Shown: one piece after another, positions 1-64,000 of the stretch | How positions within the stretch are numbered: the first letter of the stretch is position 1 | How the letters are laid out: each line of letters opens with the position of its first letter | Source of the DNA: an uncultured Rhodospirillaceae bacterium | GTDB taxonomy: Bacteria; Pseudomonadota; Alphaproteobacteria; GCA-2731375 | Assembly: GCA_964344935.1 (NCBI GenBank) | Contig: CAYFPL010000001.1 | Coordinates: forward strand, 1,276,303 to 1,340,302 | Direction: 5' to 3' | Length of the DNA: 64,000 nucleotides | Made by a program: the position numbers and the translations under genes | The notes under the pieces: model-generated | What the model was told of the DNA's origin: nothing | What the model saw: the letters and a program-made list of their open reading frames with translations, nothing else | Databases searched by the model: none

Positions 1-171
1 GGGGAAGCGGTGGAAACCCCGGTTTATATGCGCGACGATTTGGCACCGAGACACGAGATCGCGGGCCCGGCAGTGATCGAACAGTTGGACGCCACAACGA
101 TCCTGGCGCCTGGCGATCATTGCCAGGTCGACGACAGCGGCAATTTAAAGGTTGAGCTCTCCGATGCCTGA
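1..171 (+). CDS. 3' end (partial) of hydantoinase A / N-methylhydantoinase A family gene
   Basis: Frame 1 reads GEAVETPVYMRDDLAPRHEIAGPAVIEQLDATTILAPGDHCQVDDSGNLKVELSDA* with no upstream stop. This is a typical C-terminal tail of HyuA/oxoprolinase A proteins. Its stop overlaps the ATG of the downstream B-subunit gene (ATGCCTGA). Confidence 0.6.
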   Translation, partial: GEAVETPVYMRDDLAPRHEIAGPAVIEQLDATTILAPGDHCQVDDSGNLKVELSDA

Positions 172-1861
172 CAGTCCCGACACCGTTCCACTTGACCCAA
201 TCACCCTGGAAATCCTGCAGAACAGCCTGCGCTCCATCACGGACGAGACCTATATCGCCCTGACCAAGGCGGCCTATTCCACCAACATTAAGGAGCGTCG
301 CGACCATTCCACGGCCCTGACCGACGCCCAAGGCCGCCTGGTGGTACAGGCGGAAAACTCCCTGCCCATCCACCTCGCCTCCATGCTAGGAATGATGGAG
401 GAGTTGCTGGCGAAGTACCGGGCGGAAGACATGGTGGAAGGGGACATCTTCGTCGCCAACGACCCTTACGTGGCCGGCGGCACCCATCTGCCGGATGTCA
501 ATTTGGCAATGCCATGTTTCGCCGACGGCAAGCTGCTGGGTTTCATCTGCAATATCGCTCATCACGCCGATATCGGCGGCATGACACCTGGCAGCATGGC
601 CGGCGGCATGTCGGAAATCTATCAGGAAGGGCTGCGCATTCCCCTGGTGCGGCTGTTCAGGGCCGGGGAACTGGTGCAGGACATCTTCGACCTCCTGCTC
701 CTCAACGTCCGGGTGCCCCACGAACGCCGGGGCGATTATTTCGCCCAGGTCGCCGCCTGCCGCCTTGGCGCCCGCCGGCTGGGCGAACTGTGTGTTCGGT
801 ATGGCGCGGGTACCTTGACGGAGGCCTTCGCCGCCATCATGGACCGCACGGAAAGCCGACTGCGCACTGGTATTGCCGCCATCCCCGATGGCGTCTACGA
901 ATTCACGGACGTCCTGGATAACGACGGCATGGGAACCGAAGACATCCCCATTTCCGTTCGCGTCGATGTGAAGGGCGAGGATATCGCCTTCGATTTCGCC
1001 GGCACCGGACCGCAGATGAAAGGCAATTTCAACCTTACCTTCAATGCCACGCAATCGGCGGTCTATTACGTCCTCAAGGCGATGCTGGACCCGGACCTGC
1101 CCAATAATCATGGCCTGATCCGGGCGGTAGAGATCGCCGCGCCCCTGGGCAGCCTGGTCAATGCGGAACATCCCGCCGCCGTGGCGGGGCGGGCCAATAC
1201 CTCGCAGCGCCTGGTCGATGTGATCGTCGGCGCCCTGGCTCCCGCCCTGCCGGAACAGGCCGTAGGCGCCGCCAACGGTGCCAACGTCACGGCCGTGTTC
1301 TACGGCCATGATCCGCGCTACGACCGGGCCTATGTCTATCTGGAGACTCTGGGCGGCGGTTTTGGCGGCCGTTTCACCAAGGACGGCAAGGACGGCGTGC
1401 AGGTGCATATCACCAACACCTCCAACCTGCCGGTGGAGGCGATCGAGGCGGAGTATCCGCTGCTGGTGGAAAGTTATGGCCTGATCGAGGATTCAGGCGG
1501 CGCAGGTAAATTCAGGGGCGGCATGGGCATCCGCCGCGTGGTCCGCCCCGTGGATCACGACTGCGTCTTTTCCGGCATGGGGGAACGCTTCGTACACCGA
1601 CCCTGGGGCATCTTCGGCGGCAAGCCGGGCGCCACCGGCCGCTTCTCCATCCGCGGGCCTCATCACAACGACGAGACCCTGCCCGACAAACCGAACCACG
1701 TGCCTTTCGGCCCGGACGATGCCATCGTCATCGAAACCCCCGGTGCTGGAGGCTACGGCGAACCCTCAGAACGCGACCCGGACGCCCTGGCCGCCGACCG
1801 CCGCAGCGGCAAATTTACGGACACGTATCTGGCGGAGAATTACGGTTCCGAGGGCAAATAG
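164..1861 (+). CDS. Hydantoinase B / oxoprolinase family protein (HyuB-like)
   Basis: 566-aa ORF with hydantoinase_B family similarity (ANDPYVAGGTHLPD, GGGFGG motifs). The ORF track begins at TTG 152. ATG at 164 overlaps the upstream HyuA stop. Confidence 0.85.
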   Translation: MPDSPDTVPLDPITLEILQNSLRSITDETYIALTKAAYSTNIKERRDHSTALTDAQGRLVVQAENSLPIHLASMLGMMEELLAKYRAEDMVEGDIFVANDPYVAGGTHLPDVNLAMPCFADGKLLGFICNIAHHADIGGMTPGSMAGGMSEIYQEGLRIPLVRLFRAGELVQDIFDLLLLNVRVPHERRGDYFAQVAACRLGARRLGELCVRYGAGTLTEAFAAIMDRTESRLRTGIAAIPDGVYEFTDVLDNDGMGTEDIPISVRVDVKGEDIAFDFAGTGPQMKGNFNLTFNATQSAVYYVLKAMLDPDLPNNHGLIRAVEIAAPLGSLVNAEHPAAVAGRANTSQRLVDVIVGALAPALPEQAVGAANGANVTAVFYGHDPRYDRAYVYLETLGGGFGGRFTKDGKDGVQVHITNTSNLPVEAIEAEYPLLVESYGLIEDSGGAGKFRGGMGIRRVVRPVDHDCVFSGMGERFVHRPWGIFGGKPGATGRFSIRGPHHNDETLPDKPNHVPFGPDDAIVIETPGAGGYGEPSERDPDALAADRRSGKFTDTYLAENYGSEGK

Positions 1862-1877
1862 CCTTGGTTTCCGCGGT

Positions 1878-3494
1878 TCAGTAATCTCGCGCCGTGCCCT
1901 CTGTCGTAACGAAGCCTTCCACTAAATCGGCTTCGATCGCGTCTTGTGACCGGTCAGTCGGCTTGCCGAATCCGCCGCCGCCAGCCTCAATCAGGGTGAT
2001 GCGGTCGCCGGGCTGCAGTTCGTAGTGGCCCTTGGGGTCGACCGTTACATCGTTGATCCGGTGTTCCCTGGGCCGGCCCGGTTCGCCGCCCATGAGGCCC
2101 AAGGGTGGAAAGTCGGTGCGGTTAGCCATGCAGAAGACATTCATGATGTGACCGCTGTCGTTGCGGATCACCACCTCCTGGCCCAGGCCGCCGCGAAAGG
2201 CGCCCGCGCCGCCTGAATCTGGCAACAGGTGTTTGTGGGTCACCGTGGTCGATGTCAGAGTCTCCCAAACTTCCACCGGCACCACGGCCATGTTGGAGGG
2301 GCCCGGCGTGGTCTCGGCCCCGTCGCGGCCGTCCAGGGCACCGAAGCCGCCGGAGGCGAAATAGATGGTTGAAACGTCATGGCCGTCCCGGTGCCGGCCC
2401 TGAAAAGTCATCAGGTCGAGCATGCCGCAATCGGCCTGGATCTGTTCCGGCACTGCTGGCGCCAGGGCGCCGAATACCAGGGGCGAGACGAAATGGCCGA
2501 TCATGTGCCGCGCCCCGGTGGGCGAGGGCGGCTGCGCATTCAAAAGGCAGCCTTCCGGCGCCGTCACGGTAACGGGCACCACGCTGCCGCCATTATTGGG
2601 CAACTCCGGTGCGGTCAGGCACTTGATGGAGTAGAGCACCATGGCCTTGGTGTAACAGAACGGTACGTTGATGCCCTGGCGCACGCCGGGCGCTGTACCG
2701 GCGAAATCCACAGACAGGGCATTGCCCGCAACCTGGACCTTGCAGGCCAGGGTCAGGGCGCCCTCGACCCCTTCGATCTGAATGGCGTTTTCATAATCGC
2801 CGTCGGCCATTCTCCCGATCGCCGCCCGCGTCGCCTGTTCCGAGCGGCCGCGGATCTGCCCCGAGAGGGCCTGGAAGTCGGGCAGGCCGTATTCATGCAG
2901 GAAGGCCATGAGCATGTCATCACCCGCCTTCACGGCGGTGACGTTTGCCATCAGATCGCCGATCACTTGGTCCGGTGCGCGCACATTATTGCGCACCAGT
3001 TCGATAATGAAATCGTTGCGCCGGCCCGCTTCGAACAGCTTGCAGATCGGCAAGCGCAGGCCTTCGTGATAAATCTCCCGCGCCGCTGCGCCAAAGCCCA
3101 GGCCGCCTACATCCGGCAGGTGGGTGATGGAGATCACGTAGGCGACGATGCGGCCCTCGTGAAAGACCGGGCGCATAACGTTGATGTCAAATGTATGACC
3201 GGTGCCAAGCCAGGGATCGTTGGTGATTACGACATCGCCGGGCCGCAGGGTATCGGCGGGGAATTTGGCCAGCATGTGGGCCAAAGTGGCAGGCGCAGTG
3301 CCCATGAACACCGGCACGCTGTAGGTACCCTGGGCCATCAACTCGCCGTCCGCGTCCAGCAGCGCTACAGTCAGATCATAGCTTTCGCTGACGATGGTGG
3401 AGAACGAGGTGCGGACGAGGGTAGTGACGATCTCGTCAGACACCGCGACCAAGCGGTCCCACATGATGCCCACGCTGACAGCATCCAGGCTCAT
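1878..3494 (-). CDS. Hydantoinase B / oxoprolinase family protein (second paralog)
   Basis: 538-aa ORF (NDPWLGTGHTFD, HLPDVGG). Convergent with the plus-strand HyuB-like gene, 16-bp gap. Start ATG overlaps the stop of the upstream hyuA-like gene (ATGA at 3491-3494). Confidence 0.85.
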   Translation of the reverse strand: MSLDAVSVGIMWDRLVAVSDEIVTTLVRTSFSTIVSESYDLTVALLDADGELMAQGTYSVPVFMGTAPATLAHMLAKFPADTLRPGDVVITNDPWLGTGHTFDINVMRPVFHEGRIVAYVISITHLPDVGGLGFGAAAREIYHEGLRLPICKLFEAGRRNDFIIELVRNNVRAPDQVIGDLMANVTAVKAGDDMLMAFLHEYGLPDFQALSGQIRGRSEQATRAAIGRMADGDYENAIQIEGVEGALTLACKVQVAGNALSVDFAGTAPGVRQGINVPFCYTKAMVLYSIKCLTAPELPNNGGSVVPVTVTAPEGCLLNAQPPSPTGARHMIGHFVSPLVFGALAPAVPEQIQADCGMLDLMTFQGRHRDGHDVSTIYFASGGFGALDGRDGAETTPGPSNMAVVPVEVWETLTSTTVTHKHLLPDSGGAGAFRGGLGQEVVIRNDSGHIMNVFCMANRTDFPPLGLMGGEPGRPREHRINDVTVDPKGHYELQPGDRITLIEAGGGGFGKPTDRSQDAIEADLVEGFVTTEGTARDY

Positions 3495-5557
3495 TCTCCG
3501 CCCTCCAGTTCCGCGACCAGGTTGCCTTGTGGATCGACGCGCACCCGATCGCCGGGGCCGATCACAACGGTCGACTCCCGCTCTTCGATCAGGGCCGGGC
3601 CGGCAATCTCCGCGCCAGTGGCCAGTTGATAGCGGTCATAGACCGCCGCCGACTGGAACCCCCCGTCAAAATAGGCCTGCCGGTTGCCCTTGGCGATCAC
3701 GGCATCCGCGCCATTGGGAGCCGCCGTGAAAAGGGCTGGTGCAGGTGCGACGGCCTCCACCTTCCAGGTTGTGATGACCAGCGGCGCATCCAGCAAAGCA
3801 GCGCCATACACCGCCGCATAGGACTCACGAAACAATGCCGGGATATCGGCAAGTTCGGCACCGGCGGGCAAGCTGACTTCGATCTCGTGCCCCTGACCGT
3901 GATAACGCATGTCCAGACGGCGCAGCATCTCGGTCACCTGATCCGTAGCCCTTAAGGGCGCACCGGCCTGTTGTTCCAGGGCCGCGAAAGTGTCTTGAAA
4001 GTCCGCCGCCGTCAGATCGTCGAGAAAAATCTGTCGGGTGCGGGCTACTTCGAAAGTCAGGGGACTGGCCAGCAGCCCCAGGGCCGACATCACGCCCGCT
4101 GCCACCGGAAAGACCACCTTAGCGATGCCCAGTTTGCGCGCCACGCCCAGGGCATGCACCGGGCCGGAGCCACCGAAGGCGATCATGGTGCTGTCGCGGT
4201 AGTCAAAGCCCCGTTCCGAAGCGTGGATACGAAAGGCGCGGGCCACGTCTTCGTCGATGATCTCGTGGATACCCCAGGCCGCTCTTGCAAGCGACAGATC
4301 CAAGGGTGCTCCCACCGATGCGTCGATGGCATCTTCCGCCGCTTTTCGGTCCAGGGCCATGGCGCCGCCAAGGAAGAAGTCAGGGTCAAGGTAGCCCAGG
4401 GCCAAGTTGGCGTCCGTCAGCGTGGAGCATTCACCGCCCTGGCCATAACAGGCCGGTCCTGGATCGGCGCCGGCGCTTTGCGGCCCCACGGCTATGGCGC
4501 CGCGCACGTCAGGCTGGGCGATGGACCCGCCACCGGCGCCGATTTCGATCATATCGATCACCGGCGCCCGCACCGGCATGCCGCTGCCCGCCTTAAAGCC
4601 ATGCACCCTTGCCACTTCCTGGTGATATTCCTTGATTGCCCGGCCGCCGCGGATCAGGGCGCCCTTGGCCGTGGTGCCGCCCATATCGAACGACAGCACC
4701 TTGTCGCAAGCGAGGGCCCGACTGTGATGGGCTGACATCTGCGCCCCCGCCGCCGGGCCGGATTCAATGACGCGAACAGGAAAGCGCCGGGCGGTTTCCG
4801 GTGTCAATGTGCCACCACTGGATGACATGACATAAAGACCACCAGAGAATCCTAATTCCGCCAAGCCATGTTCCAGACGCCCCAGATAGTCGTCGAACAT
4901 GGGCTGGGTAAAGGCATTGAGCGCCGTGGTGGTGAAGCGCTCGAACTCTCGCCATTCGGGACAGACCTCGCTGGAAACGGAAACCGCGAGATCAGGGAAA
5001 TCTTCCGCCGCCATCGCCGCCAAGGCCTGTTCCTGCTCAGTATTGGCATAGCTGTGCAATAGACAGATGGCCAGGGAGGTGATGTTGTGTTCCTCGACCA
5101 ATTGGCCAAGATTGCGCCGCGCCTCCTGCAGATCCAACGGCACCTCGATGGTGCCATCGTAGTGACAGCGCTCCGTGACCTCGGCCCGCATGCGTCTTGG
5201 CACGATTGGATCGGGGAATGTCAGGCGAAGATCGAAGACGTCGTAGCGTTTCTCCTGCCGCATATCCAGGATGTCACGGAAACCCTTGGTCGTCAGCATG
5301 CCGGTGCGGGCGCCCTTGCGTTCGATTACCGCATTGGTGACCAATGTGGTGCCGTGGACGATCTCGCGCACCGCCGCCATGCTCACATCCTCCCGCACCA
5401 GCAGGGTCCGCGTTCCCTCAAGTACCGCACGGGACGGATCATCAGGTGTCGTCAGTTGCTTGTGAATGGCCAATCGCCCGCCCCGTTCGTCGTAGAGCGC
5501 GAAATCGGTGAAGGTGCCGCCGATATCGACGCCCAGTCTGTAGGGGCGGTCGGTCAT
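3491..5557 (-). CDS. Hydantoinase A / oxoprolinase family protein (HyuA-like)
   Basis: 688 aa. N-terminal RLGVDIGGTFTDFAL ATPase motif of the hydantoinase_A / ASKHA fold. Forms an A/B pair with 1878-3494. Confidence 0.85.
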   Translation of the reverse strand: MTDRPYRLGVDIGGTFTDFALYDERGGRLAIHKQLTTPDDPSRAVLEGTRTLLVREDVSMAAVREIVHGTTLVTNAVIERKGARTGMLTTKGFRDILDMRQEKRYDVFDLRLTFPDPIVPRRMRAEVTERCHYDGTIEVPLDLQEARRNLGQLVEEHNITSLAICLLHSYANTEQEQALAAMAAEDFPDLAVSVSSEVCPEWREFERFTTTALNAFTQPMFDDYLGRLEHGLAELGFSGGLYVMSSSGGTLTPETARRFPVRVIESGPAAGAQMSAHHSRALACDKVLSFDMGGTTAKGALIRGGRAIKEYHQEVARVHGFKAGSGMPVRAPVIDMIEIGAGGGSIAQPDVRGAIAVGPQSAGADPGPACYGQGGECSTLTDANLALGYLDPDFFLGGAMALDRKAAEDAIDASVGAPLDLSLARAAWGIHEIIDEDVARAFRIHASERGFDYRDSTMIAFGGSGPVHALGVARKLGIAKVVFPVAAGVMSALGLLASPLTFEVARTRQIFLDDLTAADFQDTFAALEQQAGAPLRATDQVTEMLRRLDMRYHGQGHEIEVSLPAGAELADIPALFRESYAAVYGAALLDAPLVITTWKVEAVAPAPALFTAAPNGADAVIAKGNRQAYFDGGFQSAAVYDRYQLATGAEIAGPALIEERESTVVIGPGDRVRVDPQGNLVAELEGGE

Positions 5558-5567
5558 GGCTGTCTCG

Positions 5568-7148
5568 TCACCGGTTATCCGGCAGGACGTCGACTGCGTC
5601 GCCGATGCCTCGTTCCCGCAACTCGTGGCGGGCGATCTCGTTTTTGGTCATGGTGCGGGGGAACTCCTCGACGAATTCGATGTAGCGCGGCACCTTGAAA
5701 AAGGCAATGCGGTCCTTGCACCATTCCACCAGTTCGCCCGGTTCAACCTCCGCGGCGGTTTGCACATAGGCCTTGATGTCTTCTTCGCCTATTTCCGAGG
5801 GCACGCCGACCACGGCGCAATCGACCACAGCCTCGTGGGCCGTCATGGCTTTCTCTACTTCAAAGGCGGAGACGTTCTCGCCGCGGCGGCGGATCCAGTG
5901 GGCCTCCCGACCGACAAAATAGACGAAGCCGTCCTCGTCCAGATAGCCCAGATCGCCGCTGTGGTACCAAAGGTTCTTCCAAGCAGCCAGGGTCTCATTG
6001 GGCTTGTTGATGTATTCCATCATGTAGGTATTGGGCACCTTGGGGCGGAGCAGGATCTGCCCGGTGGTATTGGCGGGCACAGGGTTGTCGTCTTCATCCA
6101 CGATCAGAACCTCGGCCCAGCCGTGGGGCCGGCCGCAGGAGCCGAGGCGACGGTCGAAAGTCCGTTCGCTGCAGATCAATACGCCCATCTCGGTCATGGA
6201 ATAGACCTCCATCATCGGCGTGCCGAAGCGTTCCTCGAACTCGTCACGCAGATCCCGGCGCACCTGACCCGCCGCGATGCCGACACCGATCCTAACCTTA
6301 TGGTCCATGTCCTTGTTCGACTTGGGCGCCCGCAGCAGCACGGCCATCATGGTGCCCAGGGGATCGATGATGGTAACGCCGTATTTACGGATTGTGGTCC
6401 AGTAGTTGGAGGCCGAGAACCATTTTTCCATGACCCCGGTCATGCCGTGATAGAGGGGGCCGGTGATGGCAAACTGCTGGCCGCCGATATGGAAGAAATG
6501 GGAATTGGCGAAATGCACGTCATCTTCGGTCGCTTCGGCGATATCGCCGTACCTGATGGCGGCAGCGATGTAATAGAGGTGTGAAACGAGCACTCCCTTG
6601 GGCATGGATGTGCTGCCGCCGGTGTAAACGATGCACATGGGATCCGCCGCGGCGACCTGGGCTTCGGGCAGGCTATCGTCGTCACCAACCAGGTCGTCGT
6701 ATGGCAAAGCGCCATCGACGGCGGTTTCGTCGCCCAGGACCAGAACCGTGGGTGCCACGGTCAATTCCGGCCTGGCGGCGATATAGGCGCGCGTCAATTC
6801 CTCGTCCACCACGAACAGCTTAGCGCCCGTGTCGTTCAGGGAATAGCAGAGGTCATCTTTGACCAGGGAGACGTTGAGGGCAGCGTAGACGGCGCCGATC
6901 TTGGCGCAGGCGAACCAGATCACCGCCTGCTCGATCGAATTGTACATCAGGGTTGCGACCACATCGCCCTTGCCGATGCCGTGTGCAATCAGACGGTTCG
7001 CCACGCGATTGGATAGCTCGTGGGCGTCGCCATAAGTCAGGGTGACGTCCCGGCAGATCAGGAACGGTTTCTCCCTCAATTCGGCCCGCATAATGATCAG
7101 GTCCCGCAAGGTTTCCGTATGGGGCGTGCGCCCCATAATGTCGATCAT
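5568..7148 (-). CDS. AMP-dependent synthetase/ligase (acyl-CoA synthetase family)
   Basis: AMP-binding signature YTGGSTSMPKG. Start chosen at ATG 7148 (MIDIMGRTPH), preceded by GAGGGTGGG. The longer ORF to 7187 would overlap the upstream gene by 26 nt. Confidence 0.8.
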   Translation of the reverse strand: MIDIMGRTPHTETLRDLIIMRAELREKPFLICRDVTLTYGDAHELSNRVANRLIAHGIGKGDVVATLMYNSIEQAVIWFACAKIGAVYAALNVSLVKDDLCYSLNDTGAKLFVVDEELTRAYIAARPELTVAPTVLVLGDETAVDGALPYDDLVGDDDSLPEAQVAAADPMCIVYTGGSTSMPKGVLVSHLYYIAAAIRYGDIAEATEDDVHFANSHFFHIGGQQFAITGPLYHGMTGVMEKWFSASNYWTTIRKYGVTIIDPLGTMMAVLLRAPKSNKDMDHKVRIGVGIAAGQVRRDLRDEFEERFGTPMMEVYSMTEMGVLICSERTFDRRLGSCGRPHGWAEVLIVDEDDNPVPANTTGQILLRPKVPNTYMMEYINKPNETLAAWKNLWYHSGDLGYLDEDGFVYFVGREAHWIRRRGENVSAFEVEKAMTAHEAVVDCAVVGVPSEIGEEDIKAYVQTAAEVEPGELVEWCKDRIAFFKVPRYIEFVEEFPRTMTKNEIARHELRERGIGDAVDVLPDNR

Positions 7149-7161
7149 TATCCCACCCTCG

Positions 7162-9177
7162 CTATTCGAACTGTCCGGCGAGGCCAACGGCGCCGGCCTG
7201 TTTCAGCGAGTCTATCTCGTCGTCGGCGAGGGACAAGACCCGGGCTAGGACCTCGCCGTCCTCATCACCCAGGATCGGTGCCGGCTTGTGGACGGCGGGC
7301 CGGCGGCCATCAACCCGCCAGGGGGCTGCAACCAATTCGTCCTCGCCGGTGAATGGATGCACAGACGGGACCCAGCCGCTGCAGTCGGCGAAGACCGATG
7401 CGCCGTCGGTTTCATCCAACTCCAGCATGTCGGTGTAATCGCCATCCCGCTCGCTGCAGGCTGCAACGATCTCGGCACGGCTGGCGCCATCCAAGGCCTG
7501 ACGCAGCGCCAACTTGTCTGAAAAGACCGCAACCGGAAAACTCACGGCGATATAACTGCCATCGTCGGCCGCCAGGATATCGCCTACGGTCTCCTCGTCC
7601 GGCATGGGCGTTCCTGCGAGGGTCGCCGCTGCTTCGATCTGGGAAACATCGAAAGCGCGGCCCTTCCCGTCGGCATGGACAGCCAAGGCGCCGGCAAGTA
7701 TGCCCATGGCGCCAAAGGCGGCGGCATTGGGATCCGACAGTGAGAAGGTCGGCGAGCCCAGGAATTCATCGCCTTCGCGGACCTGATCCTCGGCCCCGCC
7801 CAGGGCGCTCAAGACCAGACCATAAGAACGCAGGGCCTCGACACTGGAACCCCGGCCCGGGCCGCTCATGGACATCTGCACCAGTTTCGGATTGGCGTGC
7901 GCCAGGGCGGCTGCATCCAGTCCCAGGCGCTCCATGGTACCCACGGTGAAATTTTCGATCAGCAGGTCCGATTTCGCGGCAAGTTCTAGGGCCAGCCGCA
8001 AACCTTCCTCATGCTTCAGGTCCAGGGTCAAGCCGGATTTGTTGCGGTTCAGGCTATGGAAATAGAGCGAAGATTCGATCCTTGTCTTTTCGTCCATCTT
8101 CTTGCGCAAATGCTCCAGACCCCGGGTGCGGTAGAGATCGAAACGGCCCGGCGCTTCGACCTTGATTACGTCAGCGCCCAGGTCGGCGAGAATCTGGCCG
8201 ATCATGGGACCGGACCAGACCCAGCAGAGTTCCAGGCACCTGAGCCCGGCCAGCGGTCCGTCACCCCCGGCCATGTCCGCCCATGGATTCGATCCGCCCA
8301 CGCCGCTGCCCTGTTCGTGAATCTGAAACGGCATGCAGGGGACATCATCGACAATGAAACTGTCCCTGAAGACATCGCGCTCGGCCGCCTCCGCCTGGCT
8401 ATAAACCGGCGCGATGACGGCGCCATGAGCCAGGCCCTGGCGCAAGAGCTGATCGCGGCTGAACTGGGCCAGCGTGTCGCGCATCAGATCGTCCGCCTCT
8501 GCACTGTCCCGGGCCAGGGTGAAGGGATCTTGGAAGGCCTCGTCCTTGGCCCAGTCCGGATCGCCGATGGCCATGCGGATTTGCTGCCAATCCCGCCGGG
8601 AGCGGCCCAAAAGCGCCACATGGCCGTCCTTGCAGGGATAGAACCCCATAGGGAAGATGCCGCCATGATCAACACAGATGTGGCCATTACGCCGCCAGCT
8701 ACGGACCATCTCTTCCCGGCCGCCGGAATTCTGTAGGGAGAATACGCGGATCACATCGGCCGCCGAGACGTCGTACTCGATTTTTCCGTCGGCACCGTCA
8801 CGGCGGCGCCAGGCCTCCGCCAGGGCCAGGATGACGCCATAGATGCCGCACCATTTTTCGGGCATGTCGGCGGGCAATGGTCGGCCGGGGCCGTCCCTGT
8901 ATCCAATCACCGAGGCCGCACCGCCAACGGCACTGGCCAGGACGCCGCTGCCCCGACAGCCGACCTGGAAATCCCAGAGTCGGATCACACACGCAGCCTC
9001 GGACGGCTGATTATCGGCGACGATGGCAATGTCGGCCTGGTCCGGGTCCTGAGTGACGGAACCGCCTAACGCCTCAAGCCAATGCCGGGCATAATGGACG
9101 GACCGGTTGCCGGTCGATACTGCAATGCTTGCCGCCGCATCCAGCGGCAATTTCCTCGTTGGGCTCGCCGGGTTCAT
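7162..9177 (-). CDS. Family III CoA-transferase (CaiB/BaiF-like), unusually long tandem two-domain protein
   Basis: The C-terminal ~370 aa form a complete CaiB/BaiF-like domain (LRCLELCWVWSGPMIGQILADLGADVIKVEAP...). The N-terminal ~290 aa resemble the central and C-terminal part of a second CoA-transferase III domain. ORF track start 9183 is TTG. ATG at 9177 lies 2 nt after the upstream gene's stop. Confidence 0.75.
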   Translation of the reverse strand: MNPASPTRKLPLDAAASIAVSTGNRSVHYARHWLEALGGSVTQDPDQADIAIVADNQPSEAACVIRLWDFQVGCRGSGVLASAVGGAASVIGYRDGPGRPLPADMPEKWCGIYGVILALAEAWRRRDGADGKIEYDVSAADVIRVFSLQNSGGREEMVRSWRRNGHICVDHGGIFPMGFYPCKDGHVALLGRSRRDWQQIRMAIGDPDWAKDEAFQDPFTLARDSAEADDLMRDTLAQFSRDQLLRQGLAHGAVIAPVYSQAEAAERDVFRDSFIVDDVPCMPFQIHEQGSGVGGSNPWADMAGGDGPLAGLRCLELCWVWSGPMIGQILADLGADVIKVEAPGRFDLYRTRGLEHLRKKMDEKTRIESSLYFHSLNRNKSGLTLDLKHEEGLRLALELAAKSDLLIENFTVGTMERLGLDAAALAHANPKLVQMSMSGPGRGSSVEALRSYGLVLSALGGAEDQVREGDEFLGSPTFSLSDPNAAAFGAMGILAGALAVHADGKGRAFDVSQIEAAATLAGTPMPDEETVGDILAADDGSYIAVSFPVAVFSDKLALRQALDGASRAEIVAACSERDGDYTDMLELDETDGASVFADCSGWVPSVHPFTGEDELVAAPWRVDGRRPAVHKPAPILGDEDGEVLARVLSLADDEIDSLKQAGAVGLAGQFE

Positions 9178-9179
9178 AC

Positions 9180-10472
9180 TCAATCAGTAGCAAGCGGCAA
9201 GGGCACGGGCCCGTCGGATTTTGATGGCAGAGCAGTTACAGCCGTGCCGCGCGCCGACAACATATTCACTTGGTTGCGCGCCTCCACCTCCAGATCGACG
9301 AATTTCACGGCACCTTCGTCCCGTTTGCCCGTTACCTTGCCCCGCCACCACAGGGTATCGCCAACCATATTCGGTTTCAGTACGTCGACGGCCAATTTAT
9401 GCAGGAAACCGTGATCGCCGATCCAGTTGGTCAGCATGTGCTGCGCCCAGGCGATACGCTGGGGGCCTACATCGTAGGCTCCCCCCATGCCCACGTCCCG
9501 CCCGGTAGAGGCTTCCAGATGCCCGCGGCCAGCGGAATCCTTGGCCCCGGTTTCCTTGTTGATGTGATAATCCGCATGGCGGCGCCGATAACGGACCACG
9601 TCACCGTGCACGCCGCCGTAATGCAGCGCCCCCTGGGCGGCGGCATACCAGCCGATGATATCCATGATGGTCAGTGGACCCTTGATCACCGGCGGCACGT
9701 CATCGCCGATCTGCACATCCTCCCAGTAGAGCGGATCCGTGCCCCGCCGGGGCTCCGCCAGGATTTGTTCCTCGATATCCGCGAGTTCCGCCGGCTCGTA
9801 ACGATGGGGGACATGTCCCTTGGGTTCCTTGCCATCCTTGCGCTGACTGCCATCGCCCCGCGGCGTGCGGGCGCATTTGCCTACCGCGAAGGCGATCAAG
9901 GCGCCTTGTTGGTTATGGTATTTCAATTCGCCGGTCTGCAGAGCCCATTTGCCGAAACGGCGGCCGGATTTCACTTCCTGCTTGGTCAGCATTACATCCA
10001 CCTTGAAACTGTCGTCCAGGCGGATGTGGTCATACCAAGTCCATTCCGTGCCGGCATAGATCCATTGCACGCCGGCCAACTTGGGCGCGACGATGGTGGA
10101 ATCCACCGCATAAAGAATGCAGGGTGGCGCTACGATGCCCCCTGTAGGTCCGGCGGCAGCGTAATCCGCATCGAACCACAACGGGTTGTTGTCGCCGACG
10201 CCCCAGGCAAAATGCCGGATCGCATCCTTCGTCGCGGCTTCGATCCATTGCATGCGGTCGCGCCGCAGGGGTACGCCGATCAGTTCGGCGGCGGCGGCTA
10301 GGGTTTCTTCGTTGATCTTTCCCCAGGTCAAGTCAATCAGATCTCGTCCCGTACGTGCGACATGATTTAAGTGGCGGAATGCGCCCGCCCTCTTTGGGGC
10401 GGTGCGCAATAACGTCGATGGCGTAATAACCCTCAAAGTCTCCCGAATGGGAGCGCCGTTGTCAATCCACAA
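9180..10472 (-). CDS. MaoC-like (R)-specific enoyl-CoA hydratase/dehydratase, double hotdog fold
   Basis: Two hotdog-like halves (FAS1-like dehydratase N-domain plus MaoC C-domain). Stop TGA abuts the start of the CoA-transferase. The 5' end is uncertain: the ORF track starts at a TTG, with internal TTG/ATG candidates. Confidence 0.65.
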   Translation of the reverse strand: MWIDNGAPIRETLRVITPSTLLRTAPKRAGAFRHLNHVARTGRDLIDLTWGKINEETLAAAAELIGVPLRRDRMQWIEAATKDAIRHFAWGVGDNNPLWFDADYAAAGPTGGIVAPPCILYAVDSTIVAPKLAGVQWIYAGTEWTWYDHIRLDDSFKVDVMLTKQEVKSGRRFGKWALQTGELKYHNQQGALIAFAVGKCARTPRGDGSQRKDGKEPKGHVPHRYEPAELADIEEQILAEPRRGTDPLYWEDVQIGDDVPPVIKGPLTIMDIIGWYAAAQGALHYGGVHGDVVRYRRRHADYHINKETGAKDSAGRGHLEASTGRDVGMGGAYDVGPQRIAWAQHMLTNWIGDHGFLHKLAVDVLKPNMVGDTLWWRGKVTGKRDEGAVKFVDLEVEARNQVNMLSARGTAVTALPSKSDGPVPLPLATD

Positions 10473-10475
10473 TAA

Positions 10476-10510
10476 TATTGTCTATAGACAATAATTGTCG
10501 TCGCAATTAT
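10476..10510. promoter_or_regulatory. Putative operator: 18-bp perfect palindrome TATTGTCTATAGACAATA (10476-10493) overlapping a second inverted repeat ATAATTG-N6-CAATTAT (10491-10510)
   Basis: Read directly in the 43-bp AT-rich gap between the dehydrogenase gene end (10516) and the start of the long minus-strand operon (10472). Core TTGT-N6-ACAA resembles GntR/FadR-type boxes. Confidence 0.45.
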
Positions 10511-10515
10511 CTCAC

Positions 10516-11448
10516 TTACTCGCTCTCCAAAACCGCCCGAATATCGGCGGGATCCACTTCGATTTCCACCCCGGCACGCTCTTGTTGCAGGATCATGGCG
10601 GAGCGGGAATCCCTATCCCCCCAGCCCCGCCCCAGGGCCTCGGTCATATCGGCCACGGTGGCATTGATCAGACGCATGGGCACACCGAATTCACGCCCCA
10701 GCTCCGCCGCCAGGCTGACGTCTTTATGAGCCAGTTTCAGAGCAAAGTCGGCCGGGTCGTAGTTGTTAATCAGGTAATGCTCACCCAAGCTATCGAAAGT
10801 ACGCTGACGGCCCCGCGCCCCCTGGCGCACGGCCTCCCATAGGGCCAGGGGTTCCACGCCCGCTTTGACACCAACGGAGAAAACTTCCGCCAGGGCGGTC
10901 TGAATAGCATAGCCGGCGGCATTATGAACCAGCTTGGCAATGGAGCCGGCGCCGATGGGCCCGATATAGCGCACCTGATCGCCCAAGGCGTCCAAGGCTG
11001 CCCGGTGGGCGTTGAAGATTGCTTCATCACCTCCCACCCAGATTGCCAACTTACCCGAGGCCGCCCCCTTGGGCCCGCCGCTGACCGGTGCGTCGAGGCA
11101 GTGCAAACCCTTTTCGGCCATGACGCTGTGGACTTGACGGATCGCGGTCGGGGAATTGGTCGACAGATCGAACAGCACCGTGCCGGGCGCCATGCCCGCG
11201 ATCAGTCCGTTCTCGGCATCCAGGGCGACGGCTTCCACCTCTGGTGGGCCAGGCAGAGAGGTCAGGATGACATCCGAGGCCGCCGCCAATTCCCGCGGGC
11301 TGTCAGCCCATGCCGCACCCGCGGCCAAGTGGGGTTCGGCGACTTGGCGGTGAATATCGTGCACGGTTGTTTCGAAGCCGGCCTTGATGATGTTCCTGGC
11401 AAAGGATGCCCCCATAGTGCCCAGGCCGATAAATCCGATCTTTGCCAT
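10516..11448 (-). CDS. NAD(P)-dependent 3-hydroxyisobutyrate dehydrogenase family oxidoreductase (MmsB/GarR-like)
   Basis: N-terminal Rossmann motif MAKIGFIGLGTMG. 310 aa, typical beta-hydroxyacid dehydrogenase length. Confidence 0.85.
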   Translation of the reverse strand: MAKIGFIGLGTMGASFARNIIKAGFETTVHDIHRQVAEPHLAAGAAWADSPRELAAASDVILTSLPGPPEVEAVALDAENGLIAGMAPGTVLFDLSTNSPTAIRQVHSVMAEKGLHCLDAPVSGGPKGAASGKLAIWVGGDEAIFNAHRAALDALGDQVRYIGPIGAGSIAKLVHNAAGYAIQTALAEVFSVGVKAGVEPLALWEAVRQGARGRQRTFDSLGEHYLINNYDPADFALKLAHKDVSLAAELGREFGVPMRLINATVADMTEALGRGWGDRDSRSAMILQQERAGVEIEVDPADIRAVLESE

Positions 11449-11451
11449 GGC

Positions 11452-11760
11452 TTAGTCCTGCCCTTCCAGGACTTCCAAGGCCACACGGCCCGCATTCACT
11501 GCCGTGGGCCAGCCGGAATAAAACGCCAGATGGGTTATCAAGCCGAACAGTTCTTCCTTTGTGACGCCGTTGTCGATGGCGCGGGCCATATGCCCTTTCA
11601 GTTCCTCCGTTCGGTAAAGGGCGATGAGCACCGCCACGGTGGCCAGGCTGCGGTCCCGTTTTGAAAGTTCGGGCTGCTCCCAGACATCGCCGAACAGCAC
11701 CTCGTCACGCAAATTCCCCAATTGCGGGATGAGATCGTAGGGTGTTTTCTTCTCTGCCAT
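11452..11760 (-). CDS. Carboxymuconolactone decarboxylase (CMD/AhpD-like) family protein
   Basis: 102-aa protein with a CMD-family core. RBS AAGGA upstream. 3-nt gap to the downstream dehydrogenase gene. Confidence 0.75.
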   Translation of the reverse strand: MAEKKTPYDLIPQLGNLRDEVLFGDVWEQPELSKRDRSLATVAVLIALYRTEELKGHMARAIDNGVTKEELFGLITHLAFYSGWPTAVNAGRVALEVLEGQD

Positions 11761-11782
11761 AGTTCCGATCCTTTTTCGTTGT

Positions 11783-12589
11783 CTAGCTCGTGGCGTCCTT
11801 GGGCGGGACGTCCAATCGCACCACCGCGCCTTCCAAATCCGGGCGGGGTGCGGGATAGCGCTGCATCACGAGGGGGTCGTGCCCCGGCACGATATGGGCA
11901 TTGTCCTTGGCCAAACTGCGCAGATTGCGGTGGCTTTCCAGCATCTGGAAAAGATCTTCGTGAGTCAGGAACGGTGTCTCCTGTTCGAAGCTCTCGTAAT
12001 AGTGGGCCACGTCGGAAGCCAGGACGACCGGTCCACGCGGACTGCCGGCGCGGACCGCCTGCATGCCGCGGGTGTGGCCCGGCAAATGATGCACGCTTAC
12101 ACCCGGGGCGATCTCGTCTTCGCCGTCGTGGAACACCACCCGATCCCCGTAGATTAGGCGGACCATGTCGATGACATCGTCCAGGCGGAAGGAATGGCGC
12201 AGGGCCGGGTGGGTCATGGCCCGGCCGGTCACAAGCGACATTTCCGCATCCTGGATGTGAAACCGCGCCTTGGGAAACTGCTCCAAATTGCCGGCATGGT
12301 CGTAATGCATATGGGTGATGATCACATCCTCGATTTCGGCGGCGTCGATATCCAGCATGGCCAAGCCTTCCGTTGGCGAACGCAAATATGTCCGACCCCG
12401 GCGCTCGCCTTCCTCGCGGCCGTAGCCTACGTCGACCACGATCGTGCGCTGCTCGTTGCGAAGGACCCAGATGAAGTAGTCCATGGCCATCGGCGCATCA
12501 TGGGGATCGCCATGCACGAACATGGTGCCGCGCTCCCCCATACGCTCGCCATACTTGATGGCAAATATTTCATAGCGGTCGTCCGCCAT
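11783..12589 (-). CDS. MBL-fold metallo-hydrolase (N-acyl-homoserine-lactonase-like)
   Basis: HxHxDH motif (ITHMHYDHAGN). Start at ATG 12589 (MADDRYEIF), preceded by GGGAGG. The 573-aa ORF in the track is an unsupported N-terminal extension. Confidence 0.75.
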   Translation of the reverse strand: MADDRYEIFAIKYGERMGERGTMFVHGDPHDAPMAMDYFIWVLRNEQRTIVVDVGYGREEGERRGRTYLRSPTEGLAMLDIDAAEIEDVIITHMHYDHAGNLEQFPKARFHIQDAEMSLVTGRAMTHPALRHSFRLDDVIDMVRLIYGDRVVFHDGEDEIAPGVSVHHLPGHTRGMQAVRAGSPRGPVVLASDVAHYYESFEQETPFLTHEDLFQMLESHRNLRSLAKDNAHIVPGHDPLVMQRYPAPRPDLEGAVVRLDVPPKDATS

Positions 12590-12652
12590 GCGCTTTCCTC
12601 CCTTGTCGGCTTGGCATTTAGTGTAACATCCTTCGCGAGCAGGGGGTCGAAT

Positions 12653-13624
12653 ATGCGGATCATCATCTATGGTGCCGGCGGCATCGGCGGCGTTATCGGC
12701 GCGCAATTGTTCCAGGGCGGCATCGATACGCTGTTGATTGCCAGGGGCGACCACCTCAAGGCTATTCAGGACAAAGGACTGCACTACCGCACGCCACATC
12801 AAGACGTGACGCTGCCTATTGACGCCGTGGGCCATCCCAGAGAGATCGACTTCCGCGAAGATGACGTGGTCATCCTGACCATGAAGACCCAGCACACCCG
12901 GGATGCCCTGGACGATCTGCGCGCCGCTGCAGGCGACGGCATTCCCCTGTTCTGCTGCCAGAACGGGGTGGCGAACGAGCGTATGGCGGCCCGCCGTTTT
13001 CGAAACGTGCATGCCCAAATGGTCTATTTGCCTGCCACGCAACTGGAACCGGGCACAGTGGTGACACACGCCGCCGCCACAATCGGGGTGCTGGACGCGA
13101 GCGTTTATCCCACGGGCAGTTCCAATCTGGTGGAGGAGGTGACGGCCGCCCTGGACAGCAACGGCTTCTCCGCCCGGCCCAACGCAACGGTGATGCGTTT
13201 CAAATACGGCAAGCTGATCATGAACCTTGGCAACGCCCTTTCTGCCGTCGCCCCGCCGGGAGAAGAGACAAAGGCAATCCGGGCCCAGTTGCGGGCGGAA
13301 GCCGAGGCGGTGTTCGAAGCCGCGGGCATCGACTGCGCCAGCCAGGAGGAAGAGCGGGCCCGTCGCGGTGATCTGATGAAATCGGCGGCCGTCGCTGGGC
13401 AGGAACGGGTCGCCGGCTCGTCGTGGCAGAGCCTGGCCCGGGGCACCGGCAATATCGAGGCGGACTTCCTGAATGGCGAAATTGTTCTTCTGGGCCGACT
13501 GCACGGCATCCCCACCCCCGCCAACCTAATCCTGCAGCACCTGGCCAACGACCTGGCGGCCAGGGGTGGTGAACCACAGAGCATTCCTTTGGCGGAAGTA
13601 AAGCGGCAGATCGACGGCGCCTAA
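12653..13624 (+). CDS. panE: 2-dehydropantoate 2-reductase (ketopantoate reductase family)
   Basis: MRIIIYGAGGIGGVIG Rossmann N-terminus of the ApbA/PanE family. Start ATG 12653 after AGGGGG. Divergent from the MBL-hydrolase gene across a 63-bp intergenic region. Confidence 0.8.
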   Translation: MRIIIYGAGGIGGVIGAQLFQGGIDTLLIARGDHLKAIQDKGLHYRTPHQDVTLPIDAVGHPREIDFREDDVVILTMKTQHTRDALDDLRAAAGDGIPLFCCQNGVANERMAARRFRNVHAQMVYLPATQLEPGTVVTHAAATIGVLDASVYPTGSSNLVEEVTAALDSNGFSARPNATVMRFKYGKLIMNLGNALSAVAPPGEETKAIRAQLRAEAEAVFEAAGIDCASQEEERARRGDLMKSAAVAGQERVAGSSWQSLARGTGNIEADFLNGEIVLLGRLHGIPTPANLILQHLANDLAARGGEPQSIPLAEVKRQIDGA

Positions 13625-14826
13625 GGCGGCTCCGCGCCCATTTCCAAATGCAGCTTCTCGCCATCGTAGGGGTGGGCGAGGGCCACCACTTCATCCAATT
13701 CGACGCCCAAGCCTGGAGCAGTCGGCGGGATGACATAGCCGTCTTGCCACTGGATCGGTGTCTTCAGGATCTCAGCGTGAAAGCCATCCCAGCGTTCGAT
13801 GCCTTCCAGGATCAGGAAATTTGGCGAGCAGGCCGCGATCTGGATATTGGCCGCCCCCACCACCGGACCGCAGTAGAGGTGTGGCGCGATCTGGGCCTGA
13901 TGAGTTTCCGCCATCCCTGCGATCTTTTTCGCTTCGAGCAGGCCGCCGACCCGGCCCAGGTTCATTTGTAGGATGGATGCCGCTTCCGCCTGCAGCACTT
14001 GGGCGAATTCGTACTTGGTGGTCAGGCGCTCTCCAGTGGCGATGGGGATGGAAGTAGCCTGGGCCACCTGTGCCATGGCCTGGGGATTGTCGGGCGGCAC
14101 CGGCTCCTCGAACCACAACGGCTCATAGTCCGCCAGGCGGCGGGCCATGCGTTTCGCGCCAGACACGGTGAACTGGCCGTGGGTGCCGAACAGTAGATCC
14201 GCCCGATCGCCCACGGCCTCTCGCAGGCGGCGGCAAAAGAGCTCCGATCGCTCCAAGTCGGGCAAACTTGGCTGATGTCCGTCATAGACCGTATAAGGCC
14301 CAGCGGGATCGAACTTCAGGGCCGTGAAGCCCATAGCCAGATATTCGGCCGCCCGCGCCGCCGCCAGGTCCGGGTCGTCATAGACATTCGCGCCGTCGGC
14401 TGGGTCGGGATACACGGGACCGTCGGCGGGATAGATATAGGTATAGCTGCGCAAACGTTCATGCACCTTGCCGCCCAGCAGGTTATAGACCGGCTGTTCA
14501 ACCGCCTTGCCAACGATGTCCCAGCAGGCCATCTCCAGACCGCTCAGAACACCCATGAGCGAGACATCCGGCCGCAATGTATAACCCGCGCCATAGACGC
14601 GCCGCCACAAGGCCTCGATCCCAAAGGGGTCGTGTCCTTCCACATGGCGGGCAAAGACGTCATCGATCATGGCGACCATGGCCGCCGGCCCAAAGGTGGC
14701 GCCATAGACCTCGCCGAGCCCGCTGATACCGTTGTCAGTCTCCAACTTCAGGAAGATGAAATAGCGCCCGCCGAAGCCAGGCGGCGGATTGCCGACGACG
14801 AAGGTCTGCAGGGATTGGATTTTCAT
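13621..14826 (-). CDS. Mandelate racemase / muconate lactonizing enzyme family protein (enolase superfamily)
   Basis: MR_MLE family similarity (e.g. LKFDPAGPY, EEPVPPDN). Start ATG 14826 (MKIQSLQTFVV). Convergent with panE, overlapping by 4 bp. Confidence 0.8.
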   Translation of the reverse strand: MKIQSLQTFVVGNPPPGFGGRYFIFLKLETDNGISGLGEVYGATFGPAAMVAMIDDVFARHVEGHDPFGIEALWRRVYGAGYTLRPDVSLMGVLSGLEMACWDIVGKAVEQPVYNLLGGKVHERLRSYTYIYPADGPVYPDPADGANVYDDPDLAAARAAEYLAMGFTALKFDPAGPYTVYDGHQPSLPDLERSELFCRRLREAVGDRADLLFGTHGQFTVSGAKRMARRLADYEPLWFEEPVPPDNPQAMAQVAQATSIPIATGERLTTKYEFAQVLQAEAASILQMNLGRVGGLLEAKKIAGMAETHQAQIAPHLYCGPVVGAANIQIAACSPNFLILEGIERWDGFHAEILKTPIQWQDGYVIPPTAPGLGVELDEVVALAHPYDGEKLHLEMGAEPP

Positions 14827-14897
14827 GACGGCATCACTTGTTCTATCAGCAAAATTAAGGGGACAATGTTCTCTTAGCAGCACCTAGGAGCCCGGTC

Positions 14898-17800
14898 ATG
14901 ATCCAGAAGCGCAAAATCTCCAAAATCATGGTGGCGAACCGGGGCGAGATCGCCATCCGCGTGCTGCGCGCCGCCAACGAACTGGGACTAGGGACAGTGG
15001 CCGTCTTTGCCGAAGAAGACAAGCTGGCCCTGCACCGTTTTAAGGCGGACGAGGCCTATTTGATCGGCCAAGGCCTTGGCGCCATCAGGGCCTATCTTTC
15101 GATCGAGGAAATGATCCGCGTCGCCAAACAAGCCCGCGCGGATGCCATTCATCCCGGTTACGGCTTCCTATCAGAGAACCCTGATTTCGCCGAAGCCTGT
15201 GCGGAGGCGGGGATCGTTTTCGTCGGCCCGACGCCGGAGATCATGCGTCGTCTGGGAAACAAGGTTTCAGCCCGCCGGGTTGCCGTTGCAGCCGGTACGC
15301 CGGTCATGCCGGCAACCGGCCCCCTTCCCGACGATATGGATGAGGTTCGCAGCCTTGCCACTGAAGTCGGCTACCCCGTCATGTTGAAGGCGTCCTGGGG
15401 CGGGGGCGGGCGCGGTATGCGGGTGATCGAAAGCGAAAGCGAGCTTGAAGCGGAAGTGGAATCCGGACGGCGGGAGGCGCAGGCGGCCTTTGGCAACGGC
15501 GAGGTCTACCTTGAGAAACTGGTGCGCCGGGCCCGTCACGTCGAAGTGCAGTTGTTGGGCGATCACCACGGCAATGTGGTGCATTTGTTCGAGCGGGATT
15601 GCTCCGTCCAACGGCGCAATCAGAAAGTGGTGGAACGCGCGCCCGCCCCATTCCTGGATGACCAGCGTCGGGAAGAGTTGTGCCAGGCTGCCCTGCGTCT
15701 GGCCCGGGAGTCAGGCTATGTCAATGCGGGTACAGCCGAGTTCCTGATGGATGCGGACAGCGGTGAATTCTATTTCATAGAAGTCAATCCGCGCATCCAG
15801 GTGGAACATACGGTGACGGAGGAGGTCACCGGCATCGACATCGTCAAGGCACAAATCCGCATTGCGGGCGGCGCCAAGATCGGCGACGTCGCCGCCTCCG
15901 GCGTGCCGGCCCAGGACGATATCCGATTGCGCGGCCACGCCCTGCAGTGCCGCGTCACGACCGAAGACCCGGAAGAGAATTTCGTCCCCGACTATGGCCG
16001 AATTACCGCCTATCGCGGCGCCAATGGCTTCGGCATCCGCCTAGATGGCGGCACCGCCTATTCCGGCGCCGTCATCACCCGCCACTATGACAGCCTGCTG
16101 GAGAAGGTGACCGCCTGGGCGCCCACGCCGGAAGAGGCCATTGCCCGCATGGACCGAGCCCTGCGAGAGTTCCGCATTCGCGGCGTCACCACCAATCTGA
16201 CCTTCGTCGAAGGGCTGATCAACCATCCGAAGTTCAGGGCCGCTGAGTACACAACCCGTTTCATTGACGAGACACCGGAGCTGTTCAAACTCAGCCATCG
16301 CCGGGACCGGGCGACGCGTCTGTTGCGCTTCATCGCCAACGTCACCGTCAACGGCAATGACGAGGTCGCCGGGCGGCCCGAACCCAATACCGATCGGACA
16401 CCGCTGCTGCCCGAACATCTGACGGAGACACCGCCAGAGGGGACAAAGCAACTTTTGGATCGGATGGGCGCGGAGAAATTCGCCGCCTGGATGCTGGCCC
16501 AGGACCGCTTGCTGTTGACCGACACCACCATGCGCGATGCCCATCAATCGCTGCTGGCGACCCGCATGCGCAGTTACGACATCGTTCGGGCTGCCGACGC
16601 TTATGCCCACAATCTGCCGGAACTATTCTCTCTCGAATGCTGGGGTGGGGCCACGTTCGATGTTGCCATGCGGTTCCTGAACGAATGCCCCTGGGAGCGC
16701 CTGCGCCGGATCCGCGCACGGGTGCCGAACATCCTGCTGCAAATGCTTCTGCGTGGGGCCAACGGTGTCGGCTACACCACCTATCCCGACAACGTGGTAC
16801 GAACCTTCGTCCAACAAGCCGCCGACAGCGGCATGGATCTGTTTCGGGTGTTCGACAGCCTGAACTGGGTGGAAAATATGCGCGTGGCCATGGATGCGGT
16901 GCTGGAGTCCGGCAAGCTGCTGGAAGGCGCCATCTGCTACACCGGCGATATGCTGGATCCGGACCGCGACAAATACGATTTGAACTACTACACCACAATG
17001 GCGCGGGAACTGGCAGCGGCGGGCAGCCACATCATCGGCATCAAGGACATGGCGGGGCTGGCCAGGCCGGACGCCATCGCCAAGTTGGTCAAGGTGCTGA
17101 AGGAGGAGACCGGCCTGCCGGTGCACTTCCATACCCATGATACGTCCGGTATCGCGGCGGCCAGCGTGCTGGCGGCGGCGGAGGCGGGCGTGGATGCCGC
17201 CGACCTGTCGATGGATTCCCTTTCCGGCCTCACGTCCCAACCTAACCTGGGTTCCGTTGCCGGCGCCCTGCGCGGCGGCGGGCGCGATCCAGGCCTGGAT
17301 GCCGGTCAGATCCGTGCTTTCTCGGATTATTGGGAAGGCGTGCGGGCACAGTACGCCGCCTTCGAAAGCGACCTGCGGTTCGGCGCCTCGGAAGTTTATC
17401 TCCACGAAATGCCCGGGGGGCAGTTCACTAACCTGAAGGAACAGGCCCGTGCCCTGGGCCTGGAGGAACGCTGGCATGAAGTGGCGCGGGCCTATGCCGA
17501 GGTCAATGACATGCTGGGCGACATCGTCAAGGTGACGCCGTCGTCCAAGATGGTGGGCGATATGGCCCTGTCGATGGTCAGCGCTGATCTAAGCCGGGCG
17601 GACGTGGAAAACCCGGATAAGGAGATTGCCTTTCCCGAATCCGTGCGTTCCTATTTCCGCGGCGAATTGGGCCAACCGCCTGGCGGCTTCCCGGAGACGT
17701 TACAGGCCAAGGTCCTGGCTGGCGAGACTGCCCTGACAGAGCGGCCCGGCGCCAACCTGCCGCCGGCAGACCTCGTTGCCTTGCGCCGCGAGGCGGAGAA

Positions 17801-18356
17801 AAAGGTGGCGCGGCACATATCGGAGGAGGAGTTCAATTCCTACCTTATGTATCCGGATGTCTTCACTGCCTATGCCGCGCACCGACGCGAGTACGGGCCC
17901 GTTGACGTGTTGCCGACCCCCACCTTCTTTTATGGCATGCAACCGGACGAAGAAGTCACCGTGGATCTGGAAGCCGGCAAGAGCCTGGTGATCCGTCTGC
18001 AGGCCATGGGCGAGGTCGATGAAGATGGCTATGTGCGTGTCTTCTTTGAACTAAACGGACAGCCCCGCACAATTCGCATCGTCAACCGGCAGGTCGCCGC
18101 CAATGTGGAACGACATCCCCAGGCAGATGACAACAACCCCAACCACGTCCCCGCACCGATGCCGGGCGTCGTCGGCACAATCGCCGTTAATACCGGTCAG
18201 GCCGTGGAGGTGGGAGATCTGTTGCTGAACATCGAAGCCATGAAAATGGAGACCGCGATCCGCGCCGCTCGGTCCGGGACCATCGCCGCCATCTCGGTGA
18301 AATCCGGCATGTCTGTGGACGCCAAGGACCTGCTGCTTGAGTACGCCGCCGACTAG
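14898..18356 (+). CDS. pyc: Pyruvate carboxylase
   Basis: 1152 aa. N-terminal biotin carboxylase domain (KIMVANRGEIAIRVLRA), a central carboxyltransferase domain, and a C-terminal biotinyl domain with the EAMKMET biotin-attachment motif. RBS AGGAGC. Confidence 0.95.
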   Translation: MIQKRKISKIMVANRGEIAIRVLRAANELGLGTVAVFAEEDKLALHRFKADEAYLIGQGLGAIRAYLSIEEMIRVAKQARADAIHPGYGFLSENPDFAEACAEAGIVFVGPTPEIMRRLGNKVSARRVAVAAGTPVMPATGPLPDDMDEVRSLATEVGYPVMLKASWGGGGRGMRVIESESELEAEVESGRREAQAAFGNGEVYLEKLVRRARHVEVQLLGDHHGNVVHLFERDCSVQRRNQKVVERAPAPFLDDQRREELCQAALRLARESGYVNAGTAEFLMDADSGEFYFIEVNPRIQVEHTVTEEVTGIDIVKAQIRIAGGAKIGDVAASGVPAQDDIRLRGHALQCRVTTEDPEENFVPDYGRITAYRGANGFGIRLDGGTAYSGAVITRHYDSLLEKVTAWAPTPEEAIARMDRALREFRIRGVTTNLTFVEGLINHPKFRAAEYTTRFIDETPELFKLSHRRDRATRLLRFIANVTVNGNDEVAGRPEPNTDRTPLLPEHLTETPPEGTKQLLDRMGAEKFAAWMLAQDRLLLTDTTMRDAHQSLLATRMRSYDIVRAADAYAHNLPELFSLECWGGATFDVAMRFLNECPWERLRRIRARVPNILLQMLLRGANGVGYTTYPDNVVRTFVQQAADSGMDLFRVFDSLNWVENMRVAMDAVLESGKLLEGAICYTGDMLDPDRDKYDLNYYTTMARELAAAGSHIIGIKDMAGLARPDAIAKLVKVLKEETGLPVHFHTHDTSGIAAASVLAAAEAGVDAADLSMDSLSGLTSQPNLGSVAGALRGGGRDPGLDAGQIRAFSDYWEGVRAQYAAFESDLRFGASEVYLHEMPGGQFTNLKEQARALGLEERWHEVARAYAEVNDMLGDIVKVTPSSKMVGDMALSMVSADLSRADVENPDKEIAFPESVRSYFRGELGQPPGGFPETLQAKVLAGETALTERPGANLPPADLVALRREAEKKVARHISEEEFNSYLMYPDVFTAYAAHRREYGPVDVLPTPTFFYGMQPDEEVTVDLEAGKSLVIRLQAMGEVDEDGYVRVFFELNGQPRTIRIVNRQVAANVERHPQADDNNPNHVPAPMPGVVGTIAVNTGQAVEVGDLLLNIEAMKMETAIRAARSGTIAAISVKSGMSVDAKDLLLEYAAD

Positions 18357-19141
18357 CCGCCAAATCTTGGCTGACGCTTTTCGAGGAAGGCACGCATGCC
18401 TTCGCGGGCATCGTCGGAAAGGATCAATCCGGTTTGCGTTTGGCGCTCGAATGCAAGGGCATCACCCAGGCTGGCGCCCATAGCGCCATAGACTCCCCGC
18501 TTGATCGCCGCCAGGGCCTGCGGCGGTCCGGCAGCCAGGCGTTCGGCGAAGGCGTGGACTTGTTCACCGAAGCCCTCAAGCGGCCAGAGCTGGTTTAGAA
18601 GGCCAAGGCGATAGGCCTCCTCCGCCCCGATGCGGTCGCCGGTCATCATCAGCTCCATGGCTTTGGCTGCGCCCACCAATCGGGTCAGCGTTTCGAAGCC
18701 GCCCCAGTCGGGGACCAAACCGATCTTGACAAAGCTCTCCGAAAACAGGGTCTTCTCGCAGCCCAGGCGTATGTCGCAGGCCAGGGCCAGGTTCATGCCG
18801 CCGCCAGCGGCGGGGCCGTTAACGGCGGCGATTACGGGCTGGGGCAATGTACGCAACAGCCCAACCACCTTTTCCACCGTATCTAGATGGCTTTCCAGAA
18901 CGCTGGCATCGTTATCCTGCTGCCATTGCGCCATGGCCGCGATATCGCCGCCGGCGCAAAAGGCCCGGCCGGCACCGGTGATAACGACACACCGCACACC
19001 TGGGTCATCGGCACAGGCGGTCAGTTTGTCCAAGAGAATATCCCGCATATCCCCAGCCAGGGCGTTCATGGCCTCGGGCCGGTTCAGGGTGATGGTGGCA
19101 ACATGATTACTCACCTCGAACAGCAATTTTTCCACGCTCAT
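18353..19141 (-). CDS. Enoyl-CoA hydratase/isomerase (crotonase) family protein
   Basis: 262 aa with a crotonase-fold signature (VITGAGRAFCAGGDI). RBS GGGGAG. Convergent with pyc, with a 4-bp overlap. Confidence 0.85.
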   Translation of the reverse strand: MSVEKLLFEVSNHVATITLNRPEAMNALAGDMRDILLDKLTACADDPGVRCVVITGAGRAFCAGGDIAAMAQWQQDNDASVLESHLDTVEKVVGLLRTLPQPVIAAVNGPAAGGGMNLALACDIRLGCEKTLFSESFVKIGLVPDWGGFETLTRLVGAAKAMELMMTGDRIGAEEAYRLGLLNQLWPLEGFGEQVHAFAERLAAGPPQALAAIKRGVYGAMGASLGDALAFERQTQTGLILSDDAREGMRAFLEKRQPRFGG

Positions 19142-19281
19142 GGATGTCTCCCCACTCTTGATTTATTGTCCCTTACACAAAATGCGGTCATTGGTCCGGG
19201 CCCTGCACCCGTCGCTTTGACTTGCGGCCCCTGATAGAGATGCCCATCATATAAGCCAAACAACAAGCACGAGGAAACATC

Positions 19282-20997
19282 ATGCTAGATTTGATCATCC
19301 GCAACGCCCGGATCGCAGATGGTCTGGGCAGTCCTTTGATCGAAGGCGATCTGGCGGTCAAGGACGGCCGCGTCACAGATGTGGGCCAGGTCACAGGCGA
19401 CAGTGCAGCCGAGTTCGATGCGAACGGTGACGTCCTTGCCCCCGGCGTGATCGATCTGCATACCCATTACGATGCGCAACTGACCTGGGACCAGACCGCC
19501 TCGCCGGCCGGCGCCCTGGGCGTGACAACGGTGGTTGTGGGAAATTGCGGTTTCGGTATCGCCCCGGCACCGGCCGCCCACCGGGAGGCCATCCTGGCCA
19601 ACCTGGCAGAGGTCGAGGGGATGTCTCTCACATCCCTGAAGGCCGGTGTGGATACGAACTACGAAAGTTTCGGCGACTATCTCGATCTGCTGAAACAAAA
19701 GGGCGTCTATCCCAATGTTGCGGTACTGGCCTCGCACACCGTGTTCCGCACAGTGGTTATGGGCGATGAAAGTTCCGAGCGGGCCGCAACAGACGCGGAG
19801 CTGGCGCAGATTACGGCGCTCTTCCGCGAGGCCATGGATGCGGGCGCCATCGGCCTGGGTTCATCCAGCAATGAGAACCACCGGGGCGCGGGCGGCATCC
19901 CGATCGCCTCGCGGCTGGCCGATGATGATGAATTTCGCAGCCTAGCCGCGGTCATGGCGGACTATGACCACGGCGTCTTCATGGCCACCTTTGGCGAGAA
20001 GCACGGCATTCCCTTCCTCGAGGAATTGACCCGCATAAGCGGGCGGCCCGGCTTCTATGCGCCTATGTTCCATTTCGCTCACCAACCGGACCGCGCCAGC
20101 AATATCATGGCCCAGGCGGAAGATGCCCGGCACCGCGGCCTGCCGGTCTACACCCAGGGCTCCTGCCAGCCCTTGAGCCTAAGTTTCACTCTGGACAAGG
20201 CCTATATCCTGAAAGCCATGGAACACTGGCCGGCCACGGAGGATCATGGCGAATTGCGGCAGATCTTTTCCGATCCCGGCTTCCGCGATGCCTTCCGCCA
20301 GACTTTGAAGTCCGATGACAGCCAGCATGTCTTCAAGGGCCGCTGGGACTGGGTGCCTATCACCATAACCGGGCTGGACAAGAACAAGGATCTGGAAGGA
20401 CGCACCGTGGCGGAGGTCGCCGCCGAACGGGGGGTGGATCCCTTTGATCTGTTCCTGGACCTTGGCCTGGAAGAGGATTTCGCCACCAAATACACCTTCT
20501 ATCTCTTGAATATGGAAGAAGACGGCGTCGCCCCCCTGTTGGTCAACGATGGCACCCTGATTAGTCTGTCAGACGCCGGCGCGCACAATTCGCTATTGTG
20601 CGATGCAGGCTACGCCATGCACTTGTTCGGACATTGGACCCGTGAAAAGGGCCTGTTCGACCTGCCCACAGCCATCCGCAAGGTCACTTCCGACCCGGCG
20701 GATACATACGGCATCATCGACCGGGGACAACTGACGCCAGGGGCCTGGGCCGACATGATCCTGTTCGATCCCGAGACCATCGGGATCACAAAGATGGAAC
20801 GGCATTTCGACCTGCCGGCCGGTGGTGAGAGATTGTTGCGCCGGGCGCCGGGACTGAAGGGCACCTGGGTCAACGGCGTGCAGGTGTTCGACGGCACGCA
20901 TTATCTGGATGTGCCCGCGCCGGGAGAGGTGCTGACGAAGTTTGACAGCGGCCTTCCGACACTTGGCATGGGACCGGCCCAGGCCGCGGCCGAATAG
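19282..20997 (+). CDS. Amidohydrolase of the N-acyl-D-amino-acid deacylase (D-aminoacylase) family
   Basis: N-terminal RNARIADG...APGVIDLHTHYD metal-binding motif typical of D-aminoacylase-type amidohydrolases. RBS GAGGAAA. Confidence 0.8.
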   Translation: MLDLIIRNARIADGLGSPLIEGDLAVKDGRVTDVGQVTGDSAAEFDANGDVLAPGVIDLHTHYDAQLTWDQTASPAGALGVTTVVVGNCGFGIAPAPAAHREAILANLAEVEGMSLTSLKAGVDTNYESFGDYLDLLKQKGVYPNVAVLASHTVFRTVVMGDESSERAATDAELAQITALFREAMDAGAIGLGSSSNENHRGAGGIPIASRLADDDEFRSLAAVMADYDHGVFMATFGEKHGIPFLEELTRISGRPGFYAPMFHFAHQPDRASNIMAQAEDARHRGLPVYTQGSCQPLSLSFTLDKAYILKAMEHWPATEDHGELRQIFSDPGFRDAFRQTLKSDDSQHVFKGRWDWVPITITGLDKNKDLEGRTVAEVAAERGVDPFDLFLDLGLEEDFATKYTFYLLNMEEDGVAPLLVNDGTLISLSDAGAHNSLLCDAGYAMHLFGHWTREKGLFDLPTAIRKVTSDPADTYGIIDRGQLTPGAWADMILFDPETIGITKMERHFDLPAGGERLLRRAPGLKGTWVNGVQVFDGTHYLDVPAPGEVLTKFDSGLPTLGMGPAQAAAE

Positions 20998-21016
20998 ACG
21001 CAAGGACTTACGGCAA

Positions 21017-21886
21017 ATGCTGGCTGGAAAATGGGGCGTCTGGTACGCCCCCAACAGGATGCCCCGGGAAGAGATTACGCGCCTGGCGCAGGAGACCGAG
21101 GCAGGCGGCTATGACACTTTATGGTATCCGGAGGCCATGGCCTATGAGGCAATGGCCATGGGCGGATACCTATTGGGCCGGACGACGAAGCTGAACGTGG
21201 CGACCGGCATCGCCAATATCTATGTGCGCGACCCTTCGGCGGCCATACAGGGTCACAACACCCTGAACAGCCTGCACGATGGACGGTTCATTCTCGGCCT
21301 TGGCGTCTCGCACATTCCCATCGTGGAAGGGGCCCGCGGTCACGCCTATGGCAAACCGGTCACCACCATGCGCGCCTATCTGGCTGCCATGGAAGCAGCG
21401 CCTGTGCAGATAAAGGCGGATAAACGCCAGGTCGTCCTGGCGGCACTTGGGCCGAATATGCTGGCCCTTTCGGCGGAAATGGCGGATGGCGCCCTTCCCT
21501 ATAACGTCACGCCGGAACATACCCAACGGGCGCGGGAAATACTTAGCCCCGGCAAGGCCCTGTGCGTGGAACAAAAGATCTGTCTGACGGACGATGCCGC
21601 CAAAGCCCGCGATGTCGCCGCCGCGCAGCTGCAAATGTATCTGGGCCTACCTAACTACCGAAACTGCTGGCTGAGCCTGGGATTTTCGGAGGATGAACTG
21701 TCAGGCCGGGGCAGCGACCGGTTCCTCGACGCCATGGTCGCCTGGGGCAACGAAGACACCATCCGCGCCCGGCTGCAGGAACATTTCGATGCCGGCGCCG
21801 ATCACGTGGCTATCCAGCCCTTCGACCCCGACGGCGGCAACTCGCCCGATTGGAAGGCCCTGGCCACGTTCGCGCCGGGCGGCTAA
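21017..21886 (+). CDS. LLM-class (luciferase-like) flavin/F420-dependent oxidoreductase
   Basis: Luciferase-like monooxygenase family similarity. Start ATG 21017 chosen; the track ORF begins earlier, at 20942, and would overlap the upstream gene by 56 nt. Confidence 0.7.
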   Translation: MLAGKWGVWYAPNRMPREEITRLAQETEAGGYDTLWYPEAMAYEAMAMGGYLLGRTTKLNVATGIANIYVRDPSAAIQGHNTLNSLHDGRFILGLGVSHIPIVEGARGHAYGKPVTTMRAYLAAMEAAPVQIKADKRQVVLAALGPNMLALSAEMADGALPYNVTPEHTQRAREILSPGKALCVEQKICLTDDAAKARDVAAAQLQMYLGLPNYRNCWLSLGFSEDELSGRGSDRFLDAMVAWGNEDTIRARLQEHFDAGADHVAIQPFDPDGGNSPDWKALATFAPGG

Positions 21887-21920
21887 TAATAGCCAATCTG
21901 AAAATCAGGGAGAGACCGCC

Positions 21921-22238
21921 ATGAGCGTTGTAAGTGTCGTCGCTGTCATAACCACCAAACCGGGCAAGCGTGACGAGGTCCTGGCCGCGTTCCGAAACAA
22001 CCTTGCCGCCGTACGGGCCGAGGACGGCTGCATCGAATATGCCCCTCATATCGATACGGAAGGCATGGGCAGTTTTCAGACCGAATTCGGTCCCGACACA
22101 TTTGTTGTCATCGAGAAGTGGGAAAGCAAGGAAGCACTGGGCGCCCATGCCGTGGCACCGCACATGAAGGCCTACGCGGAAAAAGTGGGCGATCTTTTGG
22201 AAAGCCGCGTTATCCACATTCTTTCGTCCGCCGAATAG
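21921..22238 (+). CDS. Antibiotic-biosynthesis-monooxygenase (ABM) domain protein / putative quinol monooxygenase
   Basis: 105-aa ferredoxin-like ABM fold (VVAVITTKPGKRDEV...VVIEKWESKEALGAH). RBS AGGGAGAG. Lies 10 nt upstream of pcaH. Confidence 0.7.
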   Translation: MSVVSVVAVITTKPGKRDEVLAAFRNNLAAVRAEDGCIEYAPHIDTEGMGSFQTEFGPDTFVVIEKWESKEALGAHAVAPHMKAYAEKVGDLLESRVIHILSSAE

Positions 22239-22248
22239 GCGCAGTGCC

Positions 22249-22956
22249 ATGGCTGAGCCCGGGAATTACGCACCACGGGATTGGCAGAGCCATCCCCCCT
22301 ATCTCGCACCGGAGTACAAATCAACGCCGCTGCGGGCACCGACCAAGCCCCTGGTGATCCTGCCCCAGAACCTGTCTGAACTAACCGGGCCGGTCTATGG
22401 CCAGGACGCGGTCGGACCGCTGGATCACGACCTGACCAAGTCGGCCGCGAAGAACGGTGAACCAAATGGCGAGCGCATTATCGTAGCGGGCAAGATGACG
22501 GACGAAGACGGGCGCCCGGTGCCCAATATCCTGCTCGAGGTTTGGCAGCCGAACGCGGCGGGACGTTACAACCATGCCGACGACCAGCACGATGCCCCCA
22601 TCGATCCGAACTTCCTGGGCGCGGGCCGCTGTGTGACCGATGACGAGGGCCGATATCGTTTCATCACCATCAAGCCGGGCGCCTATCCTTGGGGCAATCA
22701 CTTCAACGCCTGGCGGCCCAACCATATCCATTTTTCCCTGTTCGGCCCTTCGATCCTGACTAGGTTGATCACCCAGATGTATTTCCCCGGCGATCCGCTG
22801 CTGGAGCTGGATCCCATCTTCAATGCCACGCCGGCCGCCACCCGTGACCTGTTGGTTTCGAAGTTGTCCATTGAGCTGTCCGAGCCGGAATGGGCGCTGG
22901 GTTATGAATTCAACATCTGTCTGCGCGGCCGCGTCGCCACGCCCATGGAGACGTGA
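22249..22956 (+). CDS. pcaH: Protocatechuate 3,4-dioxygenase beta subunit
   Basis: Strong PcaH signatures (ERIIVAGKMTDEDGRPVPN, AWRPNHIHFSLFGPS, QMYFPGDPL). Confidence 0.9.
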   Translation: MAEPGNYAPRDWQSHPPYLAPEYKSTPLRAPTKPLVILPQNLSELTGPVYGQDAVGPLDHDLTKSAAKNGEPNGERIIVAGKMTDEDGRPVPNILLEVWQPNAAGRYNHADDQHDAPIDPNFLGAGRCVTDDEGRYRFITIKPGAYPWGNHFNAWRPNHIHFSLFGPSILTRLITQMYFPGDPLLELDPIFNATPAATRDLLVSKLSIELSEPEWALGYEFNICLRGRVATPMET

Positions 22957-22958
22957 GC

Positions 22959-23534
22959 ATGGCGCCGAAACAGACCCCCTCGCAGACGGTGGGCCCATAC
23001 TTCGCCTATGGCCTGACGCCAGAGCAATACGGCTACGACTACAAACAGCTCGCCGGCAACAGCCTGAGGGAGGACGGCGCCGAGCCGATCATCATCCGGG
23101 GCCAGGTATTCGATGGCAATGGCGATACCGTGCGGGACGCTGTGTTGGAACTGTGGCAGGCCGACAGCCAGGGCCGCTACGCCCATCCCGCCGACCAAAG
23201 GAGCACCAACACCGGTTTTGGCGGTTTCGCCCGGGTCGGAACCGGAACCCGGGATGGCAATTTCTACGAGTTCGAGACGGTCAAGCCGGGCGCCATCGGC
23301 GACGGCCAGGCGCCCCATATCACCGTGGTCCTGTTCATGCGGGGTTTGTTGAACCACGTCTATACCCGCATCTACTTTTCTGACGAAGCAGCAGCCAACA
23401 GCGACGACCCTGTCCTGAACCTGGTTGATGAAGACCGCCGCGGCAGCCTGATCGCCCATCGAGAAGACGGCAATACCTACCGTTTCGACATCCACATGCA
23501 GGGTGACAGGGAAACCGTGTTTTTCGACGCCTGA
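22959..23534 (+). CDS. pcaG: Protocatechuate 3,4-dioxygenase alpha subunit
   Basis: PcaG-like (TPSQTVGPYF, APHITVVLFMRGL, ends ETVFFDA). Start 3 nt after the pcaH stop. Confidence 0.9.
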   Translation: MAPKQTPSQTVGPYFAYGLTPEQYGYDYKQLAGNSLREDGAEPIIIRGQVFDGNGDTVRDAVLELWQADSQGRYAHPADQRSTNTGFGGFARVGTGTRDGNFYEFETVKPGAIGDGQAPHITVVLFMRGLLNHVYTRIYFSDEAAANSDDPVLNLVDEDRRGSLIAHREDGNTYRFDIHMQGDRETVFFDA

Positions 23535-23539
23535 GGCCG

Positions 23540-24829
23540 ATGATACTGGATGCTTACCTGCAGGACCCTGATACGGAGGCTTTGATCTCCGATGCGGCAC
23601 TTGTGGCCGCCATGCTGGAGGTGGAAGCGTCCCTGGCCCGCGTACAGGGTCGCCTGGGCATCATTCCGGCGGAGGCTGCGGATCGCATCGTCGAAACGGC
23701 CACCAGCCTGGACGTAGATATCCCCGCATTGGGCCTGGCCACGGTCAAGGACGGCGTCCCCATAACGGACTTTGTCGCACAATTGCGTGCTGGTGTGGGC
23801 GAGGCTCATGGCGGCTATGTGCATTGGGGCGCCACCTCCCAGGACATTGTCGACACCGCCTTGGTTCTGCTGTTTCGGGTCGCTTTGGACCTGCTTGCGG
23901 GCCGTCTCGACGAACTGATCGGGGTCTGGGGCGAATTGGCCGACCGCCACCGCGCCACCGTCATGGCCGCCCGCACCCGCAACCAACAGGCCGTACCCAC
24001 CACATTTGGCCTGAAGGCAGCGGGCTGGATTGCGCCTCTGTTGCGGCATAGACGCCGCTTGGAAGCCCTTCAGAAGGATGGCCTGATGCTGCAGTTCGGC
24101 GGCGCCGGCGGCACCCTGGCGGCATTGGGTGACCGGGGCCCGGCCGTTGTGGAGGCCCTGGCCGCTGAACTGGAGCTGCCGTTCCCCATCATGCCCTGGC
24201 ACAATCAGCGCGACGGCTTTATGGACCTGGCCAACTGGCTATCCATGACCAGTGGCAGCTTGGGCAAGGCAGCGGATGATATCCTGCGAATGGCGCAGTC
24301 GGAGGTGGGCGAGGTCCGCATCGAAGGCGCAGGCGGTTCCTCCACCATGCCGCAAAAGGCCAACCCGGTTCTGGCGGAGGCCGTGGTCGCACTGTCCCGC
24401 CACAATGTGGGGCTGGCTGCCAATATGCAGCACGCCGCCTTACATGCTCACGAACGGGATGGCGTAGCCTGGACCATGGAATGGCTGGCCCTGCCGCAAA
24501 TGGTCCGCACCAGCGCCGCCGCTTTGCGCCATTCCCTGGATATCGCCCGCAACCTGCATGTGGACGCGGAGCGTATGCAGTCAAACTGCGGCCCGTCCTT
24601 GCTGGCGGAGGCCGCCGTCTTCGCCTTGAGCGAACACATGACGAAAGCAGAGGCCCAGGCATTGGTGAAAGCGGCCTTGACGGAGGCAACAGGGACGCGG
24701 GATATGTTCCAAATCCTGGCCGGCCGCACCACGGCACCGGTTGATTGGGAGAAACTGCGCGACCCAAGAACTTATCTCGGCGCCGCGGACGTCTTCATCG
24801 ACAGAATCTTGGAGGAGATCAAATCATGA
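23540..24829 (+). CDS. pcaB: 3-carboxy-cis,cis-muconate cycloisomerase (fumarate-lyase superfamily)
   Basis: Class II fumarase/aspartase family signature GSSTMPQKANP. Size and position directly after pcaHG fit PcaB. Confidence 0.85.
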   Translation: MILDAYLQDPDTEALISDAALVAAMLEVEASLARVQGRLGIIPAEAADRIVETATSLDVDIPALGLATVKDGVPITDFVAQLRAGVGEAHGGYVHWGATSQDIVDTALVLLFRVALDLLAGRLDELIGVWGELADRHRATVMAARTRNQQAVPTTFGLKAAGWIAPLLRHRRRLEALQKDGLMLQFGGAGGTLAALGDRGPAVVEALAAELELPFPIMPWHNQRDGFMDLANWLSMTSGSLGKAADDILRMAQSEVGEVRIEGAGGSSTMPQKANPVLAEAVVALSRHNVGLAANMQHAALHAHERDGVAWTMEWLALPQMVRTSAAALRHSLDIARNLHVDAERMQSNCGPSLLAEAAVFALSEHMTKAEAQALVKAALTEATGTRDMFQILAGRTTAPVDWEKLRDPRTYLGAADVFIDRILEEIKS

Positions 24830-25764
24830 GCATGCGGCTTGGATACCTGCTGCCCACCCGCGAACGGGTCATGCGTGGCCAGCCGGAGGCGGCACCGATC
24901 TTGGATCTGGCCAGCCGGGCAGAAGATCTGGGCTTCGATTCCGTCTGGATCGGCGACTCCGTCCTGGCCCGGCCCCGCCACGACCCCATCACCATGCTCG
25001 CGGCCATCGCAGCGCGGACCAACAAAGTGGAACTGGGCACGGCAGTACTGTTGCCTGCGCTGCGCAATCCCGTCCTGCTGGCGCATCAGTTTGCCACCCT
25101 CGACCAGATCAGCCAGGGCCGGGTGATCCTGGGCGTGGGCATCGCGGGTGATGTGCCGAATATCAGGGCCGAGTTCGCGTCCGTCGGGGTGCCGTTCGAA
25201 AAACGGGTGGGACGCATGATGGAAGGCCTGCGCCTGGCCAAGGCACTTTGGCGCGGGGAGCCGGTTGACTGGGACGGTCGCTGGCCGGTGCAACAGGGCG
25301 TGCTGGCGCCCACACCGCATCGTCCCGGCGGTCCACCCATTTGGGGCGGCGGTTCCGCACCGGCTGGCTTGATCCGTGCCGGCAAGAATTTCGACGGCTG
25401 GTTCCCCACCGGCCCCGATGCCGCTGGCTGGGCCGAGCAATGGCAAACAGTCAAGGATGCGGCCAGGGACGCAGGCCGCAATCCAGCGGACCTGACAGGC
25501 GCCCTGTATCTGACCATGGTCATCGATGACGACGCCGCAAAGGCGCAAGACCAGATTAATACCTACCTGGAAGAATATTATGGGGTCGCTGCCTCGGTTC
25601 TGACCAAGTGGCAGGCCTGTTTCGCCGGCCCAGCGGAGGCCGCTGCCGAATGGCTGAAGGGTTATGCCGATGCCGGCGCCAGCCACCTGGTGCTGCGCTT
25701 CGCGGGCGACAACGAACGGCACATGGATATTATCGCCGGCGTCCGCGAGAGCCTCGGTTGGTAA
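24826..25764 (+). CDS. LLM-class flavin-dependent oxidoreductase (luciferase-like)
   Basis: Luciferase-like family similarity. ATG 24826 overlaps the pcaB stop (ATGA). GGAGGAG RBS. Confidence 0.8.
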   Translation: MSMRLGYLLPTRERVMRGQPEAAPILDLASRAEDLGFDSVWIGDSVLARPRHDPITMLAAIAARTNKVELGTAVLLPALRNPVLLAHQFATLDQISQGRVILGVGIAGDVPNIRAEFASVGVPFEKRVGRMMEGLRLAKALWRGEPVDWDGRWPVQQGVLAPTPHRPGGPPIWGGGSAPAGLIRAGKNFDGWFPTGPDAAGWAEQWQTVKDAARDAGRNPADLTGALYLTMVIDDDAAKAQDQINTYLEEYYGVAASVLTKWQACFAGPAEAAAEWLKGYADAGASHLVLRFAGDNERHMDIIAGVRESLGW

Positions 25765-26151
25765 CTATTTGACGCCTTTCCAATAAGTATCCTTACGGTA
25801 AATCCGGCCGTCGCGGACCGGGTAAACGTCAACCACGTTAAGGTGATAATCCTTGCCGTTCTCGTCGGTGCCCTTTGTAGTGAACATCTGCAGGATCACA
25901 TCCCCTGCGGGACGCTCCACCATGTTCTCATAGCTGACATTGGTCCAATTAGCCTGGCGCCAGGCGATCTCTTCCATCACCGCGTCGATGCCTTTCAACA
26001 CTTTCCCGGTGGGACTGTCGCTGCCAGGCTCGCCATAGTGCATGTGCCATTCGAAATCATCGGTGGTGGCAGCGGCCAAACCTTCGCGGTCGGCCTTGGC
26101 ATAGGCCCGCCGAAACTGCTTCATCAGGTCCAGCATCTCTTCATTGTTCAT
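25765..26151 (-). CDS. NTF2-like / SnoaL-like small protein
   Basis: 128-aa ketosteroid-isomerase-like fold protein. Overlaps the puuE stop by 4 nt. It is the last gene of the purine-catabolism operon. Confidence 0.6.
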   Translation of the reverse strand: MNNEEMLDLMKQFRRAYAKADREGLAAATTDDFEWHMHYGEPGSDSPTGKVLKGIDAVMEEIAWRQANWTNVSYENMVERPAGDVILQMFTTKGTDENGKDYHLNVVDVYPVRDGRIYRKDTYWKGVK

Positions 26152-27065
26152 TTTTCAACTCCTTTCGCTGGATGATGGCTTCGCCAATGACGGGCGATAT
26201 CGATGCGCCGTGCGAACCATACGCCGTCATGGGCTTGAGCGTGGTCGATGAACCGGGCCAAGGCGGCGATACGGCCAGGCCGCCCCACCAGGCGGCAATG
26301 CAGGCCAACTGACATCATGCGCGGCGTCCTTTCGCCTTCGGCCAGCAAGACGTCAAATGCATCCCGCAAATAATTGAAGAACTGATCGCCCGCGTTGAAG
26401 CCCTGGGGCGTGGCGAAGCGCATGTCGTTGGCATCCAGGGTATATGGCACCACCAAGTGGTCCCTGTCGCCGACCTTGGTCCAGAACGGCAGATCGTCGC
26501 TGTAATCGTCGGCGTCATAGAGGAAGCCGCCTTCTTCCGCTACCAAGGCCCGGGTATTTTCGCTGGTGCGACCCGTATACCAGCCCAGGGGCCGCTCGCC
26601 CGTCAGGCCCTTGATGATCTCAATGGCTTTGTGAAGGTGTTCGCGCTCCAAATCCAGGGGTACATCACGATAATCGATCCAACGGTAGCCGTGGCTGCAG
26701 ATCTCGTGTCCTTTGGCCATCGCGGCCTCCGCCACCGCCGGATTGCGGGCTAAAGCCATCGCAACGGCAAAGATCGTCAATGGCACTTCGCGGCTGTTGA
26801 ATAGATCCAACAGGCGCCATATCCCCACCCGGCTGCCGTACTCGTAAATGCTTTCCATATTCATATGGCGCTGCCCCGCCCAGGGCTGCGCGCCAACGAT
26901 TTCGGAGAGGAAGGCTTCCGAGGCCGCGTCGCCATGCAGAATGTTGTTTTCACCACCCTCTTCGTAGTTGATCACAAACTGCACCGCCAGTTTGGCACCG
27001 TCGGGCCAGTCAGCCTGCGGCGGCGTGGGGCCATAGCCGACCATATCCCTGGGATAATCACTCAT
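26148..27065 (-). CDS. puuE: Allantoinase, polysaccharide-deacetylase type
   Basis: 305 aa polysaccharide-deacetylase family with PuuE-like features (HGYRWIDY). Sits inside the purine-catabolic operon. ATGA overlap with guaD. Confidence 0.8.
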   Translation of the reverse strand: MSDYPRDMVGYGPTPPQADWPDGAKLAVQFVINYEEGGENNILHGDAASEAFLSEIVGAQPWAGQRHMNMESIYEYGSRVGIWRLLDLFNSREVPLTIFAVAMALARNPAVAEAAMAKGHEICSHGYRWIDYRDVPLDLEREHLHKAIEIIKGLTGERPLGWYTGRTSENTRALVAEEGGFLYDADDYSDDLPFWTKVGDRDHLVVPYTLDANDMRFATPQGFNAGDQFFNYLRDAFDVLLAEGERTPRMMSVGLHCRLVGRPGRIAALARFIDHAQAHDGVWFARRIDIARHWRSHHPAKGVEK

Positions 27066-28351
27066 TGCCTCTCCCCTTTGATATAGACGGCGCCGACGGC
27101 CCGGTCGTCGCCCAACATCATTAGAGCGAACAGGGTATCCTCAAGAGTCTCGGACAACTCGTTGCGGGCCGCCAGAACCTCCGTCGCCTCCGGGTCCAGA
27201 ACCACGATGTCGCCAAAGGCGCCGGACTGCAGCGTCCCGATCTCGCCCTCAAGGCCCAGTGCCCTGGCATTCCCAAGCGTGGCCAAGTAGAAGCCATCGA
27301 AGGCGGTCAGTTTGCGCCCTTTCAACATAGCCACCTTGTAGGCTTCGCCTAGGGTTTGCAGCATGGAATAGCTTGTACCCCCTGCGACATCCGTCGCCAC
27401 ACCCACTTTCACCGGCCGTTCCGGCGCGCGCAGGTGGCCAATGTCAAACAGTCCGGAGCCGAGGAAATTGTTCGAGGTCGGGCAATGCACCACCGATGCG
27501 CCGGCATCGTGCAGGGCCTGGCATTCCCGCTCGGAAAGGTGGATGCCATGGGCGAAGACCGAGCAAGGGCCCAGAAGGCCGAAACGGTCGTATACGTCCG
27601 CATAGTCCTGCGACCAGGGAAACTGTCGCCTAACGAATTCGATTTCGCCGGCGCTTTCGGAAATGTGCGTATGCATCAAACAATCCGGATGGGCACGGTA
27701 CAATTCGCCGGCCTTTTGCATCTGCTCTTCCGTAGAGGTAACGGCGAAACGCACTGTAATTGCATAACGCAGACGGTCAGTGCCGTGCCATTTGCCGATC
27801 AGGTCGGCGCTATCCATCGCACTGCTCTCCGCCGTATCTAGGACGGCCTCCGGGGCATTGCGGTCCATCATGGTCTTGCCGGTGATCAGGGCCATGCCGC
27901 GTTTCTGCGCCGCCTGGAACAGACAATCGGCGGCCCCCTTGTGGACCGAGGAAAACGCCAGGGCGGAAGTGGTGCCGTGCGCGACCAACTTGTCCAGAAA
28001 CGGTTCCGCTGCGGCGGTGGCGAAGGCTTCGTCGCCATATTGCGCCTCTTCGTGGAAAGCGAAGCGGTTGAGCCATTCCAGCAGGTCCTTGGCCGGCGCG
28101 GCGATCATACGGTGCTGCGGGAAATGTACATGGGCATCGATGAAGCCCGGCATGACGATCTTTCTGGAATGGTCATGCACCTTGATCCCGGTATGATCCG
28201 CGGGCAGTTCTGCAAACGCGCCCGACCAGGCGATGCGGCCCCCTTCCCCGATGACCACGGCACCGTCATCGTGGGTGATGATGCCGCCCCCAAGGCGCGG
28301 GTCGTCCGCGAAACTGAGGGTGCGGCCGCGGATTACGCATGAATTGGTCAT
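27062..28351 (-). CDS. guaD: Guanine deaminase (amidohydrolase superfamily)
   Basis: PGFIDAHVHFPQ metal-binding motif with guanine-deaminase-like length and context. Start at ATG 28351 (MTNSCVIRG). Confidence 0.8.
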   Translation of the reverse strand: MTNSCVIRGRTLSFADDPRLGGGIITHDDGAVVIGEGGRIAWSGAFAELPADHTGIKVHDHSRKIVMPGFIDAHVHFPQHRMIAAPAKDLLEWLNRFAFHEEAQYGDEAFATAAAEPFLDKLVAHGTTSALAFSSVHKGAADCLFQAAQKRGMALITGKTMMDRNAPEAVLDTAESSAMDSADLIGKWHGTDRLRYAITVRFAVTSTEEQMQKAGELYRAHPDCLMHTHISESAGEIEFVRRQFPWSQDYADVYDRFGLLGPCSVFAHGIHLSERECQALHDAGASVVHCPTSNNFLGSGLFDIGHLRAPERPVKVGVATDVAGGTSYSMLQTLGEAYKVAMLKGRKLTAFDGFYLATLGNARALGLEGEIGTLQSGAFGDIVVLDPEATEVLAARNELSETLEDTLFALMMLGDDRAVGAVYIKGERQ

Positions 28352-28860
28352 GCCGATACCCGATCCTCGATGCGAAAGCGGAAGATGCGGCAAACATTGT
28401 CCAGGGCATTGGCGAATTCCGTCTCCCGGTCAGCGCCGATGCGTTCCTCGAATGATGCCAGGATCATCTCCTTGGTGGCGCCTTTGACGGCGAAGATGAA
28501 GGGAAAGTCGAACTTGGCCTTGTAGCGGTCATTGAGGTCCGTAAAACGCCGGAATTCTTCCGCGGTCAGCCTGTCCAATCCGGCACCCGCCTGTTCGCTT
28601 CGCGAGTCTTCTGTCAGTTCGCCGGCCACGGCCGCTTTGCCCGCCAGGTCGGGATGGGCCCGCAAGACGGCCAGTTGCCGGTCCCGGTCTGCCGCCCACA
28701 GAGCGCCGCCGAATTTCTCGATCAGGTCCTCGCGGTCAGTGAACGGCCGTGTGGCGGCCGCCTGCTCCGCGACCCATGGCGAATGTTCCGCCACATCGCC
28801 AAAGGCATCCACGAAGGCGGGCGCCGACATCCGGTTCACTTCCGCAAGGGCATAGGCCAT
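28348..28860 (-). CDS. uraD: OHCU decarboxylase (2-oxo-4-hydroxy-4-carboxy-5-ureidoimidazoline decarboxylase)
   Basis: OHCU decarboxylase family similarity (FVDAFGDVAEHSPWVAE ... ends RIFRFR-like). Start ATG 28860, or alternatively 28830. Confidence 0.75.
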   Translation of the reverse strand: MAYALAEVNRMSAPAFVDAFGDVAEHSPWVAEQAAATRPFTDREDLIEKFGGALWAADRDRQLAVLRAHPDLAGKAAVAGELTEDSRSEQAGAGLDRLTAEEFRRFTDLNDRYKAKFDFPFIFAVKGATKEMILASFEERIGADRETEFANALDNVCRIFRFRIEDRVSA

Positions 28861-28868
28861 GAGGCACT

Positions 28869-30047
28869 CTATTGGCTGTCGATCCAGGCGCCCAGTTTCA
28901 GGCGCTCTTCGTCGGTCATGCCGGTTTCGTTGCCCAAAGGCATGGCACGGGTCTGTACTGTGAACTGCATCACCTGCTGGCCGTGCCGCGCCAACTGATC
29001 CGTGTTCTCCAGCAGCACGTTCTTGGGCGGCGCGTCGATGCCTTCGTATTTCGGCTTGGCGGCATGGCACATGGTGCAGTGCTTCTGCACGATCTGCATC
29101 ACCTCCACATCCGAGACATCGTAGGCCTCGAAGTCGCGTTGTTGCGGCGAGGTCAGATAGATGGCGCCAATCAGGGCGACCAGGATTACCGGCAATGCGG
29201 CGCGGTACTTGGCGAACGGTTCACCAACCTCGTGGCTGACCAGAGCATGGCGCAGACAGGCGCCGCCCACGATGACGAAGGCCACGATCAGCCAGGCCTG
29301 GGGATGCCCCGATAGCATGGGATAATGGCCCGAGACCATCATCACTAGGACAGGCAGGGTCAGATAGGTGTTGTGGACCGAACGCTGTTTGCCGATCTCA
29401 CCGTATTTGGCATCAGGCTCCTCGCCGGCCAATAGGGCGGCGGTGACCTTCTTCTGGTTGGGAATGATGATGGCAAACACATTCGCCGCCATGATGGTGC
29501 CGATGAAGGCGCCTACGTGGATCAGGGCGGTGCGCCCCGAGAACACCTGGGTATAGAAATAGGCCGCCGCCATTACCCAAATGAAGCCGATCACCGCCAA
29601 CAGTGTGGTATTGCGGCCGATGGGACTACGGCACAAACCGTCATAAACGAACCAGCCCACGGCCATTGAGACGATCGAGATGGATATGGCCTGCCACGGC
29701 TCGAGCGACATAACGGATGGATCGATCATCCAGGCCCCGGCATCGAAATAGAACTGCACCACCATCAACAGGAAACCGGTCAGCCAGGTTAGGTAGGCCT
29801 CCCACTTGAACCAGACCAGATCCCCGGGCAATTCCTTGGGCGCAACCGTGTACTTTTCCACATGATAGAAGCCGCCGCCATGCACCTCCCACGCAGTGCC
29901 CATCACACCCTCTTTCATCTGCGCCCGTTTCTTGAGCGAAAGATCCAGGGCAATGAAATAGAAGGAGGTGCCGATCCAGCCGATACCGGCGATCATATGC
30001 GCCCAGCGGATCAGCAGGTTGGCCCAGTCGGCGGCGAAGGCGAGCAT
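28869..30047 (-). CDS. puuD: Membrane-bound urate hydroxylase with C-terminal cytochrome c domain
   Basis: Multi-TM N-terminal domain plus a C-terminal CTMCHA (CxxCH) heme motif, the architecture of PuuD-type urate oxidases. Start ATG 30047 after GGAGGG. Confidence 0.8.
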   Translation of the reverse strand: MLAFAADWANLLIRWAHMIAGIGWIGTSFYFIALDLSLKKRAQMKEGVMGTAWEVHGGGFYHVEKYTVAPKELPGDLVWFKWEAYLTWLTGFLLMVVQFYFDAGAWMIDPSVMSLEPWQAISISIVSMAVGWFVYDGLCRSPIGRNTTLLAVIGFIWVMAAAYFYTQVFSGRTALIHVGAFIGTIMAANVFAIIIPNQKKVTAALLAGEEPDAKYGEIGKQRSVHNTYLTLPVLVMMVSGHYPMLSGHPQAWLIVAFVIVGGACLRHALVSHEVGEPFAKYRAALPVILVALIGAIYLTSPQQRDFEAYDVSDVEVMQIVQKHCTMCHAAKPKYEGIDAPPKNVLLENTDQLARHGQQVMQFTVQTRAMPLGNETGMTDEERLKLGAWIDSQ

Positions 30048-30113
30048 GGGAGATCCCTCCACGGCGTCACGCCGGCCCAACCCAAAGGCCAGGCCGGCAC
30101 AACATCGGGACGC

Positions 30114-31184
30114 TTACTTCGGCAGCTTGCCGTCGACGCCTTTGACGTACCAGTTCATGCCCGCCAAGGTGCCATCATCAATGACCTTGCCGGCTTCCAG
30201 GAACAGACTGCCGTCCTGCTTGTACAAAGGTCCGGTAAAGGGATGCAGCTTGCCGGATGTGATCGCCGCTTCCGTCTTCTTGGCCATCTCGGCGACATCC
30301 GCCGGCATATTGGTATAGGCGGCCATCTCCACCGTGCCATCGGACAAGCCGTCCCAGGCATCGGAGGATTTCCAGGTCCCATCCAAGACCATCTTGGTGC
30401 GGCGCACATAGTAAGGTGCCCAGTTATCTACGATGGACGTCAGTTGCGCTTTCGGCGCGAACTTGATCATGTCCGAGGCCTGACCAAATCCCATGGCGCC
30501 CTTTTCGGCCGCGATCTGCAAGGGCGCCGTGCTGTCGGTGTGCTGGGTGATGATGTCGGCACCCTGGCCGATCAGCACTTTCGCGGCATCCGCTTCCTTG
30601 CCCGGATCGAACCAGGAGTTAACCCACACAACCTTCAACTTGTAGTCAGGATTGATGGTCTGGGCCCCCAGCAGGAACGCGTTGATACCCATCACCACTT
30701 CCGGAATCGGGAACGAGGCGATATAGCCAGCAACGCCTGACTTCGACATCTTGGCCGCGATCTGACCGATGATATAGCGGCCTTCATAGAAACGGGCGTT
30801 GTAGGTGGCAACGTTACTGGCCCGCTTGTAGCCGGTGGCATGTTCGAACTTCACCTTGGGGAAGCGTTTCGCCACCTTGATGGTCGGGTCCATGAAACCG
30901 AACGAGGTGGTGAAAATCAGGCCGGCGCCCTGGCGTGCCAGGCGGGTGATGGCCCGTTCCGCATCGGGCCCTTCGGCCACTTTCTCGACGAACATGGTCT
31001 CTACCTTGTCGCCCAGTTCCTTTTCGATGGCCAGGCGGCCTTGATCATGCTGGTAGGTCCAGCCGTGGTCGCCGACGGGGCCGACGTAGACGAAGCCGAC
31101 CTTCAATTTGTCGGCGGCGGATGCGGCGCCCATGGCGAAGACCATCGCCAAGGACAACGCGATCGAACCGATGAGTTTTTTCAC
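30114..31184 (-). CDS. BMP-family (basic membrane protein/PnrA-like) ABC transporter substrate-binding protein, likely nucleoside/purine-binding
   Basis: Signal peptide (KKLIGSIALSLAMVFAMGAASA). The Bmp family typically binds nucleosides. GTG start at 31184 is preceded by AAGGAG; the longer ATG start is at 31205. Confidence 0.8.
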   Translation of the reverse strand: MKKLIGSIALSLAMVFAMGAASAADKLKVGFVYVGPVGDHGWTYQHDQGRLAIEKELGDKVETMFVEKVAEGPDAERAITRLARQGAGLIFTTSFGFMDPTIKVAKRFPKVKFEHATGYKRASNVATYNARFYEGRYIIGQIAAKMSKSGVAGYIASFPIPEVVMGINAFLLGAQTINPDYKLKVVWVNSWFDPGKEADAAKVLIGQGADIITQHTDSTAPLQIAAEKGAMGFGQASDMIKFAPKAQLTSIVDNWAPYYVRRTKMVLDGTWKSSDAWDGLSDGTVEMAAYTNMPADVAEMAKKTEAAITSGKLHPFTGPLYKQDGSLFLEAGKVIDDGTLAGMNWYVKGVDGKLPK

Positions 31185-31281
31185 TGTTTGCTCCTTTTGC
31201 CTCACAAGTTTCGTAACGTTTCGCGGTGCTTGTTCTCAGGCCGCCAATGCCGTCCGCATAGCATTGGCGGCTGTTCTTGCC

Positions 31282-32202
31282 CTACCTCTCGGGCGCGAAT
31301 GGTTGGCCGATACAGGCCGGGGTGTTGACCTTGGTCAGCGTCTTGTTGCCGGAAATGATAATCAACGCGACGATGGTGACAAGATAGGGCAGCGACGAGA
31401 GCAGCTGCGAGGGGATGTCCACCCCCAGCGCCTGTACGTACAGCCCCATGATCCAGACCGTGCCGAACAAATAGGCGCCGATCAGGACCCGTTTCGGCAG
31501 CCAGGTGGAGAACACCACCAGCGCCAACGCAATCCAACCGCGCCCAGAGCTCATATTCTCGATCCATTGCGGCGTATAGGCCAGGGAGAGATAGGCCCCC
31601 GCCAGGCCGGAACAGGCACCGCCGAAGGCGATACAGCCGTAACGAACGCGGATCACGTTGTAGCCCAGTGCATGGGCCGAATGATGGTTGCCGCCCACCG
31701 CGGTGATGATCAGGCCTAGGCGGGTGCGGAACAACACATAGGCCACCCCGCCGGTAATGATCAGCGAACCGTAAACCAGGATGTCGTGGCCGAAGATCAC
31801 CGGCCCGATGAAGGGGATTTCGGTCAGAAATGGAATGTTCAAGGCCTCCAGCTTGACGCCAGGCAGGCCGGTGAAACTTTCCCCGATCATGCCCGAGAGG
31901 CCCAACCCCAAGAGCGTCAATGACAGGCCGGTTGCGACTTGGGAGGTCATCAGGGTCTGGGTCAGGAAGGCAAACAAAAGGGACATCCCCACCCCGGCCA
32001 CAAGGCCCGCACCGACACCCAGCATGGCGGAGCCGGAAGTATAGGCGGCGGCGAAACCGCAGACCGCGCCCATGATCATCATACCTTCCACGCCCAGGTT
32101 CAAAACGCCCGAACGTTCCGTCACCAGTTCGCCGATCGCCGCCAGCAGCAACGGCGTCGAGGCGGTGATGATGGTCAGAATGACGGCTTCGAGTGCACCC
32201 AT
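31282..32202 (-). CDS. ABC transporter permease (BMP-type system)
   Basis: 306-aa multi-TM permease. The overlapping 485-aa ORF (31202-32659) is a spurious alternative frame. Confidence 0.8.
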   Translation of the reverse strand: MGALEAVILTIITASTPLLLAAIGELVTERSGVLNLGVEGMMIMGAVCGFAAAYTSGSAMLGVGAGLVAGVGMSLLFAFLTQTLMTSQVATGLSLTLLGLGLSGMIGESFTGLPGVKLEALNIPFLTEIPFIGPVIFGHDILVYGSLIITGGVAYVLFRTRLGLIITAVGGNHHSAHALGYNVIRVRYGCIAFGGACSGLAGAYLSLAYTPQWIENMSSGRGWIALALVVFSTWLPKRVLIGAYLFGTVWIMGLYVQALGVDIPSQLLSSLPYLVTIVALIIISGNKTLTKVNTPACIGQPFAPER

Positions 32203-32211
32203 GGCCGCCTC

Positions 32212-33291
32212 CTATGCCTCTTTCGCCGCGGCACCCAGGGGGGCCATTTTGATGCGGTAGTGGATCAAGGTTTCGCAGGCCAGGATCAGGAACAACAACA
32301 TGCCCTGGAAGACCTGGGCCATCTTGTCGGAAATGCCCAGTTCCACCTGGGCCGCCTCGCCACCGAGATAGGATATCGCCAAGAGAATGCCGGCGAAGAT
32401 GACGCCTATGGGATTGAGCCGGCCCAGGAAGGCGACGATGATCGCCGTAAAGCCATAACCGGGCGAAATCACAGGCTGCAACTGTCCGCTGGGGCCGGCT
32501 ACCTCGCATATGCCAGCGAGGCCGGCCAAACCACCCGAGAGCAGGAAGCAGAACCAGATCACCCGTTTCTGGGCGAAGCCGGCAAAGGCGCCTGCCCTGG
32601 GCGAACTGCCAATAACACGGATTTCGAACCCGCGCAGGGAGCGGCCCATCATCATCCATAGGATTACGGCCGCGGCGATGGCAAATATGGCGCCAATGTG
32701 CACCCGGCCCTCGCCCAGCAGCGGCAGAAGCTGCCAGCCTTCAAATGAAACGGATTGCGGAAAGTTGAAGCCCTTGGGGTCCTTCCACGGGCCGCGGATG
32801 ATCCAGTCCAGCAGCAGCTGCGCCACGTAAACCAGCATCAGGGATGTGAGGATCTCGTTGGCGCCGAAGCGGTTCTTCAACAGGGCCGGTATTGCAGCGA
32901 ATAAAGCCCCGCCAACAGCGCCCAGTAATAGCATCAGGATCAGTACCAGGGGCGACTGCCAGGCGGTGAAATAGATCGGGATGGCGGAGCCGAATATGGC
33001 ACCGACCGTCAATTGACCTTCGGCACCAATGTTCCAAACGTTGGCGGTAAAGCAAACCGACAGGCCAACCCCGATCAGAATCAGGGGTGCCGCCTTCACT
33101 ATCAGTTCCTCGATTGACCACAGGCTGGTCACGGGCTCCACGAAATAGATATAGAGCGCTTTGAGAGGATCCAGCCCCAGGCCGGCGAAGATAAAACCGC
33201 CGATCACCACCGTTATGGCCAGCGCCAGCACCGGCGACAGCCAGACCATGGCCTGGGATTGTTCGTTGCGTTTTTCCAGGACGATCTTCAT
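32212..33291 (-). CDS. ABC transporter permease (BMP-type system)
   Basis: 359-aa multi-TM permease. Start overlaps the ATPase stop (ATGA). Confidence 0.8.
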   Translation of the reverse strand: MKIVLEKRNEQSQAMVWLSPVLALAITVVIGGFIFAGLGLDPLKALYIYFVEPVTSLWSIEELIVKAAPLILIGVGLSVCFTANVWNIGAEGQLTVGAIFGSAIPIYFTAWQSPLVLILMLLLGAVGGALFAAIPALLKNRFGANEILTSLMLVYVAQLLLDWIIRGPWKDPKGFNFPQSVSFEGWQLLPLLGEGRVHIGAIFAIAAAVILWMMMGRSLRGFEIRVIGSSPRAGAFAGFAQKRVIWFCFLLSGGLAGLAGICEVAGPSGQLQPVISPGYGFTAIIVAFLGRLNPIGVIFAGILLAISYLGGEAAQVELGISDKMAQVFQGMLLFLILACETLIHYRIKMAPLGAAAKEA

Positions 33292-34835
33292 GCCGCGCCC
33301 GCCTCCGCGCCTTTTTCATGGGCCCCGGCCATAAGCAGGCCAATTTGTTCCAGACTGAGTTCATTCGCCGGATAGGCTTCCGACATCTCGCCGCGAGAGA
33401 TCACGGCAATACGGTCGGCGATCTCGAATATCTCATCCAGGTCCTGGCTGATCACCAACACGGCGGAGCCTTCCCGCGCCAGATCGATCAGAGCCTGGCG
33501 GATCAACGCCGCCGCGCCCGCATCCACACCCCAGGTCGGTTGGTTCACCACCAACACCTTTGGCCGCAAGGCCATTTCGCGCCCCACCACGAACTTCTGC
33601 AGATTGCCGCCCGAAAGGGACTGCGCCTCCGGATCCGGCGTGCCCTTGCGCACGTCAAACAACTCTGTCACCTCGGCGTTCACGTCCCGGGCCGCATTGC
33701 GGTTGATGAAACCGCGGCGCACCACGGTTTCGCCCACAGCGTGATGGGTCAGAACGACATTTTCCGAGAGGGCGAAATTCGGCACCGCGCCATGGCCGAT
33801 GCGCTCCTCGGGCACGAAGGCCGCGTCCCGACGGCGACGCTGGGTGATATTCTCCCGGCCGCAGGGCGCCCCACCGATTTTCACGGCTTCGTTGTTCGTG
33901 CTTGTAACTTCGCCCGACACCGCGTCGAAAAATTCGCCCTGGCCGTTGCCCGCCACCCCGGCAACCGCGACGATCTCGCCGGCATGGACGGCAAGGTCGA
34001 TGCCCTTCAAGGACACGCCAAAGGGATCGTCCGTCTGCATTGACAGGTTATGCAGTTCCAATAGCGGCGCGCCGGGCTCGGCCGCCTTTTCCGCCTTCAC
34101 GGCGGCCACCTCGGTCCCCACCATGAGCGCCGCCAGGGAGGCGGCGGTTTCCTGCTGCGGGTCGACCCGGGCCACCAATTTGCCGTGACGCAGGATGGTA
34201 GCGTCGTGGCAGATGCGCTTCACCTCCTCCAGTCGGTGGGAAATATAGAGGACGCCACAGCCCTCCGCGGCCAGACGTTCCAGGGTGACGAACAATTGGT
34301 CCGCCTCCTGCGGTGTCAACACCGCCGTGGGCTCATCCATGATCAACAAGCGCGGTTCCTGCAACAGGCAGCGCACGATCTCGATCCGTTGACGTTCACC
34401 TACCGAAAGATCCGCCACCAGGGCATCGGGACGCAGCGGCAGGCCATAATCGTTCGAGACCTGTTCGATGCGGCCGGCCAGGTCTGCGAAATTCACATCC
34501 GGCGGCAGGGCCAAGGCGATGTTCTCGGCTACCGTCAGGGCATCAAACAGGGAAAAATGCTGAAACACCATGCCGATACCCAATTCCCGCGCCGCGGCCG
34601 GGTTAGGAATGGTCACAGGTTCACCCTGCCAATAGATCTGGCCCGAGGTGGCCCGCAGGGAGCCATAGATGATCTTGACCAGGGTCGATTTTCCGGCGCC
34701 ATTTTCCCCCAACAAAGCATGGATTTCGCCGGGCTTGAGCGAGAGTGTGACATCGTCATTGGCGCGAAGTTCGCCGAACACCTTTACGATATTGCGTGCC
34801 TCGAGAAGATACTCGCTTGCTTCCGCCACGCTCAC
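33288..34835 (-). CDS. ABC transporter ATP-binding protein with duplicated ATPase domains
   Basis: Walker A GENGAGKST plus a second nucleotide-binding domain. GTG start at 34835 after GGGGGAGG, overlapping the xdhC stop (GTGA). Confidence 0.8.
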   Translation of the reverse strand: MSVAEASEYLLEARNIVKVFGELRANDDVTLSLKPGEIHALLGENGAGKSTLVKIIYGSLRATSGQIYWQGEPVTIPNPAAARELGIGMVFQHFSLFDALTVAENIALALPPDVNFADLAGRIEQVSNDYGLPLRPDALVADLSVGERQRIEIVRCLLQEPRLLIMDEPTAVLTPQEADQLFVTLERLAAEGCGVLYISHRLEEVKRICHDATILRHGKLVARVDPQQETAASLAALMVGTEVAAVKAEKAAEPGAPLLELHNLSMQTDDPFGVSLKGIDLAVHAGEIVAVAGVAGNGQGEFFDAVSGEVTSTNNEAVKIGGAPCGRENITQRRRRDAAFVPEERIGHGAVPNFALSENVVLTHHAVGETVVRRGFINRNAARDVNAEVTELFDVRKGTPDPEAQSLSGGNLQKFVVGREMALRPKVLVVNQPTWGVDAGAAALIRQALIDLAREGSAVLVISQDLDEIFEIADRIAVISRGEMSEAYPANELSLEQIGLLMAGAHEKGAEAGAA

Positions 34836-35824
34836 CTCCCCCCTCTCAGACGCAGCAGGCCGTCCCGCTCTTCCTCGTCCCTGCCGCTCCGCCATTGTTC
34901 CACCCGACAGAGCAAATCCGCAACAACGGATGCGGCAATGGCCGCCGGTTCCTTGGAGCGGATACCGGGAATGCCTATGGGGCATACCAATTGACCGATG
35001 GCGGCTTCGCCCAGGCCGGCCTTGTGCAGCCGGCTGCGAAAGCGTGCCCGCTTGGTGTCCGAGCCGATCAGCCCCACATAGGCGAATCGATTCACCGCAA
35101 GGGCGCCCATGACGATATCAAAGTCCAAGGCGTGGCTGTGGGTCAGGACCAGAATCAAGGCACCGTCCGGCAATTCGTCCAGCACCGCGGCAGGTTCGGA
35201 GACATGCCGAGGCTTAACGTTTCCCGGCACAGCGGATGGAAATGCTGAGGCACGAGAGTCGATCCACACGACCTGGAAATCCAATGGCGCAAGGGCCAAT
35301 ATCAAGGACCGGCCCACATGCCCGGCACCGAACAACGCCAATGTTTGCCGCGATCTGCCGAACTGCTCCCACAGCAGCCCCGCCTCCGGTTCTTCCCCCT
35401 CGTTGAGGATCACGCGGTCAACGGAATGAGTGCCGATCCGGCCCTGGGTAGTGAACGCGCCTTCGCTCTCCGCCGCCGCCAGGGCTTGAAGATCAGGTAA
35501 CTGGGCCGGCGCGAACACTTCCAACAGCAATCGCACCGAGCCGCCGCAGCACTGCCCCAGATCCGGTCCCAGCGCCATTTGCGACTGACGCAAGGGCGGC
35601 AAGGATTTGTTCCTTAGGGCCTTGGCGATAGCCGTCTTGGCATTCGCCATGGCCTTCCATTCCAGGGCACCGCCACCGATGGTGCCGGTGAAAGCGCCAT
35701 CTTGGAGAATCACCATCCGCGCCCCCCGGTCGCGGGGGGCGGAACCGCGCGCCTCCAGAACGCTGACCATGGCACAGTAATCACCGCGTTCAAGACAATC
35801 GCAGATGGTGCGCCAGATCGTCAT
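34832..35824 (-). CDS. xdhC: Xanthine dehydrogenase accessory/maturation protein
   Basis: XdhC/CoxI family similarity. Immediately downstream of xdhB. Confidence 0.8.
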   Translation of the reverse strand: MTIWRTICDCLERGDYCAMVSVLEARGSAPRDRGARMVILQDGAFTGTIGGGALEWKAMANAKTAIAKALRNKSLPPLRQSQMALGPDLGQCCGGSVRLLLEVFAPAQLPDLQALAAAESEGAFTTQGRIGTHSVDRVILNEGEEPEAGLLWEQFGRSRQTLALFGAGHVGRSLILALAPLDFQVVWIDSRASAFPSAVPGNVKPRHVSEPAAVLDELPDGALILVLTHSHALDFDIVMGALAVNRFAYVGLIGSDTKRARFRSRLHKAGLGEAAIGQLVCPIGIPGIRSKEPAAIAASVVADLLCRVEQWRSGRDEEERDGLLRLRGGR

Positions 35825-35827
35825 GGC

Positions 35828-38161
35828 CTAGACCTCCCGCATCGCACGTACGGCACGCACGATCGCTTCCGGCGTTGCCGGCGCATCCAACGGCGGGACC
35901 CGCCCTGGACGCAGGCTGGCCACAGCGTCCGTAATGGCCGAAAAGACAGAGATGGCCAACATCAAGGGCGGTTCGCCAACGGCTTTGGAACGGTAGATGG
36001 TAGGCTCCTTGTTGCCCTTGGAATCCCACAGGGTGACACGGAAGTCTTCCGGCACGTCCGAGGCTGTGGGAATTTTGTAGGTGGAAGGAGCATGGGTCGT
36101 CAGGCGGCCCGCATCGTCGAACACCAGTTCCTCGGTGGTCAGCCAGCCCATGCCTTGAACAAAGCCGCCCTCGATCTGGCCAATGTCCAGTGCCGGGTTC
36201 AAGGATTTGCCCACATCGTGGATGATATCCACCCGGTCCACCCGCATTTCCCCGGTCCAGGTATCGATGGTGACCTCCGCACAGGCCGCGCCATAGGCGA
36301 AATAGAGAAACGGCTGACCTTCCGCCCGATCTCTGTCCCAGGTGATCTTGGGTGTCGCGAAATAGCCCGTGGAAGAAAGCGAGACTCGCTCCAGAAAACA
36401 GGTATTGGCAAGATCGGCGAAGGAGATATCCCGTTCGCCAACCTGCACCCGGTTGTTGGCAAAACGAACCTGTGACTTGCCGACCTGGTAGAGCCGGCAG
36501 GCCAGTTCTGTCATGCGCTCCTTGATAGCGCCCGCTGCCCGCTTGGCAGCCATGCCGTTCAGGTCCGAGCCGGACGAGGCCGCGGTGGGTGTGGTATTGG
36601 GCACCTTGTCGGTCTTGGTGGCGGTAATCTGTACATGGGCGAAATCGATGCCGAATTCCTCCGCAACCACCTGGGCCACCTTGGTATAGAGGCCCTGGCC
36701 CATTTCGGTACCGCCGTGGTTCACCTGCACCGAGCCGTCGGTATAGACATGAACCAGGGCGCCGGCCTGATTCAGGTGCTTCAAGGTGAATGCGATGCCG
36801 AATTTGACCGGCGTCAGCGCGATACCTTTCTTCAAGAACCGATTAGCCTTGTTGAAGGCGCGAGCCTCCTTGCGCCGCCGCCGGTAGTCGGCGGAGGTCT
36901 CCAACGCCCGCACGACCCGGGGCGCGATGTTGTCGGTGATCTTCATGCCATAGGGCGTGACATCCCGGTTTGGCCCATAGAGGTTGCGCTTGCGCACGTC
37001 GAGGGGATCGAGGCCGAGGCGAATAGCGATCTCGTCCATCATGTGCTCGGCGAACATCATGCCTTGCGGGCCGCCGAAACCCCTGAACGCGGTATTGGAT
37101 ACGGTGTTGGTCTTGACCCGGCGGGAATGAATGCGGGCGCTGGGATAGAAATAGGCGTTGTCGGTATGAAACAGGGTCCGATCACAGACGCCCAGTGACA
37201 GATCGGCGGAATAGCCGCAGCGGGCGTTGAAGGTGACATCGACGCCAAGGACCCGGCCCTTCTCGTCGTGGCCGTAGCTGTATTCGGCCAGCACATCGTG
37301 ACGCTTACCGGTCATCACCATGTCATCGTCCCGGTCCAGGCGCAGCTTCACCGCCCGTCCGGTGGCATGTGCGCCCAACGCCGCCAAGCAGGCCCATTGC
37401 GAGGCCTGACTCTCCTTGCCGCCGAAACCGCCACCCATGCGCCGGCATTCACAAACCACGCGAGCCTCGGGCACCGCCAGCATACGAGCCACAAGATGCT
37501 GCACCTCTGATGGATGCTGGGTGGAGGAGTGGATGTGCATCTGGCTCCCCTCGCCCGGCAGAGCCATGGCGATCTGGCCTTCCAGATAGAAATGCTCCTG
37601 CCCGCCCACGCGCAATGTGCCCGTGGCCCGATGGGGTGCCTCTGCCGCCGCCCGATCCGGATCGCCTCTGAGGAACTGATAGTCGGGTAAAACCACTTCG
37701 CCGGTCTCCAGGCCATCTTCGACGGAGACGGCCGGATCCGATGCGGCGACCTCGATATGGGCGAGCCGGACAGCGCGGCGCGCCTGAACGCGGCTTTCCG
37801 CCACCACGGCAAAAACCACCTGGCCGTGAAATTCGATGGCGCCGTCAGCCAGAATGGGATCGCCGCCAATAGAGGGGCTGCATTCGTTGGGGCCGGGTAT
37901 GTCCTTCGCACTCAGAACCGCGACCACGCCCGGCGCGGTGGCAACGGCTTCCAAATCCAGGACGGCAATAGGGCCCTTCGCGGCAGCACGAGCATAGCCG
38001 GGCGCCATGTGCAACAGGCCTGCCGGCTCGGGCATGTCGTCGATATACCAGGCATTGCCCTGAACCTGCCAAAGGGCGCTGTCGTGCGGCAGGGCGTTGC
38101 CAACGGCGGAGTTGCCGCTAGGAGGCGGAATCTGGGTGCGACTCGTTTGACTAGTGGACAT
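35828..38161 (-). CDS. xdhB: Xanthine dehydrogenase molybdopterin-binding subunit
   Basis: 777 aa, aldehyde oxidase / xanthine dehydrogenase Mo-cofactor domain similarity (GGGFGGKE). Confidence 0.9.
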   Translation of the reverse strand: MSTSQTSRTQIPPPSGNSAVGNALPHDSALWQVQGNAWYIDDMPEPAGLLHMAPGYARAAAKGPIAVLDLEAVATAPGVVAVLSAKDIPGPNECSPSIGGDPILADGAIEFHGQVVFAVVAESRVQARRAVRLAHIEVAASDPAVSVEDGLETGEVVLPDYQFLRGDPDRAAAEAPHRATGTLRVGGQEHFYLEGQIAMALPGEGSQMHIHSSTQHPSEVQHLVARMLAVPEARVVCECRRMGGGFGGKESQASQWACLAALGAHATGRAVKLRLDRDDDMVMTGKRHDVLAEYSYGHDEKGRVLGVDVTFNARCGYSADLSLGVCDRTLFHTDNAYFYPSARIHSRRVKTNTVSNTAFRGFGGPQGMMFAEHMMDEIAIRLGLDPLDVRKRNLYGPNRDVTPYGMKITDNIAPRVVRALETSADYRRRRKEARAFNKANRFLKKGIALTPVKFGIAFTLKHLNQAGALVHVYTDGSVQVNHGGTEMGQGLYTKVAQVVAEEFGIDFAHVQITATKTDKVPNTTPTAASSGSDLNGMAAKRAAGAIKERMTELACRLYQVGKSQVRFANNRVQVGERDISFADLANTCFLERVSLSSTGYFATPKITWDRDRAEGQPFLYFAYGAACAEVTIDTWTGEMRVDRVDIIHDVGKSLNPALDIGQIEGGFVQGMGWLTTEELVFDDAGRLTTHAPSTYKIPTASDVPEDFRVTLWDSKGNKEPTIYRSKAVGEPPLMLAISVFSAITDAVASLRPGRVPPLDAPATPEAIVRAVRAMREV

Positions 38162-39635
38162 GGGCTGCCTCCGCCGACCTGCGGCCGATAACCCGGGTCA
38201 TTGTGCTGGCCTGTCCGTTGGCCTCGTGCATGGCTTTTTCCAGCAAGGCCTGGGCTGTCCGAAGACGATAGGCAGCGCTTGCCCGCATGTCATCGATGGG
38301 CGTGTAGTCCCGCGCCAGAACCTCGGCCGCCGATAGCCATGCCGCTTCGTCCCGAAGCGAAAGGCCAATCAGCGCTTTTTCCGTCAGCGGCGCCCGCTTC
38401 GGCGTCGCGGCCATGCCGCCGAAAGCAATGCGCCCATTGGCGATGTGACCATCCTGGATCCTGAATTTGAAGGCGCCGAGCAAGCCGGAAATATCCTGAT
38501 CAAACCGCTTTGATATCTTGTAGCAACGGAAAATCTCACCATCCTTCAAGTGCGGCACCTGAACGCCAGCGACGAACTCGCCAGCACGAAGATCCTGACG
38601 GCCGTAATCGATGAAATAGTCTTCCAACGGCAGCATGCGCGTCGCCGTACCCTGGCGCAGGTGCAGTTCTGCGCCCAGGGCGATCAGCGCCGGCGGGGTA
38701 TCGCCGATCGGTGAACCGTTGGCGATATTGCCCCCTACGGTACCGGCGGCGCGCACCTGTTTCGAACCGATCCGGCGCAATAATTCGCCGAAGTCGGGAT
38801 CGATTGCGGCCAAGGCGGCCTCTGCCTGGGAGTATGTTGCGCCAGCGCCAATATGGACGCTGTCGGCCGCTTCCTTGATCGTCGCCAGTTCCGCCACGCG
38901 CCCCACGTGGATGATCTTAGGCAGTTGGCGCAATTGCTTGGTGATCCAAAGCCCAACATCCGTGGCGCCAGCGACGATCACGGCATCGGGATGCGCTTCA
39001 ATCGTCGCGGCAAGACTATCCATGGATGCCGGTGCGGCGAAAAATCCGGCACCATCACCGATCAACAGGTCGTTGCCGTCGTTCAATTCAGCTAGCTGAA
39101 TCGTAGTTCGCGCGCGGCGGGCGGCGAAACCGTCATCTGCGGGGCCGGCGCAAGCCTCCCGCCCAGCATCGACGATCGGACGATAGCCCGTGCAACGGCA
39201 AAGGTTGCCCGCTAGATAGTCATTCACCGTCTGCCGGTCGGCCTCCCCTGGGTCATGATAAAGCGTGAAGAGCGTCATCACGATACCCGGCGTACAAAAG
39301 CCGCATTGGCTGCCGTGATGGCGCAACATGGCTTCCTGTACTGGATGCAGGTGATCATCGCCCGCGGCAAGATCCTCTATCGTGACCAGTTCCTTGCCGT
39401 CGATCATGCCTAGAAGCTGTATGCAGGCATTGACCGGTTCATAAACCAGGACGCCATCGCGGCACGAGCCCAAGGCCACCGTACAGGCGCCGCAATCTCC
39501 TTCGGCACAACCTTCCTTGGTCCCAACGGCGCCCCGGCGCAAACGCAGATAGTCCAGTAAGGTCTCGTCCGGACCCACGTCGGCCAATTCGACGATTTCG
39601 CCGCGGTGAAGGAACCTTAGTAAGCCGCGCGCCAT
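38151..39635 (-). CDS. xdhA: Xanthine dehydrogenase small subunit (2Fe-2S and FAD-binding)
   Basis: Ferredoxin-type cysteine motif CAEGDCGACTV and CGFCTPG, followed by a FAD-binding domain. Confidence 0.9.
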   Translation of the reverse strand: MARGLLRFLHRGEIVELADVGPDETLLDYLRLRRGAVGTKEGCAEGDCGACTVALGSCRDGVLVYEPVNACIQLLGMIDGKELVTIEDLAAGDDHLHPVQEAMLRHHGSQCGFCTPGIVMTLFTLYHDPGEADRQTVNDYLAGNLCRCTGYRPIVDAGREACAGPADDGFAARRARTTIQLAELNDGNDLLIGDGAGFFAAPASMDSLAATIEAHPDAVIVAGATDVGLWITKQLRQLPKIIHVGRVAELATIKEAADSVHIGAGATYSQAEAALAAIDPDFGELLRRIGSKQVRAAGTVGGNIANGSPIGDTPPALIALGAELHLRQGTATRMLPLEDYFIDYGRQDLRAGEFVAGVQVPHLKDGEIFRCYKISKRFDQDISGLLGAFKFRIQDGHIANGRIAFGGMAATPKRAPLTEKALIGLSLRDEAAWLSAAEVLARDYTPIDDMRASAAYRLRTAQALLEKAMHEANGQASTMTRVIGRRSAEAAHVH

Positions 39636-39637
39636 GA

Positions 39638-39991
39638 CTAGCTTCCCCGGTAAGTGGAATAGCCATAAGGCGAGAGCAGCAGTGGCACATGGTAGTGCGC
39701 GCCGGCGTCGGCCACGCCGAAACGGATGGGCACCACGTCCAGGAACGGCGGCTCGGTCAGGGCCGCGGACTGCCGCTTCAAGTATGGGCCTGCAAGGAAG
39801 CGAAGCTCGTAGGTACCGGTGGCAAAATCCCCGCCCTCCAACAATGGCGCATCGACCCGGCCGTCGGCGTTGGTCTGCGCCGTCTTGAGGAGAGTTGGCT
39901 CCGCCTCGTCTAGGCGCCAGAGTTCGACGGTCAAACCGTCGGCGGGCTTACCCGTCGCCAGATCCAGCACGTGCGTGGTCAGTCCACCCAT
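39638..39991 (-). CDS. uraH: 5-hydroxyisourate hydrolase (transthyretin-like)
   Basis: 117 aa from ATG 39991. LTTHVLD N-terminus and the C-terminal YRGS tetrapeptide typical of HIU hydrolases. Confidence 0.8.
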
Positions 39992-40102
39992 TTGTCCGGT
40001 TCCACCCTGTTGTCCGCCGTTGCCCGGCTTATTCCTTGCGTTTCCACAACTATCAACCAATCGACATTATGGAAAAAGAACTAAATCGTCGTACTACGAC
40101 TG

Positions 40103-41335
40103 TCATGCCAGCATTTCCGCGATCGACAGCGCAATGACGGCGGCGGCATCATGCAACAAATGCACCGGCAACCGTTCATCCGCCCGATGGGCGTTTGCAT
40201 CTTCGATGCTCCTCGGCCCGGCCCCGTAGAGGATGGTGGGGATGCCATGGGCCGTGTAATGGCGGGCATCTGTGTAGAGTGGCACACCAGCTTGAGGAAT
40301 TTCCTCGCCGAGGACCGCGCTGGCGTGCTTTTGCACTACGCCGGCCAGGCGCTCCACATCGCCCACGGGACGGAGTGGCTCGGCCAGCATAATGCGCTCC
40401 ACCGCTATTTCGATCCCTTGCCGCCCCATGGCCGCACGGCTAATCAGGACGCGCATATCCGCCTCGACGTCGCCGGCATCCTCTTCCGGGATCAATCGCC
40501 TATCGAGGCGCAGGCTGACCCGATCCGGCACCACGTTTGTGTTAATGCCGCCTTCGATCAGACCTACATTCAATTGCGGCGAACCGATGCCTGCGATGGC
40601 GGATGTGCGCTCCGACAGCAGGCTGCGATGATCGTAGATGGCAGCCAGGATGCCGGTGGCGGCTTCCAGGGCATCATGACCTGTATCGGGCTTGGCGGCG
40701 TGGGCGGATTTGCCCTTCACCTCCACTTCCAAGTGCAAACAGCCGTTGTGGCAGGTGATAACGCCATAAGAGAAACCGGCTGATATGGCATAGTCCGGCT
40801 TGGAGATGCCTTCCTCGATCAGCCATTTCGGGCCGATGGCGCCGCCGGCCTCCTCGTCGTAGGTGAAATGCAATTCCACTGCGCCGTTGAGCTTGGCGTC
40901 GGTGTCCTGCAGGGCCTTGAGGGCAAAGGCATAGGTCGCGAAATCCGACTTCGATACCGCCGCGCCGCGACCATACATCCAGCCGTCGACGATGTCGCCG
41001 GCATAGGGATCCTGGCTCCAGCCCTCGCCTGGAGCGACCACATCGCCATGGGCATTCAGGGCGATGACCGGGCCGTCTCCAAAGCGATGGCGGACGATTA
41101 GATTTGTCGCCGAGATCATGCCGTTGTCCCGGCACAAAGCTACAGGAACTGGGTGGTGCTCCACTTCGAAGTCCATGGCCTCCAGCAACGCCGCCGCCCG
41201 CTCTCCATGCGGGGCGCAATCGCCAGGGGGATTGTCGGACGGGACCTTGACCAACTCCCGCAGAAAGGCAACCTGGTCCTCCCGGTGCGACTTGAGCCAG
41301 TGGATCACAGCTTGTTCGGTTTCAGCCATGGCCAT
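40103..41335 (-). CDS. M20-family metallohydrolase (ArgE/DapE/ACY1-like)
   Basis: 410 aa with M20 peptidase family similarity. Start ATG abuts the stop of the upstream allantoate amidohydrolase gene. Confidence 0.75.
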   Translation of the reverse strand: MAMAETEQAVIHWLKSHREDQVAFLRELVKVPSDNPPGDCAPHGERAAALLEAMDFEVEHHPVPVALCRDNGMISATNLIVRHRFGDGPVIALNAHGDVVAPGEGWSQDPYAGDIVDGWMYGRGAAVSKSDFATYAFALKALQDTDAKLNGAVELHFTYDEEAGGAIGPKWLIEEGISKPDYAISAGFSYGVITCHNGCLHLEVEVKGKSAHAAKPDTGHDALEAATGILAAIYDHRSLLSERTSAIAGIGSPQLNVGLIEGGINTNVVPDRVSLRLDRRLIPEEDAGDVEADMRVLISRAAMGRQGIEIAVERIMLAEPLRPVGDVERLAGVVQKHASAVLGEEIPQAGVPLYTDARHYTAHGIPTILYGAGPRSIEDANAHRADERLPVHLLHDAAAVIALSIAEMLA

Positions 41336-42568
41336 TCACTCCTCCAGCTCGTCCAATACGGCCAGCATGATGCGAATTCCCGCGGCGATATCGGTCTCGC
41401 TGGTACGTTCCGCCGGGTTATGGCTTACGCCACCGTCGCTACGCAGAAAAATCATTCCTACATCGCAAAGTTCCGTCATGGCGGCGGCATCATGACCGGC
41501 GCCGCTGGTCATCCTGACGGGCTGAATGCCGCAGGCGGTTACCGCCCGTTCAATGGCATCCATCATATTGGGCGCACATGGGGCAGATGTCGCCTCGTGA
41601 AATACATTGATACGCGCCTCTGCTCCGCGCTTGTCCGCCGCGGCGCGAATGGCGCGGATGATGGCTGCGACCGCGTCTCGTCGCGACGCATCCTCCCTGG
41701 CGCGCACATCCACGGTAAAATTGACTTCACCTGGAATGACGTTGATGGCGCCAGGCGCAGTACGCATGATACCTACCGTCCCGACGACGTCTTCCATCCC
41801 GGCACAAATTTCCTCCACCGCCAACACGCCCTGGGCAGCCACCGTCAAGGCGTCCTTGCGCAAGGTCATGGGCACCGTACCAGCATGTCCCGCCTCGCCT
41901 GTAACGACGACAGACAACCGGGTCTGGCCATTGATTGCAGTGACGATGCCCGCCGGCAGGCCCAGGGATTCCAGTACCGGGCCCTGTTCGATATGCAGTT
42001 CCAGAAAGGCTTTCACGTCCTCGGGGCCGCGGGCCGCCTGTCCGATCTGCTCCGCATCCAGGCCGAAGTCCGAAAGGGCTTGGCGAAAACTGACCTCGTC
42101 GCCGTCGGTCCGCTCCAATGTCTCGGGATCCAATTTTCCGGCCAAGGCACGGCTGCCCAGATAGGTGGTGCCGAAACGAACCCCTTCTTCATCGCCAAAT
42201 CCTATGACCTCGATAGGGTAGGATTTCCGTTTTCCGGTCCGGGATAGGGCCTGGACACAGGCAATGCCGCACAAAACCCCCAGCATGCCGTCAAACTTGC
42301 CCGCATTGACCACCGTGTCCAAATGGGAGCCGATCAACAATGCCGGACTACCGGGCTGGGAGCCCTCGTATCGGCCGACGATGTTGCCGGCCGCATCCTG
42401 GCGGCTCTCCATTCCTGCGGCCGCCATCCATTCACCCACCAGTCTATTCACCCGGCGATGCTCGTCCGTCAGGTAGCGGCGTGTGAGGATGTCGGCGTCT
42501 TCACTCACTGCCGCCAGCTTGTCGATGCGCTGCATGACCTCGCAGGCCAATGCTTCAGCCGAATTCAT
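41336..42568 (-). CDS. allC: Allantoate amidohydrolase / N-carbamoyl-amino-acid hydrolase (M20 family)
   Basis: M20 AllC/HyuC family similarity (LIGSHLDTV, GFGDEEG). Start ATG 42568 (MNSAEALACEV). Confidence 0.75.
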   Translation of the reverse strand: MNSAEALACEVMQRIDKLAAVSEDADILTRRYLTDEHRRVNRLVGEWMAAAGMESRQDAAGNIVGRYEGSQPGSPALLIGSHLDTVVNAGKFDGMLGVLCGIACVQALSRTGKRKSYPIEVIGFGDEEGVRFGTTYLGSRALAGKLDPETLERTDGDEVSFRQALSDFGLDAEQIGQAARGPEDVKAFLELHIEQGPVLESLGLPAGIVTAINGQTRLSVVVTGEAGHAGTVPMTLRKDALTVAAQGVLAVEEICAGMEDVVGTVGIMRTAPGAINVIPGEVNFTVDVRAREDASRRDAVAAIIRAIRAAADKRGAEARINVFHEATSAPCAPNMMDAIERAVTACGIQPVRMTSGAGHDAAAMTELCDVGMIFLRSDGGVSHNPAERTSETDIAAGIRIMLAVLDELEE

Positions 42569-43430
42569 GCAGGGCCTCGTGGGAATTCTCGATGCGTGCG
42601 AGTCTGTTGCGACCCCGGGCACCCATTTCCCGCATGACCGCCATGGCGTGGAAATGCATTAGCGACATGACGCCGGCATATCGATCAAAGGCGTCCGCAC
42701 CACGTATGGGACAGCGAACAGTCCAATCGGCCGAACCGCTGCCGCCCGCATCCTGGTCAGTAAAGTAAAGGGTCGCCGCGCCCGCATCCCGTACCAAGGC
42801 CAGGGTTTCCGAGACGGCCCTGACACGACGACGGAAGCCGAGGAGAATGGCCATGTCCGTCTCGTTAAGGTCTGCCAACGATTCCGCCATTGTCTCGCCG
42901 CCCCGGGGCAGAAGATGCACATCATCGCGCACTTGAATCAGTTGCCAGCGCAGATAACCGGCCAGGTATTGGCTATTCCGCCAGCCGATCACGAATACCC
43001 GGTCCGCTTCGCAAATGGCCTTGATACTGGCGGCGAATGCGCCGGCATCGACGCCATCCAGAGATTGGGACAACAAAGCCGCGTCCTGGCGCAAATGATC
43101 GTGGGCCAATGTGCCGAAATCCTGATCGTCCCCGTCCATCTGATCCCGGTTCAACAGATACAGGGGCGACCCGGCCCTGGTATCGTCGCGGGCCGCCCGG
43201 CGCATGGCCTCAAACCCGGCATAGCCAAGCCGGTGGCACAACCGGGTCACCGCGGCCTTAGAGGCGCCGGCAAGCTGAGCCAGTTCGGTCGCGGAATAAC
43301 TGGCAATCTGCCCCGGAAAATCCATGATCAGGTCACCAACTTTGCGCTCGCTTTCCGGCAAGGCGCCATAGTGGGCACGAATACGGGATTCGAGCGCTGA
43401 CTCCAGGACTGGCGATTGCGGCTGGCTCAT
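42555..43430 (-). CDS. MurR/RpiR-family transcriptional regulator (HTH plus SIS domain)
   Basis: N-terminal HTH (ATELAQLAGASKAAVTRLCHRLGYAGF) and a C-terminal SIS sugar-isomerase-like domain. Divergent from the adenine deaminase gene. Confidence 0.8.
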   Translation of the reverse strand: MSQPQSPVLESALESRIRAHYGALPESERKVGDLIMDFPGQIASYSATELAQLAGASKAAVTRLCHRLGYAGFEAMRRAARDDTRAGSPLYLLNRDQMDGDDQDFGTLAHDHLRQDAALLSQSLDGVDAGAFAASIKAICEADRVFVIGWRNSQYLAGYLRWQLIQVRDDVHLLPRGGETMAESLADLNETDMAILLGFRRRVRAVSETLALVRDAGAATLYFTDQDAGGSGSADWTVRCPIRGADAFDRYAGVMSLMHFHAMAVMREMGARGRNRLARIENSHEALHEFG

Positions 43431-43479
43431 GGCTTGCTTTCAGGTAGCCGGGTATCCATGTGAAACCTAAACCAAAGGC

Positions 43480-43523
43480 AATTGAAATTACAATTTCAAT
43501 TTTCGTGATTTTGAAAACAAAAT
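43480..43523. promoter_or_regulatory. Two candidate operators in the divergent promoter: AATTGAAATT-ac-AATTTCAATT (43480-43501) and ATTTTG-aaaa-CAAAAT (43508-43523)
   Basis: Perfect inverted repeats read directly in the 138-bp AT-rich gap between the RpiR regulator and the adenine deaminase gene. Confidence 0.45.
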
Positions 43524-43598
43524 TTTATATCATGGTTTGGCTGTCCGGCACGAGGATAGTGACAGACTGTGGCTCAGGTGATTGGGGATCGACGACAG

Positions 43599-45308
43599 AT
43601 GGTTGACAACGCGGCGATCTTGGCCCGGCGAATTGATCAAGCCCTGGGCCGCGTGCCTGCCGATCTTGTTGTAAAGAACACCCGTTACCTGAATGTCATC
43701 GACGGCGCCATGGTGGAAGGCGATATCGCCATCGCCGGCGACACCATCGTCGGTGTACAGGCGGATTACCGGGGGAATCAGGAAATTGACGGCCGCGGTA
43801 AGGTGGTGGTGCCGGGTTTCATTGATACTCATGTCCATGTGGAAAGCACCTGCATCTCACCCTGGCAGTTCGACCAGGTGGTATTGCCCCGTGGCACCAC
43901 CACGGCAATCTGCGATCCCCATGAAATCTGCAACGTCTTGGGCACCAGAGGTCTGGAGTACTTCTTTTCTGCCTCGGAAAACCTGGTCATGGATCTCCGT
44001 GTCCAGCTTTCCAGTTGCGTACCGGCAAGCCACCTGGAAACCTCCGGTGCGGTCATGACGGCGGCTGATCTCCTCCCTTACAAGGACCACCCCAATGGCA
44101 TCGGCCTGGCCGAGTTCATGAATTATCCAGGCCTTCTGGAGAAGGACGGGGAGGTATTGGCAAAACTCGCCGCCTTTTTCGGCAGCCATATCGACGGCCA
44201 TGCACCCATGGTTTCGGGCCAAGACCTGAACGCCTATTGCGCCTGCGGCATCAAGAATTGCCATGAAAGCACGTCGCTTTCTGAAGCGGCCGAGAAGCTT
44301 TCGAAAGGCATGCAGGTGCTGATCCGGGACGGTTCCCTGTGCAAGGATGTGGTTACCCTGACTCCCCTGATCAATGATCTCACATCTCCCTTCCTTGCCT
44401 TCTGCACCGACGACCGCAATCCCCTGGATATCGCCGTGGAAGGCCATATGGATCATCTGATCCGCACGGCAATCGCCAACGGCGCGCCGCAAGGCGCGGT
44501 TTATCGGGCGGCAAGCTGGTCGGCGGCCCAGGGCTTCGGGCTTCGGGACCGCGGTTTAGTGGCGCCGGGATACCGGGCGGATCTGGTATTGCTGGACGAC
44601 GTCGCCGATTGCGCCGTCGCAGCCGTGATCCGCGATGGACAATTGGTGGATGAAGACGCCTTTTCCGAACATCGGCCTGAACTCTCTATCGGCCGCCGTT
44701 CCATCAAACTGGATCCAGTGGACCCGTCCATATTTGCGGTGCCGGCGCCTGGCCCCTCGGGTCCTGTCATCGGCTTGGTCCACGACGGGGTGATCACCCG
44801 CCATTTGACCATGGAACTTCCCTTCGCCGACGGCGTTCGCCTGCCCGATCCCGACAATGATGTTCTGAAAGTGGTGGTATTGAATCGCCACGGCGGCAAC
44901 CGGAATATCGGCCGCGGCTTCATCAAGGGATTCGGATTTCGGGATGCCGCGATCGCATCCAGCGTTGGCCACGACGCCCACAATGTCATCGTGGTCGGCG
45001 ACCATGACGGCGACATGGCGGTGGCGGTCAATCATCTGATCGGGATCGAGGGCGGTTTCGCGGTGGTAAAGGACGGGCAAGTGCTCGCCGATCTGCCCTT
45101 GCCGATCGCTGGTTTGATGAGCGACCGGCCAGCAGACGAAGTCGTGACGAAACTGCGGCGCCTGCGCGCCGCGGCCAAGGATATTGGCTGTCCGCTGCCG
45201 GAACCTTTTCTGCACATGGCTTTTCTACCCCTATGTGTAATACCGCACCTTAAAATCACCGACCACGGGCTTGTTGACGTGGATAAGTTTGAATTGATTG
45301 CTGCATAG
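43599..45308 (+). CDS. ade: Adenine deaminase
   Basis: Adenine deaminase family (VPGFIDTHVHVES, ~570 aa). Start ATG 43599; an alternative GTG is at 43569. Confidence 0.8.
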   Translation: MVDNAAILARRIDQALGRVPADLVVKNTRYLNVIDGAMVEGDIAIAGDTIVGVQADYRGNQEIDGRGKVVVPGFIDTHVHVESTCISPWQFDQVVLPRGTTTAICDPHEICNVLGTRGLEYFFSASENLVMDLRVQLSSCVPASHLETSGAVMTAADLLPYKDHPNGIGLAEFMNYPGLLEKDGEVLAKLAAFFGSHIDGHAPMVSGQDLNAYCACGIKNCHESTSLSEAAEKLSKGMQVLIRDGSLCKDVVTLTPLINDLTSPFLAFCTDDRNPLDIAVEGHMDHLIRTAIANGAPQGAVYRAASWSAAQGFGLRDRGLVAPGYRADLVLLDDVADCAVAAVIRDGQLVDEDAFSEHRPELSIGRRSIKLDPVDPSIFAVPAPGPSGPVIGLVHDGVITRHLTMELPFADGVRLPDPDNDVLKVVVLNRHGGNRNIGRGFIKGFGFRDAAIASSVGHDAHNVIVVGDHDGDMAVAVNHLIGIEGGFAVVKDGQVLADLPLPIAGLMSDRPADEVVTKLRRLRAAAKDIGCPLPEPFLHMAFLPLCVIPHLKITDHGLVDVDKFELIAA

Positions 45309-45423
45309 CGATTTGAAGCTATTGCGGTCACTCCGCCGTCATTGCATTCTGTGCCCTTCGTCTCAAGCCGAATATGCAAATGTCACGAATTTGCTATTTC
45401 GCCATGGCAAGTGGAGGTAGCCG

Positions 45424-46227
45424 TTGCTGACCGATGCCACCGGTCGACAGCTTTATCCAGCAGGGTCCAGCGCGCGCATCGTCTCTCTGGTCCCCAGTTT
45501 GACCGAGCTTTTGTTCGACATGGGGTTACAGAACCTATTGGTGGGTCGCACTTCGACCTGTACCGAGCCGGCTGATCTGGTGGAAAGTATTAACGTGATT
45601 GGTACGGTCCGCTCAGTTGATGTACTAGCCCTGGCCGAACTCGGTCCCAGTCATGTCCTGGTCAGCCAGACGGACACGCCGGCGACCGTGACCGAAGAGA
45701 TCGTCAACCTTGGTGTCGAGGTCATCCAGACCCATTGTAACGGCCCGGAAGACGTGGGTGCGCTCTTTGAGCTCATCGGTGGCGTATTCGGCAAATCGGA
45801 GCAAGCTGCGGCCTTGAAAAGGGAATTGGACCAGGTAATCGCACAGGCAAAAAGCCTAGCGGCACAACGCCCGGTGAAGACTGTCATATATTTAACTTGG
45901 AAGGATCCGTGGATCACCGTATCGGAGAACACCTACGCTTCCAGACTTCTCGAGATGACCGGTCTAAAGACACTTTGCCATGATCCGGAAAAAAGGTTCC
46001 CCCATGTTGAAATGAGTAGCGGCCTGTTGTCTCAAGCCGATCTGGTGCTATTGGCCAACGAACCGTTCGGATTCGAGGACGAGGATGTGCAAGACATGCA
46101 GTTGGAGTACGGCATCGGCAGCAAGCCCCTTATTGAAATCGTCGACGGCCGTGTTCTCGATTGGCCCGGCCGGCGCGCCTTCGAAGCACTGAGGGGACTG
46201 ACGCAGCTGGCCGCCCGGCTGCCGTAG
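45424..46227 (+). CDS. BtuF/TroA-like (class III periplasmic-binding-protein fold) protein, apparently lacking a signal peptide
   Basis: Similarity to cobalamin/iron-siderophore binding proteins (RIVSLVPSLTELLFDMGL). TTG start preceded by AAGTGGAGG. No hydrophobic signal sequence is visible. Confidence 0.55.
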   Translation: MLTDATGRQLYPAGSSARIVSLVPSLTELLFDMGLQNLLVGRTSTCTEPADLVESINVIGTVRSVDVLALAELGPSHVLVSQTDTPATVTEEIVNLGVEVIQTHCNGPEDVGALFELIGGVFGKSEQAAALKRELDQVIAQAKSLAAQRPVKTVIYLTWKDPWITVSENTYASRLLEMTGLKTLCHDPEKRFPHVEMSSGLLSQADLVLLANEPFGFEDEDVQDMQLEYGIGSKPLIEIVDGRVLDWPGRRAFEALRGLTQLAARLP

Positions 46228-46236
46228 TTTGGCGTC

Positions 46237-47847
46237 CTATCCGCGCAAGGCGCGCATTTGCTCCAAATAGCCGTCCGGGTCCAAGACGACATCGATCAGA
46301 CAGGGCCCTTGATCCGCCGCCGCCCCTTCGAGGGCCGCCGTTAATTCTGCCGTTGTACTGACCCGCCACGCCCGCAAACCGAAACCCTGGGCTGCGGTAG
46401 CGAAATCGGGGCGCTCCCAAATGAAGCCGAGATCAGGCAATTGCATTTCCTGCCGCTTTATATCGATCAGCGACAAGGCACCGTCGTTGAAAACAATAAC
46501 CGACACGTTCGCGCCTGTTTGAGCCGCAGTGACCAATTCGCCCATGCACATCATCAAACCACCGTCCCCGGTCATGGCGACGGCACCGCGGTCAGGGTCG
46601 TGCAAAGCGGCCGCGACCGCGGCGGGCAAGGCAAAGGCCATGCTGGCCAGGCCGTTAGATATCAAGACATCATAGGGCGCGGCGGCAGGCCAAAATGCAA
46701 CAGCCGAAAACATATGCGCGCCCGCATCGACCGCCAGACGCGGCCGCCCGTCAAAAGCCGCCACTGATCGTTTCACCACTTCCACCGGTGTCAGTTCGGG
46801 GCGGTCCTTAAAGGCCATGGCGTCGAAGAAATTGCTCCTATGATAGGCGATCTCCTCTGGCGTCCAATCGCTTGGCGGGACGTCTTCAATCAAGCTGCTG
46901 ACGCCATCAGCGATGGCCCCATAAAGACCTTGGTCGGGGATCAAATAGTGTTTGTCGTGACGCACGGCACCGAGATCCAAGACAGGCGCACTGTAGGCCC
47001 AGGGTTTGCGGATGAGCTCGACCGGATCCAGCCCCGCCAGAATGATCAGGTCCGCCTGCGAGACACAAGGATATTCCGCCTGTCCACCTGTGAAGATGCC
47101 GGCGAAGTTCGGATGATCATCGGGGATCACGCCCTTCGCCATGTAAGTGACAAACCCCGGTGCTCCCGATTGTTCCAAGAGGCGCCGGACACTGGCGCTG
47201 TTACCGCCAACCGCAGCTTCCAAACCGCAGACGATCACCGGCCGCCGGGCCCTCAGAAGCAGATCGCGCGCACCGCCCCTATCGCCGATGATCGGCGCTG
47301 CCTCGAACGAAACCGGTGGCGGCACAACATTAAGCCTGCGCTTGGCCGTGGCGCCGGTCAGTTCGATGTAGCCCGGTCCAACCGGCGGTCGGTGGAGTGT
47401 CTGCAACAGTCCGTCAAGTTCCGCGGCCGGGTCCGTACCGGAAAGCGTGGCGATGGCTTTCGTGATGGGTTCAAGAACCGCCGCCTGATCGAAGTACTGA
47501 TGGGAAACGTAGTCCCGCTCGTCAGCGCCGAAGCCGTCGGAGACGAAAACCACCGGCGCCCGATCCAGATGGGCGGAGGCAACACCGTTGGTCCCCGACG
47601 TCAGACCCGGACCTTTGGTGGCCAGGGCCAAACCAGGGGCGCCGCTTAACCAGGCGGTGACGGCTGCCATGATGGCGCCCGAATCTTCCCTCCGGCTGAG
47701 CACGAAGTCCAAACCGGCACATCTGCCGGCATCGATCAGATCCATGCTACTGCCGCCGCCGGGCACACCGAAGAACCGTTGCAGGCCCCGCGTCTTCAGA
47801 CGGTCGATCAGCAACTCGGCGACGGTAACTTCCGTTTTGGCCTTCAT
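46237..47847 (-). CDS. Thiamine-diphosphate-dependent enzyme (acetolactate synthase / benzoylformate decarboxylase-like)
   Basis: 536-aa ThDP-enzyme-like protein. The GDGG ThDP-binding motif is present (AMTGDGGLMM). Confidence 0.8.
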   Translation of the reverse strand: MKAKTEVTVAELLIDRLKTRGLQRFFGVPGGGSSMDLIDAGRCAGLDFVLSRREDSGAIMAAVTAWLSGAPGLALATKGPGLTSGTNGVASAHLDRAPVVFVSDGFGADERDYVSHQYFDQAAVLEPITKAIATLSGTDPAAELDGLLQTLHRPPVGPGYIELTGATAKRRLNVVPPPVSFEAAPIIGDRGGARDLLLRARRPVIVCGLEAAVGGNSASVRRLLEQSGAPGFVTYMAKGVIPDDHPNFAGIFTGGQAEYPCVSQADLIILAGLDPVELIRKPWAYSAPVLDLGAVRHDKHYLIPDQGLYGAIADGVSSLIEDVPPSDWTPEEIAYHRSNFFDAMAFKDRPELTPVEVVKRSVAAFDGRPRLAVDAGAHMFSAVAFWPAAAPYDVLISNGLASMAFALPAAVAAALHDPDRGAVAMTGDGGLMMCMGELVTAAQTGANVSVIVFNDGALSLIDIKRQEMQLPDLGFIWERPDFATAAQGFGLRAWRVSTTAELTAALEGAAADQGPCLIDVVLDPDGYLEQMRALRG

Positions 47848-49940
47848 GTGCGCCTCTCGACCACGAAGTTCAGCGCGCCGTCGATCACACCGGCAAAATC
47901 CGGCGGTAGAACCAGGGTGGATTCTACTTCTTCTAAAATCGCTGGCCCTTCTATCTCCGTGCCGGGCGTCAAGGTGTCTCGATTGAAAACGGGGCTATCC
48001 AAATAGCCCATATCGGAGCCAAACCAGACACGGCGGCTGGCTCGCTTCTCTAGCGGACGATCCGACGCGCCGGCGCCGGCAAGGGCATCCTGCAACGGCG
48101 GCCGCGGGCCGCTGACGACCACGCGCCAGGTAATTGTTTCCGCCGCCATTGCCTCCGTACGGCCAAAACGGCGGCGATAGCTGTCGGCGAAACCGGCGGC
48201 AACGGCGTCTTCATTCCGATCGCCGATCCAGGCTTGGTCGACTGGCACCTCTACTTCGTATCCCTGGCCGATGTAACGCATCATGATGGAAACCCGAGTG
48301 GTGATATCTTTCGGGGCCACGCCCGCATCGCGTACTAAAATTTCAGCTTGCTTTGCCATGTTGTTGACCATGTCACGGGCCGCCGCCCAATCCACCTGCG
48401 CCAGCGGCGCCATATAAGCCTGGGCCAATTCGAACGAAATGGGCGCCCCCAGCATGCCGATGGCCGAGGCGACGCCGGCGCCGATAGGGCTGATCAGCCG
48501 GTCGATGCCTATCTTTCGCGCCATGGCACAGACATGGACCGGACCGGCACCACCGATAGGCACCAAGGTAAAGCGTTCCGCATTCAGGCCTTTTTCGATG
48601 GCATGGATGGCCGCCGCCTGGGCCATGTTGCCGGTTACCGTTTCGTGGACGCCCCAGGCTGCCTCTTCGATCGAGATGCCGAGGGGATCGGCCAATTGCT
48701 CTTTGATTGCAGTCGCGGCGCCCTTGGCGTCGAGGTGCATTTCCCCACCAAGAAAATTTTCGGGATCGAGATAGCCCAGGATCAAATCCGCGTCCGTCAC
48801 AGTAGGTTCTCGGCCGCCCAGGCCATAGCAGACCGGCCCAGGGTCGGAACCGGCACTATCCGGACCCACCTGAATCAGGCCCAGACGGTCGATGCGCGCG
48901 ATGCTCCCACCCCCCGCTCCAATTTCGATCATGTCGATGGCTGGAATCTGCAAGGGCAGGCCGCTGCCTTCTGCGAAACGGAAGACGCGGGCCACCTCGA
49001 ACGTGGCGGAACGCTGCGGCTCGCCATTCTCGATCATGCAGGCCTTGGCCGTGGTGCCGCCCATATCGAAGCACAGCAAATCGTCCGTATCCGACATAGC
49101 ACCATACAACACTGCCGCCTGCGCGCCCGCTGCCGGACCCGACTGCACCAGACGGATGGGAAACTGGGTCGCCGTTTCCGCCGTGACGAGCCGGCCATCC
49201 GAGAGGATCAGTAGCAAATCCCTGGTGAAGCCCATTTCCGAAAGGCCGCTTGCCAGGCGCGCGACATAAGCCTTGAAAATGGGATGTACATAGGCGTTGG
49301 CCACGGTGGTGGACGTACGTTCATACTCCCCCATCTCGGGGCTGACGGCGGCGGAGAGCGAAATCGACAGATCCGGCGCCAATTGCCGCAACCTCTCAGC
49401 AACCGCATGTTCATGGCCAGGATTGCGATAGGCATGCAGCAGGCAGACGGCAACGGACTGAACGCCGGTATCGACGAATTCCTTGGCGATGTCGTCCAGT
49501 TCTGACAGATCGACGGGCGTAATGGCCGCCCCTTGCGCGTTCATCCGTTCGGTGATCTCGCGCCGTGCCGGCCGGCCGGCAATAGGCTGGGGCATCTCGA
49601 TCGACAGATCGAACAGGTCGTAGCGCCATTCCCGTCCAATCTCGAGTACATCGCGGAAGCCCTTGGTGGTAATCAAACCGGTCGTAACACCCTTGCGTTC
49701 GATCAGGGCATTGGCCACCAGGGTGGTGCCGTGGATCACCGCCTCCACCTGGTCGGGGCGGACACCGCTGTCAGTCAGGATGCGACCGATACCGTCCATG
49801 ACTGCGCGGGATGGATCGTCGGGCGTGGTCAGCAATTTGGTCCGGACGGTCCGCCCGCCATTCAAATTCCAAAGCACAATGTCGGTGAATGTGCCGCCGA
49901 TATCGACGCCGATGCGATGGCCGCTGCCACTAACCGCCAT
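47844..49940 (-). CDS. Hydantoinase A / oxoprolinase family protein (third A paralog)
   Basis: RIGVDIGGTFTDIVL motif. Start ATG 49940. Stop overlaps the start of the downstream ThDP enzyme gene. Confidence 0.85.
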   Translation of the reverse strand: MAVSGSGHRIGVDIGGTFTDIVLWNLNGGRTVRTKLLTTPDDPSRAVMDGIGRILTDSGVRPDQVEAVIHGTTLVANALIERKGVTTGLITTKGFRDVLEIGREWRYDLFDLSIEMPQPIAGRPARREITERMNAQGAAITPVDLSELDDIAKEFVDTGVQSVAVCLLHAYRNPGHEHAVAERLRQLAPDLSISLSAAVSPEMGEYERTSTTVANAYVHPIFKAYVARLASGLSEMGFTRDLLLILSDGRLVTAETATQFPIRLVQSGPAAGAQAAVLYGAMSDTDDLLCFDMGGTTAKACMIENGEPQRSATFEVARVFRFAEGSGLPLQIPAIDMIEIGAGGGSIARIDRLGLIQVGPDSAGSDPGPVCYGLGGREPTVTDADLILGYLDPENFLGGEMHLDAKGAATAIKEQLADPLGISIEEAAWGVHETVTGNMAQAAAIHAIEKGLNAERFTLVPIGGAGPVHVCAMARKIGIDRLISPIGAGVASAIGMLGAPISFELAQAYMAPLAQVDWAAARDMVNNMAKQAEILVRDAGVAPKDITTRVSIMMRYIGQGYEVEVPVDQAWIGDRNEDAVAAGFADSYRRRFGRTEAMAAETITWRVVVSGPRPPLQDALAGAGASDRPLEKRASRRVWFGSDMGYLDSPVFNRDTLTPGTEIEGPAILEEVESTLVLPPDFAGVIDGALNFVVERRT

Positions 49941-51561
49941 AAACTTCGTCCGCTTTCTCTTCACTCAGCAGACCGCGTCGGATGTCCTGCTGTACAGCCT
50001 CGGCTGATCGCTTGGCAGGAGGGTGCAACCCACCCCCGCCGGGGGTTTGAAACGTGGCCACGTCGCCTGGCTGAAGATCTAACCGTGCCTTGGCGGGAAT
50101 GCTTTGTCCGTTGACCAGGTCCCGACCCGGCGCGCCGTCTTGGCCACCCAACAAGCCACGCGGTGGGAATTGAATGCGTTCGTGCCGAATGGTCATGGTT
50201 ATGGGCGCATCGGCGACGGATTTGAACGATAGCCGTTGGGCGTCACCGCCTCGGAAGCCGCCCTCGCCCGCACTGTCGGGCACGAAGCATTTCTCGGTCA
50301 CCAGCAAAGGCGCCTGGTTCTCGAACAACTCGATGGGCTGGTTCGATACATTCGACGGGAAACTCAGGCAACCAGGGCCGTCGCCGTCAGGCCGGGCCCC
50401 GTGGCCGCCGTTCATGAAAAACATCTTCACGAACCCTTCGCCACTGTCCGGCTGCCGGCCCTTGAAATAGACATTCCAAAGTGGCGAACCGGATTCAGCG
50501 ATGACCCGGTCGGGCAGCACGGAACTCAAAGCCCCGAATATTGCCGGCGGGGCATAGTGGCCCGAAAGATGCCGCCCCCAGACTGGTGCTGGCCGTTTGG
50601 CGTTCAGAAGACAGCCTTCGGGAGCCCGGATGGTAACCGCCTCGAATGATCCGCTGTTGTTCGGCGCACCAGGATCCAACAGGCATTTCAGGGCGAAGCA
50701 GGAATAGGCCTGGGTGTAGTTCATCACGCTGTTGATGGGATACTTGATCTGGAGGGAGGTGCCGGCGAAGTCCACATCGATTGTTTCGCCGTCGATGGTG
50801 ACCGTGCAGCGGATGGTCAATGGTTCATCGAAGCCGTCGATCTGAAATTCATCGCTGTAGGCGCCGTTGGGCAGATCACGGATCACCGCCCGCATGCTGG
50901 CGGCGGAGCGGCCAATGATTTCGGCGATGACGGCTTCGAAATCATCCAGGCGTTCTTCTTCAAGCACCTCCAAGACCTTGCGCTGACAATCATGATAGGC
51001 GGCAAACTGCGCCCGAATGTCACCAAGCGTCTCTGCAGGCGCGCGCAGGTTCTCGGTCAGAAAATCGATCACCAGTTCGTTTTCAACGCCCCCCTCGACG
51101 ATCTTGCAGATGGGAATGCACAGGCCCTCTTCGAATGAATCCTGGGCGCTGGGCGAGGGTGCGCCGCCAATATCAACGCTATGGGCCGTGCTGCCGGCGA
51201 AGGCAATCAGTCGGCCGTCCCGGAACAGCGGGCAGATCATGGAGATATCGTTCAGGTGTCCGGTGCCGATCCAAGCGTCATTAGTGATAACGACATCGCC
51301 GGGTCGGAGGCTTTCGGCCGGAAACTTCTCCAACACCGCTGCCAGGGTCCGGGGCAAGGTACCGATGAAACTGGGAATGGAACGCTTTGACTGGACAAAC
51401 TGCCGGCCGCGGATATCAAGCAGGCTGAATGCCATATCATAGTTGTCGCGCACGACAGTGGAAAATGCCGCCCTGATGAAAGTTTCCGAAACCTGGTCAA
51501 CGATGCCATTCAGGCGCTGCCAGATCAGGCCCAGGCGAATGGGGTCCATGGCCTCAGTCAT
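49930..51561 (-). CDS. Hydantoinase B / oxoprolinase family protein (third B paralog)
   Basis: 543 aa, hydantoinase_B similarity (NDAWIGTGHLND, HSVDIGG). Here B precedes A, the opposite order to the 1878-5557 pair. Confidence 0.85.
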   Translation of the reverse strand: MTEAMDPIRLGLIWQRLNGIVDQVSETFIRAAFSTVVRDNYDMAFSLLDIRGRQFVQSKRSIPSFIGTLPRTLAAVLEKFPAESLRPGDVVITNDAWIGTGHLNDISMICPLFRDGRLIAFAGSTAHSVDIGGAPSPSAQDSFEEGLCIPICKIVEGGVENELVIDFLTENLRAPAETLGDIRAQFAAYHDCQRKVLEVLEEERLDDFEAVIAEIIGRSAASMRAVIRDLPNGAYSDEFQIDGFDEPLTIRCTVTIDGETIDVDFAGTSLQIKYPINSVMNYTQAYSCFALKCLLDPGAPNNSGSFEAVTIRAPEGCLLNAKRPAPVWGRHLSGHYAPPAIFGALSSVLPDRVIAESGSPLWNVYFKGRQPDSGEGFVKMFFMNGGHGARPDGDGPGCLSFPSNVSNQPIELFENQAPLLVTEKCFVPDSAGEGGFRGGDAQRLSFKSVADAPITMTIRHERIQFPPRGLLGGQDGAPGRDLVNGQSIPAKARLDLQPGDVATFQTPGGGGLHPPAKRSAEAVQQDIRRGLLSEEKADEVYGG

Positions 51562-52492
51562 TGTAGACCGGGCTTAGCCAATGTTCATGCCCCGCTGCGC
51601 GGCCCCGGACAATATCGTCGAACCGTGCCTGCAGGCGTCTGGTCACCGGCCCCGGCACACCTTCGCCAACGGGACGGCCGTCGAAGGCTGTCACGGGACT
51701 GATTTCCTGCCCGGTACCGCAATAAAAGGCCTCTTCTGCCAGATACAGCTCCGTGCGGCCGATGGGCCGCTCGGCTGTTTCTATGCCCATGGGTCCCGCG
51801 ATATCCAGGATGGATTGCCGCGTGATGCTTTCCAATATGCCGCTGTTCACATCCGGCGTGAGAAACACGCCGTCGCGCATGAGGAACAGGCAACCTCCAG
51901 GGCCTTCGCTGATGGTTCCGTCGTTGTTCAGGATCACGGCCCCACCGGCGCCATGGCGCTTGGCCTCTAATCCGGCAAGGCGGCTGTTGAGGTAGTTGGC
52001 GGAGGCCTTGATACGCGGCGGCGAGGCATTCTCGCTATTGCGGGACCAGGACGAGGTGATGAAAGTCTGGCCCTTTTCGAAAGTCGCGACTCGAGGTCGG
52101 GGCCGGCAGATCACCGTGCTGCCCAGCGGACCCGTAGCCGTCATGGACCCCCAATCGTCCACATAGACCTGCAGGCGGATATAGGTGTCCTCGCGGAATT
52201 CGTTGGCCTTTAGCGTCGCCATGATGTCGGCGGCGAAGACCTCGGAAGAGGGCGGGTCATCCAGTTCCAACAAATTCATGGAGAATTGCAGGCGTTTGAG
52301 ATGATCGTCGAGACGGAAAATGTAGAGATCCTGCGCGGCTTCGTTCCAGTAGGCGCGAAAGCCTTCGAACACCAGGGCGGCGAAGGTCAGTCCCGGCGCC
52401 ATGACAGAAATCTTGGCGTCTTCGTAAGGGACAAGGGCGTGGTTCTGCATCACCCATTTGATCTGGGCACGGCTATCAGCAGTTGTACTCAC
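51554..52492 (-). CDS. Class IV aminotransferase (branched-chain amino acid / D-amino acid aminotransferase family)
   Basis: The N-terminus aligns with IlvE-type proteins (IKWVMQNHALVPYEDAKISVM...VFEGFRAY). GTG start at 52492; an alternative ATG is at 52450. Confidence 0.8.
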   Translation of the reverse strand: MSTTADSRAQIKWVMQNHALVPYEDAKISVMAPGLTFAALVFEGFRAYWNEAAQDLYIFRLDDHLKRLQFSMNLLELDDPPSSEVFAADIMATLKANEFREDTYIRLQVYVDDWGSMTATGPLGSTVICRPRPRVATFEKGQTFITSSWSRNSENASPPRIKASANYLNSRLAGLEAKRHGAGGAVILNNDGTISEGPGGCLFLMRDGVFLTPDVNSGILESITRQSILDIAGPMGIETAERPIGRTELYLAEEAFYCGTGQEISPVTAFDGRPVGEGVPGPVTRRLQARFDDIVRGRAAGHEHWLSPVYND

Positions 52493-52496
52493 TGGC

Positions 52497-53423
52497 TCAG
52501 AGGTCCCAACTGACGAATATAGCCCGTAAAGCCGTTACCAGGGCGAGAGGCTGGTCGATGGCGATATGGTGCTGGGCGTCGGGGACGCAGATCATCGGAT
52601 TTGCGGCATCGAATATGGGCGCCATATATTCCGCTACGTCAGGCCCGAATATGGCACTGTCCGCGCCATATATCATCGCCTTGCGGCAGGTGAGGCCGCG
52701 CAAATAGTCTTCCAGCGGCTCGTCATGCAGACCTGCAACCCTGGCGGACGGGTCGAACTTCCAAGTATAGCCCCCTTCACATGGTTTCAGGGATTGGCGC
52801 GCAATATGTTCGACGATGTATTCGTTCTCGCAGTATTGCGGCGGAATAGTGCGAAAGCGGTAGACCATTTCCTCCGGATCTTCAAAGACCCGGTTCGGCG
52901 GCCGTTTTGGTGGATCGTAAAAACGACGTTTCTCGCCAGTCGGCCGATTTTCGGGCCGTAGAGGCGAATCTATGATGACCGCGCCGGCCATCTGATCGGC
53001 ATATTTGTTGCCATAGCACATGGTCATGAAACCGCCGAAACTGTGCCCCACGATGATTGGTTTTTCGCCCAAATTCGCAGCCTCCAGCACGGCGGCAATT
53101 TCCGGCACGTGAAATTCGCTGCCATAGAATTCGCGCCAGCCACTATCGCCCATGCCGGATAGGTCGATCGCCGCGACAGGCCTGTCGGAAGAGAAAAACG
53201 GTGCGATGAACGACCACCACTGGGCGTGGCAGCCCGCGCCATGAATGAACAGAATGCCCGTCCGTTCGGATACCTCCGGACCCCAGCGTAGATAATTGAT
53301 CTCGCAGTCCATCACCTGTACCTGGTGAGAGGTAGGCGTGTCTTGTAATGCCTGTTCGAACCAATAGGGCGGCTCCACGGGGGGCGGTTCCTGCGGCGGG
53401 GGCTGCGGCGGTTCCTCGTACAT
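52497..53423 (-). CDS. Alpha/beta-fold hydrolase
   Basis: Nucleophile-elbow GHSFGG and HGAG oxyanion motifs. Pro-rich N-terminus. ATG 53423 chosen; the track ORF starts at a TTG at 53489. Confidence 0.7.
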   Translation of the reverse strand: MYEEPPQPPPQEPPPVEPPYWFEQALQDTPTSHQVQVMDCEINYLRWGPEVSERTGILFIHGAGCHAQWWSFIAPFFSSDRPVAAIDLSGMGDSGWREFYGSEFHVPEIAAVLEAANLGEKPIIVGHSFGGFMTMCYGNKYADQMAGAVIIDSPLRPENRPTGEKRRFYDPPKRPPNRVFEDPEEMVYRFRTIPPQYCENEYIVEHIARQSLKPCEGGYTWKFDPSARVAGLHDEPLEDYLRGLTCRKAMIYGADSAIFGPDVAEYMAPIFDAANPMICVPDAQHHIAIDQPLALVTALRAIFVSWDL

Positions 53424-53533
53424 AACGGTTGTCCAATTAATTGAGTGATCTGTGACGACATACACTGCACAGGGATCGAATTTGGTCAATATGACACTAT
53501 GTTAGTGTAAAAGCATATTCAGGAGAGCTTGGC

Positions 53534-54886
53534 ATGTCAGAAGCGGCGGCGCATGAGGATACAGGGGTTTCGGTGGAGCAGAATTCCTTTCTGCAAGGCA
53601 ACTTTGCCCCGGTGGAGGAGGAAGTCACGACTTCTGAGCTCGTCGTCGAAGGTGCCATTCCAATGGAACTGAACGGCGCCCTGTTACGCGACGGCCCCAA
53701 CCCCATCGCGCCCGGCCCGGGCCACCATTGGTTCCAGGGTGACGGCATGGTGCATGGGATCAACCTGCGCGACGGCCAGGCCCTTGGCTACCGCAACCGC
53801 TGGGTCCGCACCAAGCAGGTAGAGGAACTCAAAGGCTTTACCGCGGCGCCAACCAGTCCTCATCAGCCCATGCAGCAGGGCTCGGGCAGCGTCAACGTCA
53901 TCGGCCATGGGGGGCGCATTCTGGCACTGCCGGAAGTCGGCCTGCCCTGGGAACTGGATGGTGAGCTCAATACCGTCGGCCAGTGGGATTATGACGGCGC
54001 CTTACGCAGCAACATGACCGCGCATCCGAAAATTGACCCCATCAGCGGCGAGCTGGTCTTCTTTGGCTACGATTTCGGCAACATCAGCCTGCGTTACCAC
54101 GTCGCCGACCGCGCCGGAGAGTTAATACGCACGGTGGAGATCGAGAAACCTATCCCCACCATGATGCATGATTTCGGGGTTACCGAGAGCAGGGTCATAT
54201 TCATGGACCTGCCCGTCGCCTTCAGCCTGGAAATGGCCATGGCCGGCAAGGGGCTGCCCTTCCATTGGCGGGACGACATGCCCGCCCGGCTGGGCTTATT
54301 GCCGCGCGATGCGACGTCCGACCAAGTACAATGGTTCGAAATCGACACCTGCTTCGTTTACCATCCGCTGAACGCCTATGACGACGGCGACGAGATCATC
54401 TTCGATGTGGTCCGCCACGACCGCACCTTCGTCAAGGGCCGGCTGGAGGACGGCGGCGAGATCAGGCTGGAACGCTGGACCATCGACCCGGCCAAAGAGC
54501 GGGTGAGCGCCGAGGTGATAAGCGACCGCAGCCAGGAATTCCCCCGCGTCGACCCCCGTGTGGAGTGCCGGGCGCACCGGTTTGGATACGGTGTTGATTT
54601 CGAGTTGAAATCAGGGCCGGGCGGGCTGTTGAAACATGACCTGGAGAACCGCACCGCCATCCTGCACGACACCGGCCCGGCGGGCGCGGCCAGCGAGGGC
54701 GTCTTCGTCCCGGTTGGAGATGGCGAGGACGAAGGCTATGTATTGTCCGTGGTCTATGATGGTGATACTGGCGGCAGCCACCTTCGCATCATCGATGCTC
54801 AGGATTTTGCCGGCCCGCCCCTGGCCAAGGTCCACCTGCCACAACGGGTGCCGTTCGGGTTTCATGGCAACTGGATCGCAGGCTGA
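53534..54886 (+). CDS. Carotenoid cleavage oxygenase family protein (lignostilbene-alpha,beta-dioxygenase-like, RPE65 family)
   Basis: 450 aa with conserved His ligand contexts (HPKID, FVYHPLNAY, FHGNW C-terminus). RBS AGGAGAG. Confidence 0.85.
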   Translation: MSEAAAHEDTGVSVEQNSFLQGNFAPVEEEVTTSELVVEGAIPMELNGALLRDGPNPIAPGPGHHWFQGDGMVHGINLRDGQALGYRNRWVRTKQVEELKGFTAAPTSPHQPMQQGSGSVNVIGHGGRILALPEVGLPWELDGELNTVGQWDYDGALRSNMTAHPKIDPISGELVFFGYDFGNISLRYHVADRAGELIRTVEIEKPIPTMMHDFGVTESRVIFMDLPVAFSLEMAMAGKGLPFHWRDDMPARLGLLPRDATSDQVQWFEIDTCFVYHPLNAYDDGDEIIFDVVRHDRTFVKGRLEDGGEIRLERWTIDPAKERVSAEVISDRSQEFPRVDPRVECRAHRFGYGVDFELKSGPGGLLKHDLENRTAILHDTGPAGAASEGVFVPVGDGEDEGYVLSVVYDGDTGGSHLRIIDAQDFAGPPLAKVHLPQRVPFGFHGNWIAG

Positions 54887-54964
54887 TGTTTTTTGCAATA
54901 AACAAGGCGTGTTTGGACTTCGTCAATAATTCCCTGCCATCATGATTAGCGGAGGTAGGTAGAC

Positions 54965-55444
54965 ATGAACTTTTGGGACACATTGCTAAACCCCGACCGG
55001 GATGAGTTTCCTAACCGGACGGTCGTCGTCAACGCGGCCAACTTGCTGGAAGTTGGCGAGTTTCAATTCCTACAACTGGCGTTCGCCCATTGGCACGGCC
55101 GGGATATGACACCGGCGGAAGCGAACGAAGTGTTTACCTCTTTCATGATCCGCTCGGAAGTGCCTACCTGGGCGCTGCAATATGCACGCGATATCCGCAC
55201 GCTGGACCAAAACAGCGAACTCGACGGCAACGATCCCAACTATCACCGCTACGATGTGGTCAAGACGCCGCCTACGCCCATGGGCCCGCAAGCCGGCTTT
55301 CTGGCTTCGGTCGTTTTCCTGGTCGGAACACTCGGCGGCGCGTTGGCCCTGGCCAGCGATGTAGCCAACGATCAATCGCCGTGCAGCGGACAGTTCCCGC
55401 CCTGTGTGGCCACCAGCGATATTCCCGACTCCCGTTCGCAATAA
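54965..55444 (+). CDS. Hypothetical protein with C-terminal hydrophobic segment
   Basis: 159-aa ORF with a good RBS (GGAGGTAGG). Predicted TM helix near the C-terminus (FLASVVFLVGTLGGALALA). No family recognised. Confidence 0.5.
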   Translation: MNFWDTLLNPDRDEFPNRTVVVNAANLLEVGEFQFLQLAFAHWHGRDMTPAEANEVFTSFMIRSEVPTWALQYARDIRTLDQNSELDGNDPNYHRYDVVKTPPTPMGPQAGFLASVVFLVGTLGGALALASDVANDQSPCSGQFPPCVATSDIPDSRSQ

Positions 55445-55505
55445 CGCTACGAACGACCGGTGTCCCGCCCTTGCCCCCTTGGCGGGGCTTGGTTAGGCTG
55501 ACGCC

Positions 55506-55709
55506 ATGTTTGAATTCGCCGGCGAATGGGAACAACCCATCAACATCATCTTTCTGATTGTCACCGCAGGCGTCGCTGTGCACGCTATCCGCTACAAGGA
55601 CAAAGAAGGAAAAAGCGACGGCGTCCGCTTGTTATTCGGCTGTATTGCTGCCGTTTTCTTTATGCTGGTGCTGTTTCAGGACGTATTGGGCCTAGTGACG
55701 TTTTCTTAG
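55506..55709 (+). CDS. Small hypothetical membrane protein (two predicted TM helices)
   Basis: 67 aa, two hydrophobic helices. Weak RBS. Low confidence as a real gene. Confidence 0.3.
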   Translation: MFEFAGEWEQPINIIFLIVTAGVAVHAIRYKDKEGKSDGVRLLFGCIAAVFFMLVLFQDVLGLVTFS

Positions 55710-55710
55710 C

Positions 55711-56319
55711 CTAGGGCTTGTGGTCGCGGGATTTCGCGTCCTCTTCCGGTATTCGAAGGACCTGTTGATCCTTTGGCTTTTGCAGTTCCTTGTAGAGGTA
55801 CTCCGCCCGTTTTTGCACGGTCGAGGGGCTAGGGTCATAGAGGATCCGGTCGATCAAGCCTGGGCCTTCCACCGCTTCGGCATCCACCTTCAAGGCTTCA
55901 ATGTAATTCTTGAGCGCCAATTCATGTCGGTTGTTGCGGTCGTGCACAATGCCCAGGTTGGCATAGGCGGCGGCAAGGGTGCCGCGGCCCGTGGCGTCGT
56001 TCTCCGCCAAGGTATCGTTCAGGAACTTAATCAACCCTTCCAACTCCACTACCGCCTCGTCATGACGGCCAGTGGCGATCAGTACGGTGATTCTGCCCAT
56101 GAGGGCGCCACGATGATCGGGGTTGATGCGCAGGGCGGCGTTGAAATTCTCTATGGCGTCGGCATAGTCCTTGGTGCCGAGATACATGGCGCCGCGCTCC
56201 GTCTCGTAGTCGCCGGGCGGTCGGTCGAAGAAACTGTCATAGAACATCACGGTACCGCCCGTGAGGGCTAAGGCGATGAACATGATAAAGATGAACCGCC
56301 GCAATACCCGTGGGTTCAT
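55711..56319 (-). CDS. TPR-repeat protein with N-terminal membrane anchor
   Basis: Start ATG 56319 (MNPRVLRRFIFIMFIALALTGG) followed by TPR-like repeats (AIENFNAALRINPDH..., LKNYIEALKVD). ATGA overlap with the upstream small membrane gene. Confidence 0.6.
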   Translation of the reverse strand: MNPRVLRRFIFIMFIALALTGGTVMFYDSFFDRPPGDYETERGAMYLGTKDYADAIENFNAALRINPDHRGALMGRITVLIATGRHDEAVVELEGLIKFLNDTLAENDATGRGTLAAAYANLGIVHDRNNRHELALKNYIEALKVDAEAVEGPGLIDRILYDPSPSTVQKRAEYLYKELQKPKDQQVLRIPEEDAKSRDHKP

Positions 56320-56558
56320 GAGCCTGGACCAAATAGGTAGTTGGTGTAGATCAGCGAGAACAGAAAACACAATAGAGCCGCCGTGATGCCGGCCCGGCGG
56401 TACAGGCGCTGCCGTTCCGCCTCGTCCCCGGCGCCGCCCTTGCTCTGTGCCCTGCGCACGGTCATCACCCAGATCAGCTTTCGCACCGGGAAGAATAAAA
56501 GAACCGTCAGCACAACGGCCCAAAGCAACCAATACTGCGGCTGAAAAATCCCCGCCAT
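56316..56558 (-). CDS. Small hypothetical inner-membrane protein (two TM helices)
   Basis: 80 aa. Hydrophobic helices flank a charged loop (RRAQSKGGAGDEAERQRLYRR). Translationally coupled to the TPR gene. Confidence 0.45.
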   Translation of the reverse strand: MAGIFQPQYWLLWAVVLTVLLFFPVRKLIWVMTVRRAQSKGGAGDEAERQRLYRRAGITAALLCFLFSLIYTNYLFGPGS

Positions 56559-56599
56559 GACGATCCGCTCAAAGTCCCGCCGAAGACCTCAGGCTAACG

Positions 56600-56640
56600 A
56601 AAAAAGGGGGGAAGGGCCATGCCCTTCCCCCGAAATTTTC
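56600..56640 (-). terminator. Rho-independent terminator (11-bp GC stem, 3-nt loop, T6 tract on the minus strand)
   Basis: GGGGGAAGGGC-CAT-GCCCTTCCCCC at 56607-56631. Flanked by AAAAAA (56600-56605) on the plus strand, which is CTTTTTT on the minus strand. Lies about 50 nt downstream of the SSS transporter stop. Confidence 0.65.
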
Positions 56641-56683
56641 GCTCTGAGCATGGCGCGATGGCACCACACCCAGACTACTCTGG

Positions 56684-58666
56684 CTACGAACCCGCTGTTT
56701 GCGGTTGCGCATCGCCAATGTCTTCGGTGAGAACCTCGATCTCCTTCGAGGGAACCGACGACATCTCCATCTTGTAGGCCAGGAACCACATCATCCCGAC
56801 GCCTAGGATCCAGAACAGGATCTGCCAGGCCCAGATTGACGGGATACCGAAAGTCCAGCCTTCGACGCCGGCATCCGGCGCGCCAAAGATGGTGTTGCCG
56901 ATGACCGCGCCCGGGCCGATGCCGAAGAACAGCCAGGCCAGGGTGATGATCCAGGCAACCGGGACCAGCTTGCGCTTGTCCTCGGAGATCGCCGCATGCT
57001 CGCGCAGGAAGTCATGATACACCATGCGATGGGAACGTGACTTTTCATCCTGCGTCAGGGCCGAGACCACGATGCAGACGGCGAGGTTGAAGATCATGCC
57101 CCAACCGGCCGAATGAATGGTCCAAGGCCAACGACCCCAGGGCAGATCGCCGTATTTGCCGTCACCGTTGTAGAACAACGTATCCAAGATCGAGAGGCCG
57201 AAGTTCTCGGAGAAGATTACGGCAATAAGGCCAACCGCCAGACCCCAGGTCGCACCCTGGCGGGTGATCCATGGGAACCAGCAGATCGCCGCCAGCGATG
57301 GCCACATCTGGAAGCCGAAGGCAACCGCAAGGCCGCCCAGCAACACCAGGGCATCGGCCGAGAACGTTGCCACCAATAACGCTGCGATGACAATGAAGCA
57401 AACACCCAAACGCCCGAACAGCTTCTGCGTGGTGTGGTCGGCTGTGGGGTTCAGATAGCGCTTGTACAGATCGCGGGTCAGCATGCCGCCGGCCGTTGAC
57501 ATATACGCCGCGCCCGTCGACTGCATGGCCGCGAGGGCACAAACTGCCAACAGACCCACGAACCATGGTGCCGCATCACCGATCAGGTTGATGTAATGGG
57601 GTACCAGGCCCGCCTGCTTGTTCGCCGTCAGATCGGGGATCACCGTCGAGATGCCGGCCGCCTCGCCCACGGCTGGATTGGCGCCCAGGAAATGGGCCCC
57701 CATGCCTTGTGCCGCGGTGAAGAAGAACAGGATCAGGCCGATGCCGAACGAAGAGGCCCAGACCTGCTGCGGTGCGAACGGCCGCGGGTCGGTGTTTGAG
57801 AACGCCCACATGGAGAAGGCCGGTGCCGACTGGATGCCCATCAGGGCGAACATGTAGGTCAGGCACATGATGCCGGTCCACAAACCGCCCGTCGGTGTTT
57901 CCACCCCAAGGCCGGCAGTGAATTGGATCACACCGGGTATCGCCAGATAGGCATTATGACCCGCCGGTGTCGCCCCCCACCTTCCAAGTTCAGGGTTCTT
58001 GCCCATCGCGCCCATGGCTTCGTTGAAGGCGCCAAAGCCGCCCAAGAAGCTATAGGCAATGAAGCCGATGGAGACGATACCGAAGGCAAGGAGAACACAT
58101 TGCAAGGTGTCCACGTAGGCCACCGCTCTGAGCCCCCCGGTGGCGACATAAATCAGCACCACGGCCGACAGCACCCACATGCCGATGTCCCTGGTGATCA
58201 TGTCGTCGGTCAGGACGTTAAACAGGAAGCCCGAAGCGCCCAACTGCACGCCCAGGTACGGAATGGAGAACAGCAGCGCGACCAGGACCACGAGAATGCG
58301 GATTGCATCCCCCTGGAAATAGTCGGACAGCATTTCGCCCGGCGTGACATAGCCAAAGCGCTTGCCCAACATCCATTGCCGCTTCAAGAACATGACGCCG
58401 GTAAATGGAATGGTGATGGTGTAGAAGGACGCATAGGCGTACTGAAACCCATCACGATAAATCAGGCCCGGATGGCCCATGAAGGTCCAGCCGGAAAACG
58501 ACGTCGCCGTCGCCGCCAGAACAAAGACCCAAATCGATAATCTGCGCCCGGCAATGAAATAGTCAGACGCTGTCTTCGCGGCCATCGCGCTTTTCACACC
58601 CCAGAAGATGCAATAGCACCAATAGAGTGCCACAAACACGAAGAGCCAAACGATTTTGGCTTCCAT
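56684..58666 (-). CDS. Sodium:solute symporter (SSS) family transporter
   Basis: 660 aa, many TM helices, SSS-family similarity. Start ATG 58666 immediately after a strong GGGAGG RBS. The track ORF is extended to 58750. Confidence 0.85.
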   Translation of the reverse strand: MEAKIVWLFVFVALYWCYCIFWGVKSAMAAKTASDYFIAGRRLSIWVFVLAATATSFSGWTFMGHPGLIYRDGFQYAYASFYTITIPFTGVMFLKRQWMLGKRFGYVTPGEMLSDYFQGDAIRILVVLVALLFSIPYLGVQLGASGFLFNVLTDDMITRDIGMWVLSAVVLIYVATGGLRAVAYVDTLQCVLLAFGIVSIGFIAYSFLGGFGAFNEAMGAMGKNPELGRWGATPAGHNAYLAIPGVIQFTAGLGVETPTGGLWTGIMCLTYMFALMGIQSAPAFSMWAFSNTDPRPFAPQQVWASSFGIGLILFFFTAAQGMGAHFLGANPAVGEAAGISTVIPDLTANKQAGLVPHYINLIGDAAPWFVGLLAVCALAAMQSTGAAYMSTAGGMLTRDLYKRYLNPTADHTTQKLFGRLGVCFIVIAALLVATFSADALVLLGGLAVAFGFQMWPSLAAICWFPWITRQGATWGLAVGLIAVIFSENFGLSILDTLFYNGDGKYGDLPWGRWPWTIHSAGWGMIFNLAVCIVVSALTQDEKSRSHRMVYHDFLREHAAISEDKRKLVPVAWIITLAWLFFGIGPGAVIGNTIFGAPDAGVEGWTFGIPSIWAWQILFWILGVGMMWFLAYKMEMSSVPSKEIEVLTEDIGDAQPQTAGS

Positions 58667-59004
58667 AGATACCTCCCTAGCAAAGGGTCCCAGAAAGCCT
58701 AATGTACGTATCGCGCACCTAGCCCCAAGACCCGCAAATACCACATTCACCGATTCTTCAAACGGCCCACTTGCGCAGGCCGTTGCAAAAAGTTCGGTAC
58801 TACCTGTTACGCTTACATTGGACCTCGGGATATATCATCGAGGTGCCTGGCCGGGTTCGTCCCACCACTTTATTCTGTTTTGCCCAGCCGAGAATTCACA
58901 TCACGCGGTCCAAACCTCGTCAAGCCCAGGCGCGGACACCGTCCCGCAAGGAACTGATTCGGTGTGGAAATTTACCATTGGACATAACGCAAAGCAATCG
59001 CAAG

Positions 59005-60135
59005 TCATGCATCGCCCTTCGTCGTTTCGGGCGCGAAAGGCTGGCGCAGGCCGGCCTGTTCCAAAAGGGGCATCACCAAATCGATCCACTGTTGGCACTC
59101 CGAAAGGTAGTCGACCCACGAAATGAGCATGCCGTCGACGCCCATATCAGACAGGCGGGCGATACCATCGACGATCTGTTCCGGCGTACCGACCAGCGGG
59201 TAACCGCCGAAACCCGCCTTGAAATGAAACTTGAAGGTCTCCAATACCTCGTCTGTCAGGGTCGCGGATTGAGCGCCAAATATGCGGATCATGTTTGCCA
59301 CTGCCTGGTCGTCGCCCTGCTCAACCACATAGCGGTGCAGATAGTCGCGGGCTTCCTGTTCGGTTTCACGGCAGACAACATAGACGTGGATCCAACATTG
59401 GGAGCTTCGCCCCAGGTCCGAGGCCAAGCTTTTGAGTTGTCCAATCTGGGCCCGATCGCTGTCTTCGTCCTGTTGCCGCAACATGGCAAAATTCATGTCC
59501 GCATGCTGGGCGGAAAAGGCATGTCCGGTCACCGAACTGCCTGCGTTCATAATGGGCGGACGCGGGCTTTGCAGCGGCTTGGGCTGGCTCCACAGCCCCT
59601 TGCCTTGGAAATAGCTACCTTCGAAGTCGAACTCCTGTTCCTCGGTCCATAACCGTTTGACGAGGGTCAGCCATTCGGCGGCGTAGTCGTAGCGTTCCTC
59701 GTGCGGGGCGAGGTGAAGACCGAACATGTCGAATTCGTCCTGATACCATCCCGCGACGAGGTTGAGGGCAAAGCGGCCGCCCGAGACATGATCGATCGTC
59801 GATGCCATCTTGGCGGCGGCCACGGGGTGGATCACGGGCGCGTGCACGGTCGCGAATATGGTGCTGTATGTCGTCACCGCCGACACCGCGGCGGCCCAAG
59901 TCAGGGTTTCGTAGGTACGGTTGTTAAAATTGCTCTCGCCGCCATAACCCTTCCATCGGCCCACGGGCAAAAGAGCCTCCATACCCGCTTGGTCCGCCAT
60001 TTTCGCCAGGGCCAAATTGTCCTCCCAAGTCATGGCCCAGGCTTCATCGACGTTCGTAACGGTGGAGCCGTGAGAACAATTAAAGGCCATAACGCCGAGT
60101 TTGACGGGATTATCGCCCAAGAGAGCATTGGTCAT
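59005..60135 (-). CDS. LLM-class flavin-dependent monooxygenase (luciferase-like)
   Basis: 376 aa with luciferase-like monooxygenase family similarity. Confidence 0.8.
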   Translation of the reverse strand: MTNALLGDNPVKLGVMAFNCSHGSTVTNVDEAWAMTWEDNLALAKMADQAGMEALLPVGRWKGYGGESNFNNRTYETLTWAAAVSAVTTYSTIFATVHAPVIHPVAAAKMASTIDHVSGGRFALNLVAGWYQDEFDMFGLHLAPHEERYDYAAEWLTLVKRLWTEEQEFDFEGSYFQGKGLWSQPKPLQSPRPPIMNAGSSVTGHAFSAQHADMNFAMLRQQDEDSDRAQIGQLKSLASDLGRSSQCWIHVYVVCRETEQEARDYLHRYVVEQGDDQAVANMIRIFGAQSATLTDEVLETFKFHFKAGFGGYPLVGTPEQIVDGIARLSDMGVDGMLISWVDYLSECQQWIDLVMPLLEQAGLRQPFAPETTKGDA

Positions 60136-60232
60136 GTTGGTTACCCAGATACAACGTCCGATGGCGGGCCTTGCGATAGCCCTTGCTGCGTATCACAATA
60201 ACACCAATCACCTCGCAACCGGGAAGGTCGAT

Positions 60233-61081
60233 ATGGCGAAGCGTCTGACCGAAAGCCAGATCAAACACTATGAGCAGGAGGGCTATGTCTATCCGATCCC
60301 CGTCCTGACACCGGAAGAAGTGCGCGCGGCGCGGGGCGAGATCGAAGCGTTCGAGGCCAAGACCGGCAAAACCCTGGATTATCCGGAAAAATCAAAATCC
60401 TACCTGCTTTTCGACTGGGCCGACCGCCTTGTGCGCCATCCAGCTGTCCTGGACGCTGTCGAGGATCTGATCGGGCCGGACATCCTGGTCTACCACACCA
60501 CCATGTGGATCAAGGATGTGGACTCGCCGGGTTATATCCTTTGGCATCAGGACGGAACCTACTTCTTTCTCGATCAACCCCTGCATGTCACCGCCTGGGT
60601 GGCCCTGTCCGATGCCAGCGTGGAGGCCGGCTGTATGCACGTCCTGCCAGGCAGCCACACGATGGGGCAGCTTGCCCATCAGGACGATCCAGGGGAACAC
60701 AACCTAATCCTGCGCGGCCAGGCCATCTTTGGCCGTTTTGAAGATGAAGTGGGGGTGCCGATGCCCCTGAAGGCGGGAGAAATGTCCCTGCACAATACCA
60801 ACCTGGTCCATTGCTCGCGCCCCAACCAGGCCGCCGACCGGCGCATGGGTTTCGGTATCAGCTATATCCCGGCACACGTGCGTGATGTGGGTGCGCCGCC
60901 GGGATCCGCCATGCTGGTCAGAGGCCGCGATCACGGAAACTTCCGGCCCGAGGAACGCATCGGCGGCGCCCTGAGCCAGGAAGCCTACGCCAACCACGAA
61001 GCTCTGATGACTGCATTTCGTGCCCGCCAGGATGCCGGCGCCCAAATCGGCCGCGATGTGAGCTACAGCGAAGTTTCCTGA
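60233..61081 (+). CDS. Phytanoyl-CoA dioxygenase (PhyH) family Fe(II)/2-oxoglutarate-dependent oxygenase
   Basis: Start ATG 60233 (MAKRLTESQIKHYEQEGY) after GGGAAGG. The HxD...H facial-triad context is present (WHQDGTYF ... HCSRPN). Confidence 0.8.
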   Translation: MAKRLTESQIKHYEQEGYVYPIPVLTPEEVRAARGEIEAFEAKTGKTLDYPEKSKSYLLFDWADRLVRHPAVLDAVEDLIGPDILVYHTTMWIKDVDSPGYILWHQDGTYFFLDQPLHVTAWVALSDASVEAGCMHVLPGSHTMGQLAHQDDPGEHNLILRGQAIFGRFEDEVGVPMPLKAGEMSLHNTNLVHCSRPNQAADRRMGFGISYIPAHVRDVGAPPGSAMLVRGRDHGNFRPEERIGGALSQEAYANHEALMTAFRARQDAGAQIGRDVSYSEVS

Positions 61082-61106
61082 CGCCAGGCTGATCCCCGTC
61101 TCGGAC

Positions 61107-61373
61107 CTATCCCGCGCGTCCCTCGTTCTCGGCCGCGGCAATCGCCCTTTCGAGTGCCTTGCTTAGCGCCTTGGCGGATTCCAATGTCAACTCCACACCG
61201 GCGCGCGCGCCCGCCCCCTGGTCGGGATCGATGAAGTCGATGGCGATGGCCTCATCAATAAAGGCGAATTGGGGGTGGTCATAAGAGACAACCGCCTTCG
61301 AAACAGGGAACCATCGGTTGCCATCCTTGCCCGAACCCTCGGCTTCCACGATCTCCACGATTGACGTACACAT
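61107..61373 (-). CDS. Small conserved hypothetical protein
   Basis: 88 aa, acidic. Co-directional with the dienelactone hydrolase gene, 5 nt downstream of it. No family confidently recognised. Confidence 0.45.
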   Translation of the reverse strand: MCTSIVEIVEAEGSGKDGNRWFPVSKAVVSYDHPQFAFIDEAIAIDFIDPDQGAGARAGVELTLESAKALSKALERAIAAAENEGRAG

Positions 61374-61378
61374 CCACC

Positions 61379-62125
61379 CTACCCCGCCAAATGCTTTTCG
61401 AAAAACGTGAAGACTTTCTCCCAGCCGTCCTGGGCTTGCTCGATACGGTACATGGGACGGTGATAGTAGAAGAAACCGTGCCCGGCATCGTCGTACCGGT
61501 GGAACTCGTAATCCTTGCCATGCTTCTTCAACTCGGCCTCATGCAGGTCCACCTGCTCCGGACTGGGCGCGGGGTCATCATTGCCGAACAGGCCCAGCAA
61601 GGGGCAGGAAAGATCCTTGGTGTAATCAATCGGCGGCACCGGCTGTTTCTCCGGCCGGTCGTCCTCGGCCTGCACCACGCGGCCGCCCCATAGATCGATG
61701 ACGGCATCGATGTTGTTGGATCTGCAGGCGTAAAGATAGGCATGCCGGCCGCCCGAACAGCTGCCGATGAGGCCGACCTTGCCATTGCAATATGGCTGCG
61801 CGCGCAACCATTCCACGGCACCGCTGGTATCGCCGATGACCTGGTCGTCGGCAACGCCGCCTTCGGCTCTTACTTTCGCCGCCACATCCTCGGCGCTGCC
61901 CTCGCCGGAACGGTGATAGAGGTTGTGGCTGATTGCGGCATAGCCATGGTGAGCGAAGCGGCGGGTCGCCTCGCGGTACCATTCGTCCCAGCCCGGCAGA
62001 TGGTGGATCAAGACCACGCCGGGAAACGGACCAGGACCAAGTGGCCGTGCCACATAGGCCGATATGGGCTCGCTGTTATGCCCGTTGATGGACAGTGTTT
62101 CGGCAATCATTCCTTCGTATGCCAT
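61379..62125 (-). CDS. Dienelactone hydrolase family protein
   Basis: DLH-family similarity (GVVLIHHLPGWDEW, GLIGSCSGG). Start ATG 62125 after GGGGGAG. Confidence 0.8.
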   Translation of the reverse strand: MAYEGMIAETLSINGHNSEPISAYVARPLGPGPFPGVVLIHHLPGWDEWYREATRRFAHHGYAAISHNLYHRSGEGSAEDVAAKVRAEGGVADDQVIGDTSGAVEWLRAQPYCNGKVGLIGSCSGGRHAYLYACRSNNIDAVIDLWGGRVVQAEDDRPEKQPVPPIDYTKDLSCPLLGLFGNDDPAPSPEQVDLHEAELKKHGKDYEFHRYDDAGHGFFYYHRPMYRIEQAQDGWEKVFTFFEKHLAG

Positions 62126-62190
62126 GGTCTCCCCCTTCTCATATGTCAGCAAGAATTCACTCTAGTTTGCAGAGGAACTTCCAGCGGTGG

Positions 62191-63024
62191 TCAATGGCTG
62201 GGCTTGGTCGAATACGGCGTCAATTGAAGCTCGTGGGTCCAGCAGGATCGATCCTGAGTATGCAGATAATAGAATGCCTCGGCGATCTTAACCGGATTCA
62301 TCACGATCTCTGGCCGCTCTTGTGCTTTCGGCAAGGAACGTGTTCCCGGTGAATCGATCAGGCCGTCGATCACCACGTTCGCCACATGCACACCATGTTC
62401 GGAGTATTCCTCCGTCAGGACCTGGGCCAGGGTGCGCATCATGCCCCTTGGGTAATAAAGCGACTCGCCGGTATTACGCTTGCGCCCACGCAGGGAAGAG
62501 CTGTTATTGGAAATGAGAAAGGTTCCCATACCCTTCTGGCGCATGGCTGGCAGGACCTCCTTGGCCACCATGAAGGGACCGCGGCTGGAAACGTGCTGCG
62601 CGGTCTCGAACATCTCCAACGGAATGTATTCCAGCAGTTCATTCCCTGGCGGCAAATCGCGGCCATCCAGATAGCCGGCGTTGTAAACCAGGACGTCCGG
62701 GTCACCGGCTTCGCGGCGGATTTCCGCGAAAGCGGCAGCAACCGATTGTTCCGAAACCAGATCCAATTCAACGGTCATGCATTCACCGCCCTGCTCCTGG
62801 ATGGCATCGGAGAGCGCGGCGGCATTGGCCGTGGTGCGGGTTGTCAGGACGACGAAGAAACCTTCCTGGGCGAATTTCTGCGCAATGGCGCCGCCGACAC
62901 CCCAACGCACGCCTGGCGGAAATTCGCTGTCATCGACGGCTTGGCCGTGCGCCAATTTTGTCATCCGGCCATCGGCCTGCCATTTGGTGGTGGCGCCCAC
63001 CACCACCGCGACCTGCTTATCCAT
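62191..63024 (-). CDS. Short-chain dehydrogenase/reductase (SDR) family oxidoreductase
   Basis: N-terminal VAVVVGATTKW Rossmann-like motif. Start ATG 63024 after AGAGGTGG. The track ORF begins at a GTG at 63033. Confidence 0.7.
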   Translation of the reverse strand: MDKQVAVVVGATTKWQADGRMTKLAHGQAVDDSEFPPGVRWGVGGAIAQKFAQEGFFVVLTTRTTANAAALSDAIQEQGGECMTVELDLVSEQSVAAAFAEIRREAGDPDVLVYNAGYLDGRDLPPGNELLEYIPLEMFETAQHVSSRGPFMVAKEVLPAMRQKGMGTFLISNNSSSLRGRKRNTGESLYYPRGMMRTLAQVLTEEYSEHGVHVANVVIDGLIDSPGTRSLPKAQERPEIVMNPVKIAEAFYYLHTQDRSCWTHELQLTPYSTKPSH

Positions 63025-63299
63025 CACAACCACCTCTGATTGGTTCCCATACCACCTGAATTGAGGTCCGCCTGAATGAAATTGTCAATTCATCCAACGA
63101 AAACCCGGCAACCACGAAAAGTTGATGTTCGCCCAGGGTCCGTTGGCATCCTGGCACATAGCCCGATCTGTGATCGGCGATGGCAGCGTCCCCTGCGGCC
63201 GCTACTTGACCACGGGGGCCATCCAATTCCACAATTCCGGGCACAAACAACGGCGGCGGGAAAACGCGCCTTCAATACTTCTGCCGGGAGTGGCGAATC

Positions 63300-63983
63300 A
63301 TGGCTAAGGTATCCTTGAATTGGGTTTTGGGATTGCTTCTCATCGCCGGCCTGGCCAGCATTGGGCCGCGGCCGGTGCCTGCCAGCACCGAACGCACATT
63401 GGCCTGGGAAGATCTGATGCCGCCGGAAACGGATCTGCGGGCTCCCTTCAAGCATCTTTCGCAAGTGCAGATCTCTGATTTGTACGAACTGCACAAAATG
63501 CATAGCTGGCGCCGCACCGATGGCGGCAAGAACGATACTGCCGTGAGCGGGCAGATCGACGAGTTAACTGCCAAGCTGACGGCGCAGGACCTGGATGTCG
63601 CGGCCCTCTTGAAGAAAATGGCTGATGCCCTGGACGAATACAAGAAGCAGCAATCGACGCCGGTTGCCGGCCTGAATGGCGAAATGGTCCGCCTGCCGGG
63701 CTATGTCCTGCCGCTGGAGTTCGGCGGTCAGGCGGTCAGCGAATTCTTTCTGGTGCCTTATGTGGGCGCCTGCATTCATACGCCGCCGCCACCGGCCAAT
63801 CAGATCGTGCTGGTGAAGCTTAAGCAAAGCTACAAGGTAAGCGGGCTTTACGATGCCGTCTGGGTGACCGGACGCCTGAAGGTGGTCGAGAATAAGCGCC
63901 AGTTGGGTTATCGCGACGGCGTGGGCCGGGTTGCGTCCACCTATGAAATCGAAGGTATGAAGATCGTACCCTACGAAAATTGA
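63300..63983 (+). CDS. Secreted DUF3299-like protein
   Basis: N-terminal signal peptide (VSLNWVLGLLLIAGLASIG). Conserved VPYVGACIHTPPPPANQ motif, reminiscent of DUF3299-type proteins. Confidence 0.6.
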   Translation: MAKVSLNWVLGLLLIAGLASIGPRPVPASTERTLAWEDLMPPETDLRAPFKHLSQVQISDLYELHKMHSWRRTDGGKNDTAVSGQIDELTAKLTAQDLDVAALLKKMADALDEYKKQQSTPVAGLNGEMVRLPGYVLPLEFGGQAVSEFFLVPYVGACIHTPPPPANQIVLVKLKQSYKVSGLYDAVWVTGRLKVVENKRQLGYRDGVGRVASTYEIEGMKIVPYEN

Positions 63984-64000
63984 GTAGGACGGCAGCGCCG

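Follow-up and report, generated by a model that had tools for sequence, protein, structure and literature searches.

Three divergent hydantoinase/oxoprolinase-type gene pairs in one alphaproteobacterial genome stretch, one within a conserved four-gene module

Introduction

Are three hydantoinase/oxoprolinase A/B pairs in one genome stretch copies of a single enzyme or distinct enzymes, and are they hydrolases or carboxylases? This question is raised by a 64,000-nucleotide stretch of DNA from an uncultured Rhodospirillaceae bacterium (the whole of it hereafter called the window). Few annotations made at family level only are as numerous in the genomes of marine heterotrophs as those of hydantoinase/oxoprolinase genes, and to our knowledge very few substrates of the family have been established. 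Three distantly related pairs in one marine alphaproteobacterial stretch are ordinary for such bacteria. ATP-dependent lactamases have biocatalytic value in hydrolyzing stable lactams (PMC11033972).

Our analysis indicates that the window probably codes for three distinct enzymes of the hydrolase branch, each of two subunits: pair 1 with an imported carboxylated lactam as its substrate, pair 2 as a cassette, and pair 3 in a catabolic module.

Results

Gene inventory and family type

A Pfam domain search recovered, at the same positions, the three complete B subunits, two complete A subunits and one A-subunit tail of the preliminary description (Table 1), whose pair orders A-B, A-B and B-A were correct. 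The matches of A2, A3, B1, B2 and B3 are full length (E 1e-13 to 1e-187), while the A1 tail matches the last ~40 positions of Hydant_A_C (profile 143-184 of 193; 22.5 bits, cut-off 21). The A3 ORF spans 47844-49964 with a likely start at ATG49940, and a TTG at 152 is a possible alternative start for B1. Pfam found no further Hyu genes in the window; the remaining ORFs of 530-690 aa belong to other families (AMP-ligase, CoA-transferase, ThDP enzyme and sodium:solute symporter). Translational coupling had been claimed for all pairs. The underlying start/stop overlaps can be read from the sequence (8 nt in A1/B1, ATG164 versus TGA169-171; 4 nt in A2/B2, ATGA; 11 nt in B3/A3), and they are compatible with coupling, which they may reflect.

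Table 1. Subunit genes of the three pairs and neighboring genes of pairs 2 and 3 in the window
Feature	Coordinates	Strand	Domain or profile match
A1, HyuA-type, C-terminal 56 residues; gene cut by window start	1..171	+	Hydant_A_C
B1, HyuB-type, 565 aa from ATG164	164..1861	+	Hydantoinase_B full length, 623 bits, E 3.8e-187
B2, HyuB-type, 538 aa	1878..3494	-	Hydantoinase_B, 462 bits, E 2.7e-138
A2, HyuA-type, 688 aa	3491..5557	-	Hydant_A_N + Hydantoinase_A + Hydant_A_C
AMP-forming acyl-CoA ligase, 10 nt upstream of A2; exact start uncertain	5568..7187	-	AMP-binding + AMP-binding_C
Family III CoA-transferase with extra N-terminal ~300 aa	7162..9183	-	CoA_transf_3, two stretches
Double hot-dog (MaoC/FAS1_DH-like) hydratase	9180..10472	-	PF13452 + PF01575
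3-hydroxyisobutyrate-dehydrogenase-like NAD(P) oxidoreductase, first gene of pair-2 string	10516..11448	-	NAD_binding_2 + NAD_binding_11
ThDP-dependent enzyme (acetolactate-synthase-like), last gene of module	46237..47847	-	TPP_enzyme_N/M/C
A3, HyuA-type, 698 aa from ATG49940	47844..49940	-	Hydant_A_N + Hydantoinase_A + Hydant_A_C
B3, HyuB-type, 543 aa	49930..51561	-	Hydantoinase_B, 475 bits, E 3.3e-142
Class IV (branched-chain-type) aminotransferase	51554..52492	-	TIGR01122 ilvE_I, 254 bits (cut-off 245.6)
Alpha/beta-fold hydrolase, first gene of pair-3 operon	52497..53489	-	weak NCBIfam alpha/beta-hydrolase matches

On sequence criteria, all three pairs are of the two-subunit hydrolase (Hyd) type and not ketone carboxylases. 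The Hyd branch is marked by two adjacent genes, the absence of gamma, alpha' and epsilon genes, and subunits shorter than those of the carboxylases (PMC5214803), features that all three pairs display. Among the flanking genes, identified by domain, no gamma, alpha' or epsilon subunit gene adjoins any pair, and Pfam and NCBIfam revealed no small Cys-rich ORF there. The A subunits measure 688-698 aa and the B subunits 538-565 aa, against 684-776 aa for the carboxylase counterparts of B. Bit scores against N-methylhydantoinase and caprolactamase reach 167-293 for B and 336-392 for A2, compared with 60-115 and 174-232, respectively, against Apc or Acx. The published conserved hydAB order (PMC5214803) is kept in pairs 1 and 2; pair 3 is B-A, like capBA.

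Comparison with characterized enzymes

For each of the five complete subunits, the top-scoring solved relative is N-methylhydantoinase (PDB 7HK5/9H03), with 392 bits for A2 and 293 bits for B1, the latter 34% identical to its B half. It has the same domains and performs ATP-dependent cyclic-amide hydrolysis of the kind that may be proposed for the window pairs; however, it is a fused A-B single chain of 1288 aa, whereas the window genes are separate, identity is 29-36%, and its fourth metal-ligand position is Gln (in 7HK5) rather than the His of B1-B3. Creatinine deaminase, N-carbamoylsarcosine amidase and sarcosine oxidase domains were not seen beside any pair in the window.

Caprolactamase CapAB (Pseudomonas jessenii, PDB 6YRA) and the related OplBA lactamase (P. 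putida) share the alpha-beta two-subunit plan and Pfam domains; the ATP-site Asp/Thr/Lys and the Asp-His-Asp-His metal site of CapAB recur in the window pairs, and its B-A gene order is that of pair 3. In the CapAB pathway, an aminotransferase acts next, on the ring-opened amino acid (PMC6061476). The window subunits are only 28-34% identical to CapAB, and caprolactamase identity was rejected by NF050156/NF050157, whose cut-offs of 1000 bits far exceed the 201-296 bits of B1-B3 and 466-485 bits of A2/A3.

We infer the general mechanism from these characterized relatives. Subunit A, whose ATPase fold is of the ASKHA type, would phosphorylate a cyclic amide (a lactam, hydantoin or imide) on its carbonyl oxygen. 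Subunit B would then receive this activated intermediate at its metal site and open the ring by hydrolysis, at a cost of one ATP.

Pair 2 as a free-standing cassette

Pair 2 closes a string of six co-oriented, tightly packed genes (1878-11448), and the string recurs in some relatives, with 81-87% identity. This context could suggest a lactamase acting on a CoA thioester, in one degradation pathway with the upstream ligase, CoA-transferase, hydratase and dehydrogenase. There is precedent in IaaCE, the 2-oxoindoleacetyl-CoA gamma-lactamase of Aromatoleum aromaticum, a Hyd-branch enzyme whose operon also encodes a CoA ligase and a family-III CoA-transferase (PMC5214803); the likeness to pair 2 is one of gene context, drawn without sequence comparison. 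However, the CoA-enzyme neighborhood is not conserved in the clade of pair 2 itself: of the loci at ≥77% identity, 3 of 6 have the acyl-CoA ligase beside the A2 homologue, as do none of 33 at 58-70%, no neighbor family is shared by more than 9 of 80 loci, and homologues at 71-72% identity are flanked by IS66 elements or unrelated PLP enzymes. Because this context does not extend beyond the closest relatives, it is weak evidence for function, and we regard the thioester reading as unlikely.

Pair 2 is therefore a self-contained, free-standing and sometimes mobile cassette with a lineage-specific CoA-enzyme neighborhood. For this clade, guesses based on neighborhood can mislead, the adjoining CoA genes not being conserved. 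The CoA-transferase itself falls under every NCBIfam equivalog cut-off, and in a single locus a creatinase gene and a B2 homologue of 71% identity are ~7 kb apart.

Catalytic residues and the carboxylase alternative

A2 and A3 retain the CapA ATP-site residues D11, T15, D18, K32, D295, G298 and T299, and the CapB metal tetrad D41/H99/D102/H124 is conserved in B1 (D47/H108/D111/H133), in B2 (D40/H100/D103/H125, invariant in 82/82 clade members) and in B3 (D42/H102/D105/H127, invariant in 81/81). Mutation of ATP-site and metal-tetrad residues inactivates caprolactamase (PMC8453981). The preliminary description had proposed separating carboxylases from hydrolases by active-site residues; such a check does not discriminate, because the B-subunit tetrad is common to both (PMC8453981).

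The position of CapA Asp302, Asp in other hydrolases, is Lys across the A2 and A3 clades (78/79 in the latter). The A2/A3 motif DMGGTTAK resembles the DVGGTTTK of Apc alpha'. The hydrophobic pocket residues of CapB are not kept in the window B subunits, and the Phe468 position is a conserved Arg in B3 (Arg459, 80/81 clade members), although pocket mapping at ~30% identity depends on the alignment and differed between alignments. The Lys-for-Asp switch and Arg459 are hints of an anionic substrate; the switch, common to the proposed bicarbonate kinase Apc alpha', would be equally compatible with an anionic lactam and with a carboxylase-like step.

At least one pair could be an ATP-dependent ketone carboxylase making a beta-keto acid, processed by the CoA ligase (pair 2) or the ThDP enzyme (pair 3). 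The family contains such carboxylases, the apc operon also includes a CoA ligase (PMC5214803), A2 and A3 carry the GGTTxK of Apc alpha' rather than the GGTSxD of hydrolases and Acx beta, and caprolactamase itself is bicarbonate-dependent. Acetophenone carboxylase (ApcABCDE) and acetone carboxylase (AcxABC) have homologous alpha and beta cores and share the metal tetrad, but identity is 23-25%, their gamma, alpha' and epsilon genes have no counterpart beside any pair, and the window beta-type subunits are 120-240 aa shorter. Acetophenone carboxylase identity was rejected on scores (74-281 bits versus NCBIfam ApcA/C/D cut-offs of 1250-1500, with ApcD/ApcC at 1500) and on the lack of the five-gene apcABCDE organization; acetone carboxylase identity, on the lack of a gamma gene or ~776-aa alpha, PDB alpha matches being confined to the ~120-230 N-terminal residues, with 60-70 bits. 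With the CoA ligase beside pair 2 not conserved either, a carboxylase is very unlikely, and the carboxylating option left open by the preliminary description is disfavored: the pairs have the hydrolase-branch features and lack those of the two carboxylases.

Pair 3 in a conserved four-gene module

Pair 3 is part of a widely conserved, uncharacterized four-gene pathway module. Across a set of 80 species-level genomes, the order class-IV aminotransferase-HyuB-HyuA-ThDP enzyme recurs, with B-A order in 70/70 loci, the aminotransferase homologue directly upstream of HyuB in 57 of 71 related loci and the ThDP enzyme homologue directly after HyuA in 53 of 63. In the window, the aminotransferase overlaps B3 by 8 nt and the ThDP enzyme overlaps A3 by 4 nt. 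The alpha/beta-hydrolase is near the module in only 11 of 67 related loci and is therefore an accessory gene. Related neighborhoods frequently contain TctC/B/A (31-34 loci), ACAD-like (24), LysR (19) and ALDH (16) genes, and MFS and TonB receptor genes co-occur as further uptake systems; the window's own pair-3 operon contains no transporter gene. Carriers include Rhodospirillaceae-like bacteria, Thalassobaculaceae, SAR116, Rhodobacterales, Woeseiaceae, Porticoccaceae and others, among them the cultured Jannaschia seohaensis DSM 25227 and strain BAL199. We found no paper describing this module.

An acidic lactam, presumably taken up by TctCBA in many relatives, would be opened by HyuBA to an amino acid, which the aminotransferase would convert into a 2-oxo acid; the ThDP enzyme would decarboxylate this to an aldehyde. 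ALDH and ACAD-like genes, present in relatives, would fit its subsequent oxidation or activation with CoA. Instead of a simple Ehrlich-type degradation, the module may be linked to branched-chain amino-acid chemistry, since the aminotransferase passes the IlvE equivalog cut-off (best PDB matches, BCATs) and the ThDP enzyme is nearest to acetolactate synthase (best PDB matches, catabolic acetolactate synthases at ~178 bits).

These same affinities could suggest a biosynthetic or salvage role, for example with lactam-derived glutamate as amino donor for a branched-chain pathway of BCAT/acetolactate-synthase type. Yet the ThDP enzyme scores far under the acetolactate-synthase cut-off (272 versus 509 bits), and the frequent TctCBA, MFS, TonB receptor, LysR, ALDH and ACAD-like genes are typical of catabolic operons, making this role quite improbable.

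The catabolic reading may be extended, tentatively and with less than even confidence: the module could be an undescribed, widespread marine pathway for an acidic lactam unrecognized in dissolved organic matter, in which HyuA (as in pair 2), with its Apc alpha' Lys, could phosphorylate bicarbonate or an anionic substrate, which would place its mechanism between those of hydrolases and carboxylases. As this clade is locked in a transporter-aminotransferase-lactamase-ThDP module, it offers a concrete, testable entry to a new substrate and pathway.

Pair 1, divergence and the 5-oxoprolinase question

Pair 1 appears to be the tail of a dctPQM-hyuA-hyuB operon: dctP-dctQ-dctM, encoding a TRAP transporter, precede the A1 gene in every close relative with enough flank. 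Its homologues are followed by an alanine-racemase-fold gene at four loci, and another locus, more distant, has a D-Glu_cyclase gene. The substrate is probably an imported carboxylated lactam, e.g., a 5-oxoproline-like compound. Of the different operon contexts described earlier, that of pair 3 is conserved, as is that of pair 1 with respect to its TRAP transporter; that of pair 2 did not hold beyond its closest relatives.

The earlier view of three divergent copies, suggested to be uncharacterized enzymes, was supported on these points. B1, B2 and B3 are deeply divergent paralogues with 35-40% pairwise identity (A2-A3, 47%), B subunits are at most 36% identical to any solved enzyme, and in NCBIfam and PDB comparisons no pair is an orthologue of a characterized enzyme. 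The three pairs are thus predicted to be neither redundant nor interchangeable copies.

That they are redundant housekeeping 5-oxoprolinases recycling spontaneously formed pyroglutamate, as the generic family annotation, the lack of conserved neighbors in the B2 clade (expected of a metabolite-repair enzyme), the TRAP, racemase and D-Glu-cyclase associations of pair 1 (pointing to pyroglutamate-like substrates) and the relevance of pyroglutamate as a marine substrate (PMC11485210) might suggest, is highly improbable: the pairs lie in different operons and so cannot all be redundant 5-oxoprolinases, B-B identity is so low that at most one pair can be orthologous to any single enzyme, conserved pocket and kinase-site residues differ, and pair 3 is locked in a module with an aminotransferase and a ThDP enzyme of its own, neither of which glutamate would require. 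The PDB holds no proven 5-oxoprolinase of the hydantoinase/oxoprolinase family. Its entry 6yra_A is labeled "5-oxoprolinase" yet is CapA.

Gene content of the three pairs

Several hyuAB paralogues are common in the lineage of the window, with apparent A-B-B'-A' arrays in relatives, and the occurrence of three HyuA/HyuB-type pairs in one window (pairs 1 to 3, subunits A1/B1, A2/B2 and A3/B3) is therefore, as stated, ordinary. The value for follow-up lies in the conserved pair-3 module (class-IV aminotransferase, HyuB, HyuA and ThDP enzyme) and in a Lys-type kinase site. ORF listing combined with Pfam recovered each gene named in the preliminary description and no further family member in the window; the remaining large ORFs encode an AMP-ligase, CoA-transferase, ThDP enzyme, pyruvate carboxylase, xanthine dehydrogenase and symporter. 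The A1/B1, A2/B2 and B3/A3 junctions overlap by 8, 4 and 11 nt, compatible with the translational coupling ascribed to them, which is itself presumptive. The G+C content is 58-64%, and the nearest relatives, at 81-90% identity, are MAGs of marine origin that carry the label Rhodospirillaceae or Alphaproteobacteria. Neither Rfam nor tRNA scanning of the window gave a hit.

Features of the window
Feature	Position	Strand	Remarks
A1 tail	1-171	+	Last 56 residues of third A subunit
B1	152/164-1861	+	Pfam Hydantoinase_B, 623 bits
B2	1878-3494	-	Pfam Hydantoinase_B, 462 bits
A2	3491-5557	-	Pfam N-terminal, central and C-terminal hydantoinase-A domains
Family-III CoA-transferase	7162-9183	-	673 aa
Two long opposite-strand ORFs	11783-13624		Overlap about 1.3 kb
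Luciferase-like monooxygenase	20942-21886		Flanks protocatechuate genes
Protocatechuate branch genes	22249-24829
3,4-dioxygenase beta subunit	22249-22956		Protocatechuate branch
3-carboxymuconate-cycloisomerase-like lyase	23540-24829		Protocatechuate branch
Luciferase-like monooxygenase	24745-25764		Flanks protocatechuate genes
Purine-catabolism island	26148-45308
PuuE-type allantoinase	26148-27065		Polysaccharide deacetylase fold
Amidohydrolase	27062-28393
Membrane urate oxidase	28869-30080		Urate_ox_N
Bmp/ABC nucleoside-type transporter	30114-34985
XdhC	34832-35824
Xanthine dehydrogenase Mo subunit	35828-38161
Xanthine dehydrogenase Fe-S/FAD subunit	38151-39635
Two M20 amidohydrolases	40103-42622
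RpiR regulator			In purine island
Adenine deaminase	43569-45308
ThDP enzyme	46237-47847		Pair-3 gene string
A3	47844-49940/49964	-	Pfam N-terminal, central and C-terminal hydantoinase-A domains
B3	49930-51561	-	Pfam Hydantoinase_B, 475 bits
Class-IV aminotransferase	51554-52492		Pair-3 gene string
Alpha/beta hydrolase	52497-53489		Pair-3 gene string
RPE65/carotenoid-cleavage-oxygenase family gene	53534-54886	+	Divergent from pair-3 operon

The pairs resemble cyclic-amide hydrolases

B1-B3 share 35-40% identity with one another, and A2 shares 47% with A3. Their nearest solved structures are the fused N-methylhydantoinase 7HK5 and the caprolactamase CapAB (6YRA), at 28-36% identity, versus 23-25% to acetophenone and acetone carboxylases (Apc and Acx), with only partial matches to acetone carboxylase alpha. 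None of the window subunits reached the NCBIfam equivalog cut-offs for caprolactamase or acetophenone carboxylase. Alignment revealed that all six caprolactamase residues proven by mutagenesis (CapA Asp11 and Asp295; CapB Asp41, His99, Asp102 and His124; PMC8453981) are kept in the window proteins, and these essential residues do not vary across the B2 and B3 clades (81-82 members). B1-B3 carry His at the fourth metal-ligand position, like CapB (His124) and Apc beta, unlike the solved 1288-aa 7hk5_A, which has Gln. An active-site check had been proposed for separating carboxylases from hydrolases; when run, it proved uninformative in that the metal tetrad is common to both classes.

Weidenweber et al. 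(PMC5214803) separate the three branches of the family by gene organization and subunit length: hydrolases are encoded by two genes only, acetone carboxylases have an extra gamma gene, and acetophenone carboxylases need four or five, with subunits of the carboxylases exceeding the hydrolase ones by 100-150 residues. Because all three window pairs fit the hydrolase pattern, we read them as putative ATP-dependent cyclic-amide hydrolases. By analogy with characterised relatives, the A subunit would phosphorylate the amide carbonyl and the activated ring would be hydrolysed at the B-subunit metal site. The earlier proposal of substrate-specialised, uncharacterised enzymes is supported, and its carboxylating option is unlikely given this fit.

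A lysine signature at the kinase site of A2 and A3

A2 and A3 carry Lys (motif DMGGTTAK) at the position of CapA Asp302, which adjoins the presumed phosphorylation site. This Lys is present in 78/79 A3-clade and 53/60 A2-clade members, the exceptions being co-located A1-type genes; GGTSxD is found in A1-type subunits, N-methylhydantoinase, CapA and acetone carboxylase beta. Pairs 2 and 3 thus fall in a sub-branch with reversed charge at the kinase site, which we take to reflect an anionic substrate.

The same feature also fits a carboxylase-like reaction: acetophenone-carboxylase alpha', a proposed bicarbonate kinase, has the motif DVGGTTTK, with Lys281 at the CapA Asp302 position (PMC8453981). 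On this signature, bicarbonate activation by pairs 2 and 3 keeps a small probability.

Pair 3 belongs to a conserved four-gene module

The pair-3 string reads alpha/beta hydrolase, aminotransferase, B3, A3 and ThDP enzyme, with adjacent genes either 4 nt apart or overlapping by 4-11 nt. In four look-ups, B3 homologues at 68-83% identity lay within the same aminotransferase-HyuB-HyuA-ThDP core, in otherwise differing surroundings. Scanning species-representative genomes with a B3-clade alignment yielded 80 loci at 57-86% identity, distributed over marine Alphaproteobacteria (Rhodospirillaceae-like, Thalassobaculaceae, SAR116, strain BAL199, Jannaschia seohaensis and Pelagibius), Gammaproteobacteria (Woeseiaceae, Porticoccaceae, Steroidobacteraceae and Ca. 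Foliamicus) and one Chloroflexota MAG. Where the flanking sequence sufficed, an A3 homologue immediately followed B in 70/70 loci, the aminotransferase lay immediately upstream in 57/71 (8 more within 7 kb) and the ThDP enzyme immediately downstream in 53/63 (4 more within 7.4 kb); the alpha/beta hydrolase was near the module in 11/67. Of the three operon contexts offered as functional clues in the preliminary description, only this one is evolutionarily robust.

Clustering of neighbouring ORFs across the 80 loci identified a TctC-TctB-TctA tricarboxylate-type transporter (31-34 loci), an acyl-CoA-dehydrogenase-like gene (24), a divergent LysR regulator (19) and an aldehyde dehydrogenase (16), with an ADP-forming CoA ligase, MFS transporter, TonB receptor or HpcH aldolase as occasional neighbours. 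The aminotransferase is BCAT-like, scoring above the TIGR01122 cut-off with BCATs as top PDB matches, and the ThDP enzyme is distantly related to catabolic acetolactate synthase (178 bits, far below family cut-offs).

The simplest pathway using all these parts would import an acidic lactam, open its ring with ATP to an amino (di)acid, transaminate this product, decarboxylate it with the ThDP enzyme, and oxidise the resulting aldehyde or activate it with CoA. An anionic substrate agrees with Arg459 of B3, invariant in the B3-clade alignment and placed at the pocket position of caprolactamase Phe468; mid-protein positions moved between two alignments, and only the tetrad and this Arg459/CapB-Phe468 pair were kept from the pocket mapping. 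A 6-oxopipecolate/2-aminoadipate route was unsupported, the acyl-CoA-dehydrogenase-like neighbour having no recognisable glutaryl-CoA dehydrogenase identity (top match acryloyl-CoA reductase, 208 bits; every match far below cut-offs). Literature searches returned nothing relevant on the pair-3 module or on marine hyuAB functions. Among relatives, the divergent RPE65-family arrangement beside pair 3 is limited to the three closest.

Pair 2 is best seen as a self-contained cassette

A2-B2 closes a six-gene string comprising 3-hydroxyisobutyrate-dehydrogenase-like, double hot-dog hydratase, family-III CoA-transferase and AMP-ligase genes, A2 and B2, which recalls the indoleacetate operon, in which the substrate of the Hyd-type lactamase is a CoA ester. 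A role on CoA thioesters like that of IaaCE (2-oxoindoleacetyl-CoA gamma-lactamase) was favoured first and then downgraded, the ligase not being conserved in a metagenome scan with the B2-clade alignment (80 loci). There, an A subunit lay immediately upstream of B in 48/51 loci, the ligase adjoined the pair in 3/6 loci at >=77% identity and 0/33 below, and the most recurrent neighbour family reached <=9/80 loci. At 71-72% identity, the neighbours of the homologues are either IS66 elements or genes for a class-III aminotransferase and a beta-eliminating lyase. Pair 2 is therefore best regarded as a self-contained unit, for whose function the local context is not a reliable indicator.

One and the same HyuA-HyuB pair, whose B subunit is 71% identical to B2 (7809-11668 in each locus), lies by IS66-family transposase genes at three different genomic places, on both sides in L001 and L003 and downstream only in L004, which suggests that the two-gene cassette is mobile. 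In several B2-clade loci (L103, L104, L114, L132 and L140), a second divergent B-like gene, ~34% identical to B1, directly follows the pair; in L103 (7863-15535) a 697-aa ORF (13442-15535) comes next and, if A-type, would complete an A-B-B'-A' array. The CoA-transferase exceeds typical members by ~270-300 residues, occurs as a 676-aa form in relatives and contains two Pfam-matched stretches, and may have arisen by duplication or fusion.

Pair 1 and other features

Upstream of pair 1, dctP-dctQ-dctM are present in every close relative whose sequence extends far enough; in another locus the homologue faces a TAXI-TRAP transporter. TRAP systems typically carry carboxylates. An alanine-racemase-fold gene follows the pair in four loci, and a homologue at 74% identity is followed by NUDIX, D-glutamate-cyclase-family and isochorismatase-family genes. 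The racemase and D-glutamate-cyclase associations, thin as they are, point to a 5-oxoproline-like substrate, for which the weak similarity of the relatives' DctP to pyroglutamate-binding 2PFZ (47 bits) may be a hint at most. L-pyroglutamate is a documented marine substrate, handled in SAR11 by PxpABC, unrelated to hyuAB (PMC11485210). B1 and B2 are convergent, with ends 16 nt apart (1861-1878), too tight for separate intrinsic terminators; relatives have a sulfotransferase or alanine-racemase-like gene between pairs 1 and 2.

Elsewhere, the overlapping ORFs at 11783-13624 match a metallo-beta-lactamase fold (- strand) and ketopantoate reductase ApbA (+ strand) in Pfam. Because these domains occupy non-overlapping parts, a true antisense gene pair was rejected in favour of an ORF-extension artefact of high G+C.

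Follow-up and report, generated by a model that had tools for sequence, protein, structure and literature searches.

A hydantoinase-type gene pair joined to a CoA-dependent module in a conserved alphaproteobacterial operon

Why is an ATP-dependent enzyme pair of the hydantoinase/oxoprolinase type (HyuA and HyuB) encoded together with a double-hotdog protein (DH), a family-III CoA-transferase (CoAT2), and an acyl-CoA ligase (LIG)? The genes lie on the minus strand of a 64,000-nucleotide stretch of DNA (the window) from an uncultured Rhodospirillaceae bacterium. The parts are known, and the combination, in which a putatively lactam-opening pair is joined to a CoA module, is new; a full-text literature search found no description of such a cluster, in agreement with the first-pass annotation, which had called the pathway undescribed. 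We give a probability of roughly 0.5 to the reading that the operon is catabolic, with HyuAB opening a lactam and the resulting acid then being processed as a CoA thioester.

Operon layout and upstream region

The five ORFs are present at the coordinates first reported, in the order DH, CoAT2, LIG, HyuA, and HyuB from 5′ to 3′, and the identities assigned to them agree with their Pfam and NCBIfam matches (Table 1); only the start of DH required correction. The DH ORF as first called spans 9180-10472, but the 12-13 aligned orthologues all begin with M-[TAS]-W-G, so that the matching start codon in the window is the TTG at 10331. DH is therefore 383 residues long, not 430, and is preceded by an intergenic region of 184 nt. 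The full LIG ORF (5568-7187) contains the AMP-binding and AMP-binding_C domains.

Table 1. Features of the operon and its upstream region in the window
Feature	Position	Strand	Size, matches, or sequence
HyuB, metal-site (hydrolytic) subunit	1878..3494	-	Hydantoinase_B, PF02538 (462 bits)
HyuA, ATP-binding subunit, hydantoinase/oxoprolinase type	3491..5557	-	Hydant_A_N, Hydantoinase_A, Hydant_A_C
LIG, AMP-forming acyl-CoA ligase	5568..7148	-	526 aa from ATG 7148; Pfam
CoAT2, fused two-module family-III CoA-transferase	7162..9183	-	673 aa; CoA_transf_3, PF02515 (244.8 bits)
DH, double-hotdog MaoC-like protein	9180..10331	-	383 aa; PF13452
Operator-like double palindrome (predicted)	10459..10491	-	exact 14-bp palindrome
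Palindrome site 1	10478-10491		TTGTCTATAGACAA
Palindrome site 2	10459-10472	-	TTGTGGATTGACAA
HIBADH-like beta-hydroxyacid dehydrogenase	10516-11448	-	Pfam, NCBIfam
CMD-family protein	11452-11760	-	Pfam, NCBIfam

As read from the letters of the window, the TGA of DH overlaps the TTG of CoAT2 at 9183 (-4), or CoAT2 starts at an ATG 2 nt further on (9177). The gap between CoAT2 and LIG is +13 nt, with the Shine-Dalgarno-like run GAGGGTGGG preceding the ATG of LIG; LIG and HyuA are separated by +10 nt, and HyuA and HyuB share an ATGA overlap (-4). The same five-gene order with nearly identical junction spacing recurs in about 10 other genomes, all related MAGs, and the junctions of this clade (-4, or +2 in locus L011 of the survey described below; +13 to +27; -4 or -1; and -4) mirror those of the window. 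Because order and spacing recur despite a CoAT2 identity of 68-73%, the arrangement is beyond chance and the synteny is not unique to one strain. In a consensus scan of the block, promoter-like and terminator-like sites inside it were no more frequent than expected from shuffled sequence. The block is a real, conserved operon, and we infer co-transcription and translational coupling from its layout.

The proposal that the block acts as a single unit is further supported by a conserved operator/promoter-like element just upstream of the first gene. Its two palindromic sites together form a 16-nt inverted repeat, and site 2 contains TTGACA, a -35-like hexamer, at 10460-10465. The same palindrome block is found 95-125 bp upstream of a luciferase-like monooxygenase gene (LUX) in L004, L006, L009, L011, L014, L015, L017, L018, and L032, and upstream of DH in L013, i.e., in the window and 10 other loci in total, in several of which it adjoins a divergent IclR gene. 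The double palindrome is probably an IclR-type operator combined with the operon promoter. The genes for the HIBADH-like and CMD-family proteins, which occur as a pair 5-9 kb upstream of the operon in L006, L009, L011, L014, L015, L016, and L077, may belong to the same pathway, yet they lie outside the operator-defined unit.

The encoded proteins and known systems

By sequence, HyuAB belongs to the hydrolase branch of its family, that of N-methylhydantoinase and caprolactamase, and its ATP-site and metal-site residues are intact. Among solved structures, N-methylhydantoinase (7hk5) comes nearest to HyuA with 392 bits, ahead of caprolactamase CapA (6yra) with 336 bits, whereas carboxylase subunits score 174-232 bits; for HyuB, the corresponding values are 192 bits (7hk5), 175 bits (CapB), and 60-81 bits (carboxylase subunits). 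In alignments, HyuA D11 and D291 correspond to D11 and D295 of CapA, and HyuB D40, H100, D103, and H125 to the metal ligands D41, H99, D102, and H124 of CapB (PMC8453981). The same two-subunit make-up, ATP-site Asp residues, and Asp-His-Asp-His metal site are found in the closest known systems, the caprolactam pathway of Pseudomonas jessenii (CapAB) and the ATP-dependent N-methylhydantoinase/5-oxoprolinase (PMC8453981, PMC6061476). HyuB, with 538 residues, has the length of a hydrolase, whereas carboxylase homologues have 684-776, and no gene for a third, small subunit lies within or adjoins the operon. The P. jessenii pathway consists of CapAB and an omega-aminotransferase (PMC8453981, PMC6061476), and HyuAB orthologues at 70% and 67% identity similarly adjoin class-III aminotransferase (omega-aminotransferase) genes (PMC6061476). 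In the window, by contrast, the partners are the CoA ligase, the CoA-transferase, and the hotdog protein, and the NCBIfam caprolactamase equivalog scores of HyuAB (466 and 215 against a cut-off of 1000) are less than half of the cut-off.

CoAT2 looks catalytically competent on alignment and model: D484 lies on D169 of formyl-CoA transferase (Frc) and is invariant in 69 sequences, and the AF2 model is confident (pLDDT 93, pTM 0.95). The enzyme had been described as a fused CoA-transferase, which agrees with the alignment of its C-terminal module (~308-673) to Frc and with an N-terminal module (1 to ~300) that is a degenerate second module retaining a small-domain-like segment. The best Foldseek matches are SUGCT, Frc, and BbsEF. 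The benzylsuccinate enzyme BbsEF, which is among the best matches in both sequence and fold, uses two different family-III modules jointly, as CoAT2 does; SmtAB and DddD are further heteromeric or fused family-III CoA-transferases. Unlike the BbsEF type, the second module of CoAT2 is strongly degenerate, with no NCBIfam match and a weak hhalign match to the first, and most of the small domain is absent from the catalytic module. In distant, split-type relatives, the two modules are adjacent separate genes, in reversed order relative to the fusion, beside a thiolase and a ChsH2-type OB/zinc-ribbon partner, a layout that we take to resemble that of the bbs operon.

LIG matches PF00501 (241 bits) and PF13193 (56 bits), and its sequence contains the P-loop IVYTGGSTSMPK as well as a C-terminal Lys. 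Among NCBIfam models, PRK06155 scores highest for it (394.6 bits; cut-off 722), and the CaiC-type ligase ranks second among the full-length matches (295 bits). The carnitine (cai) system of E. coli, which comprises the ligase CaiC, the family-III CoA-transferase CaiB, and the hydratase CaiD, follows the same logic, in which the ligase primes, the transferase cycles CoA between product and substrate, and the hydratase acts on the thioester. CaiB is among the fold matches of CoAT2, and the CaiC score of LIG is, like that of PRK06155, far under the equivalog cut-off. The cai system differs in that its hydratase CaiD is a crotonase instead of a hotdog protein, its transferase CaiB is built as a homodimer from a single 400-residue subunit, and a ring-opening enzyme is lacking.

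DH matches PF13452 (FAS1-like/MaoC double hotdog) with 44.5 bits, its match to PF01575 (22.8 bits) is under the cut-off, and its identity across Proteobacteria is 65-82%. In fold, it lies nearest to double-hotdog dehydratases, mesaconyl- and itaconyl-CoA hydratases among them; the best matches include MeaC (8hgn), a Chloroflexus protein (4e3e), and PaIch (8huc), with identities of 11-15%. In the motif GxGDxNPLW, the Asp is retained and a Trp occupies the position of the hydratase 2 catalytic His; D47 and W52 do not vary across 52 sequences. Because the canonical catalytic His is missing and the model has low confidence (pLDDT below 50) around the conserved motifs, the reaction of DH is uncertain, and the protein is presumed to be a (de)hydratase acting on an acyl thioester. 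Distant paralogues (33-36% identity) share the GDxNPLW motif and occur as fusions with NRPS-like adenylation, carrier, and condensation domains, which suggests that DH works on thioesters from adenylating enzymes.

The first-pass annotation had likened the operon to itaconate/mesaconate C5-dicarboxylate routes, in which a family-III transferase (Ict/Mct) is paired with a double-hotdog MaoC-type protein, as in the window, and a citramalyl-CoA lyase follows. This analogy holds at the level of fold, and the CoAT2 matches include Rv3272, an itaconate:succinyl-CoA transferase (PMC11789021). It does not extend further: CoAT2 scores 27-121 bits against the NCBIfam mesaconate transferase/isomerase models (cut-offs 700-725), DH has Trp for His, neither the operon nor its set of conserved neighbours includes a lyase gene, and these routes need no ligase, whereas the window operon has one.

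Distribution of the module with and without HyuAB

A survey of 69 loci that encode both DH and the CoA-transferase revised the proposal that the five genes are the conserved unit; the widespread unit consists of a monooxygenase, DH, the CoA-transferase, and the ligase, with or without a lactonase and IclR. A monooxygenase is present in 64 of the 69 loci (53 LUX, 11 FMO, never both), the orthologous ligase in 50, an SGL lactonase in 23, and an IclR gene in 19. The FMO is BVMO-like, with PtlE as the best match. HyuAB is found in 7 of the 69 loci, in addition to the window and partial contigs, and in no case among the 69 together with SGL; in L018 and L085, SGL starts 2-3 nt past LIG, in the same slot as HyuA in the window. 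A single evolutionary event within one clade may account for this exclusivity. HyuAB has been added at the 3′ end of the CoA-dependent module, itself much more widespread and uncharacterised, in one marine alphaproteobacterial group only.

Neither LUX nor an IclR gene was found in the window, which has lost both, and for this reason it may not share the pathway and regulation of its relatives. Since LUX is retained in most HyuAB loci, and the window, L006, L009, and L016 have an MBL-fold lactonase-like gene upstream, HyuAB may add a branch and not replace the lactonase. Neighbours of the beta-oxidation type occur in other loci (acyl-CoA dehydrogenase, SDR, crotonase, thiolase, and a ChsH2-type OB/zinc-ribbon protein), and the thiolase-bearing split-type loci also have a TRAP transporter. 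Known routes for alicyclic ketones and acids (cyclohexanone, camphor) combine a Baeyer-Villiger monooxygenase, a lactonase, and a CoA ligase, and the wider locus family likewise unites a monooxygenase (luciferase-like or BVMO-like FMO), SGL, and a CoA ligase. To our knowledge, no Baeyer-Villiger/lactonase route uses a DH or two-module CoA-transferase of the window type. The window differs from these routes in the loss of the monooxygenase and in having HyuAB instead of SGL.

Proposed pathway and alternatives

The module would degrade a cyclic carboxylic acid via CoA thioesters, and the window operon, probably under an IclR-type repressor, would be its clade-specific version. LIG would form the first acyl-CoA, CoAT2 would move CoA from the product to fresh substrate or between two carboxyls of one molecule, and DH would add or remove water on the thioester. 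Because the core is mostly accompanied by a monooxygenase (luciferase-like or Baeyer-Villiger-type) and a lactonase, ring cleavage through a lactone is indicated. In the window clade, the ATP-dependent HyuAB, encoded after the ligase, would stand in the place of the lactonase and would most likely phosphorylate and hydrolyse a stable 5- to 7-membered lactam (cyclic amide), and the ring-opened acid would feed the ligase, transferase, and DH steps. Both the order of the reactions and the lactam nature of the substrate are what we infer from these comparisons.

HyuAB could instead be a co-transcribed passenger with an unrelated job, e.g., salvage of 5-oxoproline or another lactam, having been gained at the 3′ end of the operon by one ancestor and then simply passed on, since its orthologues occur without CoA genes (HyuA orthologues at 62-70% in varied contexts, in Stella humosa L081 and in L082, L083, L086, and L087) and the core module is complete without it in most of the 69 loci. 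L007, which lies within the clade, has nothing downstream of LIG, and two further Hyu pairs in the window indicate that the family is expanding in this genome. On the other hand, the LIG stop and the HyuA start overlap (-4 or -1) in 8/8 measurable clade loci at ~30% CoAT2 divergence, and HyuAB occupies the slot of the ring-opening lactonase of sister clades, never alongside that lactonase; we therefore consider a passenger role rather unlikely.

A second alternative places HyuAB inside the pathway. The lactam or imide that it opens would then be an intermediate, formed only once CoA activation and the action of DH or a monooxygenase have taken place, and CoAT2 would be an intramolecular CoA shuttle between two carboxyls of the ring-opened dicarboxylate, like mesaconyl-CoA C1:C4 transferase or ThnP. 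The presence of a ligase together with a family-III transferase is easiest explained if the transferase relocates or recycles CoA, and intramolecular family-III transferases are known, with 8apq and 7xkg among the fold matches of CoAT2 (PMC11659651). In L006, L009, L011, L013, L014, and L015 of the HyuAB clade, a molybdenum hydroxylase set lies just upstream (large-subunit, 2Fe-2S-subunit, and CMD genes confirmed, FAD-subunit gene presumed). Molybdenum hydroxylases turn N-heterocycles into lactam tautomers. No such set lies beside the window operon, and the window has only a distant paralogue, at 35828-38161; reaction order cannot be read off gene order, and we know of no hydantoinase-family enzyme that takes a CoA thioester. 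Late ring opening combined with such a shuttle is accordingly a doubtful proposition.

The union of a hydantoinase-family enzyme with a CoA ligase is not unprecedented, since the acetophenone carboxylase genes are linked with a benzoylacetate-CoA ligase gene. On this model, HyuAB would carboxylate a (cyclic) ketone with ATP and bicarbonate, LIG would activate the beta-keto acid, and cleavage of the ring or chain would take place on the CoA ester, replacing the oxygen-dependent monooxygenase and lactonase. A hydantoinase-family carboxylase followed by CoA activation of a beta-keto acid is known logic, the acetophenone carboxylase of Aromatoleum being such an ATP-dependent enzyme (PMC5214803), the metal tetrad is common to carboxylases and hydrolases (PMC8453981), and the CoAT2 tree suggests two losses of LUX in the HyuAB clade (window and L013), as if LUX had become dispensable through HyuAB. 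However, acetophenone carboxylase is a multi-subunit member of the carboxylase branch, whereas HyuAB is a two-gene member of the hydrolase branch, and the aminotransferases beside the 67-70% orthologues fit an amino-acid product. Of the ATP-dependent ring opening or carboxylation initially proposed, ring opening is the best reading; carboxylation is improbable, because HyuAB scores far higher to hydrolases, HyuB is shorter than the carboxylase homologues, and the operon is without a third-subunit gene.

Biosynthesis, with a small metabolite assembled or modified by the module on a thioester in keeping with the NRPS-like fusions of the distant DH paralogues, is very improbable, since the window operon is without carrier protein, condensation, or export genes, the orthologous loci have catabolic neighbours (TRAP and ABC uptake, beta-oxidation-type enzymes, and lactonases), the neighbours in Paraburkholderia include genes that resemble the distal valine pathway (aldehyde dehydrogenase, two crotonases, and HIBADH), and the rest of the window region is catabolic.

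Layout of the operon and its upstream signal

The five minus-strand open reading frames that the first-pass annotation described as one operon are present at the positions listed in the table, and their identities were confirmed with Pfam and NCBIfam. In 5'->3' order they encode a double-hotdog MaoC-like protein (DH), a fused family III CoA-transferase (CoAT2), an AMP-ligase (LIG), and the hydantoinase-type proteins HyuA and HyuB (together HyuAB). As read from the sequence, the TGA stop codon of DH overlaps a TTG codon, with an ATG 2 nt beyond; CoAT2 and LIG are separated by 13 nt that include GAGGGTGGG, followed by the ligase ATG at 7148; 10 nt lead from LIG to the ATG of HyuA; and HyuA and HyuB share an ATGA overlap. 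The frame and the identity of DH were as annotated, but its start at 10472 was not. The N-termini of 12 DH orthologues read M-[TAS]-W-G and match the window at the TTG codon at 10331, so that DH consists of 383 aa and a 184-nt intergenic gap separates it from the upstream dehydrogenase gene.

The AT-rich spacer 5' of DH contains a perfect 14-bp palindrome and a second, imperfect copy, which lies one base from the first and contains TTGACA; together they form a 33-bp inverted repeat with the arrangement TTGTCTATAGACAA-N-TATTGTGGATTGACAA. Ten other loci carry the same palindrome block 95-125 bp 5' of the first operon gene. An IclR-family gene is divergent from the block in several loci, lies just upstream of it on the same strand in the split-type loci (i.e., those in which the two CoA-transferase modules are separate genes), and is adjacent in 19 of 69 related loci; no IclR gene was found within the 64-kb window. 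This comparative evidence suggests that transcription starts at the palindrome block, a putative operator under repressor control, from which the five genes would be co-transcribed. It is more useful than a consensus scan, which gave 4 promoter-like and 7 terminator-like matches against 4.6 and 10.7, respectively, expected from shuffled sequence and is thus uninformative. Rfam at gathering thresholds gave no match in positions 1-16000, so the 5' leader of the operon carries no known riboswitch, and megablast of the 8.6-kb block against plasmids gave no match.

Positions of the operon genes, the palindromes and other features of the window
Feature	Position	Strand	Description
DH	9180-10472 (as ORF)	minus	FAS1-like/MaoC hotdog, PF13452 44.5 bits
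CoAT2	7162-9183	minus	673 aa, PF02515 (CoA_transf_3) 244.8 bits
LIG	5568-7187	minus	AMP-binding and AMP-binding_C
HyuA	3491-5557	minus	complete HyuA
HyuB	1878-3494	minus	Hydantoinase_B 462.1 bits
Perfect palindrome	10478-10491		TTGTCTATAGACAA
Imperfect palindrome copy	10459-10472		
Second Hyu pair	1-1861	plus	HyuB2 152-1861, 569 aa
Partly lactonase-like protein	11783-13504	minus	573 aa
Pyruvate carboxylase	14898-18356		
Crotonase, pcaHG, pcaB-like gene	22249-24829		
Purine/urate block	27-38 kb		Bmp-type ABC transporter, xanthine-dehydrogenase-like large subunit
Third Hyu pair with flanking genes	46237-52492	minus	class-IV aminotransferase 51554-52492; HyuB 49930-51561; HyuA 47844-49964; TPP-dependent enzyme 46237-47847
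RPE65-type carotenoid oxygenase	53534-54886		

The transferase, the ligase and the hotdog protein

CoAT2 is a family III CoA-transferase according to both its PF02515 match and its fold. In a Foldseek search, its AlphaFold (AF2) model (pLDDT 93, pTM 0.95) matched SUGCT, formyl-CoA transferase (Frc), the heteromeric benzylsuccinate transferase BbsEF, and CaiB with E = 1e-20, the first three being the best structural matches. In a profile search of solved structures, residues 308-533 and 559-664 align with residues 3-219 and 324-427 of formyl-CoA transferase, and D484 (SLSDPNAA), which is invariant in 69 sequences, aligns with the catalytic D169 of Frc (ALGDSNSG). A reading in which the catalytic Asp is replaced by Gly (YGLVLSALGG) was rejected, since the Frc alignment places the Asp at D484. 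This C-module has approximately 25 residues in place of the approximately 100-residue small domain of Frc, and the protein is one 673-aa chain of two unlike modules instead of an interlocked dimer of two like subunits of approximately 400 aa. The best NCBIfam score to the named transferases (formyl-CoA, succinate-glutarate, mesaconate, and carnitine) is 153 bits against cut-offs of 413-750.

The N-module, i.e., the N-terminal 300 or so residues, has no family match of its own. It carries a small-domain-like stretch, and a by-eye reading of the sequences and the model helices suggests that D/E106 occupies a D484-like position; hhalign of the two modules gave a weak match (52 columns, probability 2%). 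Its homology is argued from a weak small-domain match to an ordinary transferase, this motif reading, and the split-gene relatives. In these relatives (approximately 40% identical; Sphingobium, Hoeflea, Rhodobacteraceae, and Paraburkholderia), the two modules are encoded by separate genes that lie side by side, followed by DH. The split order (L062-L076 and L084; e.g., L084:7907-11164) is catalytic module gene, degenerate module gene, and DH, whereas in the fused type DH precedes a degenerate module fused to the catalytic one; relative to the split operon, the fusion thus has a permuted module order. No NCBIfam match was obtained for the degenerate split subunit.

LIG has the features of the AMP-forming ligases of the ANL superfamily (AMP-binding, 241.1 bits; AMP-binding_C, 56.2 bits), and its P-loop IVYTGGSTSMPK and the PRTMTKNEI motif with the C-terminal lysine are read directly from the sequence. 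Its top NCBIfam matches are PRK06155 and then a carnitine-type ligase, and no equivalog is reached (best score, 394.6 bits; cut-off, 722). Equivalog cut-offs were missed by wide margins for all of the operon proteins.

With 65-82% identity across Alpha-, Beta-, and Gammaproteobacteria and beyond, DH is more tightly conserved than its partners, and an exhaustive search found 342 clusters at E <= 1e-30. It has the doubled hot-dog fold (the cut-off of PF13452 is 22 bits), and its N-terminal half aligns with the PhaJ-type (R)-hydratase 5cpg; PF01575 scores 22.8 bits, below the cut-off of 27. The catalytic Asp...His pair of hydratase 2 lies in the motif G-D-x-N-P-[LIV]-H. In DH, which reads G-D-N-N-P-L-W at this motif, the Asp is retained, whereas the His has given way to a Trp that is invariant in 52 orthologues and is also found in distant paralogues. 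Among the 342 clusters are paralogues that share the motif and are joined to adenylation, carrier, and condensation domains of NRPS-like type, which ties the DH family to thioesters from adenylating enzymes. The top Foldseek matches are double-hotdog dehydratases (TM approximately 0.5), including mesaconyl-CoA and itaconyl-CoA hydratases, to which DH is 11-15% identical. The model is of moderate confidence (pLDDT 70) and is weakest, below 50, right at the conserved motifs.

The module in related loci

The fused transferase was used as the survey query because it is the most distinctive gene of the operon. Its close full-length relatives number in the hundreds among marine Alphaproteobacteria and Rhodospirillaceae MAGs, the closest being Rhodospirillaceae/Alphaproteobacteria MAGs. 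One genome per species was scanned, which yielded 73 loci; the window proteins were mapped onto every ORF of these loci, and gene calls were added for selected contigs. Co-occurrence was counted in the 69 loci that carry both DH and the transferase.

The exact five-gene order is confined to the clade of the window (CoAT2 68-73% identical); it is complete in L004, L010, L011, L012/L077, L014, and L015 and partial on the short contigs L005, L008, and L009. Junction spacing in this clade is nearly constant: -4 for DH/CoAT2 (+2 in L011), +13 to +27 for CoAT2/LIG, -4 or -1 for LIG/HyuA, and -4 for HyuA/HyuB. The order thus recurs beyond a single strain, as the first-pass annotation had proposed to check, although the five genes as such did not prove to be the conserved unit. 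In the relatives, the first gene after the operator encodes a luciferase-like (LLM) oxidoreductase, LUX, which is followed by DH, CoAT2, and LIG. A monooxygenase gene is present in 64 of the 69 loci, either LUX (53) or the BVMO-type FMO (11) and never both; FMO has 540 aa, and its top NCBIfam match is the Baeyer-Villiger enzyme PtlE. An orthologous ligase is found in 50/69 loci and an SMP-30/gluconolactonase-type lactonase, SGL, in 23/69. HyuAB occurs in seven of them, in addition to the window and the partial contigs, and no locus combines it with SGL. The lactonase gene of L018 and of L085 begins 2-3 nt past the ligase stop codon, which is the HyuA slot of the window's clade, and a PrpD-family gene fills the post-ligase slot in another lineage. 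NCBIfam scans yielded no named equivalog for LUX, either SGL representative, the transferase beta-type subunit, or the PrpD-like gene.

Other genes recur as neighbors in parts of the family, i.e., acyl-CoA dehydrogenase, SDRs, crotonases, a thiolase with a ChsH2-type OB/zinc-ribbon partner, and TRAP transporters. The neighbors in the HyuAB clade are a molybdenum hydroxylase set, a short MetE-like gene, CMD-family genes, and a HIBADH-like dehydrogenase gene, the last of which abuts the operon in the window. In L084, from a cultured Paraburkholderia, a first block of BVMO-like FMO, ligase, and SGL is followed by a divergent IclR gene and a small MaoC gene, then by the two transferase genes and DH, and finally by a distal-valine-type gene set. 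At L079:13611-15044 (CoAT2 clade approximately 63% identical), the gene that overlaps the ligase stop codon in the place of HyuA is of the PrpD/MmgE family. At L085:13360-16390, transposase genes interrupt the ligase of a LUX-DH-CoAT2-LIG-SGL operon, so that a ligase fragment of 91 aa remains. Both of these loci have sulfatase genes downstream.

The window itself contains no LUX, IclR, SGL, or FMO gene, and LUX is also absent from L013. In a neighbor-joining tree of CoAT2 computed without support values, the window groups with L004/L005 and L013 with L014/L015, all four of which carry LUX; this topology suggests that LUX was lost twice independently. In the relatives compared with window positions 10332-10515 (L004, L013, L014, and L077), LUX lies between the operator and DH (except in L013), and MetE-like, CMD, molybdenum-hydroxylase, and IclR genes lie between the HIBADH-like gene and the operator. 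Since the window lacks those genes and has kept the operator, at least two deletions are needed.

HyuAB and the proposed pathway

HyuA contains Hydant_A_N (167.5 bits), Hydantoinase_A (265.7 bits), and Hydant_A_C (56.9 bits), all of which, like the Hydantoinase_B match of HyuB, score above gathering thresholds and give the pair the architecture of the family. D11 and D295 of CapA and D41, H99, D102, and H124 of CapB are essential in caprolactamase, as determined by mutagenesis (PMC8453981). The catalytic residues are intact in HyuAB: D11 and D291 of HyuA align with the two ATP-site residues of CapA, and D40, H100, D103, and H125 of HyuB align with the Asp-His-Asp-His metal site of CapB. The nearest solved structures to HyuA/HyuB are ATP-dependent N-methylhydantoinase (392/192 bits) and caprolactamase (336/175 bits). 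Scores to the NCBIfam caprolactamase equivalogs CapA and CapB are 465.9 and 215 bits against a 1000-bit cut-off, and by these scores HyuAB is related to caprolactamase but is not the same enzyme. Orthologues that are 70% and 67% identical adjoin class-III aminotransferase genes, and next to one of them there is also a TRAP transporter, accompanied by an additional Hyu pair. Caprolactamase genes lie beside an aminotransferase gene in the caprolactam pathway (PMC6061476); by this analogy, HyuAB looks like a lactam hydrolase that yields an amino acid.

We propose that the operon would be a catabolic unit under the IclR-type putative operator, in which the ligase of a cai-like core trio would prime the pathway, the family III transferase would recycle or relocate CoA, and DH would act on the thioester. 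In the clade of the window, the ATP-driven HyuAB pair would occupy the lactonase slot. The embedding of the trio in monooxygenase, lactonase, and beta-oxidation-type chemistry suggests that a cyclic carboxylic acid is broken down, and the simplest reading, to which we assign a probability of about 0.5, is that a stable lactam is opened by HyuAB and the resulting acid enters the CoA steps.

HyuAB might instead be a co-transcribed passenger, a considerably weaker proposal: orthologues at 62-68% identity occur alone or in unrelated contexts (e.g., in Stella humosa), and L007 lacks HyuAB within the HyuAB clade, while the close LIG/HyuA spacing is kept elsewhere in that clade. Slightly less probable is that HyuAB acts on a pathway intermediate and CoAT2 is an intramolecular shuttle. 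LUX is retained in most HyuAB loci. An MBL-fold lactonase-like protein is encoded upstream in the window and in some relatives, and HyuAB may accordingly supply an additional branch instead of substituting for the lactonase, whose slot it takes in this clade. Carboxylation, which the first-pass annotation had considered beside ring opening, is improbable. In acetophenone degradation, a hydantoinase-family enzyme feeds a CoA ligase, which provides a precedent for the pairing of HyuAB with LIG and a model of HyuAB as a ketone carboxylase. Acetophenone carboxylase is such an enzyme (PMC5214803). However, acetone/acetophenone carboxylase subunits score 174-232 bits against HyuA and 60-81 bits against HyuB, HyuB has 538 aa versus approximately 700-780 aa in the carboxylase B-type subunit, and the operon contains no gene for a third or small carboxylase subunit. 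A biosynthetic role of the module is very unlikely; in its favor, the distant DH paralogues P0442, P0449, P0451, P0488, and P0501 (33-36% identity; motif RHFAxGxxDxNPLW) are fusions with NRPS-like adenylation and carrier domains, in P0442 additionally with a condensation domain, and they suggest that the same hotdog family has a biosynthetic branch.

The operon was also compared with known systems. Carnitine metabolism combines a ligase, a family III transferase, and a hydratase, and the core trio of the operon is a combination of this kind. The pairing of CoAT2 with DH has a precedent in the itaconate and mesaconate routes, which use a family III transferase and a double-hotdog hydratase (PMC11789021). 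The first-pass annotation had likened the operon to such C5-dicarboxylate routes; the likeness holds at the level of the fold, and no citramalyl-/malyl-CoA lyase gene is present in the operon or among the recurrent neighbor clusters of the surveyed loci. Every pairwise gene combination has a precedent, yet the operon belongs to none of those systems, from which it differs by the missing lyase gene, a DH without the catalytic His, and an unusual two-module transferase. In line with the suggestion that the pathway is undescribed, full-text literature searches gave no account of the cluster or of the wider module. All of the operon proteins fall into known superfamilies and hence do not represent a new kind of biology; the operon is a coherent, widespread, and testable pathway rather than a new principle. 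As candidate substrates, itaconate/mesaconate, carnitine-type betaines, pyrrole- or furan-2-carboxylate-like acids, terpenoid or naphthenic acids, and 5-oxoproline analogues were set aside, being supported by analogy at most.

The survey exposes a well-defined gene module of function not yet assigned, present in 69 surveyed loci whose hosts range from Rhodospirillaceae-type marine MAGs to Paraburkholderia and Sphingobium in culture. Because Paraburkholderia sp. GCA_026310235.1, Sphingobium aquiterrae DSM 106441, and S. phenoxybenzoativorans SC_3 carry the split-type system and are cultured, the question can be put to the test. The exclusive pairs (LUX/FMO and SGL/HyuAB) constitute a natural experiment that predicts monooxygenation, ring opening, and CoA-dependent processing, and they suggest O- and N-heterocycle versions of one pathway, although the SGL/HyuAB exclusivity may reflect a single evolutionary event. 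More tentatively, DH, the two-module transferase, and the ligase could form an unrecognized, widespread ring-degradation system with an exchangeable ring-opening cassette, in which the lactonase would serve O-heterocycles or Baeyer-Villiger lactones and a HyuAB lactamase their nitrogen analogues. If so, the operon would represent the first example of a lactamase of the hydantoinase family that is connected directly to CoA-thioester catabolism, DH, because it lacks the catalytic His, would catalyze something other than textbook hydration, and the degenerate transferase module would be a new type of non-catalytic or auxiliary partner. ATP-dependent lactamases are wanted as biocatalysts for stable 5- to 7-membered lactams, e.g., nylon monomers (PMC11033972), and one with a defined downstream CoA route would broaden the known substrate range.

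The partly lactonase-like protein upstream of the operon weakly matches metallo-beta-lactamase-fold lactonases (AiiA/AidB-like) over residues of approximately 345-550, and its N-terminal 340 or so residues have no family match. L006, L009, and L016 share the synteny of its gene with the CMD-HIBADH pair, and the protein could act as a lactonase in the stead of SGL. The rest of the window (14898-38161 and 53534-62152) is catabolic and also contains two more luciferase-like genes, several amidohydrolases, a PhyH dioxygenase, and a dienelactone hydrolase. Members of the hydantoinase family are numerous in the genome. A second Hyu pair converges on the operon, with the end of HyuB2 located 16 bp from the HyuB stop codon and no terminator-like hairpin between them; its partner HyuA2 is cut by the window start, and L004, L012, and L077 retain the convergent pair, with a TRAP transporter gene (DctM) in front of it. 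A third pair, in B-then-A order, is flanked by aminotransferase and TPP-dependent enzyme genes, and this locus looks like another route from a lactam via an amino acid to an oxo-acid.

Follow-up and report, generated by a model that had tools for sequence, protein, structure and literature searches.

A family III CoA-transferase subunit naturally fused to a shortened partner, found mainly in marine Alphaproteobacteria

Results

The gene and its neighbours

The window, by which we mean the whole stretch of 64,000 nucleotides that was analysed, carries an uninterrupted open reading frame on the minus strand (7162..9183 in the ORF list) encoding a two-domain family III CoA-transferase (Table 1). 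The product is 671 aa long when counted from the ATG at 9177 and 673 aa when counted from the TTG at 9183, which in the start-codon context overlaps the stop of the upstream gene. Residue numbers are counted from ATG 9177 throughout. A preliminary description of this DNA had called the frame unusually long at ~670 aa, and the length stands: neither a frame change nor a stop codon occurs between the N-terminal half (N-half) and the C-terminal half (C-half).

The gene is flanked by two others on the same strand, both overlapping it. The upstream neighbour encodes a double hot-dog protein, whose sole PDB relative is an (R)-specific enoyl-CoA hydratase (E 0.0016) and which is a putative (R)-specific enoyl-CoA hydratase/dehydratase. 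The downstream neighbour encodes an AMP-forming acyl-CoA ligase, for which all best NCBIfam matches fall below their cut-offs. The transferase itself matches seven NCBIfam equivalog models, all scoring far below their cut-offs, so that no substrate can be assigned from them. None of the named single-domain equivalogs (Frc, YfdE, CaiB, succinate-glutarate, mesaconate, Mct) is reached, and the best score, for formyl-CoA transferase, is 153 bits versus 442. A substrate was sought through NCBIfam, PDB and the wider neighbourhood, and none was assigned; a literature search found nothing that combines hydantoinase, MaoC and family III CoA.

Table 1. Features of the transferase locus, in the order of the minus strand. 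Coordinates are window positions.
Feature	Coordinates	Strand	Basis or remark
Upstream double hot-dog (FAS1_DH_region/MaoC-like) gene	9180..10472	-	Pfam; stop overlaps transferase TTG
Whole gene, two-domain family III (CaiB/BaiF-type) CoA-transferase	7162..9183	-	ORF list, PF02515, homologues, AF2
N-half residues 8-72, degenerate Rossmann (large) domain remnant	8962..9156	-	AF2: beta1-alphaA and two strands
N-half residues 73-160, central helices of family III fold	8698..8961	-	Pfam profile match begins here
Glu107, at canonical catalytic Asp position	8857-8859	-	aligns with YfdE Asp173
N-half residues 161-270, highly conserved small domain	8368..8697	-	51% of columns >=90% conserved
Invariant His171	8665-8667	-	aligns with YfdE His233 (GNxH loop)
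Residues 271-306, last N-half strand and linker between halves	8260..8367	-	14% of columns >=90% conserved
C-half residues 307-525, complete Rossmann-type large domain	7603..8259	-	Pfam profile positions 1-218
Catalytic Asp482 in SDPNA	7732-7734	-	D482 in 71/71 sequences; aligns with 4ed9 Asp
C-half residues 526-600, decayed small domain	7378..7602	-	no Pfam match when 509-671 scanned alone
C-half residues 601-671, C-terminal strands and helices back to large domain	7165..7377	-	24% of columns >=90% conserved
Stop codon TAG of transferase gene	7162-7164	-	
Downstream AMP-forming acyl-CoA ligase gene	5568..7187	-	Pfam AMP-binding; overlaps transferase 3' end by 26 nt

Both halves belong to family III

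An HMM domain scan, proposed as a check in the preliminary description, matched the CoA_transf_3 profile (PF02515) to both halves far beyond chance. The whole protein scores 244.9 bits over two stretches (gathering score 23.3). In separate scans the match covers profile positions 133-332 of 366 for the N-terminal 306 aa (residues 76-279; E 6.4e-17, 62 bits) and positions 1-218 for the C-terminal 365 aa (residues 309-535; E 4.8e-55). Each half is thus a family III member by profile in its own right, and the two-domain fold of the family, a Rossmann-type large domain with a small domain, is present. The profile positions agree with the earlier reading of the N-terminal part as the middle and late portion of a second domain. 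The motif of the type LxLxxVxxGPxxxxxLADLGAxVIKVE, placed near residue ~300, lies at residues 309-341 as LAGLRCLELCWVWSGPMIGQILADLGADVIKVE. Two other claims hold in part. The C-terminal ~370 aa are canonical in their large domain and its motif, but the small domain (~526-600) has diverged too far for Pfam. No second N-terminal motif had been seen, but the N-terminal 75 residues contain what appears to be a degenerate beta1-alphaA remnant, SIAVSTGNRSVHYARHWLEALGGSV.

Direct similarity between the halves is not significant in either BLASTP (E 5.3) or hhalign (E 0.02-0.12), the weak alignments being collinear, and duplication therefore cannot be shown from this protein alone. It is shown via Pfam and PDB profiles: the N-half profile matches eight different family III structures collinearly, and all Foldseek matches listed for the N-half model are family III proteins. 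AF2 predicts the full chain with a pLDDT of 92 and a pTM of 0.94. For the N-half alone these values are 76 and 0.55, and the pLDDT of the His171 loop is below 50; in the models, the N-half appears to depend on its partner.

Conservation along the chain

In the N-terminal remnant (residues 8-72) 17% of columns are >=90% conserved, and AF2 gives the secondary structure E18-20, H25-37, E50-54 and E63-68. The N-half lacks about 75 residues of the CoA-nucleotide-binding segment found in canonical enzymes; its residue 76 aligns with residue 153 of P0136, a relative with two full domains. The remnant profile has weak matches that in 24 of the 25 top cases lie at residues ~8-48 of canonical or two-domain relatives, while hhalign of the remnant (8-75) against the start of its own C-half gave E 0.74, no better than a reversed control. 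These weak but positionally consistent matches suggest that the remnant is homologous to the beta1-alphaA start of the family III fold.

The central helices of the N-half (residues 73-160) include a nearly invariant EKWCG motif, with E107 in 70 of 71 aligned sequences. The fused forms show little or no variation at E107, K108, W109 and C110, nor do the split forms described below at the first three of these. Asp104 was considered as the N-half counterpart of the catalytic Asp and rejected; it varies between D and E, is H or K in split forms, and the profile alignment gives Glu107 instead. The near-invariance of Glu107 and the following KWC exceeds what a dead site would need, and could indicate a second function. 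Downstream, the small domain of the N-half carries the loop WRRNGxxxxEHGGIFPMG, which holds His171, and the motif CxDGHVALLGRSRRDW. In YfdE the equivalent His233 is supplied by the partner subunit and faces the catalytic Asp. Within the linker region that follows, pLDDT drops to 59-72, and it is at the equivalent of these residues that stand-alone small subunits end.

The C-half large domain contains the motifs WSGPMxGQxLADLGAxVIKVE, RFDLYRTRG and NRNK. It matches PDB sequences at E 1e-31 to 1e-20 and has 52% of its columns >=90% conserved. The conserved Asp at the start of the long central helix, characteristic of family III, is found in the C-half only. Nowhere in the protein is conservation lower than in the C-half small domain (3% of columns >=90% conserved, 21% gaps), which is without a conserved His/Gly loop; 12 of the 71 aligned members, those of ~565 aa, have lost residues 531-578 altogether. 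The C-terminal residues 601-671 align weakly to the C-termini of YfdW and BbsF.

Fused and split homologues

Homologues of similar length, whose existence the preliminary description had left to be checked, are plentiful: at least 120 are listed, of 564-693 aa and 52-73% identity. The same fused gene in the same gene context was found in 58 of 74 fetched loci, one of which (L015) was assigned as fused by hand, its two tblastn matches overlapping by 5 nt. Both halves are under strong purifying selection. The closest relatives come from metagenome-assembled genomes of marine Rhodospirillaceae and Alphaproteobacteria, and an identical NCBI protein (P0001, 100%) is located on a 1.6-Mb contig. All split loci, and 56 of the 57 fused ones, have a double hot-dog gene within 4 kb; an AMP-ligase orthologue occurs within this distance in 51 of the 57.

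Elsewhere the halves are separate genes. In four acidimicrobial loci (Acidimicrobiia) they are non-adjacent ORFs within one cluster; at one of these, L061, the N-like gene encodes 312 aa and the C-like gene 386 aa. In five other loci, from Betaproteobacteria and Sphingobium aquiterrae, including the cultured strain DSM 106441, the halves are adjacent in reversed order, C then N, and in different reading frames; the S. aquiterrae pair lies at 9911-11143 and 11140-12093 of locus L070. Split relatives comprise a large subunit of ~375-386 aa and a trimmed small subunit of ~300-320 aa, and an exhaustive search gave 298-323 aa for stand-alone small subunits. P0121 (331 aa, 61% identity) was rejected as a stand-alone N-half, being a fused gene with a frameshift. 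Since the separate ORFs stay in the same cluster, in two arrangements, the halves are functionally linked.

Comparison with characterised enzymes

To our knowledge, DddD and PtmU4 are the only characterised two-domain members of the family. DddD is about 830 aa long and has two full-size domains. The window protein resembles it in having tandem CaiB-like domains in one chain and, as predicted, a single required catalytic Asp, and in being a marine bacterial enzyme; it differs in its length (671 aa) and in its context of hot-dog and AMP-ligase genes. DddD is the outgroup to the other two-domain enzymes (PMC6006322).

The layout of the PtmU4 group is closer. In these single chains of ~600 aa a short CoA-transferase-like domain comes first and the C-terminal domain begins near residue 285-300, as in the window protein, and the catalytic Asp is in the C-terminal domain only (Asp430 in PtmU4, Asp482 here) (PMC6006322). 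Like other two-domain enzymes, the window protein combines tandem CoA-transferase-like domains with a poorly conserved linker (271-306) and has its catalytic Asp in the C-terminal domain, with Glu in the N-domain. The gene for PtmU4 adjoins an acyl-CoA synthetase gene (PMC6006322), and an acyl-CoA synthetase gene within two genes, as in thioacid cassettes, is also present in the window, where the AMP-ligase gene is immediately downstream of the transferase. Similarity to PtmU4, QbsK, PdtI and YtkF does not extend over both domains, however: with approximate test sequences, OCR-derived from the paper's alignment and covering about its first 340 columns (PMC6006322), the N-domains gave no match and the generic start of the C-domain ~10 bits. 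Membership of the PtmU4 thioacid group was rejected, the OCR-derived sequences aligning at a generic motif only. Unlike the PtmU4 group, the family of the window protein is nearly always paired with a double hot-dog gene, and it occurs mainly in marine Alphaproteobacteria, whereas the thioacid group is found in Actinobacteria, Beta- and Gammaproteobacteria. No sulfur-carrier genes were noted beside the family, and formation of a thioacid by the window protein is not implied.

Uncharacterised family III proteins of ~740-830 aa with two full domains, such as P0136, are collinear with the window protein across the junction. One of them, 822 aa long, shows 34% identity over residues 159-663 (E 2e-82) and retains the segments that the window protein lacks. 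These proteins share the RSRRDW motif of the small domain and, by eye, have Glu at the catalytic position of the N-domain. They keep the complete N-domain Rossmann motif LADLGAEVIKVE and the canonical HPxxxP loop of the C-small domain, both of which are lost in the window protein.

BbsEF, the heteromeric succinyl-CoA:(R)-benzylsuccinate CoA-transferase (PDB 9fn0), is 22-25% identical to the window protein. Its subunits BbsE and BbsF are unfused, full-length products (~410 aa each) of separate genes, whereas the window protein is a single chain and its split relatives have one trimmed subunit. Frc/YfdW, YfdE, CaiB, SUGCT and Mct have the same fold and Asp motif as the C-half, but are ~400-aa homodimers with two equivalent active sites; their His loop appears to be supplied in trans by the N-half in the window protein. 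The CaiB/CaiC/CaiD system offers a functional analogy only, as a set of CoA-ligase, family III CoA-transferase and CoA-ester hydratase. The third-best NCBIfam match of the window ligase is crotonobetaine/carnitine-CoA ligase (295 bits versus a cut-off of 651), but the window hydratase has a hot-dog fold and that of the Cai module a crotonase fold, and no carnitine-specific evidence was found for the window module.

Discussion

The transferase gene is a genuine fusion, natural and conserved, in which a family III CoA-transferase subunit is joined to a trimmed partner. It has the known but little-studied two-domain layout, and is neither a sequencing error nor a new type of enzyme. From the sequence, the trimmed N-terminal partner is probably no longer catalytic.

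Canonical family III enzymes consist of two identical, interlocked chains of ~400 aa. Conservation in the window protein runs cross-wise, with the C-half large domain and the N-half small domain kept and the N-half large domain and the C-half small domain decayed. We therefore consider it likely that the protein is a pseudo-heterodimer contained in a single chain of family III fold, in which one active site is live and the other has been lost. Two different subunits would have been fused and one of their two composite sites retained, built from the C-half large domain (Asp482 and the CoA-binding motifs) and the N-half small domain, whose His171 loop would close over the Asp482 site. The second site would have lost its parts, the Rossmann segment of the N-half and the small domain of the C-half, through trimming or decay. 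Within one chain the halves would pair with each other like the canonical dimer, which the pTM values of the full chain and of the N-half alone, together with the cross-wise conservation, support indirectly. Asp482 would form the acyl-anhydride and CoA-thioester intermediates, and the N-half, though non-catalytic, would be essential. A pseudo-dimeric single-chain transferase with one degenerate site had already been suggested; the split genes, the cross-wise conservation and the restriction of the invariant Asp to the C-half support it, with the amendment that the lost site did not belong to the N-half alone but was divided between both halves.

Pairing could instead occur between chains, the N-half of one polypeptide interlocking with the C-half of another, so that a domain-swapped dimer would hold two live sites. 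Each chain would still account for as many live sites as in a single-chain pseudo-heterodimer, and only the quaternary structure would differ. Swapping would fit the obligate dimers and large interface of canonical family III enzymes, and also the linker, which is short at ~20-35 residues, poorly conserved and modelled with low confidence; threading two interlocked rings in one chain could be hard to fold. The monomer model is nevertheless compact, its pTM of 0.94 falling to 0.55 for the N-half alone, and the split versions need just a 1:1 heterodimer; we regard swapping as unlikely. Somewhat less probable still is that both halves are catalytic, the N-half having a second, non-canonical site that acts through Glu107 or Cys110, possibly in hydrolysis, lyase chemistry or acyl transfer. 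The conservation of the EKWC residues in fused forms, and of EKW in split forms too, would fit such a site, and DddD and PtmU4 show that two-domain members can go beyond CoA transfer. Against it, ~75 residues are missing from the N-half within the Rossmann segment responsible for CoA-nucleotide binding in canonical enzymes, the C-small domain that would cover the site is the least conserved and is deleted in 12 of 71 members, and an Asp-to-Glu substitution cripples PtmU4, lowering its activity 125-400-fold (PMC6006322).

Two further explanations are highly improbable. An unrelated regulatory or substrate-binding domain of ~300 aa with a chance resemblance to family III would account for the lack of significant similarity between the halves, but is hard to reconcile with a Pfam match of E 6e-17 across 200 residues or with the collinear structure matches and the family III Foldseek matches listed for the N-half. 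A frameshift or assembly error joining neighbouring genes, the fusion artefact that the preliminary description had allowed for, might be suspected from the occurrence of the halves as separate genes in some lineages, and at least one database entry, P0121, shows the opposite error of a fused gene shortened by a frameshift. Yet the fusion recurs, its junction conserved, at 58 independent loci and in more than 100 protein clusters of 52-73% identity, the reading frame is open throughout, the identical protein exists on a 1.6-Mb contig, and both halves are under purifying selection; an artefact is thereby excluded in practice.

As to function, gene context points less firmly to a CoA-recycling module of three enzymes: the AMP-ligase, which would prime a carboxylic acid by attaching CoA; the double hot-dog hydratase, which would act on an enoyl- or 3-hydroxyacyl-CoA by hydration or dehydration; and the transferase, which would move CoA from the product onto fresh substrate. 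A more speculative idea, which we think improbable, is that the trio is a dedicated three-enzyme machine in which the transferase not only transfers CoA but also carries out a second, coupled reaction, its substrate being a carboxylate abundant in the sea. By analogy with DddD, this could be elimination or lyase chemistry, or, by analogy with thioacid formation by PtmU4, a non-carboxylate nucleophile could attack; the Glu107-Lys-Trp-Cys110 patch might contribute to it from the 'dead' half.

For annotation, the long gene is best kept whole and without a frameshift flag, and the ~300-aa 'hypothetical' genes beside CaiB-like genes in Acidimicrobiia, Sphingobium and Betaproteobacteria are to be read as subunits of the same enzyme. 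In many marine Alphaproteobacteria the gene is tightly linked to those of a hot-dog hydratase and an acyl-CoA ligase, an indication of an uncharacterised module of carboxylic-acid catabolism. Read as a one-site pseudo-heterodimer, the family would be a natural example of an obligate homodimer with two shared sites turned into an asymmetric one-site enzyme, in which the parts of the lost site were shed from both partners, and the partners could then be fused, split or reordered. Being compact and having a cultured host in S. aquiterrae DSM 106441, it would be a tractable model.

Domain architecture and natural occurrence of the fusion

The transferase gene is an uninterrupted open reading frame with two start options: a TTG, whose last two bases are shared with the upstream gene's TGA stop (673 aa), and the ATG at 9177, two bases past that stop (671 aa; used for residue numbers). 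The whole protein matched Pfam CoA_transf_3 (PF02515; 366 positions, cut-off 23.3 bits) at 244.9 bits in two stretches. Scanned separately, both halves matched, residues 76-279 covering profile positions 133-332 (E 6.4e-17) and residues 309-535 positions 1-218 (E 4.8e-55); a scan restricted to residues 509-671 gave no Pfam match. In a PDB sequence search, residues 307-535 aligned to the N-terminal two thirds of ~30 family III structures (best E 2e-31), and residues 171-268 and 602-664 aligned weakly to small domains and C-terminal tails of such structures, respectively. Since the Pfam and PDB searches agree, the preliminary description of a long ORF with a CoA-transferase-like C-terminal part and the middle and late part of a second domain is correct. 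Scores against the NCBIfam equivalogs for formyl-CoA, oxalate, glutarate, mesaconate and carnitine transferases were all far under their cut-offs.

That description had left room for a fusion artefact. The best 120 homologues, chiefly from metagenome-assembled genomes of marine Alphaproteobacteria, are 564-693 aa long and 52-73% identical, with coverage mostly >94%, and carry no annotation more specific than 'CoA transferase', 'CaiB-like' or 'hypothetical'; another 69 loci came from scanning one genome per species. Mean column identity in a 71-sequence alignment is 60%. Homologues of this length, together with the many invariant residues in both halves of the alignment, rule out an artefact.

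Fused, split and reordered forms

Each half and the neighbouring proteins were searched by tblastn in all 74 homologous loci, L015 being assigned by hand. The N-half and C-half are fused in that order in 58 of them. Four loci, from Acidimicrobiia, encode the halves separately and non-adjacently; in one of these, L061, the order is N-like gene (312 aa), luciferase-like, hot-dog, AMP-ligase, TetR and C-like gene (386 aa). The order is reversed in five loci, which belong to Hyphomonadaceae, Betaproteobacteria and a cultured strain, Sphingobium aquiterrae DSM 106441; here the C and N genes are adjacent but form separate ORFs, each in its own frame. In S. aquiterrae they share a 4-bp stop/start overlap, and a hot-dog gene follows directly. 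One half lies past the contig end in the remaining seven.

An exhaustive phmmer search of 1.84 billion representative proteins with the N-half returned only 18 matches at E <= 1e-30, among them fusions 679 and 711 aa long and no fewer than six true stand-alone proteins, whose lengths span 298-323 aa; canonical enzymes of 350-410 aa and two-full-domain proteins of 740-830 aa matched more weakly. The 331-aa database protein P0121 was rejected as a stand-alone N-half: a frameshift cuts this fused gene short, and its tail reads the C-half start out of frame. Because they are fused, split or reordered by lineage, and always in the same cluster, the N-half and C-half are two subunits of one enzyme.

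Probable retention of one composite active site

The family III monomer consists of a Rossmann-type large domain and a small domain, and in the homodimeric YfdE the catalytic Asp173 and His233 (GNxH loop) are supplied by different subunits (PMC3720670; PMC9196870). Conservation along the chain is strikingly cross-wise between the halves (table), and residues 531-578 are wholly deleted in 12 of the 71 aligned members, those ~565 aa long. Asp482 (SDPNA) in the C-half is invariant in this alignment. When 19 sequences, N-halves together with stand-alone small subunits, were built into a profile and this was aligned to solved structures, YfdE His233 fell on His171, which is invariant among fused proteins and present in >=90% of sequences once split forms are added, and YfdE Asp173 fell on Glu107. 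Asp104, also considered as the N-half equivalent of the catalytic Asp, is variable. In PtmU4, replacing Asp by Glu lowers activity 125-400-fold (PMC6006322).

The cross-wise conservation and the placement of Asp482, His171 and Glu107 indicate that one composite site, of C-half large domain (Asp482) and N-half small domain (His171), has been kept, and that the parts of the second, N-half large domain and C-half small domain, appear to have been shed. With the split and reordered genes, this supports the earlier proposal that a single chain forms a pseudo-dimer in which one site is degenerate; the loss of one site stands, refined in that the lost site would be divided between both halves.

At the 'dead' N-half catalytic position, Glu-Lys-Trp-Cys (residues 107-110; window 8848-8859) is almost invariant among fused proteins. 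Split small subunits retain Glu, Lys and Trp, and some of them have Val or Ala in place of Cys. The patch seems conserved beyond what a purely structural role would obviously need.

Coordinates of the operon members in the window and of transferase segments, with the share of columns >=90% conserved in the 71-sequence alignment
Feature	Position	Strand	Remark
Hydantoinase/oxoprolinase B	1878-3494	minus	operon member
Hydantoinase/oxoprolinase A	3491-5557	minus	operon member
AMP-forming acyl-CoA ligase	5568-7187	minus	operon member
Two-domain CoA-transferase	7162-9183	minus	operon member
Double hot-dog protein	9180-10472	minus	operon member
HIBADH-like dehydrogenase	10516-11448	minus	operon member
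CMD-family protein	11452-11760	minus	operon member
N-half Rossmann remnant	residues 8-72		17%
N-half central helices	residues 73-160		40%
N-half small domain	residues 161-270		51%
Linker	residues 271-306		14%
C-half large domain	residues 307-525		52%
C-half small domain	residues 526-600		3%; 21% gaps
C-terminal tail	residues 601-671		24%

In the alignment with P0136, a two-full-domain relative, N-half residue 76 falls on residue 153, so the N-half lacks ~75 residues of its Rossmann part. AF2 predicted three strands (18-20, 50-54 and 63-68) and one helix (25-37) at the N-terminus. A profile of residues 1-75 gave weak matches (i-E 1e-3 to about 1), 24 of the best 25 falling at residues ~8-48 of canonical or two-domain relatives, for example 'LRVVEVNDNSIAASYAGYLLASLGAQVIK' in the database protein P0199; its direct comparison with the C-half start was not significant (E 0.74). 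In our reading, 'SIAVSTGNRSVHYARHWLEALGGSV' is what remains, in degenerate form, of beta1-alphaA; no other part of this anatomy is as insecure.

AF2 modelled the full chain from the 71-sequence alignment with pLDDT 92 and pTM 0.94, confidence being lower only at residues 161-180 and in the linker (290-310). Foldseek matched this model to SUGCT, Frc, YfdW, BbsEF and CaiB (target-normalised TM ~0.7). The N-half by itself reached pLDDT 76 and pTM 0.55; the fold matches listed for it were all family III, led by BbsEF (E 2e-10), and superposed poorly overall. This drop, and that of the His171 loop to pLDDT <50, fits an N-half that would be ordered only against its partner.

Comparison with known two-domain enzymes

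DddD was the sole characterised two-domain member before the study of PtmU4, which is 619 aa with its His-tag (597 aa by our subtraction), has its C-domain from about residue 285-300 with Asp430 inside it, and produces thiocarboxylic acids with the adjacent acyl-CoA synthetase PtmA3 (PMC6006322). The window transferase shares the two-domain layout, the C-terminal Asp and a neighbouring ligase gene. However, approximate OCR sequences of PtmU4, QbsK, PdtI and YtkF from a supplementary alignment match its family profile only at the generic C-domain start, which on present evidence places it outside the PtmU4 subgroup. Across the domain junction it is clearly homologous by alignment to an 822-aa two-full-domain protein (34% identity, residues 159-663, E 2e-82); the latter keeps a complete N-domain Rossmann motif and a canonical C-small-domain loop. 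No two-domain member was among the PDB matches of sequence, profile or fold searches.

Operon and wider neighbourhood

The gene sits in a co-directional operon of tightly packed or overlapping genes. Hot-dog and transferase genes occur together in every split locus and in all but one of 57 fused loci (56), and a ligase gene is nearby in 51 of 57 fused loci; a luciferase-like monooxygenase gene is often near as well. The only solved relative of the hot-dog protein is an (R)-specific enoyl-CoA hydratase (E 0.0016). We infer a CoA-recycling module in which the ligase would prime the acid with CoA, the hydratase would act on the CoA ester, and the transferase would hand CoA on to the next substrate molecule, the same logic of ligase, transferase and hydratase on a CoA ester as in CaiC/CaiB/CaiD. 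The nearest match of the operon's hydantoinase pair was caprolactamase, far under the cut-off.

The hot-dog ORF spans 430 aa from a TTG, and its true start may lie ~45 codons further downstream, because orthologues are annotated with lengths of 382-388 aa and residue ~48 is where many of the alignments start. In locus L037 (7495-9986) a ~1.3-kb insert, perhaps a mobile element or else an error of assembly, divides the gene (residues 48-206 at 7495-7971, 202-427 at 9306-9986). The HIBADH-like and hot-dog genes are adjacent in the window (10472-10516); close relatives carry 3-6 kb of extra genes between them (L004 3921-6856; L008 2315-8715), in L004 Meth_synt_2, a second CMD and a luciferase-like monooxygenase. 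The window has luciferase-like genes at other places (20942-21886 and 24745-25764).

Three paralogous hydantoinase/oxoprolinase A+B sets are found in the 64 kb (22-1861, plus; 1878-5557 and 47856-51552, minus), the first convergent with the operon's pair, as in loci L004, L006 and L014. The 573-aa ORF at 11783-13504 (minus) is called too long: its family match (metallo-beta-lactamase fold) is confined to the C-terminal ~300 aa, so the real gene probably spans ~11783-12700. A 1152-aa pyruvate-carboxylase-type protein (14898-18356, plus), with biotin carboxylase, carboxyltransferase and biotinyl domains, is divergent from the adjoining enolase-superfamily gene (13621-14883, minus). Positions 18353-30080 form a mixed catabolic island with a crotonase, two amidohydrolases, a protocatechuate 3,4-dioxygenase beta subunit, a fumarase/cycloisomerase-type lyase, a polysaccharide-deacetylase-like protein and a protein matching Pfam Urate_ox_N (urate oxidase N-terminal domain).

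The transferase, an enzyme that occurs in split and reordered forms too, is of some value as a compact model for the passage from a symmetric dimer with two shared sites to an asymmetric enzyme with one, and it marks an acid-catabolic module that is so far uncharacterised.
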